The notes under the pieces were generated by a model, which did no database searches, was not told where the DNA came from, and saw nothing but the letters and a program-made list of their open reading frames with translations. From a virus, in the IMG/VR virus record IMGVR_UViG_3300009502_000036, positions 1 through 64,000 of that record: a stretch of 64,000 bases of DNA. One strand, written 5' to 3'. Positions 1-64,000 of this stretch are shown in pieces. The translations under genes were made by a program, and so were the position numbers. Each line of letters begins with the position of its first letter. Positions within the stretch are counted from its first letter, which is position 1.

Positions 1-281
1 AAGAAGATTCGTTCTCGATCCGCTTCAATGCATCTTATTTGAGGCTAGGAAGGAGGAAGAGGAAGGCTTTAGGTCTAACAGTAAATTGGCGAGCATACCA
101 TGTTTGAAGTTTTTCAAGAAATATTAGAAACTAATTGTGGGCAGCTCGTATGGGCATGTACGGCTGATGATGTCTATACTTACGCTTGCCCTGGATGCAT
201 GTATACGGCAATTGAAGACGATGAATGTTCTGTATGTGGTACAAAATATATTTTTCCAGACTCAAATAAATTTTACAATTC

Positions 282-481
282 ATGATCACAAAGGAACATC
301 AATTACTCAAGGATCTTATAGAACCTATGAATATACCAATTGCTAGAGAAAAAATATTTCTTTGGCAAATCTTAAATGGCTCGGAAGGAATCTTTATATA
401 AGGAATAAAGATCATGAGAATTTTGATGAAGCTGTTAAAATTCTTAAAGCAAATGAAATATTTTGTGTGGGGTATTATTAA
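282..481 (+). pseudogene. small phage protein interrupted by a frameshift in an A6 run
   Basis: ATG at 282 gives MITKEHQLLKDLIEPMNIPIARE; adding one A in the run at 349-354 continues as ...NISLANLKWLGRNLYIRNKDHENFDEAVKILK...VGYY*. Confidence 0.5.
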
Positions 482-568
482 TATAACAAAGTTATTTTTG
501 TTTTTGAGTATTTTTTTATTATATTATTACTGTAGGTAATATTAATAAATTAAATTTGGAGATAGATC

Positions 569-851
569 ATGAAAAAATAAACTTCCTTTACCTCAAATTA
601 AAGTATGGCTCGGTAATACACCAGGCGCATCAGAACAAATTCAAAACCAATTATTTGCTGCAGGATATAAGTGGGATGATGGTTCAAAGAAGATTCAACA
701 TACAGATAGGAATTCTATAGTTACTTACGAAAATGGTAGATTTGCTGCAAGAAATTACTCATCAAAAGACACAATTATAGGAAACTTCCCAGATCATGAA
801 TTATGGGAAGTTGAGTCAAAGACAGTATATTCTATTAATAGACCTAAATAA
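569..851 (+). pseudogene. hypothetical protein (~93 aa) frameshifted at an A6 run right after the start
   Basis: ATG AAA AAA TAA as written; removing one A (572-577) opens MKNKLPLPQIKVWLGNTPG...SINRPK* to TAA 849-851; promoter-like motif at 520. Confidence 0.55.
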
Positions 852-852
852 C

Positions 853-1104
853 ATGTCAAAACATATTGAAAAATACTTTGAACTTGAGAAGAAGCTTAGA
901 GACATATCAGAAGACATGATGTATACTGCACAATGCTTCTTAACAACAGGAAACAAAGAACACTATAAGTACCTCAGTGACACTGCTACAAAAATTTTCA
1001 TGATACAAGAAGAATTTAGGAATACTCAGTGTGATGAAAGTAAAGAGAGACTTAAAAAATTTCAGGAAGATCTTGCAGAAACAATTAAGAGTATTATAAA
1101 ATAA
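853..1104 (+). CDS. hypothetical protein
   Basis: ORF track 796..1104; likelier start is the ATG at 853 (MSKHIEKY), just after the upstream stop. Confidence 0.55.
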   Translation: MSKHIEKYFELEKKLRDISEDMMYTAQCFLTTGNKEHYKYLSDTATKIFMIQEEFRNTQCDESKERLKKFQEDLAETIKSIIK

Positions 1105-1224
1105 TTGAAATTAAAAATGTACTGCCTTTTTTGATAATAGAGTTCGGGTTGCACAAATTGCAAGATGTTTAGTGTACAATGTTCTAGAATGTAAACTAGT
1201 AGACTTTTTTAACTTTAAAATAAT

Positions 1225-1383
1225 ATGTGTGATAAGATTAAATACGGTTCAAAATCTATAGCCTTACTCGAAGGTTTGACGTTAGTTCAAAAAGGTTTTT
1301 GGAAAAGTAAAATTTATCGTGCATATTACTGTGGCAAGTGCAGGAGATGGCATTTAACTAGTAGAAAGGATATATGTAATTAA
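1225..1383 (+). CDS. small putative zinc-binding phage protein (52 aa)
   Basis: Hand-translated MCDKIKYGSK...RAYYCGKCRRWHLTSRK; the RAYxCxxCxxWHLTS pattern is typical of small phage proteins; below ORF-track cutoff. Confidence 0.65.
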   Translation: MCDKIKYGSKSIALLEGLTLVQKGFWKSKIYRAYYCGKCRRWHLTSRKDICN

Positions 1384-1670
1384 TTATAGGTTGTATAGAA
1401 CGGAACATATCCAACACAAATTTATTATTCAAGGCACAAAAATGAAATTAATAACGGTTCAAGATCATTATGATGGAGATTATGGATGGGATTCGTATTA
1501 TTACGACCGGTTTGTTTGGGTTCCTGATATCTATGAAGGGGAGGATTATATAGATCATGGAGCTGAAGAATTATCAAAACGTTTTCGAACAAAGGAGTTG
1601 GCGATGGAATGGAAAGAGATCATATTGCAAGAAATTTCAAGTGAATTAAATCACGAGTAACAATTTTTAT

Positions 1671-1928
1671 ATGAAAGAAGGTTTAAGGCTTAAATATACT
1701 GGGAATGTATCTGAAGAACAGATACGTTGGGGAGGATGTACTGATCCAAGAGAAGTACTTACACCCGATAAAGAGTATGAAGTTGAAGAAGTTATAGTAC
1801 ATTCTTGGCATACAAAAATAATAGTAAAGGGAATAGATGGAAAGTTCAATTCTGCTTGGTTTGAGGGGTTTGAGATTGATGATGAAGATACGGAGAAATT
1901 TTACAAAAGAAAATATGGTAAAATATGA
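1671..1928 (+). CDS. hypothetical phage protein
   Basis: 85-aa ORF with ATGA overlap into the next gene. Confidence 0.6.
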   Translation: MKEGLRLKYTGNVSEEQIRWGGCTDPREVLTPDKEYEVEEVIVHSWHTKIIVKGIDGKFNSAWFEGFEIDDEDTEKFYKRKYGKI

Positions 1929-2326
1929 GAGAATATAAATTCAGAGTTTACGACAAACGTCTAAAGCAGTACATTAAAGATGCAGAAGGATTTCACGTAC
2001 TTGGTGAGGTTATGGCATTTGCAATTATTGAGCAATACATTAAAGAAAATATGGATGGTTATTCCTCTCTTAGTCGTTGGAATGATATGCAGTTAGAGCA
2101 ATGCACTGGAATTAAAGATAAGAATGGAAAGGATATTTATGAGAATGATATCATAAGGTATATTAACGATGAATACCCATCAATACATGAGGATTTTTGT
2201 GTTGTATGGGATAAATTTTATGGTATGTATGATACGAAGAACAGTAACAAAGACGACTTCATTTGCATTACGCTCTGGAATAAACAAGAGGTAGTCGGTA
2301 ATATAAATGAAATGGAACTATTGTGA
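1925..2326 (+). CDS. YopX-family protein
   Basis: MREYKFRVYDK start, QCTGIKDKNGKDIYENDII core, EVVGNI end. Confidence 0.85.
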   Translation: MREYKFRVYDKRLKQYIKDAEGFHVLGEVMAFAIIEQYIKENMDGYSSLSRWNDMQLEQCTGIKDKNGKDIYENDIIRYINDEYPSIHEDFCVVWDKFYGMYDTKNSNKDDFICITLWNKQEVVGNINEMELL

Positions 2327-2634
2327 TAACGATCTTTGATATACTTCAAGCATTTCCTTTAAAAGTTCTTATTCTTCATGAAGACTACAAGAGAATACAA
2401 ATAGAGTACAATGAGATTGCAGAGGCTTCAAACATTTCGTTTTCTAAGCTGACAAAAGGTGAGATAATCTTTGAAACAACTCTTTCCAGGATAATCATAC
2501 CAAACCCTTCTAGCAATGTACTTCGGGGAAGACATTTCGATAAGTACTTTATGACAAATACAATATTAAATGAGTATTCTGATAAGATATATCCGTACAT
2601 TTACAATTACGAACAAATAACTATTATACCATGA
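2323..2634 (+). CDS. hypothetical protein
   Basis: 103-aa ORF coupled by overlap to its neighbours. Confidence 0.55.
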   Translation: MITIFDILQAFPLKVLILHEDYKRIQIEYNEIAEASNISFSKLTKGEIIFETTLSRIIIPNPSSNVLRGRHFDKYFMTNTILNEYSDKIYPYIYNYEQITIIP

Positions 2635-3053
2635 GAACTTCAATACTAAAACTTAATTCTAAGAATATTAACAATAGAATTTATACAGAGGATAATATCA
2701 GTTATCTTCTTGATGGTTATGATGTCACAAATCCTATCTATTTACTAAATACTGATTCTACATTCACGTGGAAATATAAAAGACTTAAAAAAAATTATAG
2801 GATATGCTGAATCTTTTGATCTTGAAAACGATGTGGTTTTTGTGAATTTTTGCGTATATCCTCATCAGAAACTATTTATTGATAATCTTTTATCAAAGGG
2901 TTATATTATGAGACCATGCGAAGTCGGAGAAATAGAAGGAAATTATGTTGAGGATTATAAGATGTTGTATCTAAACCTCTATCCGAATGAAGACGATGCA
3001 TTTGGAGAGTTATTATGAGGGATAATATTTTTGGCAAACTAAATTGAAGTTAT

Positions 3054-3596
3054 ATGACGTACGATGAAGGATGGCCTAAATTTGATTTTGAGATCGAAAA
3101 AACTGAAATTGAAGCTAAGCCTCGTAGGCAGAAGCTTCCAGAACCAAAAGAACCTCGTGAAGTTTTAACGGCAAAAGATTATTACACTCATCACATGGTT
3201 AAGTATGATGAGCCTAATGGAATAGGATTCTATTCTTTAGATGTTTTACCATTCTTGATTGGTCATAAATGGGATGAAATTGCTTTAGGATATGTTCATT
3301 CTCTCAGACCTTCTTCTATACGAGTAAGTAATGGACTATTTACTTGTGATGGCAGATGTAATAGAGTGAGTGTTACTGTTGATGAAAACGAAATCATTAC
3401 TCGCCTAACTCAGGAGGTTGAAGTAGGTTTACCGAAAGGCATTACTTCTGGCGAACAGATGAGAAATGCCTTAAAGTATGGGATCGATTCTCCCCAAGCG
3501 TTATGGTATAATGATGCGGAAAGTTTCCTTTATTGTGAAGACGGCTACTTCAAAAGAGTTGGAGACGAATACGTAATCTTTCCTCAACCAGAATAA
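3054..3596 (+). CDS. hypothetical phage protein
   Basis: 180-aa ORF. Confidence 0.65.
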   Translation: MTYDEGWPKFDFEIEKTEIEAKPRRQKLPEPKEPREVLTAKDYYTHHMVKYDEPNGIGFYSLDVLPFLIGHKWDEIALGYVHSLRPSSIRVSNGLFTCDGRCNRVSVTVDENEIITRLTQEVEVGLPKGITSGEQMRNALKYGIDSPQALWYNDAESFLYCEDGYFKRVGDEYVIFPQPE

Positions 3597-3881
3597 AATG
3601 CTAAGATGATAGAGATGGTAATTATATTTTTAAGTATTTTAACTGAACAGGTTTCAAACGGAATTTACAGTATTATGAATAAACCATTTTATTATTGCGA
3701 TGTAACGTATTTTAGATCGTTACCGTCTGAACACTTTACTACAAGATGTACTATTCTTCATGAGTGGTCTTCAAAGTATTATTTTTATCAACACTACCCT
3801 AAAGCTAGACTAAACTCGCTATGAATAAAATTCGTTTGTATTAGGATAGGAATCCTGATTGTATTTTGATGCGATACATTA

Positions 3882-3932
3882 AAATAATATTTTAAGTTAT
3901 AATAATTTTATGTATATTATACTATAAGAAAA
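3882..3932 (+). repeat. 51-bp promoter-containing direct repeat, copy 1
   Basis: AAATAATATTTTAAGTTATAATAATTTTATGTATATTATACTATAAGAAAA, identical to 4710-4760. Confidence 0.9.
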
Positions 3933-4230
3933 TATATTTGAACTAAATAAAACATAATTATCCATGATAAATATACCTCTTAAAATTACTAATGTAAGTT
4001 CTTGGGATGGTGAAGAATACAATGAAACTTATGAATTGAAGATGAATTATGCGGGTGAAGATCATGTTTTCTTTTTAGATTTTGATGATATGTATAGACT
4101 AAGAGAAGAAATAAACAACCAGATAAATGAATAAAGGTTTAAATAGTCGGCAAAAAACAGTGTATCTGTACTTTATAGACTAACATAAAAAATAGCTAAT
4201 AGGTTACGTCACTCATCTTTTTATTTAAAT

Positions 4231-4316
4231 GCCAGATTGGTGGAATTGGTAGACACCCAGGACTTAAAATCCTGTGCTTAGCAATAAGCGTGTGAGTTCG
4301 ACTCTCATATCTGGTA
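4231..4316 (+). tRNA. tRNA-Leu(TAA)
   Basis: Acceptor GCCAGAT/ATCTGGT, D loop TGGTGGAATTGGTAGACAC, anticodon arm CAGGA-CT-TAA-AA-TCCTG, long variable arm GCTTA/TAAGC, T arm GTGAG-TTCGACT-CTCAT, A73; CCA not encoded. Confidence 0.93.
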
Positions 4317-4355
4317 CATTGAGGTAAATAAAATAATGACAAAATTAATTTCATA

Positions 4356-4706
4356 ATGATTACTGCAAATGAAGCTAGGCTTATAGCTAATACCAGTCAG
4401 ATTAAAATAAGTGAAATGTTAGAGGAGATAGGTAAAGTCATTGAGGAAAAGTCAGCTCTTAATATTAGGAGTATATATCTTGATCATGAGTTACCTGATA
4501 GAGGAGAATATAAACTTGATAATGATATGTTTAGGGCACCCAACCTAACACCTATACAGGCAATAATAGTAGATGCCCTTAAGTGTTATCCATTGGAATA
4601 TTGTGTTGCTATAATTGTGGAGGAGCATGATGGTAGAGCCGGATTGGGCTCTATTGATGACGATCCTAAACCATTTTCAACATATCATATAAAAGTTTCT
4701 TGGTAA
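4356..4706 (+). CDS. hypothetical phage protein
   Basis: MITANEAR...IKVSW, a common small phage protein pattern. Confidence 0.65.
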   Translation: MITANEARLIANTSQIKISEMLEEIGKVIEEKSALNIRSIYLDHELPDRGEYKLDNDMFRAPNLTPIQAIIVDALKCYPLEYCVAIIVEEHDGRAGLGSIDDDPKPFSTYHIKVSW

Positions 4707-4709
4707 TTT

Positions 4710-4760
4710 AAATAATATTTTAAGTTATAATAATTTTATGTATATTATACTATAAGAAAA
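4710..4760 (+). repeat. 51-bp promoter-containing direct repeat, copy 2
   Basis: Identical to 3882-3932; lies 21 nt before ATG 4782. Confidence 0.9.
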
Positions 4761-5208
4761 ATTATTTAACAAGTTTCGATTATGAAAGCATATGGAGTAA
4801 AAAGGGCTTTGCGTGAAGAAGAAGATTCGTTACAAACTTCTACAGGATGCACAACAAGACATGAAGCTAAAGTTCGTAAAAGAAGGGTTTCTAAAAAAGA
4901 AGTTCGCTCTAAAGTAAAGCGTTACATTTATGCAGAAGTTAATGGTCTCGATCTTAATAAAAAAAAGAGATTTTAACAAGAATTAATATTTTTAAGTAGC
5001 TTTATAAATCAGAAAACTAAAGGATTTTTATGAAATATGTTTGTGGGGGTCGTGGGGTCCTTTATTCTCGTCTGGGTATTAAAGGAATTTTGTAAGCTTC
5101 AGATAGAATGCTCCATGGATAAAGCTGCATTCGTTTCTGGAGTAGTATTGCTAATTTGCTTCATATATAAAATGTGGTTTGGAAAATGGGATGTTATCGA
5201 CGTGATAA

Positions 5209-5499
5209 ATGAGCAGTGAAAAGGATTTTGGTGTGTCTGAACAACCGTGTGTGACATGTCCAATGATAAATAGTGTTATCAAATCGATTAATTCTGCACT
5301 GTGTAATATAAAGGGATGGGATTACGATCCCACTATAGAAGATTTAAAAGATAAGTGTTCGAATGTTGAAGATGATTTATGGAGTTTGGTGAGTGAGATG
5401 GAAGATATAAGAAAAAATGTTGAGTTAATCCGTGAATGGGGTCAGGAATGGAAAGATTTAGCAAAATCTTTTGATAAGAAATTAATGGAAACTGCTTAA
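5209..5499 (+). CDS. hypothetical coiled-coil protein
   Basis: 96-aa ORF with CxxCP and IREWG motifs. Confidence 0.6.
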   Translation: MSSEKDFGVSEQPCVTCPMINSVIKSINSALCNIKGWDYDPTIEDLKDKCSNVEDDLWSLVSEMEDIRKNVELIREWGQEWKDLAKSFDKKLMETA

Positions 5500-5669
5500 T
5501 CAATTAGAATGTAAACAAAAAATAAATGAGCTCGGAACACATAGATATGAAAAATAACAGAATTGGGGATTCAAAATGCAAAGGAGCGGGGCATGTGCAG
5601 GGCGGAGAGCCGCCGTACTGATTGATAGGCTGACTAAAACAAAACATTAACCAATAACCAAAAAATATC

Positions 5670-6014
5670 ATGAAAAAAGAAATCGTAATTGATGGCGTGA
5701 CTTATGTGCCAAAGACAAACACTGTAACTGACGGCGCGTATGCGATTGTCAGAACTGCCTCGGCAGGAGTGTTCGCCGGAAATCTTGCAGAAAGAAACGG
5801 TCAGGAGGTGAGGCTTACAAACGCTCGAAGACTATGGTATTGGGAAGGTGCCGCTTCTCTTTCGCAGCTTGCAAATGAGGGCGTAAAAGTACCGGAAAAA
5901 TGCAAGTTTCCTGTGGAGGTGCCAGAGGTAATATTGACGCAGTCCATCGAAATTCTTCCTGTAAGTGACGATGCCAAAAAGTCAATCGCGGAGGTTCCTG
6001 TATGGGAAATGTAA
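5670..6014 (+). CDS. DUF6948-like phage protein
   Basis: IVRTASAGVFAG...NARRLWYWEGAASLSQLA signature; this family is typically followed by a GYG-repeat ORF, as here. Confidence 0.75.
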   Translation: MKKEIVIDGVTYVPKTNTVTDGAYAIVRTASAGVFAGNLAERNGQEVRLTNARRLWYWEGAASLSQLANEGVKVPEKCKFPVEVPEVILTQSIEILPVSDDAKKSIAEVPVWEM

Positions 6015-6229
6015 CCTCTGGCTATGGCTATGGCTATGGCTCTGGCTATGGCGATGGCTCTGGCTATGGCGATGGCTATGGCTCTGGCTATGGCTCTGGC
6101 TATGGCTCTGGCTATGGCTCTGGCTATGGCTCTGGCTATGGCGATGGCGATGGCTCTGGCGATGGCTATGGCGATGGCTATGGCGATGGCTCTGGCTATG
6201 GCTCTGGCTATGGCTCTGGCTATGGCTAA
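6002..6229 (+). CDS. glycine-rich GYGSG/GYGDG repeat protein
   Basis: Encoded by a hexamer microsatellite (GGCTAT/GGCTCT/GGCGAT), ~6017-6226. Confidence 0.65.
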   Translation: MGNVTSGYGYGYGSGYGDGSGYGDGYGSGYGSGYGSGYGSGYGSGYGDGDGSGDGYGDGYGDGSGYGSGYGSGYG

Positions 6230-6246
6230 ATAGTAGTGAAATGGTT

Positions 6247-6317
6247 TCCGGAGTAGCTCAGAGGTAGAGCAAGCCTGATTAAAGGCTGTGTCGCGGGTTC
6301 GATCCCCGCTTTCGGAG
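6247..6317 (+). tRNA. atypical tRNA-like element (Asn-like body, malformed anticodon loop)
   Basis: Acceptor TCCGGAG/TTTCGGA plus G73, D arm GCTC-AGAGGTA-GAGC, T arm GCGGG-TTCGATC-CCCGC; anticodon stem AGCCT/AGGCT closes only a 6-nt loop GATTAA. Confidence 0.65.
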
Positions 6318-6369
6318 CAAAGCAACAATAACCAATAAACGAAGAACAACATGATAAAGAAATAATATT

Positions 6370-7002
6370 ATGAGTGATAATATAACTATAGAAAAGTGTT
6401 TTAATACACCAGGGGAGTTAGAGAACGAGTTTTTACCATCAGAAAATGCTTCCTGTCCTATGCGGGATGCAATGACAAAAAATAGGAACGAAGATTTGTT
6501 TGGAAATGATGATTTACGAAAAATTTCTTCTGGCGATTTTACTGGTGTTGGTGAAACTGTAAAAGAAATGTTTTCTGCTATGTCGATAGATTCTGTTCCC
6601 AATGCTAACAAAATAGTTGGGGCATTTGAACGTGTGGTTCAAGAAAATTGGATAGAGGCACTTGGTGATTTATGTTTACGTTTGGCAGGATTGCCGCAGG
6701 AAACGTTAGCAAAACGTATTGTTAATGCCCACAAAGCCGATATTTCGGAGCGCATAGTAAGAATGGAGCATGATGCAATAGTTTTAGCGCAGGCTAATGA
6801 CGATAACGCGTATGAACTTAAACAGCGCATAGCAGAGCTGGAGCGCGAGGTATTTACAGCCCGTAACCTTGCGAACATGGCCGCAGGGAACTTGAACGAG
6901 TGGAAAGCTAAATGCGCGGAACTCGAAGCTCAACTCCGCGAAGCACAGACAAAACTTGCAGGCCGTGACGGGATTTCGCAAAACGGGAGGAGAGGGAAAT
7001 GA
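6370..7002 (+). CDS. hypothetical coiled-coil protein, apparently mosaic
   Basis: 210-aa ORF; AT-rich 5' half and GC-richer 3' half (ELKQRIAELE coiled coil). Confidence 0.6.
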   Translation: MSDNITIEKCFNTPGELENEFLPSENASCPMRDAMTKNRNEDLFGNDDLRKISSGDFTGVGETVKEMFSAMSIDSVPNANKIVGAFERVVQENWIEALGDLCLRLAGLPQETLAKRIVNAHKADISERIVRMEHDAIVLAQANDDNAYELKQRIAELEREVFTARNLANMAAGNLNEWKAKCAELEAQLREAQTKLAGRDGISQNGRRGK

Positions 7003-7079
7003 CAGAACTTGAACTGATAAATCAAATCAAAGATGCGTGTACGTCTATTGGCGCGAGGAAAAACGAGAAGGTTGTTGAT

Positions 7080-7120
7080 AGATAAGGAACTATTTTTTTC
7101 CTAAATTTCTTAAACCTAAA
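7080..7120 (+). repeat. 41-bp dispersed direct repeat (second copy 11471-11511)
   Basis: AGATAAGGAACTATTTTTTTCCTAAATTTCTTAAACCTAAA occurs at both sites. Confidence 0.9.
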
Positions 7121-7956
7121 TGTTGAACCATGGCCAAAGAAACTATAATCAAGATTGGAATTGTCTTAACATGAGATTTAATTCTTATCAATTATCCCTA
7201 TCACCATTTATCTTCTCTAGATTATGAACGTTCTATTAAGTGTAACATATAAGAACTCCCAAGGAAAGACAAAGACGTTCGCTGAGGTGGTTGATCTAGA
7301 TAGAATAAATTTTACTTTAACTAGATATAGTACATTTAAGAGATCTATGTTACTATTATTTGGAAAGTATGATGAGATTAGAGATTATCATTCTGGTATA
7401 TCTGGACTAACACAGATGATTGATGATTTAGAAAGTGGGAAGTACACTAATACTTAATAACACGATTTATGAGACAGAAATTAGAAGAACTATTAGCACG
7501 TATTGAGAGACATAAAGATTGCACTATACCAGTATGGTCAATAAAAGATTCTGTTATAGGAATACTGGACTCTGATGATCCTTATGTAGAAGATCAATTA
7601 ATCTCTCTCTGTGTAAGAAATTTATAGAAGATAATTATATTAGGTGTCCCGAAACTATCTATCAAAGTGATCATGTGATAGCATATGCATGTGAATTCAT
7701 TGAGGGTATTTGTGATATAGTTGGTTATAAACAATCATAACTTATAAATATATGTGTGTAAAAACAATAGGTAAGGCCGATACCTTCGATGATAAGTCTA
7801 ACTGGCAAATTGAGCCTGTTGTCAGAAGAGAGGTATATGAATATATTAGAGATAATAATGAAGATTATCCTGTTAGTGAGGAGGAAATAGATACTGTAAT
7901 AGCATCATTAGCTGCTTTAGGATATATCTTACTTCATGAATAAATAATATTAGATC

Positions 7957-8283
7957 ATGTTATTCAAAGATATACCAGATGATATAATTATGAAAATAGG
8001 TGTTTTAGCTTATGGTTATGAGAAGGGGATAACTACATCTATTTCTATTAGATATCAACCATATATTGCAGCATGGTATGAAGATTCTCGGGAAGTTTGG
8101 CGAGTGACTTTTGAAGGTTTGTTTGCTGATGATACAACTTATAAATATAGAGCAGATATTTGCACTAATAGAGATGTTTCGTTTTATTATATCAAAGATG
8201 GAATTCCCCACATTACACAAACATCTAATCAGAAAAAGATTCAAGATCTTTTTAATGATATAGGATATTTTTTTACTTCATGA
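7957..8283 (+). CDS. hypothetical protein
   Basis: 108-aa ORF in the early cluster. Confidence 0.6.
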   Translation: MLFKDIPDDIIMKIGVLAYGYEKGITTSISIRYQPYIAAWYEDSREVWRVTFEGLFADDTTYKYRADICTNRDVSFYYIKDGIPHITQTSNQKKIQDLFNDIGYFFTS

Positions 8284-8292
8284 ATAAAAATA

Positions 8293-8622
8293 ATGACTAT
8301 GTATACGGTTATCAGGTGTAACGCGACTCAAGCTGAGAAGCTCTTTAGAAAACACATGTGGTGGAAATTAGCTTCTTTTTATATACCATATTATGATAAT
8401 CCTAAAAGAGGATATGTGACAGTTTTGACCATCACTGGTAAAACAATAATTTATCAATTATCTGAAGATAATGAAGTTAGTTTTGTTAAATTTACAGGAT
8501 TTTATGATATTAAATATGATGTGAGATCACCTAATACATTATGTCCTGGAATGAGTAAAAAACTCAAAAGTTGGTGTGTTAAGTCTAAGAAGAGATTTTT
8601 GAAAGGAGGATATATATATTAG
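8293..8622 (+). CDS. hypothetical protein
   Basis: 109-aa ORF. Confidence 0.55.
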   Translation: MTMYTVIRCNATQAEKLFRKHMWWKLASFYIPYYDNPKRGYVTVLTITGKTIIYQLSEDNEVSFVKFTGFYDIKYDVRSPNTLCPGMSKKLKSWCVKSKKRFLKGGYIY

Positions 8623-8703
8623 CTTTATAGTTAAACATAAAGAGTTTGGCACTTATCATAGAAACAGTTTATCTATTGATCAAAATAAAAATGGATTCTA
8701 ATC

Positions 8704-8940
8704 ATGAGTGAACCTATTGTAGGAAGAAGATATAAACATTTTAAGGGAGATGTTTATGAGGTATTAAGAATAGCAGCACATAGTGAATCTAATGCTATGA
8801 TGGTAGTGTATAGGTTAGAAACAGATGGATCAGTTTGGACTAGAGCATTAGAGAGTTGGTTATCTCATATAGTAGCTAATGATGATTTATGTATAATTGA
8901 TAGATTTCAATTAATAGAAACGAAAGATGAGTACATTTAA
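8704..8940 (+). CDS. DUF1653-family protein
   Basis: YKHFKGDVYEV...AAHSE...MVVYR...VWTR...RF signature. Confidence 0.85.
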   Translation: MSEPIVGRRYKHFKGDVYEVLRIAAHSESNAMMVVYRLETDGSVWTRALESWLSHIVANDDLCIIDRFQLIETKDEYI

Positions 8941-8965
8941 TCTCAGTAAATAAATTAATAACCCA

Positions 8966-9709
8966 ATGCATTTTGTAATAGAGAAAGAACTTAATGACTT
9001 TTCTTTTCATTTAATAGAAGCAATTAAATTTCAGAATTGGTTTCTTGGGGATGAGAAGTACATTTATTCTTTGCATTCTAAAGAATATTTATCAACGTCC
9101 ATAGGCGTTGTTGGCATAGGTTTCGATAGAATTCCAGTTGGTAGTATAGATTTCATGAAGGAATATTTTAAGATATATCATCCTAATGTGAAGCTAGAAC
9201 CTATAAAGATAGATTTGTTTTCTGATGAAGTTTTAGGCAGAAAACTTTTTTATCAAAAAGGAAAAATACTGACAAAAACTTGCATTGTAAATAAAGTCTT
9301 TATAAAGGAACATGATTTTAAAGGATTTAGAGACGCACTTTTTCTGAATCCTGATGAATTGAAATTAGATAACACCGAAGCAGAATATTTGGTATCTGAT
9401 TTATTGGATATAGCGTCTGAATATAGATGTTTTGTTCATAGAGGAAAATTAGTTGGTATGAAACATTATCTTGGAAATGTGTACGATATCCCAAATGAAA
9501 AATATGTTTCTAAAGTAATTTCCGAATTTAATAAAATGAGTAAAAGAACCACATATAGTTTTGATGTCTCAACAGATATTTATGGGAAAAATCAACTTTT
9601 AGAAGTGCATGATTTCTTTTCTACAGGTTTATATGGATTCTCCGAATACAATATACTCCCACAAATGTTTGCCGCATCGTATATTTTTAACGCAAAGATA
9701 GTTTCATAG
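8966..9709 (+). CDS. ATP-grasp domain protein (DUF4343-like)
   Basis: PVGSIDF, VFIK, SEYRCFV, FDV, LLEVHDFFSTGLYG motifs. Confidence 0.8.
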   Translation: MHFVIEKELNDFSFHLIEAIKFQNWFLGDEKYIYSLHSKEYLSTSIGVVGIGFDRIPVGSIDFMKEYFKIYHPNVKLEPIKIDLFSDEVLGRKLFYQKGKILTKTCIVNKVFIKEHDFKGFRDALFLNPDELKLDNTEAEYLVSDLLDIASEYRCFVHRGKLVGMKHYLGNVYDIPNEKYVSKVISEFNKMSKRTTYSFDVSTDIYGKNQLLEVHDFFSTGLYGFSEYNILPQMFAASYIFNAKIVS

Positions 9710-9724
9710 TTAGAAGAAAATGTT

Positions 9725-9745
9725 TATATTATACTAGTTGAATAA
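9725..9745 (+). promoter_or_regulatory. putative early promoter (TATATTATACTAGTTGAAYAA family)
   Basis: Near-identical 21-mers at 9725, 12840 and 24608, each intergenic ahead of a gene run. Confidence 0.7.
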
Positions 9746-9999
9746 ATTAAAAAGATAATTATTATGACTGAAATAGAAAACATTCTTCAAAGAAAAGGTT
9801 GGTCTGTAATAAAAATAAAGAACGACCCATTTGTTGATGAAATTGTATCTGAATTGATAAGTTTATCTGGTCAGTTTTACGTTGCTACAGATTTTGATGC
9901 GGGGTTTGATGATCCTATTGTTAAAAGGGTTTGGGTAAAACTCGAATCTGATAGAAAGATTTTAGAAGAGTGGCAATCTACAATAGAAGAGGAGGAAGA

Positions 10000-10977
10000 A
10001 TGAGATTACAGGATATAGGGTTTTACACATTATCTGACTACAGAGCAATAAATTCTTCCGTGTTTACTTCACTGGAAAGGTGTGAACTGATCCTAACAGA
10101 TAAGTGCAACTTTAAGTGTCCTTATTGTAGAGGAGCATCCGATAAGACTAAGGGGACTTTAACGTTTGAAGAAGCAAAAAAGATTGTAGATCTATATCAG
10201 AGCCACAAATTACGTAACATCAGGTTCAGTGGCGGTGAGGTAACTCTATTGCCTTATTTAGTTGATCTTGTTAAATATACAGCTAAGGCCAATATATGGG
10301 AGAGTAGAATAGCTATAAGTACTAATGGAAGTGCACTTTTCAGTTTGTATGAAGAGCTTTTCTATGCTGGAGTTACTGATTTTTCTATAAGTCTTGATGC
10401 TTGTTGTACTTCAACAGCCTCTACAATGGCTGGAAAGGATGGCTACTATGAAACTATTCTTGAGAATATCAAGAAGCTTTCGGAACTTACGTATGTTACG
10501 GTAGGAGTAGTGTTGAATGATGAGAATGTGAAGGAAGTAGACATGATAATTGCCTTAGCGCATAGTTTGGGTGTTTCTGATATCAGAATAATTCCTTCTG
10601 CTCAGTATGGAGAAAGTCTTGGGTTTATTCCTGAAATTGCAGAGAAAGTTTTAGAAAAAAATCCTATATTGAAATATCGTATCAACAACTTAAAGGAAGG
10701 TGAGTCGTTGAGAGGATTGGGTGCTGGGGATTCGCGAAAGTGTTATTTGGGACTTGATGACATGGTTATAGCTAACAACTATCATTTCCCTTGTGTTATC
10801 TACATGAGAGAGGGTGGAGAACCTGTTGGAAGTGTTGATGAGAAGTCAATGGATGAGATTCGAGAGGAACGGTTAGAATGGATTGAAAAGACTAACTGTC
10901 TTATTGATCATATCTGTAAAAATAACTGTCTTGATGTTTGTAGAGCTTATAATAATGTAGCAGATAAATGTAAATGA
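10000..10977 (+). CDS. radical SAM protein
   Basis: CNFKCPYC (CxxxCxxC), FSGGE, STNGS, ISLD, C-terminal Cys cluster; start probably ATG 10000, overlapping the upstream stop. Confidence 0.9.
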   Translation: MRLQDIGFYTLSDYRAINSSVFTSLERCELILTDKCNFKCPYCRGASDKTKGTLTFEEAKKIVDLYQSHKLRNIRFSGGEVTLLPYLVDLVKYTAKANIWESRIAISTNGSALFSLYEELFYAGVTDFSISLDACCTSTASTMAGKDGYYETILENIKKLSELTYVTVGVVLNDENVKEVDMIIALAHSLGVSDIRIIPSAQYGESLGFIPEIAEKVLEKNPILKYRINNLKEGESLRGLGAGDSRKCYLGLDDMVIANNYHFPCVIYMREGGEPVGSVDEKSMDEIREERLEWIEKTNCLIDHICKNNCLDVCRAYNNVADKCK

Positions 10978-11527
10978 TGAAAAAGAGACAAAAAAATATA
11001 CTATCGAACGGAGAGGAAACTATTTACACTTGCCCTTCTTGTGGTTTAATGACAGATGAGGGGGCTTCAGTGTGTGAATTTTGCGATCAGGAATTTGAAT
11101 TATACATCAAATTTGAAGATTATATCAAACAATCTGATGATTTCCCTGAAATCGTAGCACAGACGTGTGCTATGGGTTTTATTCGTGAGCTTCAAAGAAG
11201 GATGATAAGGTGTGTAACGGATAAAGAACCAAATATAACTCTAAAAGATCTTATAACAACAGTTCAAAGAGAGTATAAAATTCCAACTAACGTTTATTAA
11301 ATAAAAAATTATGACAGATCATCAGCTTATTCTTATTATTGCTGGAGTACTTGCAGTAGTTACATCTGGGATATGGTTCCCTTTGTTGTTATTGTCTATA
11401 ATTGGAATTACCGGTTTGGTAGCTACCGTTCTATTGTACTTCGCTACTATCATTGAAAAATATTTTTGGAAGATAAGGAACTATTTTTTTCCTAAATTTC
11501 TTAAACCTAAAAGGAAAAAATAAACTT

Positions 11528-11751
11528 ATGAACGAGACATCATTATTTCTTATATACAAGGGTTGGATAGATCCGCTTGAAAATAGAAATGCATCAGGTT
11601 ATAAACCTTGGAGAATTGCAAAAATGAAGAAGATGCAAAATCATTTTGTGACTATGCTGGTCATTGGACAGAAATTGATTGTTGGCAAATAGCATATGAA
11701 CCCAATCATGTCATGGCAAAGTATAAATACGAAAAAATAGATACGTTATGA
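11528..11751 (+). pseudogene. hypothetical protein frameshifted at an A5 run
   Basis: MNETSLFLIYKGWIDPLENRNASGYKPWRIAK; adding one A at 11620-11624 gives NEEDAKSFCD...YEKIDTL*, ending in an ATGA overlap with 11748. Confidence 0.55.
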
Positions 11752-12266
11752 ATAATGTAGACAAAAAAATACTAACATTAGAAGATTTTTGTAGTACCCA
11801 TCCTGATAGTCTTTACCGTAATAACAAAAATATTACTTCTAATATTATGAGAAATCAATCTGTATACGTACATAACAGTAATACTGCGCCAGCAGTTTCT
11901 GCAGCCGATATTAAAATACTACGTAGTGTTAATAAGGGCACTCCGGCTTTAGTTGCTGAATGTTATAATGAAATACAAAAGATTTCAAAAATTCATACGA
12001 CAAAAGATTTAACGTTTACTGAAAATGAACACATGTCGTTTGATCATTTATCAAAATCAGTTTGGGGTAGTAATTTACCCAATAAAATAGTTGAAAAATT
12101 TCGTCAAGATAAAGAATTGTCTATATATATGGAGTCTCTTAAAGATTTTAACGTTGTAATTTCAGATCTTTCTAGATTTAATCTTTATATTTCTGCTTTT
12201 ACAAGAGAAGCATGGTATATTTTTATTCCTTCATCATTAATAGAATGTAATTATGAAAATCGTTAA
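11748..12266 (+). CDS. KGT-TTKDL-W paralogue family member 1
   Basis: VNKGTPALV...IHTTKDLTF...FTREAWYIFIP. Confidence 0.7.
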   Translation: MNNVDKKILTLEDFCSTHPDSLYRNNKNITSNIMRNQSVYVHNSNTAPAVSAADIKILRSVNKGTPALVAECYNEIQKISKIHTTKDLTFTENEHMSFDHLSKSVWGSNLPNKIVEKFRQDKELSIYMESLKDFNVVISDLSRFNLYISAFTREAWYIFIPSSLIECNYENR

Positions 12267-12759
12267 AGGAAATTTAATAAAATTGGCACTAGAAGGGAAT
12301 TTTGATGTTATAGCACATGGCTGTAATTGTTTTTGTGCTCAAAAAAGTGGAATTGCTTCTGCAATGGTTGCAACCTTTAGTACTAATGATCCGCTAAAAT
12401 ATTCTTTGGAACATTCTAGTAGAAAAGGTGATATCTCAAAATTGGGAAAAATTCAATCTTATACATTTAAACTTCCTCATTTTCTTGATTTGCTTAATAC
12501 AGCAATAACACCAACTACAGACAGGAAAGAATTTTCTGTTGTTAATTGTTATACTCAGTATAGAGCTGGAACGGACAAAATGCATCTCGATTATAATGCT
12601 TTGCGTGTTTGTATGAAAAGTATAAACGACAACTTTAAGGGAAAAGAAATCGGATTACCAAAGATTGGATGTGGTCTTGCTGGAGGAGATTGGAATGAAG
12701 TAAAAGATATCATAGAAGAAGAAATGCGGGACGTTTCTATTACTATTGTAGAACTATGA
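12253..12759 (+). CDS. macro domain protein (ADP-ribose hydrolase-like)
   Basis: KGNLI, IAHGCNC...SGIA, NCYTQY, LPKIGCGLAGGDW. Confidence 0.9.
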   Translation: MKIVKGNLIKLALEGNFDVIAHGCNCFCAQKSGIASAMVATFSTNDPLKYSLEHSSRKGDISKLGKIQSYTFKLPHFLDLLNTAITPTTDRKEFSVVNCYTQYRAGTDKMHLDYNALRVCMKSINDNFKGKEIGLPKIGCGLAGGDWNEVKDIIEEEMRDVSITIVEL

Positions 12760-12839
12760 TAAAATATTTTTTGTACAGTATATTTTCTGATCTTACTATT
12801 TTTAACGTTAAAATAGTTTTTAATTAGTAGAAAAAATGT

Positions 12840-12860
12840 TATATTATACTAGTTGAATAA
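12840..12860 (+). promoter_or_regulatory. putative early promoter
   Basis: TATATTATACTAGTTGAATAA, 21 nt before ATG 12882. Confidence 0.7.
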
Positions 12861-12881
12861 TTAAACAAAACAAAATACATT

Positions 12882-13157
12882 ATGAATATTGATCAGATTA
12901 CTTCTGCAATTCTATCGGGTAATTTTACAAACGAAGAACTAACATCAATTTTCAATGCCGTAAAACTTGAAAAATCTATTATTGCTGAAAAGAATAAAAG
13001 AATTTTTTCACATGGATCTAGAGTAAAGTTTACAAATTCTAGAACTAATGGTGTTATCGAAGGTGTAATAATGAGAATTTCTAAGAAAACTGTAACTATT
13101 CATACAAATCTTGGAACAAATTGGAGAGTTCCAGCAAACATGCTTTCAGTAGCATAA
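12882..13157 (+). CDS. conserved small phage protein (SH3/KOW-like C-terminus)
   Basis: GSRVKF...GVI...KKTVTI...WRVPANML. Confidence 0.65.
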   Translation: MNIDQITSAILSGNFTNEELTSIFNAVKLEKSIIAEKNKRIFSHGSRVKFTNSRTNGVIEGVIMRISKKTVTIHTNLGTNWRVPANMLSVA

Positions 13158-14057
13158 AATAAAAAATTATGAGCTTAGAAAAAGATACTTTGATTTTAGA
13201 TACATATCAGATTTATAATAAAATTTGTGATGATTTTCACTCTATTACTTCTACAGTAAATGAATTTGATGGGGTTGTTTTAACAGAAGACCAGATTATT
13301 GAATGTGGTAAACGATTTGTAGAAGAATTTGGTGATGAATATCAGGAATTTTCACAAGAATATTATAGTAAATTTGGTTCTGAGTGGCTTGTTTTTTTAA
13401 ACAAAGCCACAAAATGTGGAATGTCTAATTCTCTAGCTAAAATTTTAGCTAGTTAATATAATTGTAATATGTATTATCAAGAAAGATTGCCAAGGAAATT
13501 AAAATTAAGAAAGATTGGTAGAATACGATCTAAGGCAAGTTTACGAAGATTAAATAATGATGTTATAATAAATTGTGATAAAGGTGATAAGCTTTATTTG
13601 CATGGAAAAGAAATAAATTATTGTCCATATTGTGGTTGTGAAAATAGTACATTAGTCGATTATCATGCAGAATATCCTGAACAGTGGTGGGATCTAGTGT
13701 GCAATAGATGTAATAGACCTGTAATTTCAGTTGATAATTCGTTTCCTATTCACGCGTTATCTATTATAAGAGAATGTTGATGGATTAAATCTAAAAAGCA
13801 AATTTAAATATTATATCATGACACAGAAGTACGCCAAATCACAGTTGGAACAGTTAGTAAATCTAGCTAAAGAATCAACAAAGAATTCTCTTACAGCAGA
13901 AGAAAAGACTAATCTTTTAAAGAAAATAAAAGAAATAGAAGATTCTGTTATAGAATTAGTAGAATTTCAGGAAGACAGAATTTTGAGTTTGACTGCAGAG
14001 ATTGATACAATTCTTTATGCAGGCGAAGAGTAATATTAGTATTTAATGTTTACACAA

Positions 14058-14104
14058 ATAGACAGATCGTAGAAAATAATTTTGTCATTTTACGATCTGT
14101 CTAT
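14058..14104. terminator. long stem-loop / probable terminator
   Basis: 14-bp perfect inverted repeat ATAGACAGATCGTA / TACGATCTGTCTAT followed by ATTTT. Confidence 0.65.
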
Positions 14105-15032
14105 ATTTTCAATAACAGAGTTAAAAAAAGAATCAAAGGCATATATGATTCTTACAATTAACATATTTTGTAAATATGAATAGTTTTCTTATTGTAGTAG
14201 AAATTTTTCTTGCTGTCTTATTAATAAAAAGAGTATATAGAGATGTTAAAAACTTTCTTATATATTTACAAAAAGAAATTCGAGAGAAAGGAGTAATGAC
14301 TCTAGGACAGAACGGGAAGAAAATATGGACATTAAAGAAATGGTTTTTAATTTTTAAATTTTTCGAAAAATGAAGATTTCTAGAGTATTTTTGATCATTT
14401 TGGCTTTGATTTTGCAGGTCGTGTCTGTAAAGTATAATATCGTATTGTGGTCTCTATTTTATCCTCTTAGTATGTTATCAGGATTTATTATGGGATTTGT
14501 TGTATTTGATGATATGTTTGAAATAATTATTAAAAATAAAATAAAATAAAATATGCCTACAGAACTAGAAACAAAAGTAGAATTTCTACTACAAGAATAT
14601 AGACTTGCTGGTGAAGCATTATTTGATGTAAATATTGCTGGAACTCCAGAATTAGAAGAAATGTCCGATGAATTGGTAGATTCTATCCGAAGTGCATTTG
14701 CAACTGGATATTCATTTGGAGCACTATCTGTTCTTCAGACAACCTTTAAAGGAATAGCAGAAAAAGAACCAGAAACGTTAATACAACCAGTAAAATCAAA
14801 CATTATAATAGGAAAGTTTTAATGAAATTTCTTACTGATTCATTGTATAGAATTGATTTTCCTGAAGAAGATAATAAAACGGACTTCTTTTTCAAACACC
14901 GGAAAATTTTTAAGGGAAGATTCAGGCAGTCTTTAATGTATGGAATTCTTGGTAAAATGACTCTTGCATTTTATGTTGCCATATTATTTCCTGGTATTTT
15001 TTTAAAGAAATATAAAAAGAAAGACTTTTAAA

Positions 15033-15275
15033 TTGTGTATTATGAAAACTAATTCAGTTAAAGTTGAAGAATGGGAAATAATGGCTAGGTCTATTTCTAG
15101 AAGGGTTTTACGAGTATTAGACTTAAAAAATATTTCTAAAGAATCTTTAAGCGAAAAACTTGATATTTCAAAAGAAAGAGTTGAAGATATTCTTAATAGT
15201 AAAGAAGATCTTACACTTAAAATGATAGCAAAAATCGCAGATGCACTGAATGTGCGTCTTTTCGATATAATGTAA
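15033..15275 (+). CDS. XRE-family helix-turn-helix protein
   Basis: ISKESLSEKLDISKERVEDILN...DLTLKMIAKIADAL. Confidence 0.75.
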   Translation: MCIMKTNSVKVEEWEIMARSISRRVLRVLDLKNISKESLSEKLDISKERVEDILNSKEDLTLKMIAKIADALNVRLFDIM

Positions 15276-15284
15276 AGGATAATT

Positions 15285-15935
15285 ATGTTAGTATATCAAG
15301 CACCATATCGAGATTGGATAGGTCCATATCAAATAGCAGAAGCACTTTGTTTTTGGGTTCCCAAAACAAAGGATGAACTCGGCAATGAAGAATTTCCTGA
15401 ATGGGTAGATAATTTTGGTGAATGGTTGTCAGAAACACCACTTTTACCCCTTTGTAATTGGATTGAAGAAAATATTAAAAGAATTGTTCATGTTCATATT
15501 GATAAATATGATACGTGGAATATGGATTCAACTTTAACGCCAATTATTCTTCCGCTATTAAAACAATTAAAGGAATCTCAGCATGGAGCTCCACATGTTG
15601 ATGATTGTGATGTTCCGGATAATCTAAAATCATCTGCCGCACCAGAAAAACAGAATGACTGGGATATAGATGATCTTCATTTTGCACGTTGGGATTGGGT
15701 TCTTAACGAAATGATTTGGGCATTTAATGAACTTAATGGTGATTGGGAAAATCAATTTCATACTGGTAATATAGATTTTCAGTTTGAAAAAGATCCTGAA
15801 ACTGGACATAATCTTTTAATACATGGGCCGAATCATACTGGAAAATTCGACAGTGACGGTTACACAACTCACCTAAATAGAATTAAAAGAGGTACTACAT
15901 TATTTGGTAAATATTTTCAAAATCTTTGGGATTGA
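15285..15935 (+). CDS. conserved T4-like hypothetical protein
   Basis: WIGPYQIAE, IDKYDTWNMDSTL, RWDWVLNEMIWAF, LFGKYFQNLWD. Confidence 0.8.
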   Translation: MLVYQAPYRDWIGPYQIAEALCFWVPKTKDELGNEEFPEWVDNFGEWLSETPLLPLCNWIEENIKRIVHVHIDKYDTWNMDSTLTPIILPLLKQLKESQHGAPHVDDCDVPDNLKSSAAPEKQNDWDIDDLHFARWDWVLNEMIWAFNELNGDWENQFHTGNIDFQFEKDPETGHNLLIHGPNHTGKFDSDGYTTHLNRIKRGTTLFGKYFQNLWD

Positions 15936-16012
15936 AATAGCAATTTTAGAGGCAATTATTGTAGAAGATCCTGTTGCATCCAGTGACATAGAAAATGTAA
16001 TTAAAAAATAAT

Positions 16013-16041
16013 AAAAAGCTATTCTTTGAATAGCTTTTTTT
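16013..16041 (+). terminator. rho-independent terminator
   Basis: AAAAAGCTATTC-TTT-GAATAGCTTTTTTT. Confidence 0.75.
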
Positions 16042-16075
16042 GTTTATATTAAATTAATAAACAAAAAAAACAAAT

Positions 16076-16738
16076 ATGAAAAATATACATAAAGTGGTAG
16101 TAGGATCAAGACTTCATGGTCTAGATAATCAAGATTCCGATTACGATTATAGAGGTGTTTTTAAAGTAGATTTAATTGATATTTTATCACCATTTAGAAA
16201 AACACAAAACACTTCTTGGATAGAAGGCAAGACTGATGACACTAATTACGAGTTAATAAATTTTGTCAAAATGTGTGCAACGGGTAATCCTTCTGCACTA
16301 GAGGTTATCTGGTCTAACAGAATAGTAGAAACTACCGATATTGGTATGGAACTAGTTACAAATAGACAAAAATTTTTAGACGATGAAAAGATATATTTTG
16401 CTCATCTTGGATATGCAGAAAATCAAATAAAGAAAATGGATCTTTATAATCCAGATCCAAAAAGAACACCAAAGACTATCATTGCCTATATTAGATCGTT
16501 AAGACAGGGAATAGAATTATTGGATAGTGGAGATTTTAATCCAGTTTATGAATATCCGGACAGAGATTTTCTTTTAGAAATAAAAAATAATTTCAATTCT
16601 TCTTTAATACCGAAAGTTACTACTTTAATGCACAAAGTAAGACAGGAACTAGAGTGCTTAAAAGCTTTTCGTGGATTTATTCGTAAAGCGGATATTGAAT
16701 GGATAGAAAATTTTATTTTAAATGCTTATTCAAAGTAA
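16076..16738 (+). CDS. predicted nucleotidyltransferase (Pol-beta superfamily, YcgL/NrdC.11-like)
   Basis: GSRLHGL...SDYDYRGVF, GNPSALE. Confidence 0.85.
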   Translation: MKNIHKVVVGSRLHGLDNQDSDYDYRGVFKVDLIDILSPFRKTQNTSWIEGKTDDTNYELINFVKMCATGNPSALEVIWSNRIVETTDIGMELVTNRQKFLDDEKIYFAHLGYAENQIKKMDLYNPDPKRTPKTIIAYIRSLRQGIELLDSGDFNPVYEYPDRDFLLEIKNNFNSSLIPKVTTLMHKVRQELECLKAFRGFIRKADIEWIENFILNAYSK

Positions 16739-16917
16739 TATTATGGCAGATAAACATTATAAAAGATTAGATGAGGAACATATCGATGCAATAGACTCTG
16801 CTATTTTCAATGGTGACATTTTCTTCAATATCGAAAATATTATTGAATTTCGTTATATTATGGCACGTTGGGAAAAAGAACTACATGTCTGGGAAGAAAG
16901 AATAAAGGAATGCGAAA

Positions 16918-17343
16918 ATGATAATTTATAACATTAACGAGGACATTTTCTCTAAATGTGAAGACCTTTATAATAAAGAAGCTCTTACATTTAACCCGAT
17001 GATAAAAACTGTATCGGAAATACTAAGAAAAGTTTCAATTGGTTGCCCAGCTTTGGTTGTGAAAGATAGTTTACATTCGAAATCAAAAGCTATAAAAATA
17101 CATACAACAAAACATCTAACATTTAATATGGCTGATAGTGTAGATATTTTTTTTACTATAAAAAATAAAGATATTATGGAATGGGTATACAATAATTTTC
17201 ATTCCGATAAAGAATTGTCACAGTATATTATAACTTTAAATCCAGAAAAGATTCTTGATGATTTATCGCTATATGTAAGTTGTTTTTATAAAGATGAATG
17301 GTATATTCTAGTCCCAAGTGTTTTAGTTAGAATTTATTACTAA
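16918..17343 (+). CDS. KGT-TTKDL-W paralogue family member 2
   Basis: IGCPALV...IHTTKHLTF...FYKDEWYILVP; clearly similar to 11748 (both contain DKELSxY). Confidence 0.7.
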   Translation: MIIYNINEDIFSKCEDLYNKEALTFNPMIKTVSEILRKVSIGCPALVVKDSLHSKSKAIKIHTTKHLTFNMADSVDIFFTIKNKDIMEWVYNNFHSDKELSQYIITLNPEKILDDLSLYVSCFYKDEWYILVPSVLVRIYY

Positions 17344-18013
17344 CATTTCTTATTTTATTTCATGAAAAAGAAATAATTGAAAAGTTAACAAATACTAAAA
17401 TAACTCTTCAGATAGAATGTACTGATTTTAGAATAAAAAAGCTTAAAGAATTAAGATTTATAATGAAATGATTGAAGAACAAATAAAAGATAGAAAATAT
17501 AAATTTCCCAATCACGATTATGTAGCAGATTGGAATATGAGGAAAAGGCTGACGGAACTTTCAAAAAATCAATTTGTATATGCTTATGAGCATGAAAATA
17601 TGTTAGATTATATTAAAAATATTTCGAATGTTTATGTTCTAGGAGCATATTGATTTCGAGATTTAAATTGTGATTAACTTTTAAGTGTTTCTGCAAAATT
17701 ATTTAAATAATTCTACAATGAAAATGAAATATAAACTTGGCTATAAAGGAATGTGGGGAAGTGATGTTTATTTTTTAGAGGGTTTTCCATCTTCTATAGA
17801 TAAAATTTACGCTATTTATATAAATGACACGAGAGTTTCCGTGATAAATGGCAAAGTAGGCCATGTAGAAGATTCTGATTGTGTTCCTACATATTCTAAT
17901 CATTTTTATATTCAGATAGATGTCTTTGGCGTACTTATCGACATTGATATAAACAAAATTGTTAATGAAATTGATGTTTATGTTAAAACAGAAGATGTTT
18001 CATTTTTAGCCAC

Positions 18014-18325
18014 ATGACATACATAGTGAAAAAGGGTACACCCGGAGTAGCATATAATATAATTGAAAGCACTATAGTTATACTTAAAACTACTAAAGAT
18101 TTAACTTTTAACCGTAGATCGGATAGTGATGTTAATGATCATTATTTAGGAGATGTTGGTGGAGAAAGATTGTGGAATGTTATCTTGGACTGTTATCACT
18201 CAGATATGTCTCTTATTAAATCAACAAATTTTGAAAATATAAAAGTACGGGATCTTAATGTATTTGAAGAAGATTTTTGGTTGTTGTTTGTCCATCGAGA
18301 TTTAGTGACTTTTACCACAAAATAA
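18014..18325 (+). CDS. KGT-TTKDL-W paralogue family member 3
   Basis: VKKGTPGVAY...KTTKDLTF...FEEDFWLLFV. Confidence 0.7.
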   Translation: MTYIVKKGTPGVAYNIIESTIVILKTTKDLTFNRRSDSDVNDHYLGDVGGERLWNVILDCYHSDMSLIKSTNFENIKVRDLNVFEEDFWLLFVHRDLVTFTTK

Positions 18326-18566
18326 TTTTTTATAATCAATAGAATAATTTGTATATTATATTACGTGAATAAATTATAGATGGAGAGTATAGCATGATTG
18401 AAGTTTATCAAAAAATAAAAGACATTTTATATAATGCAGTAGAACAGTCAGAGTCAGAATATTATGGGTTTTCTGGTATTCCTGAAGATTCTCTTTATGA
18501 TACTCTTAAACAAATTATGGAAGTTGTTAATTCTTATAGAGATAACGAAACATCAAAAAATAATTT

Positions 18567-18848
18567 ATGAATAACTTTTTCATACCAAAAGGAACCTTTG
18601 GTATTGCATATGATACATCGGAAGGGAATTTTGTTGTATTAAGTACGAGTAAAGATTTAAATTTCCTAGAAAGGAGTGATTCTAAAGTAACGAGATTAGG
18701 TGATCTTTGGTGGGATGTTCTACAAATATTTAGAGGTAATTTCATTACTGGCATGGATAATCAAATTTCAGTAACTGATATATTTGCCTTTGAAAAAGAC
18801 GAATGGTTCTTATTTATACACCAAACTAAAATTAAATACGAAGAATGA
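18567..18848 (+). CDS. KGT-TTKDL-W paralogue family member 4
   Basis: IPKGTFGIAY...STSKDLNF...FEKDEWFLFI. Confidence 0.7.
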   Translation: MNNFFIPKGTFGIAYDTSEGNFVVLSTSKDLNFLERSDSKVTRLGDLWWDVLQIFRGNFITGMDNQISVTDIFAFEKDEWFLFIHQTKIKYEE

Positions 18849-19102
18849 CTTTTTATTTTACCAGGTTCTCCTATATTAGCTTATAGTATTATAGATCAGC
18901 GTCTAACTTATACTAAGACTTCTAAACTTTGGCAGTTTGATAAAACATCAGAGGGGAATTTTCCAGGCAACTTCCCGATTTAATGCTTGATGTTCATGAC
19001 TATTTTAAAAGAATAGATTCTAATTATATTAATATAGAATACATATATACTTTTGGTATTAAAGATTGGCTTTTGTTTATTAATAAAAGAGAACTCAAAT
19101 GA
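18845..19102 (+). pseudogene. frameshifted paralogue family member 5
   Basis: Fragments ILPGSPILAY...KTSKLWQF and ...FGIKDWLLFINKRELK* lie in different frames; ATGA overlaps at both ends. Confidence 0.6.
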
Positions 19103-19342
19103 AACTTTTTGTTATAGAAAAAGGAATTGAAGTACTAGCTTATAAAATAAAATCAGATTTGGTGTATTCTATAACTACGAGTAAAATAAGTTTTTTTTTG
19201 TAAAAAATCGGAGAATTCTATATCAGAAGAATTGCTTCTTATAGCAGAAGGAGTATGCGGACAGGTATTCGCTGATATTTTAGTTTTTGAAAAGGATGGA
19301 TGGTTATTGTTTGCAGATAAAGAAGAAGTTCAATATTTTTAA
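19099..19342 (+). pseudogene. frameshifted paralogue family member 6
   Basis: MKLFVIEKGIEVLAY...TTSKISFF; removing one T from T9 (19191-19199) gives ...VFEKDGWLLFADKEEVQYF*. Confidence 0.7.
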
Positions 19343-19598
19343 TTTACAGCAAAAAGTTTATATTATACTATATGAATAATTTATAAACAGAAAATACATC
19401 ATGCAAAGAGAAAACAATGATACAATTTGGGGAGCGTTCGCGCTTTACATAACAAATCAGGAACTAGTGATTACAAAAACAGACATATTGCAACTGTTTA
19501 AATCTAATCCGGACGTCATTAAAAATGAAATTAGAGAAAATTCAGAAGAGTCTCTACTTTTTCCTAAAACTTATGTAATGTGCATAAACTAAATTATA

Positions 19599-20618
19599 AT
19601 GAAAATTGACATTAAAGAATTAGACAGACTACATAAAGAGAAACTTTTAGAAAAGCAAGTTCATCCTATTCTTCCTTTGACTATTTGGAATTATAGTCAG
19701 ACTTGTCAGTATGATAATTTGTGGACATCTACTCTTTTGATGTGTCGTGGACTCGTAACAGACGTAGAAGGAAACGTAATTGCTCGTCCATTTAAAAAAT
19801 TCTTTAATTTAGAAGAAAAGAAACATGTACATACGGAAAATTTTACGATTTGGCACAAAGAAGATGGTTCCTTGGGTATTATATTCTTCTACAATGGGGT
19901 ATGGCACATCTGCTCTCGTGGGTCTTTTACTTCTGATCAAGCTATCAAAGCAAAGGAGATGCTTGAAAAAATCAAAGACAAAGAGAAGTATCTTAAAAAA
20001 GAACTCACTTACCTGGTAGAAATTATTTATCCAGAAAACAGAATTTGCATAGATTATGGACAAACAGAAAAACTTATTTTACTAGGCGCTGTAGATATAG
20101 AAACTGGCGCAGAAGTTAATCCTACAAAAATTTCTCAATGTATTTTTGAAATACCACAGCAGGAATATTTCACTGACTATTCTCAGATTGCATGGCTAGA
20201 CTGGGAAAATAAAGAAGGTTTTGTTGTTCATTTTGACAACGGTAATAAATGCAAGATTAAATTTGCTAATTATTTAAAAAAGCATAAAATAATATGGAAT
20301 CTCACAAACAAATTGATTCACGAACATCTTGTTAACGGTAACATCGAAGAATTGTTGGATCAAATACCAGATGAATTTTATTCTATCGTCAAAGAAGAAA
20401 TTTATGAATTTAATAAAGAATATGCTATCATATTAAGTTCAGCGATGGTTGCTTTTAATGATGCACGAAAGTTAGAAACACGTAAAGAATTTGCTGCGGA
20501 AGCACTTAAATATGAATATCCTCAGGTTCTTTTTGCTATGCTTGATAAAAAGAACTATGAAGGTGTTATTTGGAAAATACTTGAGCCCAAAGTTTCAATA
20601 CGTATATTAACGAAATAA
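19599..20618 (+). CDS. rnlA: RNA ligase 1 (T4 RnlA-like)
   Basis: CRGLV, ARPFKKFFN, motif I KEDGS, SRGSFTS, EIIYPENRI, EGFVV, KIK. Confidence 0.9.
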   Translation: MKIDIKELDRLHKEKLLEKQVHPILPLTIWNYSQTCQYDNLWTSTLLMCRGLVTDVEGNVIARPFKKFFNLEEKKHVHTENFTIWHKEDGSLGIIFFYNGVWHICSRGSFTSDQAIKAKEMLEKIKDKEKYLKKELTYLVEIIYPENRICIDYGQTEKLILLGAVDIETGAEVNPTKISQCIFEIPQQEYFTDYSQIAWLDWENKEGFVVHFDNGNKCKIKFANYLKKHKIIWNLTNKLIHEHLVNGNIEELLDQIPDEFYSIVKEEIYEFNKEYAIILSSAMVAFNDARKLETRKEFAAEALKYEYPQVLFAMLDKKNYEGVIWKILEPKVSIRILTK

Positions 20619-20625
20619 GGTTAAA

Positions 20626-20919
20626 ATGGGATATAGTGTATACAAAGGTACTCGTGGAATAGCATACGACGTTAGAAATGAAATTTTTGTTAAAATACAA
20701 ACGAAAAAAGATCATCACTTTCATCATTCTAATTTTGGAATCGAATTTGATGAAATTGTTAGTTGTATGATACGTGAAGTATTTGATAAAAATTATGTGA
20801 AACTTGAACTCTATTTTCCTGAATACGAAACTGGAAGAGGTTCTATTATACCGTTTAAAAGATCAGATTGGTATTTAATGGTATCTAATTTTAATGTAAT
20901 ATCTTATGTTGGTAAATAA
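20626..20919 (+). CDS. KGT-TTKDL-W paralogue family member 7
   Basis: VYKGTRGIAY...QTKKDHHF...FKRSDWYLMV. Confidence 0.7.
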   Translation: MGYSVYKGTRGIAYDVRNEIFVKIQTKKDHHFHHSNFGIEFDEIVSCMIREVFDKNYVKLELYFPEYETGRGSIIPFKRSDWYLMVSNFNVISYVGK

Positions 20920-21205
20920 CGCGACTACCTTTAAAGTTAATAAAGGTGTTTCTGTAATAGTTTTGCAAGAAATAGGTTTAAATGCTATTAATGGCACTAT
21001 ATTATCAACTGAGTTTAAAAAAATTCGTACGACTAAGGATTTGATTTTTTTCCCAACAGAAAGAATAGGAAAATCTTCTTGGATAAATTTAGTTCAATCC
21101 TTTAGAGATTCGCTCATAAAAACTGATAAATCATTATATCACTGTTTTCGTAGAGACGGTTGGTTTATTTTTATCAATAAATCAGATATCTTAGAAATAG
21201 TTTAA
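20906..21205 (+). CDS. KGT-TTKDL-W paralogue family member 8
   Basis: VNKGVSVIV...RTTKDLIF...FRRDGWFIFI. Confidence 0.7.
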   Translation: MLVNNATTFKVNKGVSVIVLQEIGLNAINGTILSTEFKKIRTTKDLIFFPTERIGKSSWINLVQSFRDSLIKTDKSLYHCFRRDGWFIFINKSDILEIV

Positions 21206-21221
21206 GCGAAGGAGTTTTTCC

Positions 21222-21509
21222 ATGTTAAAGGTTTGTAAAGGAACTGAATGCGTTGTAATAAATAAATCTTTCTGTTCGGAAAAATATATTATTGATGGAA
21301 TAATAAATGAAAAATTATTTAAATTTATACGAACAACTAAAAATTTAGAATTTAGTGGAGAAGAAGAAAAGCTTTACGACGATTTTCCTATTCTTTTTGA
21401 CAGTTTTGATGAGTTGTTTTATGACTTTGGCACTCCGGATATATATAATTGTTTTGAAAGAGAAGGTTGGTTTGTATTTTTTGAGAATTTTCCTGTTACA
21501 TATTGTTAA
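21222..21509 (+). CDS. KGT-TTKDL-W paralogue family member 9
   Basis: VCKGTECVV...RTTKNLEF...FEREGWFVFF. Confidence 0.7.
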   Translation: MLKVCKGTECVVINKSFCSEKYIIDGIINEKLFKFIRTTKNLEFSGEEEKLYDDFPILFDSFDELFYDFGTPDIYNCFEREGWFVFFENFPVTYC

Positions 21510-21570
21510 ATTATTATTATATTATATCATAGGTCTATAAGTGAAAGTAGTTAAATCTAAATAAATTGAA

Positions 21571-23421
21571 ATGAACATCCCTTTCCACTCTGTCAAACAA
21601 TTAGAATCACAAATAGTAGTGGCTAGTACAGCATATTATGAAGGCATTGCTATTATGACAGATGAAGAGTTTGACTGCATGATAAAAGCTCTAAAAGATT
21701 GTAATCCTAATTCTTCAATTCTCAAGACCGGTTGGGGATATGTACCTAAAGATAGAATAGTTGAACATATTGGCAGTGAGGTTGGATCACTAGATAAAAT
21801 CCAGATAGCTAACTATATAGATAGAAAAACCGTTATAGCTACTCCTAAATACGATGGACTTACTGCAGTAGTATATTTTGAAGATGGTAAATATGCTAAA
21901 GGTGTAACTAGAGGTGATGGTAAATTAGGACAGGATATTTCCTCTAAATTGAAGTGGATAATTGAGAATACTACTGAGGCTAATCTTGATGATATAGTAT
22001 TTGATGGTACATCAATAAGAGGTGAGGTAGTTGTACCATTGGTATATGAGTCTGATGTATTATCCTTAGGATATTCAAATACAAGAAACTTTGCTGCAGG
22101 AGTTATGAATACTAAGGAGGATGACTATGAGTTACTTCGTTATCTTCACTTTGTTCCATATACTATCAGAGATAGTAAGTTATCCAAATGGCAATGTTAC
22201 GAATTTTTTTATGAAAAAAATCTTATAACTCCATGTCAAGTAGGATTAATTGAGAATATATTAGACTCGGAAAGCCTAAGGTTAGTATATAATAAATGGA
22301 GAGAGATATATCCAATAGATGGAATTGTATTAACAAAAGAATTTTCTGAGGATATTGACAACGACTCATATGCAGTAAAGTTTGAGACAGAAGAAAAGCC
22401 CGCCGTAGTTGATACTGTTGAGTGGAGTACGCGATCAACAGGAGCTGTGATACCTGTGGTTATATTAAAGGAGCCTATCAAGATTCATGGAGCTAATATC
22501 CAGAGGCTTAGTGGATATAATTGGAAATATATCACTGATAATAAAATTGGACATGATGCGGAGATCATTATTACCAGAGCAAATGAAGTAATACCTAAAA
22601 TACTTAACGTCACTAAACCATCCAGTACGGTAGTTTGGCCACATGAGTGTCCTGTATGTGGAAGTCCAACATCAGTACAGAGTGTTCATCTTATATGTGA
22701 AAATCCACTATGCCCATCTGTACAGATTAATCAAGTACATGCATTTTTAACTAGATGTGATATTGATAAGGGTATCGGTCAGACTACATGGGATAAATAC
22801 TTTGAACATTTTAGTGTAGGTAATTTCTTTGATTTTGTAAATAGTGTAAGAAACTATGATGGTAATATACAGCACTTGGAATTTCTTGGAGATAGTATGT
22901 CTAAGAAGGTTGCCCAGGCTATTACAGTTATTGGGAATAAAATCAAGAATATTACTTATGAGGATATACTAGTATCAATGAACATTCCAGGTCTTGGAAC
23001 TACACATGCTAAGACTCTTGGTCAATACACTTTCCAAGAATTAAAGGATAAGAGTATAAGTGAGAATAATAATCTTGGAACTAATGTAACAGTTGGAAGA
23101 GAGATATCGAACAAAATAGATGATCTAATAATGTTAGTAGATATTCTCTGGCCCACTAATCCCCCTACTATTACAGTGCCTATTAATATTACGGGAATAG
23201 AGGTATGTATTACTGGTAAGCTGGAGTATGGTACTAGAGATAAATTTGCAAAAGCAATAGAGTCATATGGATTTATATCTGTTGATGGAGTGAATAAGAA
23301 TACCAAATATCTAATCTGCAATTCCACTTCTTCATCCAGTAAATCTAAAACTGCTAGTAAATTAGGAGTACCAGTGATATCTGAACAAGCATTTTTAGAT
23401 CACTTTAATATTGTACTATGA
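21571..23421 (+). CDS. ligA: NAD-dependent DNA ligase
   Basis: Domain Ia AYYEG...MTDEEFD, KYDG, TRGDG..G.DI, RGEV, RNFAAG, DGIV, AVKF, CPVC zinc finger, C-terminal BRCT (CITGKL...KLGVPVISE). Confidence 0.92.
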   Translation: MNIPFHSVKQLESQIVVASTAYYEGIAIMTDEEFDCMIKALKDCNPNSSILKTGWGYVPKDRIVEHIGSEVGSLDKIQIANYIDRKTVIATPKYDGLTAVVYFEDGKYAKGVTRGDGKLGQDISSKLKWIIENTTEANLDDIVFDGTSIRGEVVVPLVYESDVLSLGYSNTRNFAAGVMNTKEDDYELLRYLHFVPYTIRDSKLSKWQCYEFFYEKNLITPCQVGLIENILDSESLRLVYNKWREIYPIDGIVLTKEFSEDIDNDSYAVKFETEEKPAVVDTVEWSTRSTGAVIPVVILKEPIKIHGANIQRLSGYNWKYITDNKIGHDAEIIITRANEVIPKILNVTKPSSTVVWPHECPVCGSPTSVQSVHLICENPLCPSVQINQVHAFLTRCDIDKGIGQTTWDKYFEHFSVGNFFDFVNSVRNYDGNIQHLEFLGDSMSKKVAQAITVIGNKIKNITYEDILVSMNIPGLGTTHAKTLGQYTFQELKDKSISENNNLGTNVTVGREISNKIDDLIMLVDILWPTNPPTITVPINITGIEVCITGKLEYGTRDKFAKAIESYGFISVDGVNKNTKYLICNSTSSSSKSKTASKLGVPVISEQAFLDHFNIVL

Positions 23422-23552
23422 GGAGCTTCTTTCTTGAAATAAGTATCAAAAAATATTTTGTGTTTAGTGGAAAATGATTATATTATAAAGTCGAGTAATT
23501 TAAAAGAAACTTCTTTTCTATTGCTTCATCTTAATAAATTTTAGTTTATAAT

Positions 23553-23891
23553 ATGCAACACATTAAAGAGGGAACATTTGGTATTGCTTATTGTTATATT
23601 GTAAATCATGTTCACTATGACAAATACGTAAAATTAAATACTTCTATGGATTTATATTTTAATAAAAATGTAACCAAAATAGGAAAGTCTATTTGGGCTC
23701 ACGTTTTTGGTTTATATAAGAGTGATTACATACTACAGAATGTTATAAAAGAAATGTTAGCAAAAATACATCCGCAACCTATAGAGGATTTTATTACTGT
23801 TATTGATAAAGATGGATGGTTATTTTTTTTCCAACAAAAGAAATTATATCAGAAAAAGATATTTTTGAGTTTTAAATTACCGTTTGATTAA
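23553..23891 (+). CDS. KGT-TTKDL-W paralogue family member 10
   Basis: IKEGTFGIAY...NTSMDLYF...IDKDGWLFFF. Confidence 0.7.
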   Translation: MQHIKEGTFGIAYCYIVNHVHYDKYVKLNTSMDLYFNKNVTKIGKSIWAHVFGLYKSDYILQNVIKEMLAKIHPQPIEDFITVIDKDGWLFFFQQKKLYQKKIFLSFKLPFD

Positions 23892-23895
23892 AGAA

Positions 23896-24263
23896 ATGTC
23901 ATATACTATTTTTAAAATACTATCGCGATTGTTTTAAGAATAAAACCCGAAGACTGTTATTTTTGTGTTGGTACTAAAAAATATACACGAAGATTTCACG
24001 ATACCAACACAAAAATAACATTTATACATACAACAAAGGAACTAATATTTGAGGAGATGATGAATGCAGATGAGCTTAAACATTTATATTATCGTATTAA
24101 ACACGCGGTTTTACCGAAATCTTCAGAATACGTAAACTCATTTCATGAAAAACAATGGAGTTTTTTTAACAAATTAGATGAAACTGGCAATTGGATGCTT
24201 ATAGTTCCTTCTAATAAAGTCTTTAAAGATTTTTTAAACAAACCATATGCCAGTAGTTTATAA
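23896..24263 (+). pseudogene. frameshifted paralogue family member 11
   Basis: MSYTIFK; adding one A at 23914-23917 gives NTIAIVL...IHTTKELIF, in frame with ORF 24057 (...GNWMLIVPS). Confidence 0.65.
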
Positions 24264-24570
24264 AAACACACCAGCAATTGTGGTTCACAAACCACACATA
24301 GATTCAAATTTGTCTATAGAAAGTATTGAATATTGGATAGATGCTAAAATAATAAGCATGTTCACAACAAGGGATATTCATTTTAAAGAACAGGTTTTTT
24401 ATTTACCATTTTATATACGCAATAAGATATGTTATAAAATAGACAGTTCCATCAATATTTCCTACGCATTTCGAAACAAGGGAAAGACTTTTTTTAAACG
24501 TGAAGATGAAAACGGAATTTGGTTTCTTGTTGTTCCTTCAGATTATCAGTTATTGATGAGAATTGAGTAA
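24247..24570 (+). CDS. KGT-TTKDL-W paralogue family member 12
   Basis: VYKNTPAIVV...FTTRDIHF...ENGIWFLVVPS. Confidence 0.65.
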   Translation: MPVVYKNTPAIVVHKPHIDSNLSIESIEYWIDAKIISMFTTRDIHFKEQVFYLPFYIRNKICYKIDSSINISYAFRNKGKTFFKREDENGIWFLVVPSDYQLLMRIE

Positions 24571-24607
24571 AAAGTTGTGAAAAATTTTTTATTTAAGTAA
24601 AAATGGT

Positions 24608-24628
24608 TATATTATACTAGTTGAACAA
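24608..24628 (+). promoter_or_regulatory. putative early promoter
   Basis: TATATTATACTAGTTGAACAA; followed by AGGAG before ATG 24651. Confidence 0.7.
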
Positions 24629-24650
24629 TTAAACAAAACTAGGAGATTAT

Positions 24651-25640
24651 ATGAGAGGACGTACTGCAAAAGCCGCAATTTTAGCAGCAGAAAAATACAC
24701 AGAAGTTGGTGCTGCTAAAAGGGAAGTGAAGGTGCAAGCTCCAATTGTTCCAAAGAAAAGAATTAAAGGTCAGAAAGTAGTGATGGATGCAGAATATTTT
24801 GCACGTCTTGATCTAGAAGTTGAAGCACAACAGGAAGCTAGGAGAACTCGTACTGTAGTTGTTCCTAAGGAAGAAGATCCTAAAATAAAATTATCAAAAC
24901 AAATTACAAGTCTTCTTGGAGAACTCGACGAATTTGTAGACGAGGCTTTCGAAAAGAAAAATACTCCCAAATTCAATATCATCGCGTGGTTAAAAGAAAA
25001 AAACTTTGTAGACGATGAACACATTGAAGCTATTAAAAAGACGTATAGCAAACACCGCGCTGAACTTCAGGAAGCATATGATAAAGTATGCCCTCAGATG
25101 GTGGAAGGTTATTCCTTCCTCAATCCTACTCAAAAGAAAAAGATTTTAGATTTCTTTGATACTATTCTTAACGGATGCGATGATTTTCTTAACTTGCGTA
25201 GAAGGAAGAAAAGTATTGATAGAAAACCTCATTTTGCAAAGCCGTTAAGTGTTCAGAAGCAGGTGAAAACTCTAAAATATATGAAGGAAGCACCAGAATT
25301 TGGTGTTATTTCTATATCTCCGCAAGATATTGTTGGAGCAAAAACACTTTGGCTATTTAACACTGCATACAAACAACTTAGTTATTACCAAGCAACTGAT
25401 TATACAGGATTTAAAGTGAAAGGTTGTTCTCTTCTTAATTGGGATACAAAATCATCGAAAAGAAAATCTCTTAGGAAACCATTAGAAACTCTTAAAGCTG
25501 TTATGGGTGCAAATGGTAAAGAAATTCAGGATATTATGGACAAACTGACTACTAAAAGTGCAAGTGTTAATGGACGAATTAATGATAAGGTAATTATCCT
25601 TAAGGTTGGAAAAGAACTTATAAAAGGTCAACAGGTTTAA
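24651..25640 (+). CDS. conserved T4-like hypothetical protein
   Basis: QMVEGYS, KQVKTLKY, IVGAKTLWLFNT, KSLRKP, NGRIN. Confidence 0.8.
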   Translation: MRGRTAKAAILAAEKYTEVGAAKREVKVQAPIVPKKRIKGQKVVMDAEYFARLDLEVEAQQEARRTRTVVVPKEEDPKIKLSKQITSLLGELDEFVDEAFEKKNTPKFNIIAWLKEKNFVDDEHIEAIKKTYSKHRAELQEAYDKVCPQMVEGYSFLNPTQKKKILDFFDTILNGCDDFLNLRRRKKSIDRKPHFAKPLSVQKQVKTLKYMKEAPEFGVISISPQDIVGAKTLWLFNTAYKQLSYYQATDYTGFKVKGCSLLNWDTKSSKRKSLRKPLETLKAVMGANGKEIQDIMDKLTTKSASVNGRINDKVIILKVGKELIKGQQV

Positions 25641-26079
25641 TGCAGAAAAGCTTCAGAGAGTGACCCAGATGAATTATTATCTGTTATTTGATATAACATA
25701 TAGCAATGATTTTTAACTCTCTCTTTGAACGTTTTATTTGCTGAATGTAACTATTAACATCACAAAAGAATGAAAGATATATTAGGAAAAGATTTAAATG
25801 TCGGTGATACCGTAATTATAATAGTACCAAATTATAGGGAATTAGCTAAAGGTATTATTATACGCTTCACAAAGCAGTATGTATTTGTACAATATGAGAC
25901 TCGACGGTATAAAGGTCAAATTTTAGAAATAAAACAAAGGCCTGATCAATTGGTAAAAATTATTGAATATGATGAAAACGTTGAATTGCTCTTAAAAAGA
26001 TATGGAACTCCTATGGTAATGCTTACATCGGGAGATAACAAATTGACTACAAAAAATTAATCTTTAAATTAGTTATATT

Positions 26080-26391
26080 ATGAATGAAGCAAAATTTACA
26101 CCTGGACCATGGAAATTTCGGCAGCATTCCGTCGATTCACAATATTTTGGCAATATAACAGGAACTTATGGAAAAACTCCCGAAGGATATACTTCTATAA
26201 GAACAGTTGCGTTGAATTTGAATCATGGAACAGAAGAAGAGAACATGGCAAATGCTAAATTAATAGAAGCAGCTCCTGTTATGTATAATGCTTTAAAGGA
26301 TATTAGAGATATTTTTGAATCGCATGGACAAGAAATGTTTAGTAATTCGGTTAGAGAAATAGATAAAGTTTTATTGCAAGCCCGAGGTTAA
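26080..26391 (+). CDS. hypothetical phage protein (TPGPW / ANAxLIxAAP type)
   Basis: KFTPGPW...ANAKLIEAAPVMY. Confidence 0.7.
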   Translation: MNEAKFTPGPWKFRQHSVDSQYFGNITGTYGKTPEGYTSIRTVALNLNHGTEEENMANAKLIEAAPVMYNALKDIRDIFESHGQEMFSNSVREIDKVLLQARG

Positions 26392-26695
26392 AAATGATAA
26401 TAACTACTAACGTCTTTGTTGCAGCGCATGGTCTAATGATCATTTGTTTTGTATTGTTTTTGTGTATTAGAAAATAAGTTTAAAACCAAATAAACAATGG
26501 AAACGAAATTTACCAAAGGTCCTTGGTCAATAAATCCTGAAATTAGATACTCTATTATATTTGCTATGGTTGCGGGCTCTACAGGATCTATAGGACTATT
26601 GCAATTTTTAATTTTATTATTTATTGTGAATGCGATTTCTATTATAAGTATTATAATAGGTATTAACACTGACAAAGAAATTTAATTTCTATATT

Positions 26696-27265
26696 ATGAG
26701 TTATATTAAAATATCGACCGATAAAGTTTTAAATGCTTGTGATAAATATATAGCAGCTTGTGAAGAATCTGTTAAAATGTCACGTGAAATTTTAATAAAA
26801 TGGCAAATGAAATGGAGCATTTTTAATTTATTTCCAGCAAATAACGAAACTATTGCGCAACAAAGAGCCGAGAAAAGAGAAAGTTGGTATTGGGTTCTAA
26901 ATCATCAAAGTAAATCTTTACACATTATAGATAATGTAAAAATTCTTTGCAAATTATCTGAAAACGGTACTATAATGTTATCAAATGATGCTGTGGACAT
27001 TTTAGAACATTTTCTAGATGGATCTGTGGATCTCTTTAAATGTTTTGATAAAGAATCGATAACAGTTGAAGAACTATATAATCGCGCGTACGATGAAAAG
27101 ATAGCAAAACAACGTGATAGAATTAATAAGCTTGAAGAAGCTTTGTTGTCTATAGCAGAAGGTATAGACAATTTTCCTAAAACAAATATACTCCCAAGAA
27201 CAACTCTTATTTATAAGCTTATTCAATGGGATTTTGAAAACGAAAAATGGAAAGATGACGAATGA
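26696..27265 (+). CDS. hypothetical protein
   Basis: 189-aa ORF. Confidence 0.6.
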   Translation: MSYIKISTDKVLNACDKYIAACEESVKMSREILIKWQMKWSIFNLFPANNETIAQQRAEKRESWYWVLNHQSKSLHIIDNVKILCKLSENGTIMLSNDAVDILEHFLDGSVDLFKCFDKESITVEELYNRAYDEKIAKQRDRINKLEEALLSIAEGIDNFPKTNILPRTTLIYKLIQWDFENEKWKDDE

Positions 27266-27670
27266 GAACCTCACTTGAATTTAAATTTGAAAAAGAATTA
27301 GCAAACAATCACTTTAATGTTGAAGTTGGTTCTTTATGGGATTACGATAGATCGTTATGTAATTCATCTTATACAAATAGATTAAAGGTGGAAAGATTAG
27401 AAAAAACAAAGAATACTACACTCGTCTATTTTAAACAAAAAATGCCTTATTTGGCATATGACATATCTTATTTTGATGGAAAAACATTTAAGCCTCATGT
27501 TAAATTAGGTAATGGTGGGTGGGAGTGTTTAGAATGCGGTGATGAAATACAAAGAGCTAGAGATTGGAGAGACGAGTATTGTAATAATTGTGGAGCAGAA
27601 ATAGATTGGGAAAAAGTAATTCGCGAGCAAAAAGAAGATTGAAAGCAAAAAATTTTAAAAATAAAAATAA

Positions 27671-28519
27671 GTGATTTTATTAGATAGTAGTCAGTTTTTC
27701 ATAGGGGCATTAATGTCTCAGTCTGTAAATGGTAAAGTAGAAGAGAATATTGTTAGACATATTCTACTAAATTCAATTCGTGAGAAAAGAGTTAAATTTC
27801 ATAAAGAATTTGGCGAGTTAGTTTTTTGTATAGACTCCAGACATTATTGGAGAAAAGACGTCTTTTCTCATTACAAATCACATAGAAAAGCTGGTAGAGA
27901 CAAGTCAACATTTGATTGGGAAGCAGGGTTTAAAGTTATAGAAATATTAAAAGCAGAACTAAGAGAAACATTTCCTTATAAAATAATAGAAGTTCATGGT
28001 GCAGAAAGTGATGATATTATAGCAACGTTAGTAAAAAACAATTTGCAAGAAAAAAATCTTATTCTTTCTTCAGATAAAGATTTTATACAGCTGCAAAAAT
28101 ATCCAAACGTTTTTCAATACGATTCTGTTAGAAAAAAATGGTTAAAAGATAAAAATCCTGAATTGTTTTTACGTGAGCATATAATTCGTGGAGATGCTAG
28201 CGATGGAGTTCCAAATATGTTATCTGCAGATGATGCTCTATCTAATCCAGAAAAAAAGCAAAAATCAATATTTAAAAAGAACTTAGATGTTTGGTTAAAA
28301 GATAGCGAAGAAGATTTTTACAATTCTTTATCAAATAAAGAACAATCAAATTATTCTAGAAATAAGATGATGATTGATTTGGATAAGATACCTTCAGAAA
28401 TTACAGAAAAGATACTTCAGGCGTACGCAGAGGAACCTTTGGGAAATAGGAATAAGATCCTTAATTACATGATAAAAAATAGACTGAGAGAATTAACAAA
28501 AATAATAACTGATTACTAA
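27671..28519 (+). CDS. rnh: T4-type RNase H (5'-3' exonuclease)
   Basis: MILLD, YWRKDVF..YK..RK, GAESDDIIA, ILSSDKDFIQL, IIRGDASDGVPN. Confidence 0.93.
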   Translation: MILLDSSQFFIGALMSQSVNGKVEENIVRHILLNSIREKRVKFHKEFGELVFCIDSRHYWRKDVFSHYKSHRKAGRDKSTFDWEAGFKVIEILKAELRETFPYKIIEVHGAESDDIIATLVKNNLQEKNLILSSDKDFIQLQKYPNVFQYDSVRKKWLKDKNPELFLREHIIRGDASDGVPNMLSADDALSNPEKKQKSIFKKNLDVWLKDSEEDFYNSLSNKEQSNYSRNKMMIDLDKIPSEITEKILQAYAEEPLGNRNKILNYMIKNRLRELTKIITDY

Positions 28520-28659
28520 AATGAAATGGATTAAATCTATATTAGTCGCGGCATCAATGCAATTTTTTTTACATTTTGTAGGAATTTACTTTTTTTCTAT
28601 AAACATTCCTCACGTGTTTATTGCTATAGTTATGGTATGTGGAATAATTTTTTCAAACA

Positions 28660-29136
28660 TTGATAGATACATTTTTAAAGATGAATAAAATGAAAAGTTT
28701 ATTGATATTTTTATCACTGTTTATTTTTAATATTGGAATTTGTTTTACTACAGATATTAAAAATAGCGCAGATGCAGGAGATTATGTATGCCAATTTATC
28801 GTTGGCAGAGCATATGAACAGGGTGATGGTGTAAGACAGAACTATGAGGAAGCTTTAAAGTGGTACGAGTTTTCTGCACATCAAGATTATGCTCCTGCTC
28901 AAAATAATCTTGGATCGCTATACGATAGAGGTTTGGGTACAGAAAAAAATTATCAGGAAGCTTTAAAATGGTATAGAAAAGCTGCTGATAATGATCAACC
29001 AAATGCGCAATATAATTTAGGAAGACTATATGAATATGGTCTTGGTGTAGATATAAATTGGAGAAAAGCTGCTTATTGGTATCAAAGGGCAAACGATCAG
29101 GGTATTCCACTTCTACCACATCAAATTAGAGATTAG
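28660..29136 (+). CDS. secreted Sel1-repeat protein
   Basis: Hydrophobic N-terminus; three Sel1 repeats (AQNNLG.LY..G.G...NY.EALKWY..AA); real start probably 28681 or 28690. Confidence 0.85.
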   Translation: MIDTFLKMNKMKSLLIFLSLFIFNIGICFTTDIKNSADAGDYVCQFIVGRAYEQGDGVRQNYEEALKWYEFSAHQDYAPAQNNLGSLYDRGLGTEKNYQEALKWYRKAADNDQPNAQYNLGRLYEYGLGVDINWRKAAYWYQRANDQGIPLLPHQIRD

Positions 29137-29263
29137 TAAAACCATTTATCTTTTAGAGTAATATTCTAATAATTTTATTAGTCTTGACCACCCTCTCCTC
29201 TCCCTAAAAACAAATCCATCCTCAAAAAAAATTTCCATTTCTAATAAAAGTTACTATATTTTA

Positions 29264-29271
29264 TATAAATA
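29264..29271 (+). promoter_or_regulatory. T4 late promoter
   Basis: Intergenic TATAAATA about 30 nt before ATG 29301. Confidence 0.75.
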
Positions 29272-29300
29272 GATTTAATTATATAAAGTAATAACTTACA

Positions 29301-29825
29301 ATGGCATTAGATAATATTCTAGATAGTTTTGATGCAGGGACTGATTTTGGTTGGTCATTCGCATCTGATGCAGAAGTTAATGCAAAAACTTCAGAGTTGC
29401 AAAATAAACTACAAGAAACGAAAGAATCTTCAGACGATATCAAGACTCTTCAATTAGAGATAAATAAGATAGTAGAGCATCAGCAATCTATCGATTCTAT
29501 TCTTGAATCTAATACTAAGAGAATAGAGAAAAAATTAGATCAAATCCTTACTTTTACCACTGAAAAACTTCATGCTATGATAACGGAGCAGGGATCTTCG
29601 ATGGCAGAGTTATCTAGTTTGATATGTTCTTCTGGAAATGATGCATTAGAAGAAAAGTATGATGCGGCGCTTAAAGAAAAAATGAGAAAAATAGAACAGT
29701 TAATACTTCCATTTTTAAAGGGTCTTACAAAGGATCCTGATAAAGAATATATCCGCTGGGCAAATAGACTACCTTTCCTAGAAGCAAAAGCAAAAGAATT
29801 AATAGCAATAACAAGAGATAAATAA
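29301..29825 (+). CDS. conserved T4-like late protein (coiled coil)
   Basis: DFGWSF N-terminus, LILPFL..L.KDPDKEYIRWANR C-terminus. Confidence 0.7.
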   Translation: MALDNILDSFDAGTDFGWSFASDAEVNAKTSELQNKLQETKESSDDIKTLQLEINKIVEHQQSIDSILESNTKRIEKKLDQILTFTTEKLHAMITEQGSSMAELSSLICSSGNDALEEKYDAALKEKMRKIEQLILPFLKGLTKDPDKEYIRWANRLPFLEAKAKELIAITRDK

Positions 29826-29917
29826 ATTGTAAACCGCTTTATCTAGATTCTCTATACTCATAGAGAAAAATCTACAGTGTCGTATAATTCATCAAAAAAT
29901 ATAATTTTAAATAAATC

Positions 29918-30097
29918 ATGCCATTATACTACTACAATTGTCAAGATTGTGATTATCACTTTGAAAAAATATTACCAATAATAGAAAGAGATGAACCGCT
30001 TCATGTTCCATGTCCTAACTGTGAATCAAATCGCATCGTACGTGAAATAGGGGCAACTCCTAATTTTTGGAAATGTGAACTTCCAACAAAATCTTAA
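29918..30097 (+). CDS. FmdB-type zinc-ribbon protein (59 aa, not in ORF track)
   Basis: MPLYYYNCQDCDYHFEKI...PCPNC. Confidence 0.8.
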   Translation: MPLYYYNCQDCDYHFEKILPIIERDEPLHVPCPNCESNRIVREIGATPNFWKCELPTKS

Positions 30098-30106
30098 TAA
30101 AATTCC

Positions 30107-30367
30107 ATGCCAACATATCAATACAAATGTACTAAATGTGATTATGATGAAGAGATAAATGTGTTAATTGATGACAGAGATAAAATTACGTTAGAACCTT
30201 GTCCTAATTGTGGAGAAATTTCTGTAGAAAGAATCTTCGGTTCACCTATTATCAATCTAGGTTTTCGTGGTTCTACTATTCAAAGCAAAACCTCTGATGC
30301 TTGGAAAGATAAACTTAGAGAAATTAAGAAAAAGGCGGGACCTAAAGCAACCGGAATAGAAGTATGA
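30107..30367 (+). CDS. FmdB-type zinc-ribbon protein
   Basis: MPTYQYKCTKC...PCPNCG...WKDKLREIKK. Confidence 0.85.
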   Translation: MPTYQYKCTKCDYDEEINVLIDDRDKITLEPCPNCGEISVERIFGSPIINLGFRGSTIQSKTSDAWKDKLREIKKKAGPKATGIEV

Positions 30368-30418
30368 AAAGAGAAATTCGTTTTATTTAGAGAATACAAA
30401 CATTATAAACCAAATTAC

Positions 30419-32632
30419 ATGAGTAAAGGAAAAAAATTTCTAAGCGACTTAAAATTTGTAACAGACTATAGCAAATGGAGACCCGAATTTAACAGATACG
30501 AATCATGGGAAGAATCTTGTGAAGCAGTTGTTAATACCCATAGAGTAAAATATGCAAGCAAATTAGATATTCTAAAAGAATACATTAACGAAGCAGAACA
30601 ATCTTATAAAGATAAATTAGTATTTGCATCACAGAGAAATTTGCAGTTTAGAGGAGAACAGATTTTTAAGCATAATACTAGACTTTATAATTGTGCTGCT
30701 GTGTACATGGATAAAACACAAGTATTTTCACAAGTTAGTTATCTTAGTTTATCAGGATGTGGAGTTGGGATTTCTATGCTAAGAAAATGGGTAGATAAAC
30801 TTCCAACATTAACCCCAAGAAAAAAAGAAAAAATAAAAAATTTTATAATTCCAGATAGTATAGAGGGTTGGTCAGATGCTTTTGGTATTTTGGTTAGTTC
30901 TTTTTGCTCTAAAAACTCCCACTTTAAAGAGTACGAAGGTTCTATTGTAAGATTTGATTATTCTCAAATAAGACCTAAAGGAGCTATGATAGCTGGTGGG
31001 TTTAAGGCACCAGGACCGGCACCACTTAAACAAGCAATAGAAAGAATAGAATCATTATTAGAAAATGAAATTAAATATGGCGAAACTAAATTCCGTTCTA
31101 TAATATGTTATGATACCTTAATGCATATTGCAGATGCTATTCTTTCTGCTGGTGTTAGACGTTCTGCCTTAAGTATTATTATAGATCCTCAGGATCTAGA
31201 GTTATTAAATGCAAAAACAGGAAACTGGAGAGATACTAATAAACAAAGAGAAAGATCTAACAATTCTGTTGGATTAATTAGAGGTTCTTTTTCTGAAGAA
31301 TATTTTACATCTTTAGTAAAGAAAAATAATGGAATGTCTGATATTGGATTTATATTCTTAAATAACGAATATGAAGTTATGAATCCTTGTGCAGAAATAT
31401 CATTCACACCTATTTTAGATTTAAAAAGAGAAATTACAGGAGTATCACTTTGTAATTTAAGTGAAATAAATGGAAAAGCATGTAAAACTAAAGAAAAATT
31501 CTTAAAGGCATGCAAATCTGCAGCAATTTTTGGTACTTTACAAGCAGGATATACAGATTTTTCTTATCTTGGATCTATTACAGAAGAGATCGTAAGAAAA
31601 GAAGCATTGATTGGAGTTTCTATTACGGGATGGATGAACACTCCTGACATATTTAATGAAGAGTGGTTGCAGGACGGCATTAATCTTATAGAGTTGACGA
31701 ATAGACAATTAGCAGAAATTCTTGAAATTAATCCGGCTGCTCGATTAACGACAGTGAAACCTTCAGGAAATATTTCTGTTTTAATTGGTTGTTCATCAGG
31801 AATTCACCCTGAACATTCTAAGAGATATTTTAGAATAATGCAACTTAATAAAGAGTCTGACACTGCTAAATGGTTAATAGAAAATAATCCTGATATTATA
31901 GAAGAATCTGTTTGGAGTGCAAACAACACCGATTATGTGGTATATTCTCCTGTTGAAAATGAACTTGGCACGATATATAAAGATGTAATGCGTAATTTAA
32001 TGCATTTAGAAAAGATTAAATTTGTTCAAGAAAATTGGGTTATGAAAGGACAAATATCAGAAAGATGTATAATGCCGAAAACTCAGAATAACGTTTCTTG
32101 CACTGTTATTATAGATGATTATGACGAAGTTGCAAAATATGTATTTGATAATCAAAATGTATTTACTGCAGTTAGTTTCCTTTCGGAGTTTGGTGACAAA
32201 GATTATCCACAAGCTCCATTTACATCAGTTCTAAATTCAGAAGAACTTTTAGAAAAATATGGAGACGCTGTCATTTTTGCATCTGGACTTATTGTTGATG
32301 GATTACATTACTTTGATCAGAATCTATGGGAAGCCTGTTTACATGTTACTTCTAAAGAAAAGAAAGTAGATGGAACACGAACCGAAGTTCTTCTTAAAAA
32401 GGATTGGATAAGGAGGGCAAAACAGTTCTCTAAAAACTATTTTAAAAATGATGTAGAAAAGATGATTTATTGTCTAAAGGACGTGCATTTGTGGTACAAA
32501 TGGAATAAAATAGCAAAATCTTTCAAAGAAGTAGATTTTGAGAAAATACTCACAGCACCCACGTTTAATGACGTAAGTGATTATGGTGCAGTTAGTTGTT
32601 CGGGCGGTGCCTGTGAAATAACTAGAATTTGA
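30419..32632 (+). CDS. nrdJ: class II (adenosylcobalamin-dependent, monomeric-type) ribonucleotide reductase
   Basis: LYNC, IPDSIEGW, FDYSQIRPKGA...GP.PL, GVRRSA, NPCAEI, LCNLSE, TTVKPSG, C-terminal CSGGAC; no beta subunit adjacent. Confidence 0.85.
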   Translation: MSKGKKFLSDLKFVTDYSKWRPEFNRYESWEESCEAVVNTHRVKYASKLDILKEYINEAEQSYKDKLVFASQRNLQFRGEQIFKHNTRLYNCAAVYMDKTQVFSQVSYLSLSGCGVGISMLRKWVDKLPTLTPRKKEKIKNFIIPDSIEGWSDAFGILVSSFCSKNSHFKEYEGSIVRFDYSQIRPKGAMIAGGFKAPGPAPLKQAIERIESLLENEIKYGETKFRSIICYDTLMHIADAILSAGVRRSALSIIIDPQDLELLNAKTGNWRDTNKQRERSNNSVGLIRGSFSEEYFTSLVKKNNGMSDIGFIFLNNEYEVMNPCAEISFTPILDLKREITGVSLCNLSEINGKACKTKEKFLKACKSAAIFGTLQAGYTDFSYLGSITEEIVRKEALIGVSITGWMNTPDIFNEEWLQDGINLIELTNRQLAEILEINPAARLTTVKPSGNISVLIGCSSGIHPEHSKRYFRIMQLNKESDTAKWLIENNPDIIEESVWSANNTDYVVYSPVENELGTIYKDVMRNLMHLEKIKFVQENWVMKGQISERCIMPKTQNNVSCTVIIDDYDEVAKYVFDNQNVFTAVSFLSEFGDKDYPQAPFTSVLNSEELLEKYGDAVIFASGLIVDGLHYFDQNLWEACLHVTSKEKKVDGTRTEVLLKKDWIRRAKQFSKNYFKNDVEKMIYCLKDVHLWYKWNKIAKSFKEVDFEKILTAPTFNDVSDYGAVSCSGGACEITRI

Positions 32633-32668
32633 TTATTTTTCTTTTGACGTAAAAGTGTTATATTATAA

Positions 32669-32703
32669 ATATAAAGCTACTAAAGATGCTAGTAGCTTTA
32701 TAT
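32669..32703. terminator. stem-loop overlapping a late promoter
   Basis: ATATAAAGCTACTA / TAGTAGCTTTATAT inverted repeat; TATAAATA at 32664-32671, TATATTAT at 32659. Confidence 0.6.
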
Positions 32704-32785
32704 TATTATTTTTGCATCTTAAAAATATGGGACATTCGAGGCAGATCTCGACGTACATATAGTTTTTTTCACTAATTTCGGAAAA

Positions 32786-33388
32786 ATGAATGTATCACAT
32801 ATTCGAAAAAAATGGAGTACATATCTCCTAGGCGCATTGACCCTAATAACCTTTATATGGTTTGCGAAAGTAGATTCAGAAGGTAGGGCAGAAACGCTAT
32901 TGAAACAGCCTATTAAAACAATAAACCAAGAACAGCTAGGACCTGTTCAATTAAATGCATTACCGGATTCCATAAAGATTAAGGAACCAGAAAAGAAAAA
33001 GCCAGTTAATAAATCAGAATTAAATTGGTTAGCAAAAAATATTTATCATGAAGCGCGTGGACAGTCTATAAAAGGACAGTATGCAGTTGCAATAGTAACA
33101 CTCAATAGAGTCAAATCTGGAAAATTTCCTGAGTCTATAGAGAAAGTTGTAACTCAACCAGGTCAATTTTCATGGTACCATCATAAAACAATTAATAAAA
33201 TTACAGAGAGCGATTCTTTTGAAATAGCAAAAGAAATAGCAAGAAATGTCCTTGAAGAGAATGGTACTCTTTACAAGGAATCTAATAGTGAATTAAAAGG
33301 AGCACTTTATTTCTGTGAAAAACGTATAAAAACTCCTAAAAATAGAAAGGTTACTGCTAGAATAGGGAGTCATATTTTCTATATATGA
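32786..33388 (+). CDS. SleB-like cell wall hydrolase (Hydrolase_2) with N-terminal membrane anchor
   Basis: LAKNIYHEARGQ...AVAIVTLNRV...FP.SI..VV.Q..QFSW, GALYF, IGSHIFY. Confidence 0.9.
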   Translation: MNVSHIRKKWSTYLLGALTLITFIWFAKVDSEGRAETLLKQPIKTINQEQLGPVQLNALPDSIKIKEPEKKKPVNKSELNWLAKNIYHEARGQSIKGQYAVAIVTLNRVKSGKFPESIEKVVTQPGQFSWYHHKTINKITESDSFEIAKEIARNVLEENGTLYKESNSELKGALYFCEKRIKTPKNRKVTARIGSHIFYI

Positions 33389-33411
33389 CATAATATTAAC
33401 AACAAAATTAA

Positions 33412-33636
33412 ATGTTAAAACTAGTTACGCGTGACGAATTTGTTGATGAAATAAATAAAATAATTTTTAACGATGGTTGTTCTGTTATTGAAGCAATTTG
33501 TGAGTATGCAGAATCTAATGATATAGAATATTCCAAATTGGTTCCTTTTATCAATGCAACATTTAAAAATTCAATTATTTTTGAGGCCGAACAGAGAAAT
33601 ATGATGAAAAAGCAAAATGGACAATTACCAATCTGA
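33412..33636 (+). CDS. gp33: late transcription coactivator gp33
   Basis: Size, IEAICEYAE..DIE, EAEQRNMMK...LPI; synteny 33-59-32. Confidence 0.75.
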   Translation: MLKLVTRDEFVDEINKIIFNDGCSVIEAICEYAESNDIEYSKLVPFINATFKNSIIFEAEQRNMMKKQNGQLPI

Positions 33637-34306
33637 ACACTCTGAAAAGGGATTGTTCGTTTATGAGATGTATTCTGCTATAAAATTGCATTTCACTTCT
33701 AATTATGACTTCTTCAAGTACCACGGAAAAACAAAGTCTTCGGTAAAAAATCGAGAAGATATGAATATGTTTATTCAATCAAAAAACTTTAAATTATCCG
33801 TGGGACTTGCAAAGAAGATTAAAACTGAGGATGCGATTATAGAATTTCTTATAGCAAATATATTAAAAAATAATAAAATATGGTTAAACGATTTATTAAG
33901 TGATGAAGCAGAAGATGAATGGATTAAATGGAAACGAACTCAAAATTCTCTTACATATAATTTTATTACAGATGTGAAGTGGATTTTAAGTAACAATTTG
34001 AAGTTTAATTCCTATCTAGATGCTACTAAAGGAGTACCTCCAATTTTAGAATTTCTTTTGCATGATAAAATCAAGATAGAAACAGTTGTTATTATTGATT
34101 GGTTAACCGGATTTCTTAAACAGAAAGTTCTTAAAGACAAAAATTTTACTATATTTTCTAATATTATAATAAATATAGAAAAGTATAAACCTTTATTTTT
34201 ACATTATCATAATTTTTATGATAGAGATAAATTGAAGTTTAAAAAAATTCTTCTAGAGAAGATAAACATTCAAAAAGAGCAAACAGAAAATATTTTGCCC
34301 TTTTAA
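33617..34306 (+). CDS. gp59: helicase loader gp59
   Basis: Y.AIKLHFT..YDFFKYHGK, P.IL...L...I.IET. Confidence 0.88.
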   Translation: MDNYQSEHSEKGLFVYEMYSAIKLHFTSNYDFFKYHGKTKSSVKNREDMNMFIQSKNFKLSVGLAKKIKTEDAIIEFLIANILKNNKIWLNDLLSDEAEDEWIKWKRTQNSLTYNFITDVKWILSNNLKFNSYLDATKGVPPILEFLLHDKIKIETVVIIDWLTGFLKQKVLKDKNFTIFSNIIINIEKYKPLFLHYHNFYDRDKLKFKKILLEKINIQKEQTENILPF

Positions 34307-34369
34307 ACGAAATTTATATAATGAGAATATGTGGATAAAACAACATACAAACACATAGTACATACAAAA

Positions 34370-35254
34370 ATGACGACGACAACATTCGCAGATTTAAAAA
34401 AATCACGCAAGAGTAATTTCGACGAACTTACAAAAAAAGTCGAACAGTTAATTTCTCCTACAAGAGAATCTTTTTCAGATGATCGATTTTGGGTACCTAC
34501 AATTGACAAAGCTGGCAATGGTTACAATGTAATCAGATTTCTTCCTGCAAAGGCTGGAGAAAGTTATCCATGGATTAGTTATTTTGATCATGGATTTCAA
34601 GGACCAACCGGATTATGGTACATCGAAAAATCTTTAACAACAATTGGTGGACAAGATCCATTGGGTGACTATAATTCCAAACTTTGGAATTCTGGTGTAG
34701 AAGCAAATAAGGAACAAGCTAGAAAACAGAAAAGGCGTCTTCATTATGTTTCTAACATTTACGTTGTTAGTGATTCTGCACATCCAGAAAATGAAGGGAA
34801 AATTTTCCTATTTCAATATGGCAAAAAGCTTTTCCAGAAGATTAATGAAGCTATGAATCCACAGTATGAAGATGAAACTCCAATTAACCCATTTGACTTC
34901 TGGGAAGGAGCAAATTTCAAACTAAAAATTCGTAACTATGAAGGCTATCGTAATTATGATAAATCAGAGTTTGATACTACAGGTCCTTTGTTTGATGATG
35001 ACAAAAAGTTGGAAAAAATATATAATGATCTTTATAGTTTAAGTGACTTCTTGGATCCTAAAAATTTCAAGACATATGAAGAACTAGAAAAGAAACTGAA
35101 TAAAGTTCTATTCTTGGAAGATAATGAACCAAGACAGAAAGCAGAAGTACCTACACCACAAGAAAGCCGTAGGTCTATTAATGACAAAATACAAGATGAT
35201 GACGATGATTCTATTGATACTGACTTCTTTAAGCGATTAGCTCAGGAAGATTAA
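34370..35254 (+). CDS. gp32: single-stranded DNA-binding protein gp32
   Basis: DDRFW.P..DKAGNG..VIRFLP, HGFQGPTGLWYIE, PFDFWEGANFKLKIR, acidic tail; ATG 34370 preferred to GTG 34331. Confidence 0.97.
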   Translation: MTTTTFADLKKSRKSNFDELTKKVEQLISPTRESFSDDRFWVPTIDKAGNGYNVIRFLPAKAGESYPWISYFDHGFQGPTGLWYIEKSLTTIGGQDPLGDYNSKLWNSGVEANKEQARKQKRRLHYVSNIYVVSDSAHPENEGKIFLFQYGKKLFQKINEAMNPQYEDETPINPFDFWEGANFKLKIRNYEGYRNYDKSEFDTTGPLFDDDKKLEKIYNDLYSLSDFLDPKNFKTYEELEKKLNKVLFLEDNEPRQKAEVPTPQESRRSINDKIQDDDDDSIDTDFFKRLAQED

Positions 35255-35266
35255 TACTTATCATTC

Positions 35267-35294
35267 AAAGGGGTAGAATATTCTATCCCTTTTT
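35267..35294 (+). terminator. rho-independent terminator after gene 32
   Basis: AAAGGGGTAGAA-TA-TTCTATCCCTTTTT. Confidence 0.75.
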
Positions 35295-35313
35295 ATTATG
35301 AAAATATGGAAAA

Positions 35314-36315
35314 ATGTTTAACAAAGAATTTGGTGAGCAAAAAGCACTTCTAAGAGAATTTAACATTCCCGAATGTATTCTTAAAAAATATAACGAGCAT
35401 CATAGATTCTATCATAATCAAAATCATATCAATGATTTGTGGATTAAAGGTAGCAAAATGATTACTAAACATGACATTGGTGTACCGTATGATCTAGGAT
35501 TAGCAATTATTTTTCATGATATTATATATGATCCAAAATCAAAGGATAATGAAAAGAAAAGTGCAGAATTTTTAATGTCTTTTGCTAAGAATGACAAATT
35601 TCCAACTAGCAGATATGATATTTTTATAAGAGCATATAATGCCATTCTAGATACAGAGAATCACGAACCAAAGACTGAATTGGGTAAAGTTTTATGTGAA
35701 ATAGATGTTAGTTCTCTTCATGAAGACTTTGATGTTCTTCTAAAAAATGAGGAACTTATAGCAAAAGAATATCAATATTTACCTTATGAAAAATACGTAA
35801 GTGGAAGAATAAATTTTTTAATTGAGTTCTATAAAAATAACATCGATTTAGGAAAGGTGTTTAATTCTTATATTTCCTTCGTAAAAAATAAAAAGCCTAA
35901 TATTGGACTTTATGCAGGTACCTTTAATCCGTTTCATAAAGGGCATCTTAATATTTTAGAGAAGGCGGAGAAAATATTCGATAAGGTTATTATTTTATAC
36001 GGCAATAATACAGCTAAAGATAATTCTATTACTAAAATTGTTCCTAAGTATATAGAAAATAGAGAAATAGTTCATCATAGCGGTTTATTGGTAGATTATA
36101 TCAATTCATTACCTTATGATGTTACTCTTATAAGAGGACTAAGAAATACTACAGATTTGCAAGCAGAATTAAATCTTTATAGATTTTTGAATGATATGAA
36201 ACCTGATATTAAAATTATTAATATTTTTTGCGATGCAGAATGCGAACATATTTCTAGTAGTTCTTTAAAGGAAATAGAAAAATTTACGTCTATTAAAAAT
36301 TACATTGTAGAATGA
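35314..36315 (+). CDS. HD-domain phosphohydrolase fused to CoaD-like (HxGH) nucleotidyltransferase
   Basis: HRFYHNQNHI and FHDIIY (HD); YAGTFNPFHKGH, LIRGLRNTTD, HISSS (PPAT-like). Confidence 0.85.
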   Translation: MFNKEFGEQKALLREFNIPECILKKYNEHHRFYHNQNHINDLWIKGSKMITKHDIGVPYDLGLAIIFHDIIYDPKSKDNEKKSAEFLMSFAKNDKFPTSRYDIFIRAYNAILDTENHEPKTELGKVLCEIDVSSLHEDFDVLLKNEELIAKEYQYLPYEKYVSGRINFLIEFYKNNIDLGKVFNSYISFVKNKKPNIGLYAGTFNPFHKGHLNILEKAEKIFDKVIILYGNNTAKDNSITKIVPKYIENREIVHHSGLLVDYINSLPYDVTLIRGLRNTTDLQAELNLYRFLNDMKPDIKIINIFCDAECEHISSSSLKEIEKFTSIKNYIVE

Positions 36316-36437
36316 AATATAAAACAGATAACATAGTGAAATATATACCGAATCTGCTTCTAAGTTTTTATTGTAGTCACAAATATAGAAATATAACATT
36401 ACTATTAATAAAATTAGACTGGATTTTAGTAAGATGA
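36312..36437 (+). CDS. microprotein array unit 1 (41 aa)
   Basis: MKYKTDNIVKYIPNLLLSFYCSHKYRNITLLLIKLDWILVR*; ATGA overlaps on both sides. Confidence 0.7.
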   Translation: MKYKTDNIVKYIPNLLLSFYCSHKYRNITLLLIKLDWILVR

Positions 36438-36584
36438 AATATAATGTTCATACCGTAAATTATGCAATTCATAATGCTTATTTTTGGAGTGTTTAGTATA
36501 GATTTTTATAATTTTTATATCAAATTGTATTATTATTATGCAATTATTTTTAAACATCAGATCAAAAACTTAATTGTTAGATGA
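36434..36584 (+). pseudogene. microprotein array unit 2 (frameshift in T5)
   Basis: MKYNVHTVNYAIHNAYF; removing one T at 36481-36485 gives GVFSIDFYNFYIKLYYYYAIIFKHQIKNLIVR*. Confidence 0.65.
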
Positions 36585-36730
36585 ACTATAACATACATAC
36601 AGTGTTATGAAAGTTGGAATGGGGGACAATGTTATATGTTTGAAGGTGAGTTTAACTATCAGAAAAATACCATTTACAATAGTATAATAAAAAATGATTA
36701 ATACGATTAAATTTCTACACTAGAAAATGA
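36581..36730 (+). pseudogene. microprotein array unit 3 (degenerate)
   Basis: MNYNIHTVL* followed by broken frames; unit-length spacing to the next ATGA at 36727. Confidence 0.5.
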
Positions 36731-36888
36731 AACATTATAAGACGGGATTAATTTTTAGTAAAAATTTATGTTATTTTGATAAAGAACTTCTTAGAAATGA
36801 AATTTTTTCTAGTGTTCCTATTTGGATTATTTTTAATGGTGTAAGTGTTAGAAGAATGGAATTATTTTTTAATCTTTTAGCTCAATGA
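36727..36888 (+). CDS. microprotein array unit 4 (53 aa)
   Basis: MKHYKTGLIFSKNLCYFDKELLRNEIFSSVPIWIIFNGVSVRRMELFFNLLAQ*. Confidence 0.65.
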   Translation: MKHYKTGLIFSKNLCYFDKELLRNEIFSSVPIWIIFNGVSVRRMELFFNLLAQ

Positions 36889-37031
36889 AACAATATAGAA
36901 TTAAACAACACAATGTTTTTCTGGGAGGTTGTTATTGGGAAGTTGGTGAATTATTATTACCGTCTGATATCCAACTTACCTTTCCTTTACGAAAATATTT
37001 AAATCTAAAATTTGGTTTAATTTTAATATAA
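36885..37031 (+). CDS. microprotein array unit 5 (48 aa)
   Basis: MKQYRIKQHNVFLGGCYWEVGELLLPSDIQLTFPLRKYLNLKFGLILI*; TAATG overlap with unit 6. Confidence 0.65.
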   Translation: MKQYRIKQHNVFLGGCYWEVGELLLPSDIQLTFPLRKYLNLKFGLILI

Positions 37032-37213
37032 TGAAATATAATGTTCGTAGTAAGATGAAATATAATATAGATGCGATTCCGATTTATTTCAATTTTCATA
37101 TTTTTTGTTCAATTTATCCTCGGCATGAATTGGGTTCGATAATAAACAATCTTTCAATTCTATACTTTCTTGTAAATATAACAGATCTACTTGATAAGAC
37201 CAAAATAAGATGA
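37031..37213 (+). CDS. microprotein array unit 6 (60 aa, duplicated start)
   Basis: MKYNVRSK-MKYNIDA...TKIR*. Confidence 0.65.
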   Translation: MKYNVRSKMKYNIDAIPIYFNFHIFCSIYPRHELGSIINNLSILYFLVNITDLLDKTKIR

Positions 37214-37404
37214 AAAAATATAACACAGAAAAAATAAATCGTAATATTACGAGAATATATTCTATAGTATTTCGCGACTCTAATTATTATTTTATTAAGT
37301 TTCAAAATCAATTAATTTACACCAGATACGGTATACCATGTCTATGGTTAGAAGAACTTGAACGTGATCTTTATCAATCTAGATGTTTTAATGTAGACTT
37401 TTAA
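37210..37404 (+). CDS. microprotein array unit 7 (64 aa)
   Basis: MKKYNTEKINRNI...FNVDF*. Confidence 0.65.
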   Translation: MKKYNTEKINRNITRIYSIVFRDSNYYFIKFQNQLIYTRYGIPCLWLEELERDLYQSRCFNVDF

Positions 37405-37407
37405 AAA

Positions 37408-37560
37408 ATGAAATATAATATTAACACAGTAAATGAAAATTTAAAAGCTAGCATTCTAGTAGATTTTTTCTATTCGGATTTCATGTCTTTCGCTCATATA
37501 TTCAAAAATCCAGAATATAAATTACTATTAGAAAAATTTCCCGGGATTTTAGTAAGATGA
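37408..37560 (+). CDS. microprotein array unit 8 (50 aa)
   Basis: MKYNINTVNENLKASILVDFFYSDFMSFAHIFKNPEYKLLLEKFPGILVR*. Confidence 0.7.
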   Translation: MKYNINTVNENLKASILVDFFYSDFMSFAHIFKNPEYKLLLEKFPGILVR

Positions 37561-37715
37561 AATACGATATTAACAATATAAATATATTTCTAGGAGAGAA
37601 TTTGCATCCAATTAAAAGTTTTTATTCGAATTTTAGATTTTATATGGATAAATATAGAAATATACCAGAACATGTATTGCTATCAATAAAACTAAACCAG
37701 ATTTTAGTAAGATGA
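37557..37715 (+). CDS. microprotein array unit 9 (52 aa)
   Basis: MKYDINNINIFLGENLHPIKSFYSNFRFYMDKYRNIPEHVLLSIKLNQILVR*. Confidence 0.7.
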   Translation: MKYDINNINIFLGENLHPIKSFYSNFRFYMDKYRNIPEHVLLSIKLNQILVR

Positions 37716-37831
37716 AATACGATATTAACAATATAAATAATAAAATAACGGGTGATTGGTCACCTTATGATTTTGCTTTTGATATTTTAGCATTTGAAAT
37801 TAAAGTTTATTTACAAAATTGGATCATATGA
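37712..37831 (+). CDS. microprotein array unit 10 (39 aa)
   Basis: MKYDINNINNKITGDWSPYDFAFDILAFEIKVYLQNWII*. Confidence 0.7.
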   Translation: MKYDINNINNKITGDWSPYDFAFDILAFEIKVYLQNWII

Positions 37832-37980
37832 CGAATAACTATAACACGAAAAACATAAATTATGAAATTCATAGTAATATCTGTAATAAAAGGTTTGGAA
37901 TGCCTTTAATTGGCGATTTTGTATATGAAATATATTTAGCAATAAGTAGTTCGGTATATTTACCATATATAGTTAGATGA
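37828..37980 (+). CDS. microprotein array unit 11 (50 aa)
   Basis: MTNNYNTKNINYEIHSNICNKRFGMPLIGDFVYEIYLAISSSVYLPYIVR*; ATGA overlap with the glycosyltransferase. Confidence 0.7.
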   Translation: MTNNYNTKNINYEIHSNICNKRFGMPLIGDFVYEIYLAISSSVYLPYIVR

Positions 37981-38546
37981 TACATACATTTATACCTTAT
38001 GCGCACCGATCAGAGAATAAAAATCTTGGCGCAGTTTATAATCGATATATGAATATGATTAACGATGACGATTGGGCATGTTTTTTAGATGCAGATGCAA
38101 TGTTTACGACATCTGATTATCATGAGCAATTAGAAACTATTACAACTGCTATAGATTCAAAGAATTTAAATGTTGGTCTATTAACTGCAGTTACGAATAG
38201 AATAGGTAATGTTGAACAAATCGTATTTTCTAAAGATTCCGACGATGCTTATAATCATGATTTTTCTTTTCATAGAAAAATAGGAAAAAATTTACAGGAA
38301 AAAAATAGGTATCTTTTAAAAGAATGCAAAGATCCTATTAGCGGAGTTGTTTTATTATTACCTAAAAGAGTATGGAAACAAACAGAAGGATTTATAAATG
38401 GATTTTTAAGTGTAGATAATCATATCGACTACGCTATAAGAAGAGCTGGTTTTCGTACTTGTATTATGGAAGGATTATATGTCTATCATTGGTATAGAAA
38501 TGATTGGAAAGAAACCAATGGATTAGCTCCTACCGGATATAAATAA
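37977..38546 (+). CDS. GT-A fold (family 2-like) glycosyltransferase
   Basis: KNLGAVYN, WACFLDADAMF (DxD), SGVVLLL.KRVW...GF, GLYVYHWYR. Confidence 0.75.
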   Translation: MIHTFIPYAHRSENKNLGAVYNRYMNMINDDDWACFLDADAMFTTSDYHEQLETITTAIDSKNLNVGLLTAVTNRIGNVEQIVFSKDSDDAYNHDFSFHRKIGKNLQEKNRYLLKECKDPISGVVLLLPKRVWKQTEGFINGFLSVDNHIDYAIRRAGFRTCIMEGLYVYHWYRNDWKETNGLAPTGYK

Positions 38547-38650
38547 AAAATTTCTTATTCTCAAAAAAGTTTCTATATTATAAACATCAAATGAAATAAT
38601 TTTTACAACAAACAACAAACAACAATAACAAAAACAAAACAAAAAACATT

Positions 38651-38854
38651 ATGAAAAAGATCACAATTATTAGCGCTTTCCTTTCTATCATTCTTGCTAG
38701 CGCACCATCTTTTGCTGCAGATACGACTGCACCAGTTACAGCAAAAACAGAAGTAGTAACAGCTAAGAAAGCAATGAAAGCTCCTAAAGTTACAAAAAAG
38801 AAAGTAGTAGCAGCTAAGAAATCAGTGAAGGTTGCAACTCCAACAGTTAAGTAA
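38651..38854 (+). CDS. small secreted Lys/Ala/Val/Thr-rich protein
   Basis: Signal peptide MKKITIISAFLSIILASAPSFA-A; basic low-complexity mature part. Confidence 0.7.
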   Translation: MKKITIISAFLSIILASAPSFAADTTAPVTAKTEVVTAKKAMKAPKVTKKKVVAAKKSVKVATPTVK

Positions 38855-38878
38855 TCAATAACAAAAACAAAAAACATT

Positions 38879-39547
38879 ATGAAAAAAATTACATTTTTAA
38901 TAGCATTGTTTGGGATGTTACTTATGTCTACAGTAACATCTTATGCATCTGATTTGGTAACCTCTGGAAGTGTTGGTGTTTATAGTAGATATTTTGATCA
39001 TGGTTATGATCAAAGTAATGGGAAAGCATTTTCTACTCTTTCTGGTACTGTAGCTTACGACGCACTATCTGTAAGTGTTCTTGCAAAACAGTCTATTTCA
39101 GGACAAAGTGGTTATAATGGAATTGAAGGATCTGTTGATTATGCATTAAGCAAAAATGCTTCTTTCGGTGTAAGATCGTATTCTATTGCTGATGTAAGAA
39201 ATGATCAGGATTTGGATGCTCATATCTCACTTACTGATGGTGCATTTACTATTAATGCAGAAAGAAGAATAGCTGGAATTAACACGTCTGGAACTTATGG
39301 AGAACTTGTTATTACAACTCATCCAATTAAGAATATAGATGTTCAGATTGTTTCTGGTGTAGGTAATAAAATTTATACCGCTAGTAATGATTTGAAATTC
39401 CAACTTGTCAACGAAGCAATAGTTATTAAAACTAATGTTGCTAATGACGTTTCTGTTTTTGGTACCGCGGTTTACAATTCTGCATTGCATCAGACATTCA
39501 AAACAAATGATATTCTTTATGGAGTAGGTCTTTCGGTTAATCTCTAA
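38879..39547 (+). CDS. outer-membrane beta-barrel protein (TorF-like putative porin)
   Basis: Signal peptide; VYSRYFDHGYDQ N-terminal motif; alternating beta strands; C-terminal YGVGLSVNL beta signal. Confidence 0.65.
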   Translation: MKKITFLIALFGMLLMSTVTSYASDLVTSGSVGVYSRYFDHGYDQSNGKAFSTLSGTVAYDALSVSVLAKQSISGQSGYNGIEGSVDYALSKNASFGVRSYSIADVRNDQDLDAHISLTDGAFTINAERRIAGINTSGTYGELVITTHPIKNIDVQIVSGVGNKIYTASNDLKFQLVNEAIVIKTNVANDVSVFGTAVYNSALHQTFKTNDILYGVGLSVNL

Positions 39548-39567
39548 AAAGAACTTTAGTATATCAA

Positions 39568-39602
39568 AGAAATGGCTCCTAATAGGAGCCATTTCTGTTT
39601 TT
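39568..39602 (+). terminator. rho-independent terminator
   Basis: AGAAATGGCTCCT-AAT-AGGAGCCATTTCT followed by GTTTTT. Confidence 0.85.
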
Positions 39603-39620
39603 ATTGCAATTATATAATTT

Positions 39621-39628
39621 TATAAATA
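39621..39628 (+). promoter_or_regulatory. T4 late promoter
   Basis: TATAAATA upstream of the lysis cassette; another at 40056-40063. Confidence 0.7.
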
Positions 39629-39664
39629 GAAATAATATTATATAACAATAAAAAGGAGGATTAT

Positions 39665-40060
39665 ATGCCTACAGATACAGATTTGCTAAGTGGAATATAT
39701 TCAGCAATAATTAATTCTTTGTCTATACCATATATAGTTTCTACAAATATTCTCATCTATTTAATTATCAAATTTATAGATTATTTAAATAAAGAGAAAT
39801 ATGTTCCCGGAATAACAAAAAAGATTATAACTGCTATAGTCGGTCTTAGTATGGGAATTTTATTTCATTTTATAGGAACCACAACGACAGAAGTTCTTAT
39901 AACATCTTTCTTAGTTGTTCCCTTTTCTTATAAATATATAATCAAATATATTTTAAAAACATTTGGTGTTTATTATAGAGATTTACCAGGAAAAACTGAA
40001 GAAGAAGACAAAAAGGCAGCAGATGATGCAATGAATAGTGATTCAAATATAAATTTATAA
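39665..40060 (+). CDS. putative holin
   Basis: About three hydrophobic segments and a charged C-tail; directly upstream of the endolysin; AGGAGG RBS. Confidence 0.55.
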   Translation: MPTDTDLLSGIYSAIINSLSIPYIVSTNILIYLIIKFIDYLNKEKYVPGITKKIITAIVGLSMGILFHFIGTTTTEVLITSFLVVPFSYKYIIKYILKTFGVYYRDLPGKTEEEDKKAADDAMNSDSNINL

Positions 40061-40191
40061 ATAATTCACGCTTTAATATTTAACTTTGTAAATCAATACT
40101 ATAGACAGTAGCATCATTTTAAACTATTGGTGCTACTGTCTGTTTATTAAGAAAATTACATAATTAATAACAATCCTCATATTTAAAATAA

Positions 40192-40809
40192 ATGGATTTT
40201 TTAACAAAAGAAAAACTTGAAAAGATAATTATAGGTAATAGTCATATAGATAATTGGTTTTTAGCACTCATTACTATATTACCAAAATATGAAATAAACA
40301 CTATTATTAGAGTAGGAGCATTTTTAGCTCAAACTGCACATGAAAGTGGTAATTATATGATTATAAAGGAAAATTTAAATTATAGAGCTGCTGCACTTAT
40401 GACAGTTTTTAGAAAATATTTTCCTACAATAGAAATGGCTACAGCTTATGAACATAAGCCTGAAAAAATTGCTAATAGAGTATATGCTAATAGAATAGGA
40501 AATGGACCTGAAACTTCTGGTGATGGATTTAAGTTCTGTGGAAGAGGTTTAATTCAATTGACTGGTAAAAGTAACTATACTGCTTTTGCTAAATGTATAG
40601 GAAAGTCGGTAGATGAAACAATACTTTATATGGAAACTCCTACGGGTGCATTGGAGAGTGCATGTTGGTATTGGAAAGAAAATAATCTAAATATCTACGC
40701 AGATTCTAAGGATATCAAAACAATGTCTATACGAATAAATGGAGGTACTATAGGTCTAGATGATCGTATAGCACGTTACAATAAAGCAATACAAATATTG
40801 GAGGCTTAA
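40192..40809 (+). CDS. GH19 (chitinase-like) endolysin
   Basis: AFLAQTAHESG, ENLNY, IANRVYANRIGNG, GDG.KF.GRGLIQLTGKSNY, INGG..GL.DR. Confidence 0.93.
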   Translation: MDFLTKEKLEKIIIGNSHIDNWFLALITILPKYEINTIIRVGAFLAQTAHESGNYMIIKENLNYRAAALMTVFRKYFPTIEMATAYEHKPEKIANRVYANRIGNGPETSGDGFKFCGRGLIQLTGKSNYTAFAKCIGKSVDETILYMETPTGALESACWYWKENNLNIYADSKDIKTMSIRINGGTIGLDDRIARYNKAIQILEA

Positions 40810-40811
40810 TT

Positions 40812-41291
40812 ATGTGGATATTACATTTAATACCAGATTCTTTTTTGAATATAATAGTAAATTTTGTTATTCTTCTTGGAATAGTGATGGTAATTATATC
40901 ATTCTTTTTTGAAAATCAACTTCTAAAAATATTACCACCGAATATTGCTATTAACCCTATACAGCAAAAGTTATTTCAAGCATTGAGTGTTGCTGTTCTA
41001 TTGACTGGAGTGTATTGGAAAGGTGGATATGGAACAGAAATGAAATGGAGAGCGCGTGTTGCAGAAGTCGAGGCTAAATTGAAAATTGCAGAAGCGCAAA
41101 GTGCAAAAGTGACGGAGAAAATCGTTACAGTTACAAAAGAAAAGATTGTATATATTAACAAACATACGGCATCTGTTTCAACCGAAATATCTACAAATGA
41201 GGATGAAATAAATAAAGGAAGTGTTTTAACACCTTTAGCAGTTAAAATTTATAATGAAGCTGTAAGTGGACCAAACGAGGAACATAAATGA
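40812..41291 (+). CDS. putative inner-membrane spanin (Rz-like)
   Basis: N-terminal transmembrane segments then a coiled coil; follows the endolysin. Confidence 0.65.
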   Translation: MWILHLIPDSFLNIIVNFVILLGIVMVIISFFFENQLLKILPPNIAINPIQQKLFQALSVAVLLTGVYWKGGYGTEMKWRARVAEVEAKLKIAEAQSAKVTEKIVTVTKEKIVYINKHTASVSTEISTNEDEINKGSVLTPLAVKIYNEAVSGPNEEHK

Positions 41292-41545
41292 AAAAAATAT
41301 ATATACTACTGTTATTATTGGTTGGTTGTCAATCTGTGCCTACAAAAAGAAATTTTCCAGAACCACCATCTGATTTGATTGTTTCATCTAAATTAATTTT
41401 GTTAGATAGTAACACCACAAAAATTTCAGATCTTTTACAGAATGCAAACCAAAACTATGGATCTTATTATATCCTTAAAGCTAAAAATGATGCATGGATA
41501 GAATGGTATAAACAACAAAAGAATATTTGGAATTCAGTCAAGTAA
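41288..41545 (+). CDS. putative outer-membrane lipoprotein spanin (Rz1-like)
   Basis: Lipobox LLVGC, Pro-rich FPEPP; overlaps the i-spanin stop. Confidence 0.75.
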   Translation: MKKIYILLLLLVGCQSVPTKRNFPEPPSDLIVSSKLILLDSNTTKISDLLQNANQNYGSYYILKAKNDAWIEWYKQQKNIWNSVK

Positions 41546-41716
41546 TTGAAATGCTAAAATTCCAACGGAAGATAATACTAGGAATAGTATTGTAATAATT
41601 CTATTCATTAATATATCTGTTTTAGATAAAACATGGATTTTTAATTCACGCACCCCTTCATCAACTTCATTTAATCTTTTTACTGTTTTCGTTATAAGAT
41701 TTTCTACATTTTCCAT
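41534..41716 (-). CDS. small coiled-coil protein with C-terminal membrane helix
   Basis: 60 aa; RIITILFLVLSSVGILAF. Confidence 0.55.
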   Translation of the reverse strand: MENVENLITKTVKRLNEVDEGVRELKIHVLSKTDILMNRIITILFLVLSSVGILAFQLLD

Positions 41717-41729
41717 AATATAACGTATT

Positions 41730-41936
41730 TTATGGTAAAAATAATCTAGATATGTGTAGTCCTGTTAAAAATATACAAGCACAAAGAACTGCAGATATAA
41801 TTTTCATTTGAAACTCCAGAACATCAAATCTTTTTTCAAATCCCCTTTTAAACTTGTCTATGTTTTTTTCTACAATATCCAATTTTTCTTCCAATTCAGA
41901 ATATGGAGATTTAATCACTTTTTCAGGTGTTGACAT
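41730..41936 (-). CDS. small coiled-coil protein with C-terminal membrane helix
   Basis: 68 aa; IISAVLCACIFLTGL. Confidence 0.55.
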   Translation of the reverse strand: MSTPEKVIKSPYSELEEKLDIVEKNIDKFKRGFEKRFDVLEFQMKIISAVLCACIFLTGLHISRLFLP

Positions 41937-41938
41937 TG

Positions 41939-42256
41939 TTATTTTTTAATTATAGTTGATAAAAGACCTACTAATTCTAAGACCACTCCGCCTAATAAAC
42001 CCCATATCCAAAATGTAAGAGTATCCCACTTCTTGTCAAAATTAACTTTTGTAGATTCAATATCATCATCTATATCATCTATTCTAGTATCAACTCTTTT
42101 TATTTCTTTGATATCGGAAAGTCTTCTTTCTACACAAAGATCATGTGTTGTAAAATTAGTTAATTTATTTTCTATTTTTTCAATGTCCTTTTTTACTGAC
42201 TCATATACTTTTGATATTTGTTCTAGAACCCATGCTTTAGATATCTCTTCGGGCAT
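41939..42256 (-). CDS. XhlA-like coiled-coil membrane protein
   Basis: 105 aa; coiled coil then FWIWGLLGGVVLELVGLLSTIIKK. Confidence 0.55.
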   Translation of the reverse strand: MPEEISKAWVLEQISKVYESVKKDIEKIENKLTNFTTHDLCVERRLSDIKEIKRVDTRIDDIDDDIESTKVNFDKKWDTLTFWIWGLLGGVVLELVGLLSTIIKK

Positions 42257-42313
42257 TGTGTTTTGTTTTTATGTTATCGTTGTGCATAATATTTATTTAT
42301 GAAAATATCGTTT

Positions 42314-45292
42314 CTAGTGTTGAATTACGGTTGGTAAAAAATCACCTAATCCTCCAGATAAAGCTATTATTCTATACATGTCGTTGTTATTATTAACAGC
42401 ACCAATATTCCCAGACTGTTTTTCATGTACATTTGTATTAGATGGAGCATTTATCACGACATTACCAGCAACATCGTCGGTAGATACAGGTACTGTTGCT
42501 TTTCTCGCAAATTCTAAAGATTTAGTTTCTGCACTAATAAATGCGCCTTGTTTTACTGGTTTTGGAACTGCAACCAGTGGCTTAACAGATGGATTAAGTT
42601 CAACCGAATTTTGTAAAGTTGATTTAGGTTTACTTAATGCAGTTGAACCTTCGTTGGTATTTAAAAGAGCTAATGCATTAGATTGTCTTTGCCCTCTAAC
42701 TTTACCGGAAGATCTTTCGTAATAAATATCAACCGCTGCAGCCGCACCATCTGCAGTTTTTGCTTCTTTTATTTGATCACCCGCTTTCTTTTCTGTGTTA
42801 TTTAATTCCCAATCTACAAATGCTAATTGTTCTTTAAAGCTCGATTGTTTAATATCTTTACCCATCACTTTAGCAAACATTTTTTGTCTATCAGGGTGCC
42901 ATTGAGCTATGCCATATGCTTGTCCATCATCACCGACAGAATTGGTTTTCATATCTTTACCACTTTCTGACTGTAAATTTCCAATAATACCCGCCGCTTG
43001 CTCCTTTGTCCAACCTTTGGATTGTAAAAATGACATCCCTTCTTTAGAACTACCTGATTCACCCAAACCTTTTTCTGCGGAGCCACCACCCATACCAACC
43101 GAAGTACCTCCAGCTTTGCTCATAGATTGTGATGGAGTTAATCCCATCTTTTTCATTATATTACCAAAGAATTCTCCAACACCACCTGTAATTTTATTTC
43201 CGGTTGTTGCTATAACGTCAGTCTGCCCTTCATAATCGGCTTCTCTCCAAAGTTGAGCATTATCTTTGTCAAAGTTAAATGGATTTAATCTTTTCATAAC
43301 CCATCTAATAATCTTATCACCTATTTTTGCTATAGATACTATACCAACTGCCATATTTTTAGGTACAGAAAAAATTCCTTCTACCAAACTACTAATATTC
43401 TTTTGAAGAATTTCGCTTATATTTATTTTCTTCGATATCGTTTCCGATTTAGTTTTTTTAGGCGAAGTTTTTTCTGATGCCAAAGCTTCATTACCAAATA
43501 TAGAATTCATTATTGATCCTATTGGATCAGATACGATTGATTTTCCTATAGGTCTAGCTAATTTGTTACCAAGTAAGGTTCCACCCATAGAACCTAGTAT
43601 TTTAAATAAGGTACTATATTTTTTAAGAGGTCCTATCGCAGTTGCTCCTAATAATCTTTCGCCGCCGATACCACCTACTATCCCGCCGCCTACTGAGCCA
43701 ATTTCACTAGAGATAGCTTCTTTTACTTTTTCACCTGCTGCAATGTTTGAAGTCGCGTTCCCAATACCAAATGCAGTTTCAACTGCAACTGGGTGTTTAT
43801 GAACAGAATCATAAACACCTTTAGCTGATTTTAAAAACGACTTTTTGCTACCAGGTTCTTGTGGTTCTTTTGTTAAATCATCCCACCAATTTGCCTTAAC
43901 GGAGGTTCCTACTTTAGGTTCTCTCGGTTTTCCCCACCAAGATCCTATTCCAGAATTTTCTTTCCCAAATACACCAGCTCCTGCTAAATCTCTAGTTGCG
44001 GATATTCCAGATAATCCCCAACTTAAAGGTGATAATCCAACGGCACCAGCCAATCCAGAACTAGCTTCTAATGCAGCACCAGTATAATCTCCTTCTTTTG
44101 CTTTTTGATATGCATAATATGCACCTAAACCTGCACCTAGTAACGGTATAGATTTTCCTAAAGTTTTAAATCCAAGTTTTCCTGCACCTTTAACCGCAAT
44201 TTTTGTACCAAGTTCTGGTACAACTTCTTCTCCTGCCTTTGTTAAAAGTTTTGTTCCTATATTAGGAATTGCTTTCTCTGCAACCTTTTCAGTAACAACT
44301 TCTGCAACACTTGTTGATGGAAATACTTTACCTAAAACATTTGATCCTGTAGTTAGCGCTTTTGTTGCACCCTTTGCTAATACTTCTCCACCTACTGTTT
44401 CTACGCCAGTTGACAATACTTTACCTAAAACATTTGATCCTGTAGTTAGCGCTTTTGTTGCACCCTTTGCTAATACTTCTCCACCTACTGTTTCTACGCC
44501 AGTTGACAATACTTTAGGGACAAAACCGCCCAATGCTTTTGTTGCAAGTTTTCCTGCTCCTATAGTTGCTGCTATTGTACCTAAAACCTCTGTTGCGGTT
44601 ATGATTTTATTTAATAACCCATTCGTCTCTCTCCTTTCTACTTTTTCAGAAGATCCTTTACAACAGCAACAACCATCACCATTAGGCGGCGGCCATTTTT
44701 TAGTATAACCTCCACCTAATGGGTTTTTAGGTCCTGCGGGACCTAGTGGCCCGAAAGTCTCACCGCCTGACCCATTTGGACTTTCAGGAGCTTTATAAGG
44801 CGTTCCACTCGAGTCCGCATCTCCAAACTTTCTCTGAAGTAGTTTCCAAATTTGATATGTATTATTAGCAGAATTTGCGGCATCTTTATAACTCTGTTTT
44901 CTAGCAAAAGTATCTGCTGTTGTTTCTGCTTTTTCTTTTGCTTTACTTTCTGCAACTTTTTTACCCCATGGAGTTTTTGCAAACAGATTATCAAGGGTTC
45001 CAGATATTCTTCTTTCTAAAAATTTAGTACCCTGTCCAGCAATAAATGACAATACCATTTTTTCTGGACCAATTCCACCATTTTTAGAAATCGTATTGGA
45101 AGTATGGGTTTGACGAGTTAAGGTTTCAACAGCTCTAGCAGTACGAACAGATGCCTTTGCTGCTATAAGATTAATAGCAACTAATTTATCTATGACTACT
45201 AACAAATCCCTATCCCCTCTTTTTGATAGCTGAATGTCAGGCATCTTAAGAGGTTTATCGTTTATTGGTTTTTCTGATTTTGGTGTTGCCAT
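42314..45292 (-). CDS. tape-measure-like tail protein with phage tail lysozyme domain
   Basis: 992 aa Gly/Ala-rich; KSIPLLGAGLG...GDYTGAALE; GWTKEQAAGIIGNLQSES...GIAQWHPDR lysozyme motif; VINAPSNTN tail; downstream of gp26/gp51. Confidence 0.75.
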   Translation of the reverse strand: MATPKSEKPINDKPLKMPDIQLSKRGDRDLLVVIDKLVAINLIAAKASVRTARAVETLTRQTHTSNTISKNGGIGPEKMVLSFIAGQGTKFLERRISGTLDNLFAKTPWGKKVAESKAKEKAETTADTFARKQSYKDAANSANNTYQIWKLLQRKFGDADSSGTPYKAPESPNGSGGETFGPLGPAGPKNPLGGGYTKKWPPPNGDGCCCCKGSSEKVERRETNGLLNKIITATEVLGTIAATIGAGKLATKALGGFVPKVLSTGVETVGGEVLAKGATKALTTGSNVLGKVLSTGVETVGGEVLAKGATKALTTGSNVLGKVFPSTSVAEVVTEKVAEKAIPNIGTKLLTKAGEEVVPELGTKIAVKGAGKLGFKTLGKSIPLLGAGLGAYYAYQKAKEGDYTGAALEASSGLAGAVGLSPLSWGLSGISATRDLAGAGVFGKENSGIGSWWGKPREPKVGTSVKANWWDDLTKEPQEPGSKKSFLKSAKGVYDSVHKHPVAVETAFGIGNATSNIAAGEKVKEAISSEIGSVGGGIVGGIGGERLLGATAIGPLKKYSTLFKILGSMGGTLLGNKLARPIGKSIVSDPIGSIMNSIFGNEALASEKTSPKKTKSETISKKINISEILQKNISSLVEGIFSVPKNMAVGIVSIAKIGDKIIRWVMKRLNPFNFDKDNAQLWREADYEGQTDVIATTGNKITGGVGEFFGNIMKKMGLTPSQSMSKAGGTSVGMGGGSAEKGLGESGSSKEGMSFLQSKGWTKEQAAGIIGNLQSESGKDMKTNSVGDDGQAYGIAQWHPDRQKMFAKVMGKDIKQSSFKEQLAFVDWELNNTEKKAGDQIKEAKTADGAAAAVDIYYERSSGKVRGQRQSNALALLNTNEGSTALSKPKSTLQNSVELNPSVKPLVAVPKPVKQGAFISAETKSLEFARKATVPVSTDDVAGNVVINAPSNTNVHEKQSGNIGAVNNNNDMYRIIALSGGLGDFLPTVIQH
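44322..44516 (-). repeat. 93-bp tandem duplication in the tape-measure gene
   Basis: Two exact copies encoding KVLSTGVETVGGEVLAKGATKALTTGSNVLG. Confidence 0.9.
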
Positions 45293-45301
45293 CTTTTTAA
45301 T

Positions 45302-45475
45302 TTAAGTTTTTTCTTGTTCTCTAATCCAATTCTTTAATTGCTCTACATAAATATCACGTTCCCATGGTATCCAACTTTCAACTTCTGTAACACTCCAATT
45401 ATAATGTTTCATCAATTGAAAATTTAATGTGTAATAATTAGACAATGAATTATGACCAAGAATTAAGTAAAAAAA
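45302..45475 (-). CDS. gp51: gp51-like baseplate/tail assembly protein (no start codon before its conserved N-terminal block)
   Basis: Hand-translated LILGHNSLSNYYTLNFQLMKHYNWSVTEVESWIPWERDIYVEQLKNWIREQEKT*, in the -1 frame of gp26; first ATG only at 45412. Confidence 0.8.
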   Translation of the reverse strand, partial: FFYLILGHNSLSNYYTLNFQLMKHYNWSVTEVESWIPWERDIYVEQLKNWIREQEKT

Positions 45476-46182
45476 TCTGTTAGCCCTTCTAAAACTATAG
45501 TTTCTTCTACTTTACACTTTCCGCATTTCCATTTAACTTCATAAGATACTTTTGGTAGTGTTTCAAAGAAATATTCTATCTTTTCTAATTGCGTATGAGT
45601 TAAATTATCAACAAATGCAGTTATCTCTTCTTTCTTATAATCCAAACTTGGATATGTTTTATCTGCATCATAAATATAATCTATACAATCTGCAATTATA
45701 GAAAAAGATGTGTTGCTGTTGTAATTACCTAGTTCATTTAATATGGAAAGAGTAGGATATTTCATCACTACACCTATTTCATCTGTTAATTGAATCTTTT
45801 TATCATGACCTTCTGTTTTCACGATATCAACTAGCGATAAATCTACTAAAATTTCCTGAGTATGATCACATGGGTTTCCATCAGAATTTATCCCATCAAT
45901 ATGTTTTACGAAAATTGTTATTTTATCACTTATTGACTTTTCTCTAAGACGCAAAAAACAGTATTCTAAATCAAATATAGATATTGCTTCTACGTCAATT
46001 CCAAACACACAAACTCTAATAATTTCTTTAATAGAGTTTATAATATCATCAGGGTTGCCGCCTTCCAAAGCAATAAGAAGAATTTTTTCTTCTTTCACTA
46101 AAAAGGGTCTGTAAGAAAACTTCTTACCCGTTGACGGTAATATTAATGTAAATTGAGGACTTGCGATTGATGGTAATGCCAT
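45463..46182 (-). CDS. gp26: baseplate hub subunit gp26
   Basis: MALP, YRPFLVKEEKILL, FDLEY.FL.LR.KS, GVVMKYP, EGL.DFF end. Confidence 0.92.
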   Translation of the reverse strand: MALPSIASPQFTLILPSTGKKFSYRPFLVKEEKILLIALEGGNPDDIINSIKEIIRVCVFGIDVEAISIFDLEYCFLRLREKSISDKITIFVKHIDGINSDGNPCDHTQEILVDLSLVDIVKTEGHDKKIQLTDEIGVVMKYPTLSILNELGNYNSNTSFSIIADCIDYIYDADKTYPSLDYKKEEITAFVDNLTHTQLEKIEYFFETLPKVSYEVKWKCGKCKVEETIVLEGLTDFFT

Positions 46183-46211
46183 AATGTTATATTTTTATGT
46201 TTATGATATAA

Positions 46212-46850
46212 TTATTGTACTTGAATTCTAGTTCCTATATTCCCACCTACTCCTGATGTAGCCTTTAATACTGTAGGGGTAGCCAATCCTTCTACAAAAT
46301 TCCATTGAGCATAAGATAGAGTAACGTTAAAATATACTGGAGTTGTATGAGATGCCCAATCCAAATCTATTGCTCCTACGTTTGTTGGCCAGCATTTTGA
46401 AAGTCTTATCGTTGAAGTTAATTGTCGTGCTTCGTTATAAATATAAATTTCTGCATCTACAGTATAATCGGCATAATAACCCACTAAAAAGGTTGATCCA
46501 TCTTGACTTGGAATACCGTAATTAATTACTCCATTTTGCCATGCAGCAAAAAGTTTTCTTTCCCAAAGATTACCAGAAGATACGACTTCTATTGTCATAT
46601 CATTCGTTGAATTCTCTGAAGCATGCTTTATCTGAGGTCCATTATAGGAAACAGAATTAGATTGAATTGCTAATTCGGGTAACTGAGACTTCATTGTATG
46701 AACACTAAGATCATCCATTAGTGTTGCTTGATAATTCTTTTGTAGACATTTAGGCATTGTCAAAAATTTAAATTCAAACAATGACGAATCTGTCAATCCT
46801 ATCCCAGCAAAGGATCCTCTAAAATTGGAAACAGAAAAATTTAATGGCAT
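46212..46850 (-). CDS. tail tube initiator gp54-like (tail-tube fold)
   Basis: ERKLF.AWQ, YY.DY, WPTNVGAIDL.W, F.VTLSY..W. Confidence 0.7.
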   Translation of the reverse strand: MPLNFSVSNFRGSFAGIGLTDSSLFEFKFLTMPKCLQKNYQATLMDDLSVHTMKSQLPELAIQSNSVSYNGPQIKHASENSTNDMTIEVVSSGNLWERKLFAAWQNGVINYGIPSQDGSTFLVGYYADYTVDAEIYIYNEARQLTSTIRLSKCWPTNVGAIDLDWASHTTPVYFNVTLSYAQWNFVEGLATPTVLKATSGVGGNIGTRIQVQ

Positions 46851-46861
46851 ATTTATTTAAT

Positions 46862-47638
46862 TTACTTAATTTTTGCTCTTGAATCTCTCCATACCTTTTG
46901 CTGGCTAGCCTTCTTAAACTGTGCTACTGGTAAAAATAATGCAATGTCCCATTCAGATGAATAAACATTTATAAAACGACTTTTAACATGTTCGTATAAA
47001 TATCTATGAATAGTTGGAGCAACTTCTTTATGTGCAGAAATTCCCTTTGTTATTTTGTAGGAAATTGCTAATTTGGTCTTTTCATCATAACGATCATCTG
47101 TCGCTAATGTATATAAAGAATCCATTAATTTTGCTCTAAGAATGTAAGGTAAATAATGGAAATTTAAACCGAGAAAACCATCACTATATTGTTCTATAGG
47201 AATAATTGCTGGGAACATGTCATAATAAGGCAATGTTTTAGCATATTTAGGATCATACATGAAGAAATAAAATTCCCCAGGTAATAATTTAGTGACTAAT
47301 CTAGTTTTCTCTGAAAGAAGACTAGCAGATGTTACTTGATGCTGTTCTTTAGCAATTCCTCTAAACCAGTCCCTAGCATCTTGTGTTCTAGCCGGAATAT
47401 TTCCAGATCTTATACCACGAAGAAGTAGATTATCAAAAACTCTTTCCTGAGTAGTGTAATTCTTTTTACCTGCAAGTTTATTTAATTCTAAAGTAGTGTT
47501 TTTTGTTGCAACTGATCCCGTCTTTCCAGAAGGAAGTATACGAGCCCATTTGTTAATTCGGTGACCTTTCGAATCACCTAAATATCTATAGAAATAACCA
47601 TCTTTCGATTTAAGCTCTACACCTTCAAACACAGACAT
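46862..47638 (-). CDS. gp2: DNA end protector protein gp2
   Basis: YFFMYDPK..TLPYYD.FP, GFLGLNFHYLP...RAKL, EWDIALFLP...F.K. Confidence 0.9.
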   Translation of the reverse strand: MSVFEGVELKSKDGYFYRYLGDSKGHRINKWARILPSGKTGSVATKNTTLELNKLAGKKNYTTQERVFDNLLLRGIRSGNIPARTQDARDWFRGIAKEQHQVTSASLLSEKTRLVTKLLPGEFYFFMYDPKYAKTLPYYDMFPAIIPIEQYSDGFLGLNFHYLPYILRAKLMDSLYTLATDDRYDEKTKLAISYKITKGISAHKEVAPTIHRYLYEHVKSRFINVYSSEWDIALFLPVAQFKKASQQKVWRDSRAKIK

Positions 47639-47653
47639 TATTTTATTTCCCTT

Positions 47654-48106
47654 TTATATTTTCTTAATATTATCTTCTGTTAAAATGAGGAATTTCCATC
47701 CTCTTGATTCACAATACTTTGTAGCTGCTCTAAACTTGCACTCATTAATAACATATGTTTTTGCCTCAGAAACGTATCGTGTTGTAGGATGTCCTAGTCG
47801 TTTTCTCATTTTCGGTGGCCTCGTTTGAGCTTTGGGCTTTACTTCGACTAAATAAACCTGTTCAATTCCTTCATTTTTTACATGAACCTTAAAATCAGGG
47901 AAATATCTATGTGGTTTCCCATCTACTGGACTAAAATAAGGTATCACAACTTCTTCGCTAGACCATTTAGTAACTCCGGAATGTTCATCCAACCAGATCA
48001 TGGTTTGAGTTTCCCAATTGCTTCTAGAGATGATTAAATCGATATTACCAGCATATTTATCTTTATTTTTTGGTATAAATTTGCGGGGTTTTGGAAATCT
48101 TGCCAT
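47654..48106 (-). CDS. gp4: head completion nuclease gp4
   Basis: PKN..KY.G, RS.WE, WSSEE..IPY.SP.DG..HRYFPDF, EVKP..Q, GW.F.ILTE. Confidence 0.92.
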   Translation of the reverse strand: MARFPKPRKFIPKNKDKYAGNIDLIISRSNWETQTMIWLDEHSGVTKWSSEEVVIPYFSPVDGKPHRYFPDFKVHVKNEGIEQVYLVEVKPKAQTRPPKMRKRLGHPTTRYVSEAKTYVINECKFRAATKYCESRGWKFLILTEDNIKKI

Positions 48107-48121
48107 TATATTGAAAATTGT

Positions 48122-48147
48122 TATAAATATACATATATCTATTTATA
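48122..48147. promoter_or_regulatory. paired late promoters for divergent operons
   Basis: TATAAATA on + (48122-48129) and on - (TATTTATA 48140-48147) between gp4 and gp48. Confidence 0.8.
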
Positions 48148-48165
48148 AGAAAAACGATAACAAAT

Positions 48166-49128
48166 ATGGGCATAATAAATACCGTAGTAGGTGTAGCAAA
48201 AAATATAGGAACAGAAGCTGCTGTTAGTGCAGGTGCTAGTGTTTTATTAACCGGCTCTATATATAATGCATTATCTGGAGTAGGTAAATCTTCTCCAATT
48301 GGTGGTTCTTTACAATTTCCGGCTGATTTAACAAATAGAACAGATATTTCTCAGTATACATATTTTGCTCCACACGAAGACGTTTCGTTTTATAATACAA
48401 TCTCTCCTAGATCTACTCCTTTAGGGCAAATATATTTACCGTTACCAAGGGAGCTTAGTTCTTCTTATCGATCAAATTGGGAAACTATAGATGCAGGGGG
48501 TGTTGGTGCATTTGCTGCACTTGGTCACGGTGATGTTGGTGCAATTATAGAAAGTCAGATATCTAAATTAGGAGGAGATTCTGCAACTGGAAAATTTTTA
48601 GATCTTGGCTCAAAGAGAGCACTTAATCCTTATAAGTATGTGCAATGGAAAGGACCCGATTTTAGAACATTTAATTTTACATTTGATTTAGTATCATCTT
48701 CAGCAGAAGAAGCAGAAACTCTAAATAAAATTATTTGGTGGTTCAAAAAATATGTACATACACCATCCAAAGCATTAGATGGTGTAATGGTGCAACCGCC
48801 TTTATGGAATATTAAATTTGTAGATGGAAAAGATCAAGTTGCAACAATACAAAATACAAATGGAATAACAGATCCACAAATACCAGGATTAAACGTGTCA
48901 AATGTAGGTAATGTAGGAAATAAATATTTATTTCAACTTAAAGATTGTGCAATAACTTCGTTTGATGTAGATTATACTTCTAAGGGAAGTTCTTTTCATG
49001 GTCCAGATGCAAGTGGTAATGGAAACCATGCGCCAACAAATGTAAAGTTAACAATATCGTTCACAGAAACTGCAATACTTACCCAAGAAGATTTTGAAGC
49101 GACGTATCCAAATCGCGCAACTAATTAA
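48166..49128 (+). CDS. gp48: baseplate tail tube cap gp48
   Basis: IYLPLP, NPY..Q.KGPDFRTFNFTF, C.ITSFDVDY, L.ISFTE..ILT. Confidence 0.8.
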   Translation: MGIINTVVGVAKNIGTEAAVSAGASVLLTGSIYNALSGVGKSSPIGGSLQFPADLTNRTDISQYTYFAPHEDVSFYNTISPRSTPLGQIYLPLPRELSSSYRSNWETIDAGGVGAFAALGHGDVGAIIESQISKLGGDSATGKFLDLGSKRALNPYKYVQWKGPDFRTFNFTFDLVSSSAEEAETLNKIIWWFKKYVHTPSKALDGVMVQPPLWNIKFVDGKDQVATIQNTNGITDPQIPGLNVSNVGNVGNKYLFQLKDCAITSFDVDYTSKGSSFHGPDASGNGNHAPTNVKLTISFTETAILTQEDFEATYPNRATN

Positions 49129-49140
49129 AAAATAATTAAA

Positions 49141-49677
49141 GTGTCAGGAACAAACTATTTTTCATATTTCCCTAATGTAGAATATACCGATAATTCTGGG
49201 TCTACAAAAATTGTTACCGATATTTTCAAAAGAGTTAAAATGAGAACTCTTTCTACTATAATAAAGACTGCAATATTCTACAAATATACAATTCAAGATG
49301 GAGAACGTGTAGAAGATATCGCAAATCGTTATTACGGCGATACACAATATTATTGGTTAATTCTTTATGCAAATGATATTATTAATATTTACACTCAGTG
49401 GCCAAGAAGTAATTCAGAATTTAATAATTACATTATATCTAAATATGAAAGTATAGAAGGTGCATCAGACACTACAAATGAATTGCTAGTTCATCACTAT
49501 GAGGATGTAGTTGGAAATTGGATAAATAAATCTGACTGGGATGGTACTCCTTCGTTAAAAAAAACTATATATGATTGGGAATATTCTTTGAATGAAAATA
49601 AAAGAGAGATCAATATTGTTAAACGAGAATATCTTCCTCAGATAATAAAAGAAATGAATAATCTATTCTCTAAATAA
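49141..49677 (+). CDS. gp53: baseplate wedge subunit gp53
   Basis: YFSYFP.V.Y, Y.IQDGER.E.IA..YYG...Y.W.IL..N, NE.KR.I. Confidence 0.9.
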   Translation: MSGTNYFSYFPNVEYTDNSGSTKIVTDIFKRVKMRTLSTIIKTAIFYKYTIQDGERVEDIANRYYGDTQYYWLILYANDIINIYTQWPRSNSEFNNYIISKYESIEGASDTTNELLVHHYEDVVGNWINKSDWDGTPSLKKTIYDWEYSLNENKREINIVKREYLPQIIKEMNNLFSK

Positions 49678-51128
49678 TGCAAACACAAGAAAGTTATAAA
49701 CCAAGTGCCGTTATTATAGAAAGCATGGACCTCACTAATTTTGATGGTTCAAAGACTATAGATATACGTGATTTTGTAGCAGAGATTAATATCTATGAAG
49801 ATATTTTTCAATGTCAGATTATGGGTGATCTATCTATTCAAGATAGTAAAGAATTGATAGAATTTTTTCCTATAGTTGGTGAAGAGACTATAGAGATAAG
49901 GTTTAGAGTTCCTACTAGAGATTTACAGAACTCCATTAATTTGAAAAAAATGAGAGTTTATAAAATTGGTGATAGAACAGCAAGTGGAAAAAACGTCGGA
50001 AAAATACAAACATACACTTTATACTTTTTTTCTTCAGAAATTCTTACAAATTTAAACACTAGGGTATCTAGATCATTTAATACAATGACTGCTAGTAATA
50101 TAGCAAAAATAGTATTTGATGATTACCTTAAAAGTGATAAAAAATTTGAAATAGAAAACACTGTAGGTACTTTAAAGACTGTGATTCCTAATTGGAATCC
50201 ATTTAAAGTAATAAATTGGTTAGCAAATACGAAGGCAATAAACGCAGAGAAACAATGTGATTTTTTATTTTTTGAATCAACAAATAAAAGTGAAGGACCC
50301 CAATACAATTTGAAGTCAATCTCTACTATGATGAAACAACCTTCATCATTTACGATGGAATTTACTATTCAGAATGTTAATAGTAATGGTACAAAAGATA
50401 CTAGCACTTCTACTAGAAATGTAGAAGAATTTTCATTTGATAATCATGGTAGTGTGTTAAACAATACTTTAAATGGTCAATATAATCAATGTTGGATTTG
50501 CCATGATCCATTAAGAAAGAAGTTTGTAATATCTAAACATTCTCACAGTGAAGATTACTTGGATGCTTCTACTTCTGGAAATTCGTTTTATAGTGATAAG
50601 GTTAAAAATGATTCTAAACCAATGCAATTTGTAAGAATGCCTGGAGGTATTGATTGTTTTCCTACTAACATTTCATTATCAAAATCACCAGATAACGATA
50701 CAACTAAAAGTGTAGAACAGAAACCTAATAGAGGTGATTTAAAATATATATCTAAACGGGAAAAACCTGACGAGCTTATATCAAATTCATTGATTGTAGA
50801 TCAAAGCGCTAGTAGAATATTTAAAATACAACAAATGAATAACTTTAAGTTGTGTATAGATTCTATACCTGGAACAGACGAAATACAATTAGGTAAAATA
50901 ATAGAATTCAATAAACCACATATTACATTTGATAGCACCCAAATAAGTAATAAAACGGGTAGATTTAATGATAGGTTTGTTTCAGGAAATTATCTGGTAT
51001 CTAGAATAAGACACCGTATTTATATATTACCAGAAGCAAAAGAAAGATCTTATACGGTGTCAATAGAATTACTTAGAGATAGATTTAATGAACAAATATC
51101 TCATAAAGAAATAACAGGAGACGCATAG
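49677..51128 (+). CDS. baseplate hub/tail protein (gp27-like position)
   Basis: INIYEDIF, PIVGEE, IPNW.PF..INWL, FLFFE, SGNYLV..IRH; lies between gp53 and gp5. Confidence 0.7.
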   Translation: MQTQESYKPSAVIIESMDLTNFDGSKTIDIRDFVAEINIYEDIFQCQIMGDLSIQDSKELIEFFPIVGEETIEIRFRVPTRDLQNSINLKKMRVYKIGDRTASGKNVGKIQTYTLYFFSSEILTNLNTRVSRSFNTMTASNIAKIVFDDYLKSDKKFEIENTVGTLKTVIPNWNPFKVINWLANTKAINAEKQCDFLFFESTNKSEGPQYNLKSISTMMKQPSSFTMEFTIQNVNSNGTKDTSTSTRNVEEFSFDNHGSVLNNTLNGQYNQCWICHDPLRKKFVISKHSHSEDYLDASTSGNSFYSDKVKNDSKPMQFVRMPGGIDCFPTNISLSKSPDNDTTKSVEQKPNRGDLKYISKREKPDELISNSLIVDQSASRIFKIQQMNNFKLCIDSIPGTDEIQLGKIIEFNKPHITFDSTQISNKTGRFNDRFVSGNYLVSRIRHRIYILPEAKERSYTVSIELLRDRFNEQISHKEITGDA

Positions 51129-51129
51129 A

Positions 51130-52740
51130 ATGTCAAATACTTTTATGGGAAAGGATGGTTTCTATTGGTGGCAGGGTGTCGTTGAAGATAGAAATGATCC
51201 TTTAATGACTGGTAGATGTCGTGTTCGTATATTAGGAATACATACAGATGATAAATCAGCATCGGGAATAGCAACTTCAGATTTACCTTGGGCTATGATA
51301 CTTCTTCCTGTTAATCAAGAAGAAAGAATTGTTCCTCCAAAAGAGGGGTCTTGGGTAATGGGTTTTTTTAGAGATGGAGATCATTGTCAAGATCCTGTAA
51401 TTTTTGGGGTATTACCTGGAATACCAGAAGAAGAAAGTCCAAATCTTAGCAAATCACCAGAAGAACAGAAAGGTTTCTTTGATCCAGCAGGACATGGTGG
51501 TGCAAATGATGCTCTTATGCATAGACCTATTAATTTAGAAAAAGGGTTTACACATTCTGGAAAGCTTCTTAATAATGAAGTTAAACGGAATAGTGAAGAA
51601 GAAATGCAGGCTATGTTAAATAATACCTATCCTATGAAATCTAGATTAGGAGAACCGGACACGCATAGATTGGCAAGAAACGAAGATTTAGACAAAACTA
51701 TTCTTAAATGGAAATGCGAAAATAGACTTATTAATATAGTGTCTAATAATTCTCGTGGAGAAGATTCAGGACAAGTACAAAGAACATTTTGGTCAGAACC
51801 CGACCCTATTTTAATATATAATGCAAAATATCCATACAATAAAGTTATGGAATCTGAATCAGGACATATAATTGAAATAGATGATACTTTGGGTCACGAA
51901 AGAATTCATACATTTCACCGTTCAGGAACATTTGATGAAATGCAGCCAAACGGTGATCGTGTTATGAAAACCTTTGGCAATTCTTATAGGATAACTTATT
52001 TGGATGATCACTATGTTTGTTTTGGTACTAAGCATGAAACTTTTGGTGGAGATAAAGTAGATCAATATCAAAGAGCTAAAGGTGAAATCATAGGAGGTAA
52101 TAAAACGTCTCAATTACATGGGGATGACACTAGAACGGTTGGATTTTCTTCATCTTCTTATATCGGAAAAGGACATTACACAACTGTAGAAAGTGGAGAT
52201 GGAAATCATTTAACGGAAGCAGGTAATTATAGAATAACGGTTAACAATGCAGAAAGTGGAGAATTGCACTTAAAGTCAGACTATGATTTAAATCTTACGT
52301 CTATGAATAAGGTAGAAATTTTAGCCCTTAAAGAAATAAACACGCAAGCATTGGATGCTCAAAGACATACTACAAATAAAGATTTTCAATTATTGGCAGG
52401 TCAGTCTATGCAAATTGATGCTGGTGCTATCGTACAAATACAATCTCACAATTATTGCACATTTAAAGCTAAAACACAAATAGACATTGCAGCTCCTAAG
52501 ACTAATATAGATGCTACACTCGAGTGTAATATATCCGGTGAATCAACTAAAATTGGTGGAACTTCATCTGTAAAAATAGATGGACCTATGGTTTATATAA
52601 ATTGTAATAGTGCTATCGCACCAAAAGATCCGGCAATAGCAAATATTCCAAGTACACCAGTAGTACCTGCTACAGGAGCACAACATGCTGCAAAAGGAAA
52701 TGCTAATATAACAACTCCTTCAAAATTAGGAACTAAGTAA
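51130..52740 (+). CDS. gp5: baseplate spike gp5 (OB-fold plus beta-helix, no lysozyme domain)
   Basis: WWQGVVEDRNDP..GRCRVRI.G.H, LPWA, YPYNKV.ESESGH..E.DDT...ERI..FH.SG. Confidence 0.92.
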   Translation: MSNTFMGKDGFYWWQGVVEDRNDPLMTGRCRVRILGIHTDDKSASGIATSDLPWAMILLPVNQEERIVPPKEGSWVMGFFRDGDHCQDPVIFGVLPGIPEEESPNLSKSPEEQKGFFDPAGHGGANDALMHRPINLEKGFTHSGKLLNNEVKRNSEEEMQAMLNNTYPMKSRLGEPDTHRLARNEDLDKTILKWKCENRLINIVSNNSRGEDSGQVQRTFWSEPDPILIYNAKYPYNKVMESESGHIIEIDDTLGHERIHTFHRSGTFDEMQPNGDRVMKTFGNSYRITYLDDHYVCFGTKHETFGGDKVDQYQRAKGEIIGGNKTSQLHGDDTRTVGFSSSSYIGKGHYTTVESGDGNHLTEAGNYRITVNNAESGELHLKSDYDLNLTSMNKVEILALKEINTQALDAQRHTTNKDFQLLAGQSMQIDAGAIVQIQSHNYCTFKAKTQIDIAAPKTNIDATLECNISGESTKIGGTSSVKIDGPMVYINCNSAIAPKDPAIANIPSTPVVPATGAQHAAKGNANITTPSKLGTK

Positions 52741-52741
52741 T

Positions 52742-54586
52742 ATGGCAAGCACAACTACAGTAACGGGCGGAAATTCCACACAAAATAAAATTAATGCAGA
52801 TGGTTCTGTAACAACAACAGTTTATGATTCAAATGGTAAAGTTTTATCAAGTTCTATTTCTCCTAATCAATCTAACATTACTTCTACTACAAAATCAACT
52901 ATAGAATATGGTTTAGATTATGCAAAAGATACCACTGGAAAGTGGAATGTTTTTGATAATAGCATAATGGTTATATGTCATGTTAATGGCATGAACCCAA
53001 TGGATATTGTTAATGAATGGAAATATTTACATTCTGGCGCAAATAGAACTTGGGCTCAAAATGCTGGTGAACAACATGGAGTTTGGACAGAAACAAATAA
53101 AAATGGAATATTATTAGTACCAATAACGGATATTCCTGATGAACTTAAAAAAATATCAATTGGGATTGTTCAACCAGATTTAGAAAAGACTGGAAAAATT
53201 GTTAGTGAAGATGTAAAACTTGTTAACATTGAAGGTAAAAAAGGTGTTGTTAAAACTACAATACACGAAGATGCAAATGGTAATCAAATTACAGTTGTTG
53301 TTAATACTGCAGCAGGAACAAAATCAAAATCTCCAGTAAAAAAACCAGACGGTCTTGCTAATTTAATAAATATTATCAATTCAATTGGAACTATATCTAG
53401 TGTTGTTGCTGGGATAAAAAGTTTTACATCAACTAATAGTGGAAGTAGTGCTTCTTCATCTTCACTGACTTTAATTACAGATTCATCGGGTCAGTCTTAC
53501 CTTGTTGATAGTGATTCTATTCCACCAGATTCTTTAAAAAAAATAAATTCTGCAGTAAGTCAATGCAATGATGTTTGTTGTGGCGATTCATATTTTTCAT
53601 ATTCACAACCTCAATACGATCTGGGTTGTAGTCTTACAAATTTTACTAGCAATACTTCACAAGGAAATTCGCTAATTGGATCGTTAAGTATGTTTAACAA
53701 AGCAGATGGTCCTGCTGAAGTTTTATCTTCTATAGATTGGGCAATTAGTGCACTAGATTATTCAACATTAGAACCTCATGCAGGAGAAGGTGATAATGGA
53801 CGTGCTTCTTTTGCAAATTGTATACCAAAAATGCCATCTTTTGCTTCTCTTTTAAGTAAATTAGGTAAAATAGACATACCCAAACTACCAACGCTACCTG
53901 CTTTGCCTGGTATACCAGATATTGGTAATATATTAGGAGATTTGCTACCTACAATGCCAACTATACCTACGCTTCCAGAAATTGCTAAAATGTTAGGATT
54001 GGATAATTTAAAATGTCCACCTGATGCATCTGATGTTAGTCGTGATAATGTGTCTATTCTTAAAGCAGCTAATGAATATTCTAAAGCAAAATATTTATTT
54101 GATAAAACTTCTTCAGGTAATATAGCAATGAATGTTGTTGGTGTATTGATGGCACAACAATGTACAAATGATTCGGGTGGTGGCAGAATAGACCCAATAA
54201 CAGGAAAACCAATATTCGATCAAACGCCTGAAGCAATTAAATCTAGATGCGTTAATAATATGGAAACTCTTAATAATCTTAAAAGTGATATAAATAAAGT
54301 TCAGATAATAACCAATATAGTAGCAAATGCTAGTGATAATCCTGCTCAGGCACTTGTTAATTATGATTTGCTACAAAAAAATCAATATAATTATATGACA
54401 GGAACGCCGTATACTCCATCTTCATTACAACTTATAGCAAATGCTATAACACGCGCAAGTGACTCTACCTGTATTTTTGGATCATTTGCCGATGATCCAT
54501 TGCAAGCATTAATAAAATATGACAATTTACAAGCAAAACAAACACAACAAGCAGCACAAGATTTGTTAGATCAACGAAATTATTAA
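52742..54586 (+). CDS. hypothetical structural protein (Thr/Ser-, Cys- and Pro-rich segments)
   Basis: 614-aa ORF in the baseplate operon. Confidence 0.6.
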   Translation: MASTTTVTGGNSTQNKINADGSVTTTVYDSNGKVLSSSISPNQSNITSTTKSTIEYGLDYAKDTTGKWNVFDNSIMVICHVNGMNPMDIVNEWKYLHSGANRTWAQNAGEQHGVWTETNKNGILLVPITDIPDELKKISIGIVQPDLEKTGKIVSEDVKLVNIEGKKGVVKTTIHEDANGNQITVVVNTAAGTKSKSPVKKPDGLANLINIINSIGTISSVVAGIKSFTSTNSGSSASSSSLTLITDSSGQSYLVDSDSIPPDSLKKINSAVSQCNDVCCGDSYFSYSQPQYDLGCSLTNFTSNTSQGNSLIGSLSMFNKADGPAEVLSSIDWAISALDYSTLEPHAGEGDNGRASFANCIPKMPSFASLLSKLGKIDIPKLPTLPALPGIPDIGNILGDLLPTMPTIPTLPEIAKMLGLDNLKCPPDASDVSRDNVSILKAANEYSKAKYLFDKTSSGNIAMNVVGVLMAQQCTNDSGGGRIDPITGKPIFDQTPEAIKSRCVNNMETLNNLKSDINKVQIITNIVANASDNPAQALVNYDLLQKNQYNYMTGTPYTPSSLQLIANAITRASDSTCIFGSFADDPLQALIKYDNLQAKQTQQAAQDLLDQRNY

Positions 54587-54596
54587 TTTTTAAAAC

Positions 54597-54917
54597 ATGA
54601 TATTAGAAATTCTAAAATTGGGTATAGGTAAAAAGAAAATAGATTCATTAATTTCTTTGTTAGAACACATAGAATATGATTCAGATACAAAAACTTTAAC
54701 TATTGATAGTGATATTACTGTAAAAATTAAAGGTGATTATAAATTAGATGTTGATAAACATATTAGAATTAACAGTAATTATTTGGAAAATGATAAAGAA
54801 TTGAACATTCCATATTCCGTTTTTATTAATAGTGATGAAGCAGAATTTAAGAACATTCAACAACAAACAAATGATATATTATTTGATAGTGGGGATTGTA
54901 ATTGTGGAAATAATTAA
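54597..54917 (+). CDS. hypothetical protein
   Basis: 106-aa ORF. Confidence 0.6.
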   Translation: MILEILKLGIGKKKIDSLISLLEHIEYDSDTKTLTIDSDITVKIKGDYKLDVDKHIRINSNYLENDKELNIPYSVFINSDEAEFKNIQQQTNDILFDSGDCNCGNN

Positions 54918-54929
54918 AATAGTTATACA

Positions 54930-55658
54930 ATGGCTGCAGGATGGGAAGGATCAATAACTAATTGGGGATATGCTACAGGAACAAATCTGGTGGTTCATAA
55001 TGGATGTGGTTTAAATGTATCAGATGCACATCCGCAATATCCCACAGAAGCATTCAATTGGCAAAGCGATACTTTTGCTGCTTGGTCAGAATTATGTCCA
55101 GGACCTCATACAAAAAGATATGCAACATCCTATACAATATCAAGCACTCCAAGTGGTATACCTTTAGCTTTTACTTTTAGTGGGGTCGGTACTTCTTCCG
55201 TAAAATTGATATCTAGTGCTGGAGAAATATTTCCATGTAGTCTATGGCCTTCTGGTCATCCCGATTCTCATTTATACTTAATTAATTTTGTCGCAGGATT
55301 TGAAGGAGGGTCTCCTGTTATTCCATCTCCTTCTTCATATAAAGCAAAACCAGAGTTTATGGATTTTAATTGTGAGATAACAGCAACATTCCCAACAAAC
55401 AGCTGTCCATCTACATTAATTTCTCAGGAATTTATAATAAGTATTAGAACAAATTGGTCAGCTAGAGCTTCAGATTTAATAATCGGCTTTGACCAAAACA
55501 AATATGTATCTATTGGAGAAAAGGATGGTTTGGGCCCCACTTATTTTCATCCTACTACAGGTGAAATAATGACAGGAGAAGAATGGAAAAATTATATATG
55601 CTCAACATCTGGTGGAATTTCTCGTTTTCTTTCCGGAACTCCACATAATATGTTTTAA
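54930..55658 (+). CDS. hypothetical baseplate-region protein
   Basis: 242-aa ORF directly upstream of PAAR. Confidence 0.6.
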   Translation: MAAGWEGSITNWGYATGTNLVVHNGCGLNVSDAHPQYPTEAFNWQSDTFAAWSELCPGPHTKRYATSYTISSTPSGIPLAFTFSGVGTSSVKLISSAGEIFPCSLWPSGHPDSHLYLINFVAGFEGGSPVIPSPSSYKAKPEFMDFNCEITATFPTNSCPSTLISQEFIISIRTNWSARASDLIIGFDQNKYVSIGEKDGLGPTYFHPTTGEIMTGEEWKNYICSTSGGISRFLSGTPHNMF

Positions 55659-55675
55659 CAATTTAAATTTATTAA

Positions 55676-55963
55676 ATGCCACCTGTACATAGACAAAATG
55701 ATATTTGCTCCGGACATGGTTGCTTCCCTCCAAGGAAAACAACAACCTGGTCATCGATAACATATGCAAACAATCTACAGATTCATAGACAGGGAGATTT
55801 GTATGGGATTCATTGTTGCGGTACTCCATGCCATCCTGGATCGGGACAAACAGGCAGTTCTACTGTATACGTAGAAAATAAAGCAGCAAGACGCATTGGA
55901 GATCCTGTTTCTTGCGGCGGAATTGCAGCAGTAGGATCTCCGAATGTAATAGTTGGAGGATGA
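55676..55963 (+). CDS. PAAR spike-tip protein (gp5.4-like)
   Basis: D.CSGHGCFPPR, GSSTVYV....ARRIGDPVSCG, GSPNV. Confidence 0.9.
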   Translation: MPPVHRQNDICSGHGCFPPRKTTTWSSITYANNLQIHRQGDLYGIHCCGTPCHPGSGQTGSSTVYVENKAARRIGDPVSCGGIAAVGSPNVIVGG

Positions 55964-56011
55964 TAAACAGAATTATCATAAATATAATAACTGTAATAAA
56001 TAAAAATTGGA

Positions 56012-56407
56012 ATGGCAAGAACAACAGATATTAAGTTTTCAGATTTTGCTATATCATTTATAGCTCATCCAAATACTGGTGATATTAGTCTCCTAACAAA
56101 TGAGGAAGCAGTGAAACGTGCTGTGAGAAATCTCGTGTTAACTGGATATAATGAGAGACTTTTTAGTCCAGGTAAAGGATGTGGTGTATATCATCTGTTA
56201 TTCGAATTAATATCAAGCCCAACTGCAAATGGAATCGAAGAACATATTAGAGCTGTATTGCAAAATTGGGAACCAAGAATAATAGTATCGGATGTTTTTG
56301 TTATACCAGATTATGATGCAGAGGGTTATTCCGTAACAATATCTTTCGAAGTAGTCAATGAAACTATGATGCAATCAATAAATTTCTTTCTGGAAATGAT
56401 TAGATAA
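56012..56407 (+). CDS. gp25: baseplate wedge subunit gp25
   Basis: AVKRAVRNLVLT...ERLF.P..G, LFE, WEPR. Confidence 0.92.
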   Translation: MARTTDIKFSDFAISFIAHPNTGDISLLTNEEAVKRAVRNLVLTGYNERLFSPGKGCGVYHLLFELISSPTANGIEEHIRAVLQNWEPRIIVSDVFVIPDYDAEGYSVTISFEVVNETMMQSINFFLEMIR

Positions 56408-56415
56408 ACAAATAT

Positions 56416-58533
56416 ATGGCACAAAATTCACTAACAGTATCAGATTTAGATTTTGATAAGATAAAGGCTAATTTGAAAGATTTTATGAGATCTCAAGCTC
56501 AATTTAAAGATTATGATTTTGATGGCTCTTCTCTTTCTATACTTATAGATCTCCTTGCTTATAATACACATTATAATGCATATTATGCAAATATGATTGC
56601 TAATGAAATGTTTTTAGACACTGCAGTGTTTAGAGAATCTGTTGTTTCTAAAGCAAAAATGTTGGGATATACACCTAAATCTAGAATTGCATCTGAAGTA
56701 TATGTTAATATTTATGCATACATGCCTATAACTGGCCCTACTGCACCTAATTCTATTCAATTAGACGCTTATGCTCAATTTAAATCTTCCACATCTAATA
56801 AAGAATATACATTTATTACATTGGAAGATCATATATTAGAATATTTTCCGTCTTTAAATACTAGCGCATCGTGGTGTTATAAAAAAAATACTGTTAAGAT
56901 TGTAGAAGGAACACATTTAACGTATTCTTATGAGGTTCAAGTAAGCTCAATTTGGGAAACTGCTAATCCAGATACAGAACATTATATTATTCCATCAGGA
57001 AATATAGATATTTCTGCACTTGTTGTGTGTGTTCAAAATTCTGCTTCGGTATTTACAAAAACTACCTTTAGACCTGCTGGAGAATTACAAACAATAACAG
57101 GAACGTCACCGGTATATTGGCTTCATGAAATAGAAAATACTCAATATGAAATAAAATTTGGTGATGGTGCAAATTTGGGTGTAGATGTTGGTATAGGCAA
57201 TATTATAATTATCGATTATGTAGCAACAAATGGACCAGAAGCTAATGGTTGCAGAAAATTTACAGTTGGAACTAATTCTTTAAGTGGAATAGCAACTTTA
57301 GTCACATTGGAACCTGTTCAATATCGTCTTTTAGAATTAACTCAAAACTATTCTTCTGATTTTATATACAATGAAACTGTATATGGTAATACATCAAAGA
57401 CAACAGGGACAGTTGAACAGTGGGATAAAATTAATAAAATTTTAAAACTCGTTTCTGTAAATGGAATATTTGCATTAAATGAAACTGTATCTGGAATGAC
57501 GTCTGGCTCTACTGGTATAATTAAAATGTCTTCTATAGAAACATCTAAAAGTTTTGGAGGAACAGAAAGAGAGTCTATAGATTCTATTAAAAACATTGCC
57601 TCTAAATCATACCAGACTCAGGGAAGATGCGTAACAATAGATGATTATGCTACAATAATTAAAAGAGAATACCCAAACATACGCGCTATAAAAATTTGGG
57701 GTGGAGATACGATGGTACCACCTGTTTATGGAAAAGTTTTTATTGCTCTTAGACCTCATGTAGGACAAATATTAAATAATTCAACAAAGGAATATATAAG
57801 AACTCAAATACTTGGTCCAAGAAGTATCATAACTGTTCAGACTGAAATAGTAGATCCGGATTATATTTTTATAGTTCCTACATGTGAGGTTAAATACAAT
57901 CCTTCTCTATCGGCACTCGGTTCAGGAAGTATAGTTACTTTATCTGTAACTAAAATTGTAAATTATGCAGAAACGTATCTAAACGATTTCTCTTCTCCTT
58001 TTTATTCTACAAATCTTAGTTCTATTATAAATTCGGCAGATGCTTCTATAGTTAGTAACATTTTAAAAATAAAATTAAAAAAATTCTTTGATCCTACACT
58101 AAACGTTATAACTACAGATACTACTTTAGATTATAATAATGCAATATCAAAGACTTCTGTAGGTGAAGTAGCTTATGATGTAATAACTAGCTCAACCTTT
58201 ACTTATGCCGGTATTTCTGGCTGTGAACTTAGTGTATCTCCAAGCAATTATTCTATACTTCAGGTAGTTAAGAAAACCAATGGAATAAAAGCTGTAGTGT
58301 GTGGTGGAGACAATGTTGGTACTGTAGATTATACAAATGGAAAGATTAGAATAACTAATTTTTTAACCTCTGCAACTACAGTCGCAAATGTAGAATATCC
58401 TGATATTAAAGGTCGTATAGAAATATTCATAACACCTGAACAAAACGATATTTTTTCTCATGAACATCAAATTTTAGATATACAGAATTCAGATATATCT
58501 GTTTCTACTGTAGATGTAAGAACTCTATTATAA
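56416..58533 (+). CDS. gp6: baseplate wedge subunit gp6
   Basis: LDFD.IK..LK, F.DYDFDGS.LS.L.D.LAYNTHY, FGDG..G, ESIDSIK, Q.RCVT..DY, WGG..PPVYGKVFI. Confidence 0.95.
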   Translation: MAQNSLTVSDLDFDKIKANLKDFMRSQAQFKDYDFDGSSLSILIDLLAYNTHYNAYYANMIANEMFLDTAVFRESVVSKAKMLGYTPKSRIASEVYVNIYAYMPITGPTAPNSIQLDAYAQFKSSTSNKEYTFITLEDHILEYFPSLNTSASWCYKKNTVKIVEGTHLTYSYEVQVSSIWETANPDTEHYIIPSGNIDISALVVCVQNSASVFTKTTFRPAGELQTITGTSPVYWLHEIENTQYEIKFGDGANLGVDVGIGNIIIIDYVATNGPEANGCRKFTVGTNSLSGIATLVTLEPVQYRLLELTQNYSSDFIYNETVYGNTSKTTGTVEQWDKINKILKLVSVNGIFALNETVSGMTSGSTGIIKMSSIETSKSFGGTERESIDSIKNIASKSYQTQGRCVTIDDYATIIKREYPNIRAIKIWGGDTMVPPVYGKVFIALRPHVGQILNNSTKEYIRTQILGPRSIITVQTEIVDPDYIFIVPTCEVKYNPSLSALGSGSIVTLSVTKIVNYAETYLNDFSSPFYSTNLSSIINSADASIVSNILKIKLKKFFDPTLNVITTDTTLDYNNAISKTSVGEVAYDVITSSTFTYAGISGCELSVSPSNYSILQVVKKTNGIKAVVCGGDNVGTVDYTNGKIRITNFLTSATTVANVEYPDIKGRIEIFITPEQNDIFSHEHQILDIQNSDISVSTVDVRTLL

Positions 58534-58548
58534 TAATCATATACACAA

Positions 58549-60627
58549 ATGCCATCTTTTAGAGACTATTCATTAAACTTTAAATACGATAAGACTTCTG
58601 ATTTTATAGAGTCTCAATTGCCTGCATTTGTTAAAATGGAAGGTGCAGATTTTGTAGAATTTATAAAATCATATTATAGATTTTTAGAAAGCAAAATCGT
58701 AGAAGTTGTTATTTCTTCCGATAATGTTCTTATTGGTAATCTTGCAGTTGGTGATATTGTTTCTTCTGTAAATTGTATTATATGTGAAGATGGCATAACT
58801 TACCTTGGTGATGGAAATGAAAACGCTGTTTGGCCGTTGATGGAACTCGACGGATATAGAAAAAATTTAATACAAATTACAAATTTTAATGGAAATTTTA
58901 TACCGGGTGAAGGAGTCATTGGAAAATATGCAAATGGAGAGTTAACAGGTGCTACTGCTAATGTTATAGTCTGGGACGAGTCCACGTCAACTTTGCAGTT
59001 AGAAAATATAGAACATGAATTTTTATATGGAAATTTAATATATGGAAATTTAAGTCATGCTAATGGAGAAATTTTAGTAGAAGATTCTGTAATTAGACCT
59101 ATTAGTGTATATGGAACTTCTCTCGGATCTATAGATTTGGATAATGTAAGTGTAAGTACTGAAGTATTACCAAGAAAAAAGATTATAATTAATCATCTTA
59201 GTGGATCTATAGAAAGACTCAACGAAACTAAAGATTTTGGAGAATTGTTTAGTAAAACTATATTTGAATCTTTAAAGAATCCTACTTATAACATAGAAAA
59301 TATACAACATGATACTATAGATACTGTAACTGTTATAACAAATGATTCTCATAGTTTTATTATTGGTGATAAAATAACAATAAAGAACTCGGCAAATGAT
59401 TCCATCTATGAGGGTAGTTATTTAATTTCAAATGTAATAGATGATACTACATTTCGATTTATATTGCCATATTTTGAAGTCGGTAATACTCAACCATCAT
59501 TACCATTATACTTTTCTATAGAAAAAGAAACATCTTCTACTATTTTATCTAAAATTTTTAATTTTACAGAAGTAGAAACTCCTATTAATGCAATGAACAA
59601 TATGTTCAATTATGGAGATATAGACTATTCTTTTAATAATCAATTGTTTCTTGGAGTAGATTATTATTCTATGATGGCAAATGAAATAATGTCAGAATGG
59701 CCTAAAGTACTCGTTTCTCCTACAGAAGAAACTGTTAAAGCTGTTATTGGAAGAAATATAAAGGATTTTTATTATTCAAAAGGAACTGAAGATTCTATTA
59801 AATTCTTATTTAGAATAATATATGGAAAAGAAGCACAAGTATTTTTGCCTGCAGATAGATTATTTTCATGTAATGATGGAAGATGGTCAATAAACTACTC
59901 CATTAAAGTCAACACTGATTTGTCTGATGAGGTTTTGTTATCAAATAATAGAATAATTCATAATACTGCTAATACTGGTTATTATGCCTTTGTTGAGTCT
60001 ACTAAAGAAGAAAGTGCAATTTTAGATATAACAGTAATTGGATCAGATAATCTTGATTTTGATCTATATGAAATAGTTACATCTAATATTGGTGCTACAG
60101 CAACTGTATCTAGTTGGGATAACATAACAAATAAATTGTCTATAAAACCTTTAACTGGAAGTATTCATATAAATGATACTATAACAGGTTCTAATAGTTC
60201 ATGCAATGCAAATGTAACATCAAAATCTGGTATAACATCTTTAATATTATCTAATGCATTTGGCGATTTTGTGTTTGGAGAGAGTATAGTAGGTTCTACT
60301 TTATCCGGTGCAGAATTTACTTGCGACATAGTAGAATCTATGATTCAGATAGAATCTTATGCTAGTAATAGAGGTTTATTAAACGGCGGAATTCAAGCGC
60401 CTATACCGACTGGATATGATACATGGGATGATCCTAATTTAGCGTCTCAAGCTTTAGATGTTGCAAATTCTAATGTTACAGATAGAATACAGGATGGTGA
60501 TTATTGGCAGTTATTTTCTTATGTTATTAGAACTAATCTAAGTTCTACTGAATTTGAAAGTGCAAAATCTAATATTCAAAAACTTGTACATCCAGCTGGA
60601 TTCAAATTATTTTTAGAACCATTATAA
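58549..60627 (+). CDS. baseplate wedge initiator gp7-like
   Basis: SQLP.FV, F.EF.K.YY, IKDFY.SKGTE.S..FLFR..YG, IQD.DYWQ.FSYVI, VHPAGFK. Confidence 0.8.
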   Translation: MPSFRDYSLNFKYDKTSDFIESQLPAFVKMEGADFVEFIKSYYRFLESKIVEVVISSDNVLIGNLAVGDIVSSVNCIICEDGITYLGDGNENAVWPLMELDGYRKNLIQITNFNGNFIPGEGVIGKYANGELTGATANVIVWDESTSTLQLENIEHEFLYGNLIYGNLSHANGEILVEDSVIRPISVYGTSLGSIDLDNVSVSTEVLPRKKIIINHLSGSIERLNETKDFGELFSKTIFESLKNPTYNIENIQHDTIDTVTVITNDSHSFIIGDKITIKNSANDSIYEGSYLISNVIDDTTFRFILPYFEVGNTQPSLPLYFSIEKETSSTILSKIFNFTEVETPINAMNNMFNYGDIDYSFNNQLFLGVDYYSMMANEIMSEWPKVLVSPTEETVKAVIGRNIKDFYYSKGTEDSIKFLFRIIYGKEAQVFLPADRLFSCNDGRWSINYSIKVNTDLSDEVLLSNNRIIHNTANTGYYAFVESTKEESAILDITVIGSDNLDFDLYEIVTSNIGATATVSSWDNITNKLSIKPLTGSIHINDTITGSNSSCNANVTSKSGITSLILSNAFGDFVFGESIVGSTLSGAEFTCDIVESMIQIESYASNRGLLNGGIQAPIPTGYDTWDDPNLASQALDVANSNVTDRIQDGDYWQLFSYVIRTNLSSTEFESAKSNIQKLVHPAGFKLFLEPL

Positions 60628-60635
60628 TTTATTTC

Positions 60636-60643
60636 TATAAATA
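60636..60643 (+). promoter_or_regulatory. T4 late promoter
   Basis: TATAAATA about 30 nt before the fibre gene. Confidence 0.75.
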
Positions 60644-60675
60644 GAATTAGATATTAACATTAAAATACCAAAAGA

Positions 60676-62859
60676 TTGGCAAATAAGAAAATAACAGAAC
60701 TACAGAGACTCTATCCATACGAGATGACATCATCTGATTGGATGATTATCGTAAATGGTTCGGGTTCTGGTTTAGAAACTAAGAAAGTTTCTGTAGGTGA
60801 TCTATTTAATGGTAGCACTTTAACTAGTAATGTTTCTTTTGGAAATACTGCTCTATTTGTAGATACATTAAATAAGAGAATTTCTATTAATGGAATGCCT
60901 TATTTAACAAATAAATTTAGTGTTTATGGTGATTCTTTCATTGATGGTAATATTTTTGCTACAGGAAAGATAACTGTACAAGGTGACTTAGAAATTGGAA
61001 ATACAGATACCGATAAAGTTACATTCAATGCGGATATATCATCTAGTCTCATTCCTCTTACATCAAATACTTATAATTTTGGTACTACAACAAAATATTG
61101 GAATGATTTATTCATAAAAGATGTTTACGTAAAAAGAGATATAGATGTAATTCGTAATGGTATTTTTCATTCTAATGTTTCTATTACAGGAAATACAACA
61201 ATAGGTAAAACTCTTGATGTAGGTCAGACTTTAGATGTTACTGGTAATACAATTTTGTGGTCAGATCTTGCTGTAAATGGAGGTGACATGACCACAAATC
61301 AGACAACCTTCAATATATTAAATAATACGGCAACCACCATAAATGCGTTTGGGGCTGCAACTACTCTTAATATTGGTTCTTCAAATGGTACTGCTACATT
61401 TAAAAATATTGCATCATTTAGTAAAGATGTTACTATTACAGGAAATTTAAATGTTTTGGGAGCAGCATCGATAGATTATCTCTATGCAACAGGAAGATCA
61501 ACATTTACTTTAAGAAAAGATGAGGTCGTCGCTGGATCTGGTAGTATTATTATACATTCAGGTTCAGGTTTAGGACAAGACAGAACTTTTCAATGGGATA
61601 ATACAAATAATAGATGGAGTTTAGATAATAACACCTATGTTTCTGGTACTTTTATTTGTACAGGAAATATTACTACAAGTGGAGATCTTGCTGTAAATGG
61701 AGGTGACATGACCACAAATCAGACAACCTTCAATATATTAAATAATACGGCAACCACCATAAATGCGTTTGGGGCTGCAACTACTCTTAACATAGGAGTT
61801 TCTGGTGGTAATGCCACATTTAATAGCAATTTAATTGTGACTGGAGATCTAACAGTAAATGGAACTACCACAACAATAAATGCTACTACTTTAGTAGTAA
61901 CGGATAAAAATATAGAGATAGGTAAAGTTACTACCCCTACAAATATTACAGCGAATGGTGGTGGAATAACTTTACATGGAGCTACTGATAAAACAATTAT
62001 TTGGGATAGTGCTAATAGTAATTGGTCATCAAGTGAAGATTGGAATCTCCTTAGCAGTAAAGTATTTAAAATAAATAATGTTTCTGTATTAAGTTCTACT
62101 ACACTTGGTTCTACCATAACGGGTTCATCCTTAACTTCGGTTGGTACAATTACAAGCGGTACCTGGTCTGGTAATTTTGGAGCAGTTAGTGGATCTAACT
62201 TAACTTCATTAACTGCTGGTAATTTGAGTGGCACGATTCCATCAGGAGTATTAGGTAATTCCACTGTTTATATCGGTACCACAGCAGTTCTCTTAAATAG
62301 AATTTCAGGGGCACTTGCATTAACAGGAATTACTAGTATTGATGGTAACGCTGCAACCGCAACTACATCTACTAATCAATCTGGTGGTACTGTATCAGCT
62401 ACTACTGGTTCTTTCTCAGGAGTTGTTACCCATAGTATATCTACAGGAACTGCACCGTTTTCAATTACTTCTACTACAGTAAATACTAATCTTAATGCAG
62501 ATTTACTTGATGGTCAACATGGAAGTTATTTTGCACCTATAGCAGCACCAGATTTTACTGGTAATCATATAGGAATACCGAGTGGTGCAACTTCGGCAAG
62601 ACCAACTGGTGCAACTGGATATTTTAGATTTAATACTGATCTAATTTCATTTGAAGGATATAATGGTACTTCTTGGGGTAGTGTTGGAGGTGGTGCAACT
62701 GGTGGTGGTACAGATCACGTATTTGTAGAAAATGACATACACGTTACAACATCATATACAATAACAAGCGGGAAAAATGCACATAGTGCTGGCCCTATAA
62801 CTATAGACAGTGGTGCTGTTGTTACTATTCCAACAGGCTCAGTCTGGATAATTTCTTAA
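60676..62859 (+). CDS. tail fibre / fibre-like structural protein
   Basis: ANKKITEL start, GDLTVNGTTTT...DKNIE motif, NLNADLLDG, RFNT....FEGY, ITSGKNAHSAGPITI..G..VTIP..S.W end; TTG start. Confidence 0.8.
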   Translation: MANKKITELQRLYPYEMTSSDWMIIVNGSGSGLETKKVSVGDLFNGSTLTSNVSFGNTALFVDTLNKRISINGMPYLTNKFSVYGDSFIDGNIFATGKITVQGDLEIGNTDTDKVTFNADISSSLIPLTSNTYNFGTTTKYWNDLFIKDVYVKRDIDVIRNGIFHSNVSITGNTTIGKTLDVGQTLDVTGNTILWSDLAVNGGDMTTNQTTFNILNNTATTINAFGAATTLNIGSSNGTATFKNIASFSKDVTITGNLNVLGAASIDYLYATGRSTFTLRKDEVVAGSGSIIIHSGSGLGQDRTFQWDNTNNRWSLDNNTYVSGTFICTGNITTSGDLAVNGGDMTTNQTTFNILNNTATTINAFGAATTLNIGVSGGNATFNSNLIVTGDLTVNGTTTTINATTLVVTDKNIEIGKVTTPTNITANGGGITLHGATDKTIIWDSANSNWSSSEDWNLLSSKVFKINNVSVLSSTTLGSTITGSSLTSVGTITSGTWSGNFGAVSGSNLTSLTAGNLSGTIPSGVLGNSTVYIGTTAVLLNRISGALALTGITSIDGNAATATTSTNQSGGTVSATTGSFSGVVTHSISTGTAPFSITSTTVNTNLNADLLDGQHGSYFAPIAAPDFTGNHIGIPSGATSARPTGATGYFRFNTDLISFEGYNGTSWGSVGGGATGGGTDHVFVENDIHVTTSYTITSGKNAHSAGPITIDSGAVVTIPTGSVWIIS
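61263..61790 (+). repeat. 108-bp exact direct repeat inside the fibre gene (61263-61370 and 61683-61790)
   Basis: Both copies encode DLAVNGGDMTTNQTTFNILNNTATTINAFGAATTLN. Confidence 0.9.
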
Positions 62860-62869
62860 CGATAAAATA

Positions 62870-63370
62870 ATGGCTACTCAAATAGATGGAAGTTTAGGAA
62901 TTAATAAAGTTAATCCAACAGCATTACCAGGTATTATGCCTGCTGGAAGTGTGTTGTAGGTTGTGAGTGCTACTTATAGTACTATTGAAAATACATCATC
63001 AGTAACATTTTCTAATACTGGAATAACAGCAACTATTACACCTAATAGTATAACAAGTAAAATCTTAGTGTTAGTTAGTATTAACGGTTGTGGAAAATAT
63101 ACTACAAATACAGCTGGTGCATTAAGAATTATAAGAAACTCAGTTCCAATAATAAATATAGATAGCATGATAGGATACACAAACAATACAAATACTGTAG
63201 ATGGATCAAGTTCCGCAACAATACTTGATTCACCAAGCACAACAAGTTCTATTACATATACAGTACAAAAAGCATCAAGTTCCAATAGCAATTATTTTTA
63301 TATAAACGATTACTATAATACAATAGGTCCCACAACTTCAACTATAACCTTGATGAAAATAGCAGGATAA
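62870..63370 (+). CDS. fibre-associated protein with in-frame TAG at 62957-62959
   Basis: MATQIDG...MPAGSVL-TAG-VVSATYS..., in frame with ORF 62963 (ITP....SKILV, LDSPSTTS.ITY, STITLM.IA). Confidence 0.7.
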
Positions 63371-63389
63371 CAACAAAACAAATACTAAA

Positions 63390-63773
63390 ATGAAACCAAC
63401 AATTATAACAGCAATACAGGCACTAATTCCTAATGTGTCTATAGCAATGTCGTCTGATGTTACATATGATACGGGATGGGATTTCCCACATGCTAAGTCT
63501 GTATTTACAGACTCAGATAACAACCCAGTGGTTATCTGTTGGGAGCAGTATACAGTTGCTCCATTAACACAAGAACAAGTTAATGCAGAAATCAACAGAC
63601 TGCAGAGTGAGTATGATAACACAGAGTATCAAAGACTTCGTGCATTAGAATACCCTGATATGTATCTATATTTAGATGCTGTAGTCAAGGGAGATTTAGT
63701 TCAACAGCAACTCTACATTGATCAATGTCTTGCTGTCAAGGCAAAGTATCCTAAACCAACAGGAGTGGTATGA
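63390..63773 (+). CDS. putative tail-fibre assembly/chaperone-like protein
   Basis: YQRLRALEYP...YLDA.VK...YID.CLAVKAKYPK. Confidence 0.6.
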   Translation: MKPTIITAIQALIPNVSIAMSSDVTYDTGWDFPHAKSVFTDSDNNPVVICWEQYTVAPLTQEQVNAEINRLQSEYDNTEYQRLRALEYPDMYLYLDAVVKGDLVQQQLYIDQCLAVKAKYPKPTGVV

Positions 63774-64000
63774 GTGGATCAGTGAATTTAGTTAGTTCAG
63801 GTGGTGGTAGTGTAGCTATCATCCCTCCAAATACAGCTTCGGATTACACGCTGACAGCTCCAGCAAGTACAGGCGTTATAGCACAAGTATTAGTTGGTGA
63901 AGTCAAAGCCTTTATTACAGGCACAGTACCAACAGGATACTTGGAATGTGATGGTGCATCAGTAAGCACAACCACTTATGCGGGACTATATGCCATTATT
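63770..64000 (+). CDS. tail collar-domain fibre protein (runs off the window end)
   Basis: MSGSVNLVSSGGG...VGEVKAF....VPTGYLECDGASVS.TTYA.LYAII. Confidence 0.8.
   Translation, partial: MSGSVNLVSSGGGSVAIIPPNTASDYTLTAPASTGVIAQVLVGEVKAFITGTVPTGYLECDGASVSTTTYAGLYAII

Follow-up and report, generated by a model that had tools for sequence, protein, structure and literature searches.

A twelve-copy family of small proteins interleaved with the ligase genes of a freshwater T4-like phage

Introduction

In T4-type phages, adaptive accessory genes are found in hyperplastic regions (HPRs), where they lie between promoter elements that are conserved (PeSLs, promoter-early stem-loops). In these HPRs, as in the internal-protein locus, small, variable, noncore genes lie on one strand amid core genes (Comeau, Arbiol and Krisch 2014, PMC4122927). 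The locus described here has the same arrangement. A repeated element containing a promoter-like box, a ribosome site, and a start codon divides both into units, and in both, genes are gained, lost, and replaced between close strains. The difference is that most HPR genes are unrelated ORFans and the T4 internal proteins have only a 10-residue targeting peptide in common, whereas the small genes here are homologous over their whole length.

Phage anti-defense genes, such as those of Acr loci and T4 Arn, IPI*, and Dmd, encode small proteins in accessory regions, often beside counterdefense functions. The genes here also encode small accessory-region proteins and lie near an RNA ligase, an RNA-repair nucleotidyltransferase, and a macro domain, but the family has no sequence or fold similarity to those proteins, and we know of no anti-defense cluster of that kind that is a 12-copy paralogous set in one phage. 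The Bcl-2-like proteins of poxviruses and the MGF proteins of ASFV are paralogues built on one fold, with divergent surfaces and variable regions. They are thought to interact with the host, their copies are gained, lost, and inactivated by frameshift between strains, and targets have been shown by experiment. Clustered paralogues, one fold, divergent surfaces, and copy loss by frameshift recur in our family; however, the poxvirus and ASFV sets belong to eukaryotic viruses and have unrelated folds, whereas the host here is a bacterium.

Results

The contig IMGVR_UViG_3300009502_000036 (78 kb) is a fragment of a freshwater T4-like myovirus, and the window analyzed is its first 64,000 nucleotides. 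Within about 13 kb it carries 12 copies of the family, nine intact open reading frames and three broken ones, all on the plus strand. A family HMM searched against the entire 78-kb record, translated in all six frames, found exactly these 12 places and no further copies in the contig; the 12 starts that a sequence-only reading had proposed are all real. Leave-one-out HMMs gave 30.8 to 54.4 bits for eight of the nine intact copies, and the best of 500 shuffles per sequence reached 7.6 to 11.8 bits. Against these shuffled controls, eight copies stand well above and m24247 narrowly so (11.7 bits versus 9.6 for its best shuffle). Alignments, HMMs, the AlphaFold2 (AF2) model, and spacer lengths all indicate that the copies form a single homologous family, in which the core is fixed and two regions vary in length.

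Two of the intact copies are long forms. One, m11748 (11748-12266, 172 aa; HMM E value, 1.4e-41; leave-one-out, 54.4 bits), has an N-terminal extension of about 55 aa modeled with low confidence, its AF2 core comprising residues 55-172, and its last 14 nt also belong to the macro-domain gene, which starts at 12253. The other is m16918 (16918-17343, 141 aa; E value, 2.7e-35). The short form m18014 (18014-18325, 103 aa), which was the copy used for the AF2 model, starts in an ATGA overlap with the preceding open reading frame (17685-18017), and m18567 (18567-18848, 93 aa; E value, 3.8e-22) is 39% identical to it. Farther along lie m20626 (20626-20919, 97 aa; leave-one-out, 30.8 bits), m20906 (20906-21205, 99 aa), the acidic m21222 (21222-21509, 95 aa; pI 4.4), m23553 (23553-23891, 112 aa), whose C-terminal tail is set by a T8 run at 23823-23830, and the most divergent copy, m24247 (24247-24570, 107 aa; E value, 1.3e-14). 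Across family members the pI ranges from 4.4 to 9.7, and several members are acidic.

The broken copies differ in how far they have decayed. At least two frameshifts interrupt pseudoA (18845-19102): its ATG is in a different frame from the body, a second frameshift is present, and a three-frame reading shows decayed motifs (KGT to PGS and TTKDL to KTSKLW), the HMM recovering it in two pieces (18849-18980 and 18944-19099). In pseudoB (19099-19342), the frame is lost only once, at a T9 run (19191-19199); with T8 instead, the sequence would encode 80 aa with an end-to-end profile match (26 bits, profile positions 38-139). In pseudoC (23896-24263), the one frameshift lies at an A4 run (23914-23917), and the frame read through matches profile positions 37-138.

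Three conserved blocks, xKGTxG, TTKDLxF, and FxRDGW, run through the family, and the alignments bore out the more general forms proposed for them, (V/I)xKGTx(G/A)hhh, hxT(T/S)KDLxF, and Fx(K/R)(D/E)xWhhhh. Over 22 sequences, the W alone is invariant, and a T and two F residues are conserved in at least 90%. Blocks 1 and 2 are separated by 20 to 38 residues and blocks 2 and 3 by 32 to 60. The segments between blocks had been described as varying freely; this holds for their lengths, but the middle region is not wholly free, as the long forms share an F..D.EL..Y..PL stretch there.

For m18014, AF2 gave a model with a pLDDT of 89.9 and a pTM of 0.82, with strands in residues 2-32, helices in 37-63, and strands in 81-101. 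The predicted fold is a small seven-stranded barrel in which strands 1-4 are followed by a helical insert and strands 5-7. In the model, the three motifs are located in strands and their turns, with K, T, T, K, D, R, and D as conserved polar residues in the turns, and length and sequence vary in two parts, the helical insert and the region of the strand 2-3 hairpin. The small beta scaffold with variable inserts that had been envisaged is right as to the beta core; because the middle is predicted to be helical, however, the family has a beta core with an alpha insert and not an all-beta scaffold with loops.

VIA-align comparison with 48,161 chains returned weak fold matches only (best Z, 4.8), in a search where unrelated folds typically reach Z 7-8, and Foldseek found nothing in the PDB at an E value of ≤0.001. 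The top VIA-align row for the better model was the PH-like domain (domain II) of herpesvirus gB (Z, 4.8); SH3-like rows scored about 4 and the best SH3b rows 4.1-4.7 (58-65 residues; rmsd, 2.7-3.5), among them 9ovi_B (Z, 4.7, first model) and 3h41_A (Z, 4.1-4.7; about 61-65 residues; rmsd, about 3). With a PH-like top row, an SH3-like assignment is tentative. Like SH3-like and other small beta-barrel domains (e.g., the SH3b domains with which bacterial proteins bind cell walls), the family has a predicted small barrel core of antiparallel strands, but it scores below Z 5 against them, shows no sequence match, and has its barrel split by a helical insert of 30 to 60 residues. Other weak structural rows were integrase C-terminal domains and KOW domains. 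Neither homology nor a convincing fold match to a known anti-defense or takeover protein was found.

When 22 members were scanned singly, the family domain had no match in Pfam, PHROG, PADLOC, or PDB sequences. No library family was matched by more than one member, the only strong matches being those of a BRCT part in one outside cluster, P0022. The family had gone unrecognized in the sequence-only reading, and these scans likewise assign it to no known family and to no housekeeping domain. It is absent from 50,697 GenBank phage records, and a profile of the nine intact window copies found only 13 outside clusters among 1.84 billion representative proteins (E values, 3e-13 to 3e-4). The family is also absent at 80 related IMG/VR loci (990 kb) around a conserved neighboring gene and from almost all T4-like phages with the same ligases and neighboring genes. 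Hitherto undescribed, the family is restricted to a narrow set of freshwater T4-like phages.

The outside clusters likewise come several per contig, the other contigs having two to three copies each, and on one of them, L002, the copies adjoin glycosyltransferases and ORFans, not ligases. In the tree, window copies interleave with outside copies on branches of 1 to 3 changes per site: m16918 groups with clusters P0010 and P0023 (support, 95/86), and m20906 groups with P0017. The paralogues are therefore old and fast-evolving, and this interleaving, together with the multiple copies on other contigs, speaks against the earlier view of a recent expansion specific to this phage. In P0022 (seven members, several contigs), the family domain is fused to a BRCT domain (PF00533, residues 138-207; 48.8 bits against a cutoff of 21.3; E value, 8e-13) that shares 32% identity with the BRCT in LigA of the window. 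None of the window's family copies contains a BRCT.

The neighbors of the family copies are genes for a macro domain, an RlaP nucleotidyltransferase, an Rnl1-type RNA ligase, and a LigA-type (NAD-dependent) DNA ligase, and the gene positions agree with the description of about 12 copies in 13 kb interleaved with the two ligases. The RNA ligase gene is followed after 7 nt by m20626, and LigA is flanked by m21222 just upstream and by m23553 on its other side. A weak Lar-like match and an XRE regulator also occur near the region. The copies are tightly packed, with overlaps of 4 to 17 nt, in three units, each opened by the same promoter-like repeat. This 68-nt repeat (family D1) ends in an ATG start codon and is present in four to five copies; its core, TATATTATACTAGTTGAA, occurs 4 times versus 0 expected. 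The repeat includes a TATACT/TATATT box; in copy 3, ATTTAC is found 16 nt upstream. The repeat at 12817-12884 opens the unit 12882-18325, a diverged one at 18329-18396 (66% identical to the reference copy) opens the unit 18394-19342, and that at 19336-19403 opens the unit 19401-24570, which holds the RNA ligase, the DNA ligase, and six family copies; all are on the plus strand, as is the repeat at 24585-24652, which marks the end of the family region and the beginning of the following unit. Some 41 nt of this last repeat are nearly identical to 12831-12871, and the assembly graphs of four runs branch there.

A generic sigma-70 promoter scan performed no better than on shuffles, and no terminator-like site adjoins the repeats. 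Folding of 81 nt upstream of five copies gave no shared hairpin (z, -1.7 to +1.2), and because it has no upstream stem-loop, the repeat is not a classical PeSL. From 12.8 to 24.6 kb, the coding strand contains no late-type motif TATAAATA; such a motif precedes m11748, at 11722, and the frequency of the motif in the window is not above chance.

Two copies differ among lake strains at homopolymer runs. The A4 run that breaks pseudoC here is A5 in strain X9 (insertion behind 23913; depth, 114), where the gene encodes an intact 122-aa member. In T9 strains, m23553 has a 107-aa form with a tail closer to the family consensus than the T8 tail. All four combinations of A4/A5 and T8/T9 are found among lake strains, with haplotype P0003 on 49 contigs, P0049 on 72, and P0050 and P0051 as the mixed ones. 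The pseudoB run was T9 in all four runs compared, and no indel was seen in pseudoA among the four runs compared. Strain single-nucleotide polymorphisms in the family genes (6 nonsynonymous and 4 synonymous) are too few for a selection test. Copies decay and differ between natural strains by single-base homopolymer changes, and the phage with three broken copies persists in several lakes.

Discussion

The reading that we favor, with a probability of about 0.4, is that the copies are dispensable accessory factors with a shared barrel and variable surfaces that bind different partners, most likely host proteins. The proteins would be dispensable and, judging from sequence motifs, made before the late genes; no RNA run was among those listed as containing the stretch. 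The shared barrel would serve as a frame on which each copy's own variable insert and surface binds a different partner, probably a host protein, during takeover or counterdefense. The set would be kept diverse since host strains differ, and copies would therefore be gained, lost, and switched on or off individually. The setting of ligases, RlaP, and macro domain, the promoter-like repeats, the absence of the late motif, the broken copies, the narrow range, the retention of old paralogues in several phages, and the precedent of the HPRs speak for this reading, and the spread of pI, a sign of differing surfaces, argues against one shared ligand such as DNA. An anti-defense role, as first suggested for these proteins, is a plausible guess from the genomic setting; no link of any copy to a defense system was found in this analysis.

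It is less likely that the copies are factors of DNA or RNA metabolism whose barrel binds nucleic acid or docks on ligases or the replisome, making them repair or replication adaptors. Small SH3-like barrels are often nucleic-acid binders, and integrase C-terminal and KOW domains are among the weak structural rows. Copies directly flank both ligase genes, and in the P0022 lineage a true BRCT is joined to the family domain. The polar residues conserved in the turns might also make up one shared site, which would indicate a common ligand and not different targets. However, a pI range that includes several acidic members is unlike a uniform nucleic-acid binder, and almost all T4-like phages with the same ligases lack the family. 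The L002 copies stand beside other kinds of genes, and the phage is still present in several lakes with three copies broken.

The homopolymer runs raise a further idea, namely, that slippage (A4/A5 at 23914, T8/T9 at 23823, and T9 at 19191) switches members on and off, so that the accessory binders would form a phase-variable repertoire; we regard this as doubtful. Co-assembly of the copies into mixed rings or dimers, as in Sm-like and other small barrels, to form one complex is improbable. Small barrels often oligomerize, more than one phage retains several old paralogues next to each other, and the genes are closely linked, the stop of one overlapping the start of the next. Copy number and composition nevertheless vary between phages, three copies are broken here, and one copy is on or off between strains, which is hard to fit with a fixed stoichiometric complex.

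It is very improbable that the copies are packaged and ejected with the DNA, like T4 internal proteins, as a variable palette that blocks host nucleases on entry. Among T4-type phages, the classic example of a hypervariable set of small accessory proteins is the T4 internal-protein locus, which has been discussed alongside promoter-repeat shuffling (PMC4122927), and a short N-terminal stretch, L-x-(D/E)-F, is common to our long forms. By inspection, however, the long-form N terminus has no consistent (L/I)-x-E site for the prohead protease, strand 1 comes first in seven of the nine intact copies, 4 to 11 residues before KGT and without a capsid-targeting peptide, and the coding strand has no late-type motif from 12.8 to 24.6 kb, the one at 11722 lying before m11748. 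Least likely of all are duplicates spread by recombination between repeats, with little present function and in slow decay: 3 of 12 copies are broken, frameshift alleles are frequent in the population, and the promoter-like repeats could mediate duplication and loss, but nine copies are still open in an AT-rich genome, where random frames soon close, and the motifs and predicted core have been kept over long branches and in different phages, which requires purifying selection on the fold.

The variable-region genes of T4-like phages are mostly single ORFans that offer no handle for study. One confidently modeled frame, with 12 copies, relatives, and natural on-off alleles, makes this family a tractable case for accessory-gene function, and it merits a public-library profile of its own, as no profile in the scanned libraries matched it. 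Docking on ligases or DNA ends, for which the BRCT fusion offers a hint, would make the family a new class of accessory factor in repair or replication. If the phase variation is real, a lytic phage population would carry a switchable host-interaction or counterdefense set matched to the host strains of its lake. If the copies bind different host targets, they would constitute a natural collection of small binders built on a single frame, as well as a marker of phage-host matching in lakes.

Results

The record to which the stretch belongs is 78,091 bp long, and the window covers its first 64 kb. The record is listed as linear and has a CheckV completeness of 38%. Because the window encodes gp32, a gp5 OB domain, gp6, and a baseplate wedge protein, and because its gp32 is 50-62% identical to cyanomyophage gp32s, the window is, judged by its gene content, a fragment of a T4-like myovirus. 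Its G+C content is ~30%. Metagenome runs of freshwater and lake water, from four studies, contain near letter-for-letter matches to the stretch, and there were no RNA runs among the sequencing runs listed with it. By megablast, 11-25 kb had no match in the phage collection.

The sequence-only reading had proposed twelve paralogues at 11748-24570, and all 12 are real, nine as intact ORFs (93-172 aa) and three in broken form. They lie close together on the + strand, with overlaps to neighbours of 4-17 nt. A family HMM run on a six-frame translation of the whole record found these 12 places and no others. Pairwise identity between the copies is only 25-40%, and significance was checked against shuffled controls (500 per sequence), whose best scores were 7.6-11.8 bits. 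Leave-one-out profiles gave 30.8-54.4 bits for eight copies and 11.7 bits for m24247, the intact copy starting at 24247 and the most divergent one. When a profile was built from only the nine window copies, it recovered 13 outside clusters (E values of 3e-13 to 3e-4; 1.84 billion representatives), which provides independent support for the family. The three shared blocks (xKGTxG, TTKDLxF, and FxRDGW) are present, and the segments between them vary as described: blocks 1 and 2 are 20-38 residues apart, and blocks 2 and 3 are 32-60 residues apart. Over 22 sequences, only the W is invariant, and a T and two F residues are conserved at 90% or more. Strain SNPs were too few for a selection test. 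The pI of the members ranges from 4.4 to 9.7; a DNA-mimic reading was dropped, as the pI is not uniformly acidic.

The family was not recognized in the sequence-only reading, and its novelty held: scanning every member against Pfam, PHROG, and PADLOC revealed nothing common to them, and the best match of the profile to PDB sequences (E value of 0.077) was taken as chance. A tblastn search of m18014 and of the outside cluster P0010 against 50,697 GenBank phage records gave no match even at an E value of 1. The neighbouring 216-aa gene (15285-15935) has homologues, 45-54% identical, in IMG/VR; 80 loci surrounding them, 990 kb altogether, contained no family member. A 7.9-kb metagenome contig, L002, encodes a homologue of this gene that is 63% identical, together with a long-form copy (with an N-terminal extension), a short-form copy, and a probable divergent third copy; the last, at L002:64-348, had no relatives in a word-indexed search. 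At 534-3126, L002 carries a methyltransferase gene and two family-2 glycosyltransferase genes followed by the long-form copy, and these three genes are missing from the corresponding part of the window. According to the cluster records, P0009 and P0016 share a 220,918-bp contig, P0015, P0021, and P0025 a 93,702-bp contig, P0017, P0018, and P0039 a 22,712-bp contig, and P0012 and P0013 an 11,217-bp contig. Since outside members share contigs, the multicopy state is a trait of this narrow phage group. Longer fused forms (458-2000 aa) were also sought; none was found, which is weak evidence.

The proposed expansion of about 12-fold was borne out, but it is ancient rather than recent. In a maximum-likelihood tree the nine window copies are interleaved with outside copies (7 label changes, the same as with shuffled labels), and terminal branch lengths reach 1-3 changes per site, so on this tree the expansion is old and maintained and not a recent burst in this genome. 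The copy m16918 groups with P0010 and P0023 (support of 95/86).

The broken copies differ in their state. In the one at 18845-19102 the motifs have decayed and there are two or more frameshifts. In the one at 19099-19342 a T9 run (19191-19199) is the sole break, and a T8 reading gives 80 aa with an end-to-end profile match. Indels at these two copies were not seen in four runs from three studies, in which contigs hide rare variants. In the copy at 23896-24263 the break is an A4 run (23914-23917); the 2020 lake run X9, from another strain, has contigs with A5 that encode an intact 122-aa member. The C-terminal tail of the intact copy m23553 is set by a T8 run at 23823-23830, where a T8/T9 length polymorphism alters the last ~20 residues. 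In public assemblies, 72 contigs carry the T9 allele (107 aa; cluster P0049) and 49 carry the T8 allele (112 aa), and the tails occur with the linked substitutions in all four combinations. The T9 tail starts with proline, which is the family consensus at that place. SNPs and small indels in run X9 are strongly clustered at 23052-23924 compared to the rest of the 12.9 kb, over the 3' end of ligA, the intergenic sequence, m23553, and the first part of the broken copy at 23896; this clustering suggests that the patch was recombined from a diverged strain. Run X2 showed three "skips" with sides of only 21-25 nt.

An AlphaFold2 model of m18014, built with a 22-sequence alignment, has a mean pLDDT of 89.9 and a pTM of 0.82, with strands at residues 2-5, 10-15, 20-25, 30-32, 81-86, 89-94, and 98-101 and helices at 37-63. 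The 172-aa copy (m11748) has the same modelled core, and its N-terminal 55 residues are of low confidence. Based on these positions and the common core, blocks 1-3 are predicted to lie in strands and strand turns, and the variable parts would be the region of strands 2-3 and the helical insert. The small beta scaffold and the variability of its inserts stand, with the insert predicted to be helical. The shared core was modelled with confidence, but a convincing match to a known fold was not obtained: Foldseek found nothing in the PDB at an E value of ≤0.001 for either model. In an exhaustive VIA-align search the peak was domain II of herpesvirus gB (Z of 4.8), with SH3b domains at Z of 4.1-4.7, and all matches were below 5, lower than the level that unrelated folds commonly reach there. 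In BFVD, the uncharacterized phage proteins A0A9E8MCE3 and A0A6J7X5Z5 matched with a probability of 0.97-0.98, a TM score of ~0.5, and E values of 0.03-0.07; an ESM Atlas search gave scores of ≤0.86 and no lead. The modelled fold is probably a small SH3-like barrel with a helical insert, its class being unsettled.

A 68-nt repeat with the core TATATTATACTAGTTGAA, ending in a start codon, is present at 12817, 19336, and 24585 and splits the family region into three units. There is a diverged copy at 18329, and the core recurs by itself at 9725; four exact cores were observed versus none expected. The repeat is similar to the promoter/ribosome-site/start part of the PeSL elements of T4-type hyperplastic regions (PMC4122927), but it lacks the upstream stem-loop of those elements. 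Over ~41 nt, the promoter-like repeat is nearly the same at 12831-12871 as at 24599-24639, and the 11.8-kb segment between these direct repeats contains 11 of the 12 copies together with both ligases. The assembly graphs of four runs have branches at these repeats, which could allow deletion or moving of the whole segment; a joined form lacking it was not seen. The late-type motif TATAAATA is absent from the coding strand over 12.8-24.6 kb, and its counts in the window are as expected by chance. The only + strand occurrence near the family, T4 late-promoter-like, is at 11722-11729, 19 nt upstream of m11748. A perfect 12-bp stem at 16013-16039, flanked on either side by T and A runs, lies between the conserved 216-aa gene and the RlaP-type gene and looks like a bidirectional terminator. 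Long-form N termini (m11748, P0015, P0016, P0019, and P0021) share a short P-x-L-x-D/E-F-C/T stretch followed by low-complexity sequence predicted to be poorly ordered. This stretch could be a docking peptide; a clamp-binding reading of its L-x-x-F was considered and dropped.

Neighbouring genes encode a radical SAM enzyme, a macro-domain protein (12253-12759), an RlaP-type nucleotidyltransferase (16076-16738), an Rnl1-type RNA ligase (19599-20618), and a LigA-type DNA ligase, with an XRE-type regulator and a weak Lar-like zinc ribbon also nearby. The clustered RlaP, Rnl1-type, and macro-domain proteins may form an RNA-repair or ADP-ribose-handling set.

Discussion

The family is new, and the phenomenon is already known. 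Several features led us to propose that its members are dispensable accessory proteins from non-late units, each binding a different partner in host takeover or counter-defence: the wide spread of pI, the variable inserts, the narrow distribution, the decay of copies together with on-off alleles, and the setting, which is that of a hyperplastic region. We give this tentative reading a probability of roughly 0.4.

The main rival, which we consider unlikely, is a role alongside nucleic-acid enzymes. Copies interleave with the RNA and DNA ligases, as first noted, and flank both. Conserved polar turn residues could make one shared site. Moreover, in an outside lineage of seven sequences (P0022 and P0030-P0035, on several ENA/Logan contigs) the family domain is fused to a genuine BRCT domain (PF00533, E value of 8e-13), 32% identical to that of the window's LigA. 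When P0022 was used to search IMG/VR for related loci, the sole match was to its BRCT part, and the matching record lacked the family. We regard it as less likely that the members are packaged internal proteins, subunits of a hetero-oligomeric complex, or decaying duplicates.

If the members are accessory binders, the common barrel would serve as a frame, and the insert and surface that each copy has of its own would direct it to a different partner.

Follow-up and report, generated by a model that had tools for sequence, protein, structure and literature searches.

A tandem array of small, overlapping open reading frames in an uncultured T4-like freshwater phage

We describe an array of 11 short units, tiled on the + strand between positions 36312 and 37980, in the DNA of an uncultured T4-like freshwater (lake) phage; the stretch analysed, hereafter the window, is 64,000 nt long. 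The array is probably a lineage-specific family of small-protein genes, amplified in tandem within a hyperplastic region of the phage. It is flanked by an HD/CoaD-like gene on its 5′ side and by a glycosyltransferase gene on its 3′ side, and it sits between the replication module (RNR, a gp59-like loader and gp32) and the baseplate module. Related aquatic T4-like phages have been reported to carry, between their replication and structural modules, a hypervariable region (PMC7029224).

Layout of the array

Reading and translating the DNA reproduced the tiling given in a preliminary description of this stretch, namely 11 units of which nine are open (39-64 aa) and two (u2 and u3) are frameshifted. 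The start peptides and the ILVR, LIVR, YIVR and KIR ends listed there were also found. The units and the features around them are the following.

35267-35292, + strand: terminator-like hairpin after gp32, an 11-pair stem followed by a T run
35314-36315, + strand: HD phosphohydrolase/CoaD-like adenylyltransferase fusion; TIGR01510 matches residues 198-331
36312-36437, + strand: u1, 41 aa, start MKYK, end ILVR
36434-36584, + strand: u2, disrupted by a single base within a T5 run; head MKYNVHTVN in frame 0 until the stop, remainder in the +1 frame with end LIVR and an ATGA overlap
36581-36701, + strand: u3, broken after nine codons; head MNYNIHTV and then a stop, +1 frame open for 38 codons, without an ILVR end
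36727-36888, + strand: u4, 53 aa, start MKHYK; divergent, missed by the family profile; natural one-residue variants P0008 and P0012
36885-37031, + strand: u5, 48 aa, start MKQYR, end LILI; divergent
37031-37213, + strand: u6, 60 aa in full and 52 aa when counted from its own start, MKYN (second ATG, 37055); end KIR
37210-37404, + strand: u7, 64 aa, start MKKYN, without an ILVR end
37408-37560, + strand: u8, 50 aa, start MKYNINTVN, end ILVR
37557-37715, + strand: u9, 52 aa, start MKYDINNIN, end ILVR
37712-37831, + strand: u10, 39 aa, first nine residues those of u9, end NWII
37828-37980, + strand: u11, 50 aa from the ATG, start MTNNYNTKNIN, end YIVR
37977-38546, + strand: glycosyltransferase (GT2-like), its ATG overlapping the u11 stop
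39568-39596, + strand: strong terminator-like hairpin
37545-37584, + strand: junction repeat at the u8/u9 joint (copy 1), 40 nt, with the same sequence as 37700-37739
37700-37739, + strand: junction repeat, copy 2 (u9/u10), 40 nt identical to copy 1

Stop and start overlap at 10 of the 12 joints (ATGA, once TAATG), counting the joints between units together with those that link the array to the HD/CoaD and glycosyltransferase genes on its flanks. The exceptions are u3/u4 and u7/u8, which are separated by 28 nt and 3 nt, respectively. Since the TGA of the HD/CoaD-like gene overlaps the ATG of u1, the chain of overlaps runs from that gene to the glycosyltransferase, within a single block bracketed by the terminator-like hairpins, which are the probable upstream (35267-35292) and downstream (39568-39596) limits of the array transcription unit.

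The same DNA was found in contigs from four public runs of three lake studies (2016, 2017 and 2020). These contigs showed zero differing letters or indels over 35800-37574 and 37710-38500, with a 32-base gap in run X9 (36500-36531 uncovered), and both frameshifts were present in the contigs of all four runs. Because identical letters were obtained in three independent studies, the array sequence is genuine. Short-read contigs break at the 40-nt repeat, so that the copy number of u9 and any deletion across the repeat fall outside this comparison; outside that break, no variant arrangement and no ongoing turnover of units was seen in the four runs from 2016 to 2020. The idea of a library varying within the population, put forward in the preliminary description, is not supported by these contigs.

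Coding character and kinship of the units

Ten ATG-initiated ORFs of at least 39 aa lie on the + strand of the array and cover 1491 of its 1669 nt (89%), whereas 1000 dinucleotide-preserving shuffles averaged 0.66 such ORFs (at most 4), with 97 nt covered. The tiling is far beyond chance. GC content declines from codon position 1 to 3 (0.30, 0.23 and 0.18), as in the neighbouring genes. In the nine open units, which have 24% GC, frame 0 is free of stops, and the other two frames hold several stops per unit; about one codon in 11 is expected to be a stop at the composition of the array. As these frames have stayed open while most cores diverged to the level of random sequence, selection for open frames is implied. 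Judged from the sequence, the coding is real, and the units appear to be maintained open reading frames on one strand. This supports the earlier view of the units as coupled, strand-consistent small ORFs of one local family.

The amino-acid make-up of the array, in which I, L, N, Y, F and K account for 57% of the residues, is what AT-biased drift produces, and we count it against our main reading. It would fit an account in which the array is a neutral by-product of unequal crossover in an AT-rich hyperplastic region, with functionless, decaying copies and a junction that reflects nothing more than recent gene conversion. Besides this drift-like composition, the GC content of the array (23.8%, the lowest in the window) and the presence of two frameshifted units among 11, with identical breaks in all four runs, speak for such an account. 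So does the lack of relatives in the databases searched: none were found in Pfam, PHROGs, NCBIfam, 1.84 billion protein representatives or 80 related T4-like loci, and a scan of the intact units, nine in all with u2 and u3 excluded, against Pfam-A, PHROGs v4 and NCBIfam profiles gave nothing below E 0.004 or near a curated cut-off. However, nine units remain stop-free over 39-64 codons despite cores at random level, where a stop would be expected about every 11 codons and where shuffles yield 0.66 such ORFs. Moreover, the head codons vary synonymously (Tyr3 TAT/TAC, Asn4 AAT/AAC and position 7 ACA/ACC/ACG), which indicates that conservation of the head extends to the peptide and is not confined to the DNA. 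We consider a purely neutral origin unlikely. The shared frameshifts suggest that not every unit is needed.

Kinship among the units is uneven. Of the 80 other ORFs in the contig that reach a length of 80 aa, none begins with MKY. A leave-one-out profile recovered only u1, the N-terminal part of u2 (u2N), u8, u9 and u10 (E 1e-4 to 8e-3), with u7 borderline (E 0.7) and no recovery of u4, u5, u6 and u11. When both ends were removed, z exceeded 3 only for the pairs u1-u9, u8-u9 and u10-u11, in agreement with the mostly unalignable middles noted in the preliminary description. Across its full length, u1 is a paralogue of u9 (leave-one-out E 1.4e-4; core z 4.7 against u9). By these comparisons, statistical support for full-length paralogy is confined to u1, u2, u8, u9 and u10, together with the u10-u11 pair, and u4, u5, u6 and u11 are linked to the family solely via the start motif and their position. 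The conserved ends given in the preliminary description hold, at the C end, for about half of the units.

The junction and traces of recombination

The shared junction, ...ATTTTAGTAAG-ATG-AAATAYRAT..., is simultaneously the last codons of one unit (ILVR), its stop, the next start and the first codons of the following unit (MKYN/D). An 18-nt pattern of this junction occurs five times, always within the array, where chance would give 0.09 occurrences over the whole window. The GC content of codons 2-10 is 19% in the units and 30% in other genes. Five 71-nt junction windows gave folding energies of -0.5 to -5.7 kcal/mol: four array joints fold more weakly than shuffles (z +0.85 to +1.53, with 183, 197, 174 and 163 of 200 shuffles folding at least as well), and the u9/u10 joint is indistinguishable from them (z -0.47, 54 of 200). 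Promoter-like sites were not in excess between 33000 and 40500 (58 versus 52.7 +/- 6.3 in shuffles). Elsewhere in the contig, stop/start overlaps occur in 12 of 79 genes, and Shine-Dalgarno-like motifs precede only 16 of 80 starts. Because the junction is AT-rich, unstructured and devoid of a Shine-Dalgarno sequence, ribosomes would go from unit to unit through termination-reinitiation. Part of the conservation of the ends may preserve a working coupler, and part may arise via gene conversion.

Duplication and recombination at the junction had been proposed from the start, and their marks are present. One is the 40-nt perfect repeat, which at its two joints adjoins cores of low identity; the others involve two further features.

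37031-37054, + strand: solo junction, a head followed by tail-like GTAGTAAGATGA, core-less
39665-40060, + strand: ORF 39665, 131 aa, with hydrophobic stretches; its N-terminal ~25 residues show kinship with the second half of u11

The head of the solo junction matches the u2 head over 16 nt and leads directly into GTAGTAAGATGA; this element is, to all appearances, the footprint of a core-less former unit that is now fused in frame to u6. The second half of u11 (37915-37974) shares 78% DNA identity over 60 nt with the 5′ end of ORF 39665 (E 6e-8), and the similarity ends exactly at the junction. As an orthologue of ORF 39665 that is 66% identical (P0018) retains this N-terminus, the u11-like segment is native to the ORF 39665 family, and the match points to the u11 core having been copied from the 5′ end of this ORF. 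From the 40-nt tract, the solo junction and the u11 core, we infer crossover at the joint. The array would grow, shrink and turn mosaic through crossover, homologous or unequal, inside this shared sequence.

One could go further and regard the junction (~25-40 nt, coding) as a cassette joint, at the same time a translation coupler and a site of homologous crossover, which traps arbitrary coding fragments without an integrase. Fragments would be caught between a constant head and a constant tail and expressed at once as microproteins; the 5′ end of ORF 39665 in u11 would be one example and the 3′ end of the CoaD-like gene possibly another. This extension seems doubtful to us at present, but if true it would make the joint a device, driven by recombination, that generates small proteins de novo.

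The CoaD-like gene also enters into a different proposal, in which a partial tandem duplication covering its last 39 codons (from an internal Met, 36196-36312) gave rise to the family. The units would then be degenerate versions of the C-terminal strand and helix of the enzyme and not an independent protein family. These codons weakly resemble u9: the tail of the gene reads MKPDIKIINIF where u9 reads MKYDINNINIF, and it ends in YIVE-stop with the same ATGA joint. The alignment reached z = 3.9, a value attained by 2 of 500 shuffles, and, at the DNA level, 7 of 299 control segments scored higher against the array than the tail did. However, the resemblance is limited to u9 and u10 and was noticed post hoc among 11 units, and u1, which adjoins the gene, is not the unit closest to its tail. 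In addition, the family profile does not match the CoaD-like gene. The CoaD profile matches the gene tail (E 0.02) but, in a scan restricted to the nine intact units, matched none of them. Such an origin is, in our opinion, conceivable, though unlikely.

Possible roles and comparison with known systems

The predicted products are small (39-64 aa), mostly basic, aromatic-rich and non-membrane; a structure model was of low confidence (pLDDT 66.6) and gave no functional hint. Most likely, they would belong with the small accessory proteins through which phages bind host components, for takeover, superinfection or interference with defences, and the diversity of the paralogues would give breadth to this binding. 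A more specific function has to be weighed, in which the head is a targeting tag comparable to the capsid targeting sequence (CTS) of T4 internal proteins and the peptides are packaged and injected against host defences. The T4 prohead protease cuts at [LIV]-x-E-type sites (L/I-x-E), and the heads MKYNINTVNE (u8) and MKYDINNINIFLGE (u9) end in such a motif. The layout is also similar, since T4 internal proteins, a highly diverse defence-countering set, share only the CTS (PMC3012670), and here too a short conserved N-terminal peptide precedes a variable remainder in a T4-like phage. Nevertheless, inspection of the translations found [LIV]-x-E in only three of the nine intact units (u5, u8 and u9) and no Glu in u1, and the units are at most half the size of a T4 internal protein. 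The array also belongs to the replication-side block, where the late-promoter motif TATAAATA is not enriched (21 found versus 19 expected), and the C-terminal motif would be left unexplained. We therefore hold a packaging function to be very unlikely.

Constant ends around variable cores are also reminiscent of multi-precursor RiPP loci, and the units might be precursors of this type, with a constant leader and follower, modified by the neighbouring glycosyltransferase and/or nucleotidyltransferase; indeed, GT2-like and adenylyltransferase-like genes are translationally chained to the array. However, no recognised RiPP maturase, protease or exporter family was found among the flanking genes scanned (gp32, the HD/CoaD-like fusion, the GT2-like glycosyltransferase, two exported proteins and an endolysin-like gene). 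The head is only ~9 residues long and lacks a cleavage motif, there is no enrichment of Cys, Ser or Thr, and a further phage (L003), which has no such array, carries the glycosyltransferase family as well. A RiPP origin is highly improbable, and accessory proteins encoded by a tandemly amplified family remain our preferred reading.

In phages, hyperplastic regions give rise to host-specific weapons and counter-defences, and tiny orphans that annotation pipelines skip make up most of the genes in them. The array, which as read from its sequence is one small, clonal example, would be a compact case of how such genes multiply and turn mosaic. If translated and active, its units would constitute a natural set of 40-60-residue binders sharing a common frame, and a junction that truly traps foreign fragments would offer a simple route to new genes.

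Several known systems resemble the array in part. Cistrons overlapping at ATGA or TAATG and translated through termination-reinitiation are common in phage operons, and the geometry of the overlap is the same in the array. Here, however, coupling would occur 10 times in succession across genes of only 39-64 codons, the overlap is itself the conserved family motif, and it lacks a Shine-Dalgarno sequence. The T4 internal proteins, encoded by T4-type phage genes thought to counter host defences, likewise combine a short conserved N-terminal peptide with a highly variable body (PMC3012670). In contrast to them, the units show the prohead-protease site inconsistently and are far shorter. They also have another conserved motif at their C-terminal end, and they form a tandem coupled array at a different genomic position. 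The "ORFanage" of cyanophage S-PM2 similarly gathers small homologue-less genes in a T4-like aquatic phage, and its spontaneous deletion is reported to facilitate host adaptation, which would make the region dispensable; the title and opening of the abstract mention no single paralogous family with a shared stop/start junction (PMC4503421).

A further parallel is provided by the hyperplastic regions of T4-type phages, in which ORFan cassettes recombine at conserved flanking PeSL (promoter-early stem-loop) motifs, intergenic elements made up of a sigma-70-type promoter and a terminator stem-loop (Arbiol et al. 2010, PMC2839356; Comeau et al. 2014, PMC4122927). Both systems belong to T4-like phages, occupy a hyperplastic region between core modules and consist of small database-orphan ORFs, whose boundaries share a short conserved stretch that is, in either system, the apparent point of homologous exchange, whether insertion, deletion or replacement. 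The array nonetheless differs from PeSL cassettes. Its joints are coding overlaps (the last four and first nine codons with the overlapping stop/start) that leave no intergenic space, they form no stable stem-loop, and promoter-like sites stay at the level of shuffles. The statement that no described system matches the array has to be tempered, since PeSL ORFan cassettes have been described, but PeSL motifs are intergenic promoter/stem-loops and not coding stop/start overlaps. Finally, PeSL cassettes enclose unrelated ORFans, whereas at least half of the units in the array are paralogues.

A chain of overlapping small genes in a T4-like contig

The array lies at positions 36312-37980 on the + strand, and the 11 units (u1 to u11) listed in the preliminary description could be reproduced from the sequence and its translations. 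Nine units are indeed open, with sizes of 41, 53, 48, 60, 64, 50, 52, 39 and 50 aa, and the two reported as broken are unit 2, in which a one-base shift in a T5 run leaves the head in frame 0 and the body in the +1 frame ending LIVR-stop, and unit 3, which stops after nine codons and, in the +1 frame, has 38 further open codons. The near-universal overlap of stop and start was found as well: ATGA or TAATG is present at 10 of 12 joints, counting the array joints together with those linking the HD/CoaD-like gene to unit 1 and unit 11 to the glycosyltransferase gene. Ten ATG-initiated ORFs of at least 39 aa take up 1491 of the 1669 nt of the array, against a mean of 0.66 ORFs (maximum 4) and 97 nt covered in 1000 dinucleotide-preserving shuffles, a comparison that excludes the tiling as a product of base composition. 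GC content, about 30% overall, falls to 23.8% at 36001-38000, the window minimum, and codon-position GC drops from position 1 to position 3 in the array as it does in the neighbouring genes. Moreover, all five occurrences of an 18-nt junction pattern fall within the array, versus 0.09 expected; none of the 80 other genes starts with MKY, and about 0.94 Mb of related T4-like phage loci held no second chain of at least five coupled small ORFs. A broken repeat-protein gene or serial programmed frameshifting was rejected, as each unit starts from a separate ATG placed exactly at the overlap, and no slippery heptamer was seen at the joints. An alternative code (TGA read as Trp) was also discarded: unit 1 gains only six residues before a TAA, and the units stay unfused.

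The IMG/VR contig is 78 kb long, with completeness judged at about 38%, and the window covers its first 64 kb. The window carries T4 core genes, among them gp32, a class II RNR-like gene, a gp59-like helicase loader and a gp5-type tail lysozyme. The gp32 protein is at most 64% identical to its relatives in viral contigs (best 80 of 551) and 51-62% identical to that of the best-ranked cyanomyophage records. Among phage records, blastn returned one match, of 79 nt. The features surrounding the array are as follows.

Features around the array
32786-33388, endolysin family match (phrog_938, E 1e-20)
35267-35292, terminator-like hairpin
35314-36315, HD phosphohydrolase and CoaD-like adenylyltransferase fusion (phrog_19425; TIGR01510 at 94 bits, just below the 103-bit cut-off)
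39568-39596, terminator-like hairpin
40192-40809, endolysin family match (phrog_181, E 4e-70)

Between the two hairpins lies a block some 4.3 kb long, which comprises the HD/CoaD fusion, the array and the glycosyltransferase, together with genes for a basic exported peptide of 67 aa and a putative exported protein of 222 aa; the block looks like one transcription unit. The two genes matching PHROG endolysins are separate and flank the gp59/gp32/array block, one on either side. The HD/CoaD fusion protein had no relative in scans of viral or metagenome contigs, and its gene is absent from five related viral records. The sole find of the glycosyltransferase search was an unrelated 45-kb provirus, which has no such array.

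Over the whole contig, a Shine-Dalgarno-like motif stands ahead of the start in only 16 of 80 genes, and stop and start overlap at 12 of the 79 other genes, suggesting that translation initiation in both host and phage occurs mainly on open AT-rich leaders. No Shine-Dalgarno sequence was found at a usable distance from the junction. The junction RNA did not fold better than shuffles, and folded worse at four of five array joints; the GC content of codons 2-10 is 19% in the units versus 30% in other genes. Such weakly structured, AT-rich starts lacking a Shine-Dalgarno sequence would fit coupling by termination-reinitiation. Unlike a promoter-early stem-loop (PeSL), the junction leaves no space between genes, forms no stem-loop and shows no promoter signal that exceeds background, which rules out this identity. 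The T4 late-promoter motif TATAAATA, present within u9 and u10, was not retained either, since 21 copies in the window against 19 expected are no enrichment.

Family ties and marks of probable recombination at the joints

The contrast drawn earlier between conserved ends and mostly unalignable middles proved right, on the evidence of both profiles and core comparisons. Leave-one-out profiles recovered u1, u2 (head), u8, u9 and u10 with E values of 1e-4 to 8e-3, relative to a database of 18,396 ORFs; u7 was borderline, and u4, u5, u6 and u11 were missed. When the cores (units minus nine N-terminal and four C-terminal residues) were compared, only u1-u9 (z 4.7), u8-u9 (z 3.9) and u10-u11 (z 3.7) stood out, and u2-u10 (z 2.9) and u6-u9 (z 2.3) were suggestive; the 45 pairs averaged a z of 0.2. 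Judged from these comparisons, the family ties of about half of the units are the head motif and the position in the chain only. The head is conserved at the peptide level, because its codons vary synonymously at Tyr3 (TAT/TAC), Asn4 (AAT/AAC) and position 7 (ACA/ACC/ACG).

The joint, that is the overlapping stop and start with the last codons of one unit and the head of the next, also bears marks of exchange. The sequence ATTTTAGTAAGATGAAATA is common to joints u1/u2, u8/u9 and u9/u10, and the last two are identical over 40 nt (37545-37584 and 37700-37739). The 35 nt preceding each copy agree at only about 63%, and what follows the copies is unrelated; we see the probable cause of this abrupt switch in gene conversion, or else unequal crossover, at the joint. 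A unit head at 37031-37054, with 16 nt identical to that of u2, passes directly into the tail-like GTAGTAAGATGA, which reads as a unit whose core was lost and which is now an in-frame fusion to u6. A further mark involves ORF 39665 (39665-40060), a 131-aa gene with hydrophobic stretches and without known family. Its 5' end is 78% identical to the second half of unit 11 over 60 nt (E 6e-8 within the genome), in an alignment that runs in frame from a common ATGCC and stops exactly where the junction AGATGA starts. P0018, an orthologue from another assembly, keeps the N-terminus of ORF 39665; therefore, the segment is native to ORF 39665 and unit 11 is a mosaic.

Relatives and variation in public metagenomes

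None of the nine intact units matched Pfam, PHROGs or NCBIfam. A nine-unit profile run against 1.84 billion representative proteins returned only the window's own proteins, one-residue variants (P0007 for u11, P0008 for u4) and one spurious protein, P0013 (270 aa), an HKYRN repeat protein rejected as a relative. A word-indexed search of 5.8 billion clusters had the same outcome, and the junction 23-mer and the back-translated head motif gave nothing, or chance matches within a 390-aa gene. No relative came from a motif scan with ORF 39665. As P0018 is 66% identical to this ORF, a moderately diverged sister phage exists. Another database protein, P0019 (ENA, 194 aa), aligns with the last ~35 residues of ORF 39665, its N-terminal remainder being otherwise unrelated, and is probably an assembly chimera.

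Exact unit proteins were found on 3 to 110 contigs each (JGI, ENA, Logan), the only variants seen being of one residue; roughly 100 other contigs carry the exact proteins, the longest being of 154 kb. The array stretch is held by public runs of freshwater and lake metagenomes, which belong to three studies (2016, 2017, 2020). In four runs from these studies, 35800-37574 and 37710-38500 were identical, with zero letter differences and zero indels, 36500-36531 being without coverage in one of them (X9). Since identical contigs arose in three studies, the sequence is genuine, frameshifts included, in every run compared. Population hypervariability of the units was thus not seen: the array stayed unchanged over four years in four runs, at the resolution of short-read contigs, which are blind to a loss or extra copy of unit 9 between the 40-nt repeats. 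Contig breaks in the four runs fall at this repeat only, as expected of 31-mer graphs. Contig depth was too coarse to support a presence/absence polymorphism of unit 9, as its unitig lies at 0.57-1.06 of the flanks and the repeat unitig at 0.9-2.0x, values that are mutually inconsistent. We also set aside the contig counts per protein (3 for u8, 110 for u4) as a sign of turnover among units: contigs end at the repeat beside u8 and u9, and gene calling differs at contig ends. A joint skipping 37439-37855 in run X3 rests on a side of 21-22 nt and probably comes from another organism.

A 33-nt piece of unit 3 (36639-36671, +1 frame) recurs, apart from 3 mismatches, in abundant contigs of all four runs. 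Metagenome contigs from JGI and GenBank trace these matches to a bacterial gene for an outer-membrane beta-barrel protein (Pfam OMP_b-brl, E 7e-14).

Positions in the metagenome contigs
L084, 1000-1080
L085, 720-1337 (- strand)

The OMP peptide CYRFEGEFGYQKNT and the +1-frame peptide CYMFEGEFNYQKNT of unit 3 are alike at 12 of 14 residues, which could be due to chance or to a captured fragment; the unit-3 peptide itself matched no Pfam family.

Origin of the array and comparison with known systems

The predicted peptides are mostly basic (pI 7.9-9.7, except u10 at 4.4) and rich in Ile, Leu, Asn, Tyr and Phe. Membrane peptides were ruled out, no 19-residue window having a Kyte-Doolittle value above 1.5. 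An AlphaFold model of u9 (9-row alignment) gave two helices at low confidence (pLDDT 66.6), and the ESM Atlas provided no lead, its best score of 0.89 being to unnamed clusters. By likeness to the numerous small proteins with which phages bind host targets, we infer that the units may have a function of this sort. Targeting tags and RiPPs are unlikely readings, as the units disagree with them in those features that were tested.

According to the best-supported interpretation, the array is a lineage-specific micro-gene family, tandemly amplified in the hypervariable region that separates the replication module from the structural one, a type of region also described for aquatic T4-like relatives (PMC7029224). 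The family would be chained by its overlaps and remodelled through crossover at the shared joint. Neutral decay of the array keeps weight, given that two units are broken and that the composition is drift-like. Saturated divergence of the cores, together with stop-free frames at 24% GC, argues for purifying selection, at least for keeping the frames open. As to the origin of this micro-gene family, a weakly supported, post hoc proposal would derive it from the final 39 codons of the CoaD-like gene: MKPDIKIINIF in this tail is similar to MKYDINNINIF in u9.

This example is small and clonal, and the roles of its products are predicted. The preliminary description knew no matching system, which holds only in part. 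The kind is known, namely orphan small genes in the hyperplastic regions of T4-type phages, shuffling at conserved flanking motifs (PMC2839356, PMC4122927). The variant seen here, which was not met in the literature searched, has its stop/start joint within coding sequence, where the joint is family motif and probable crossover site at once.
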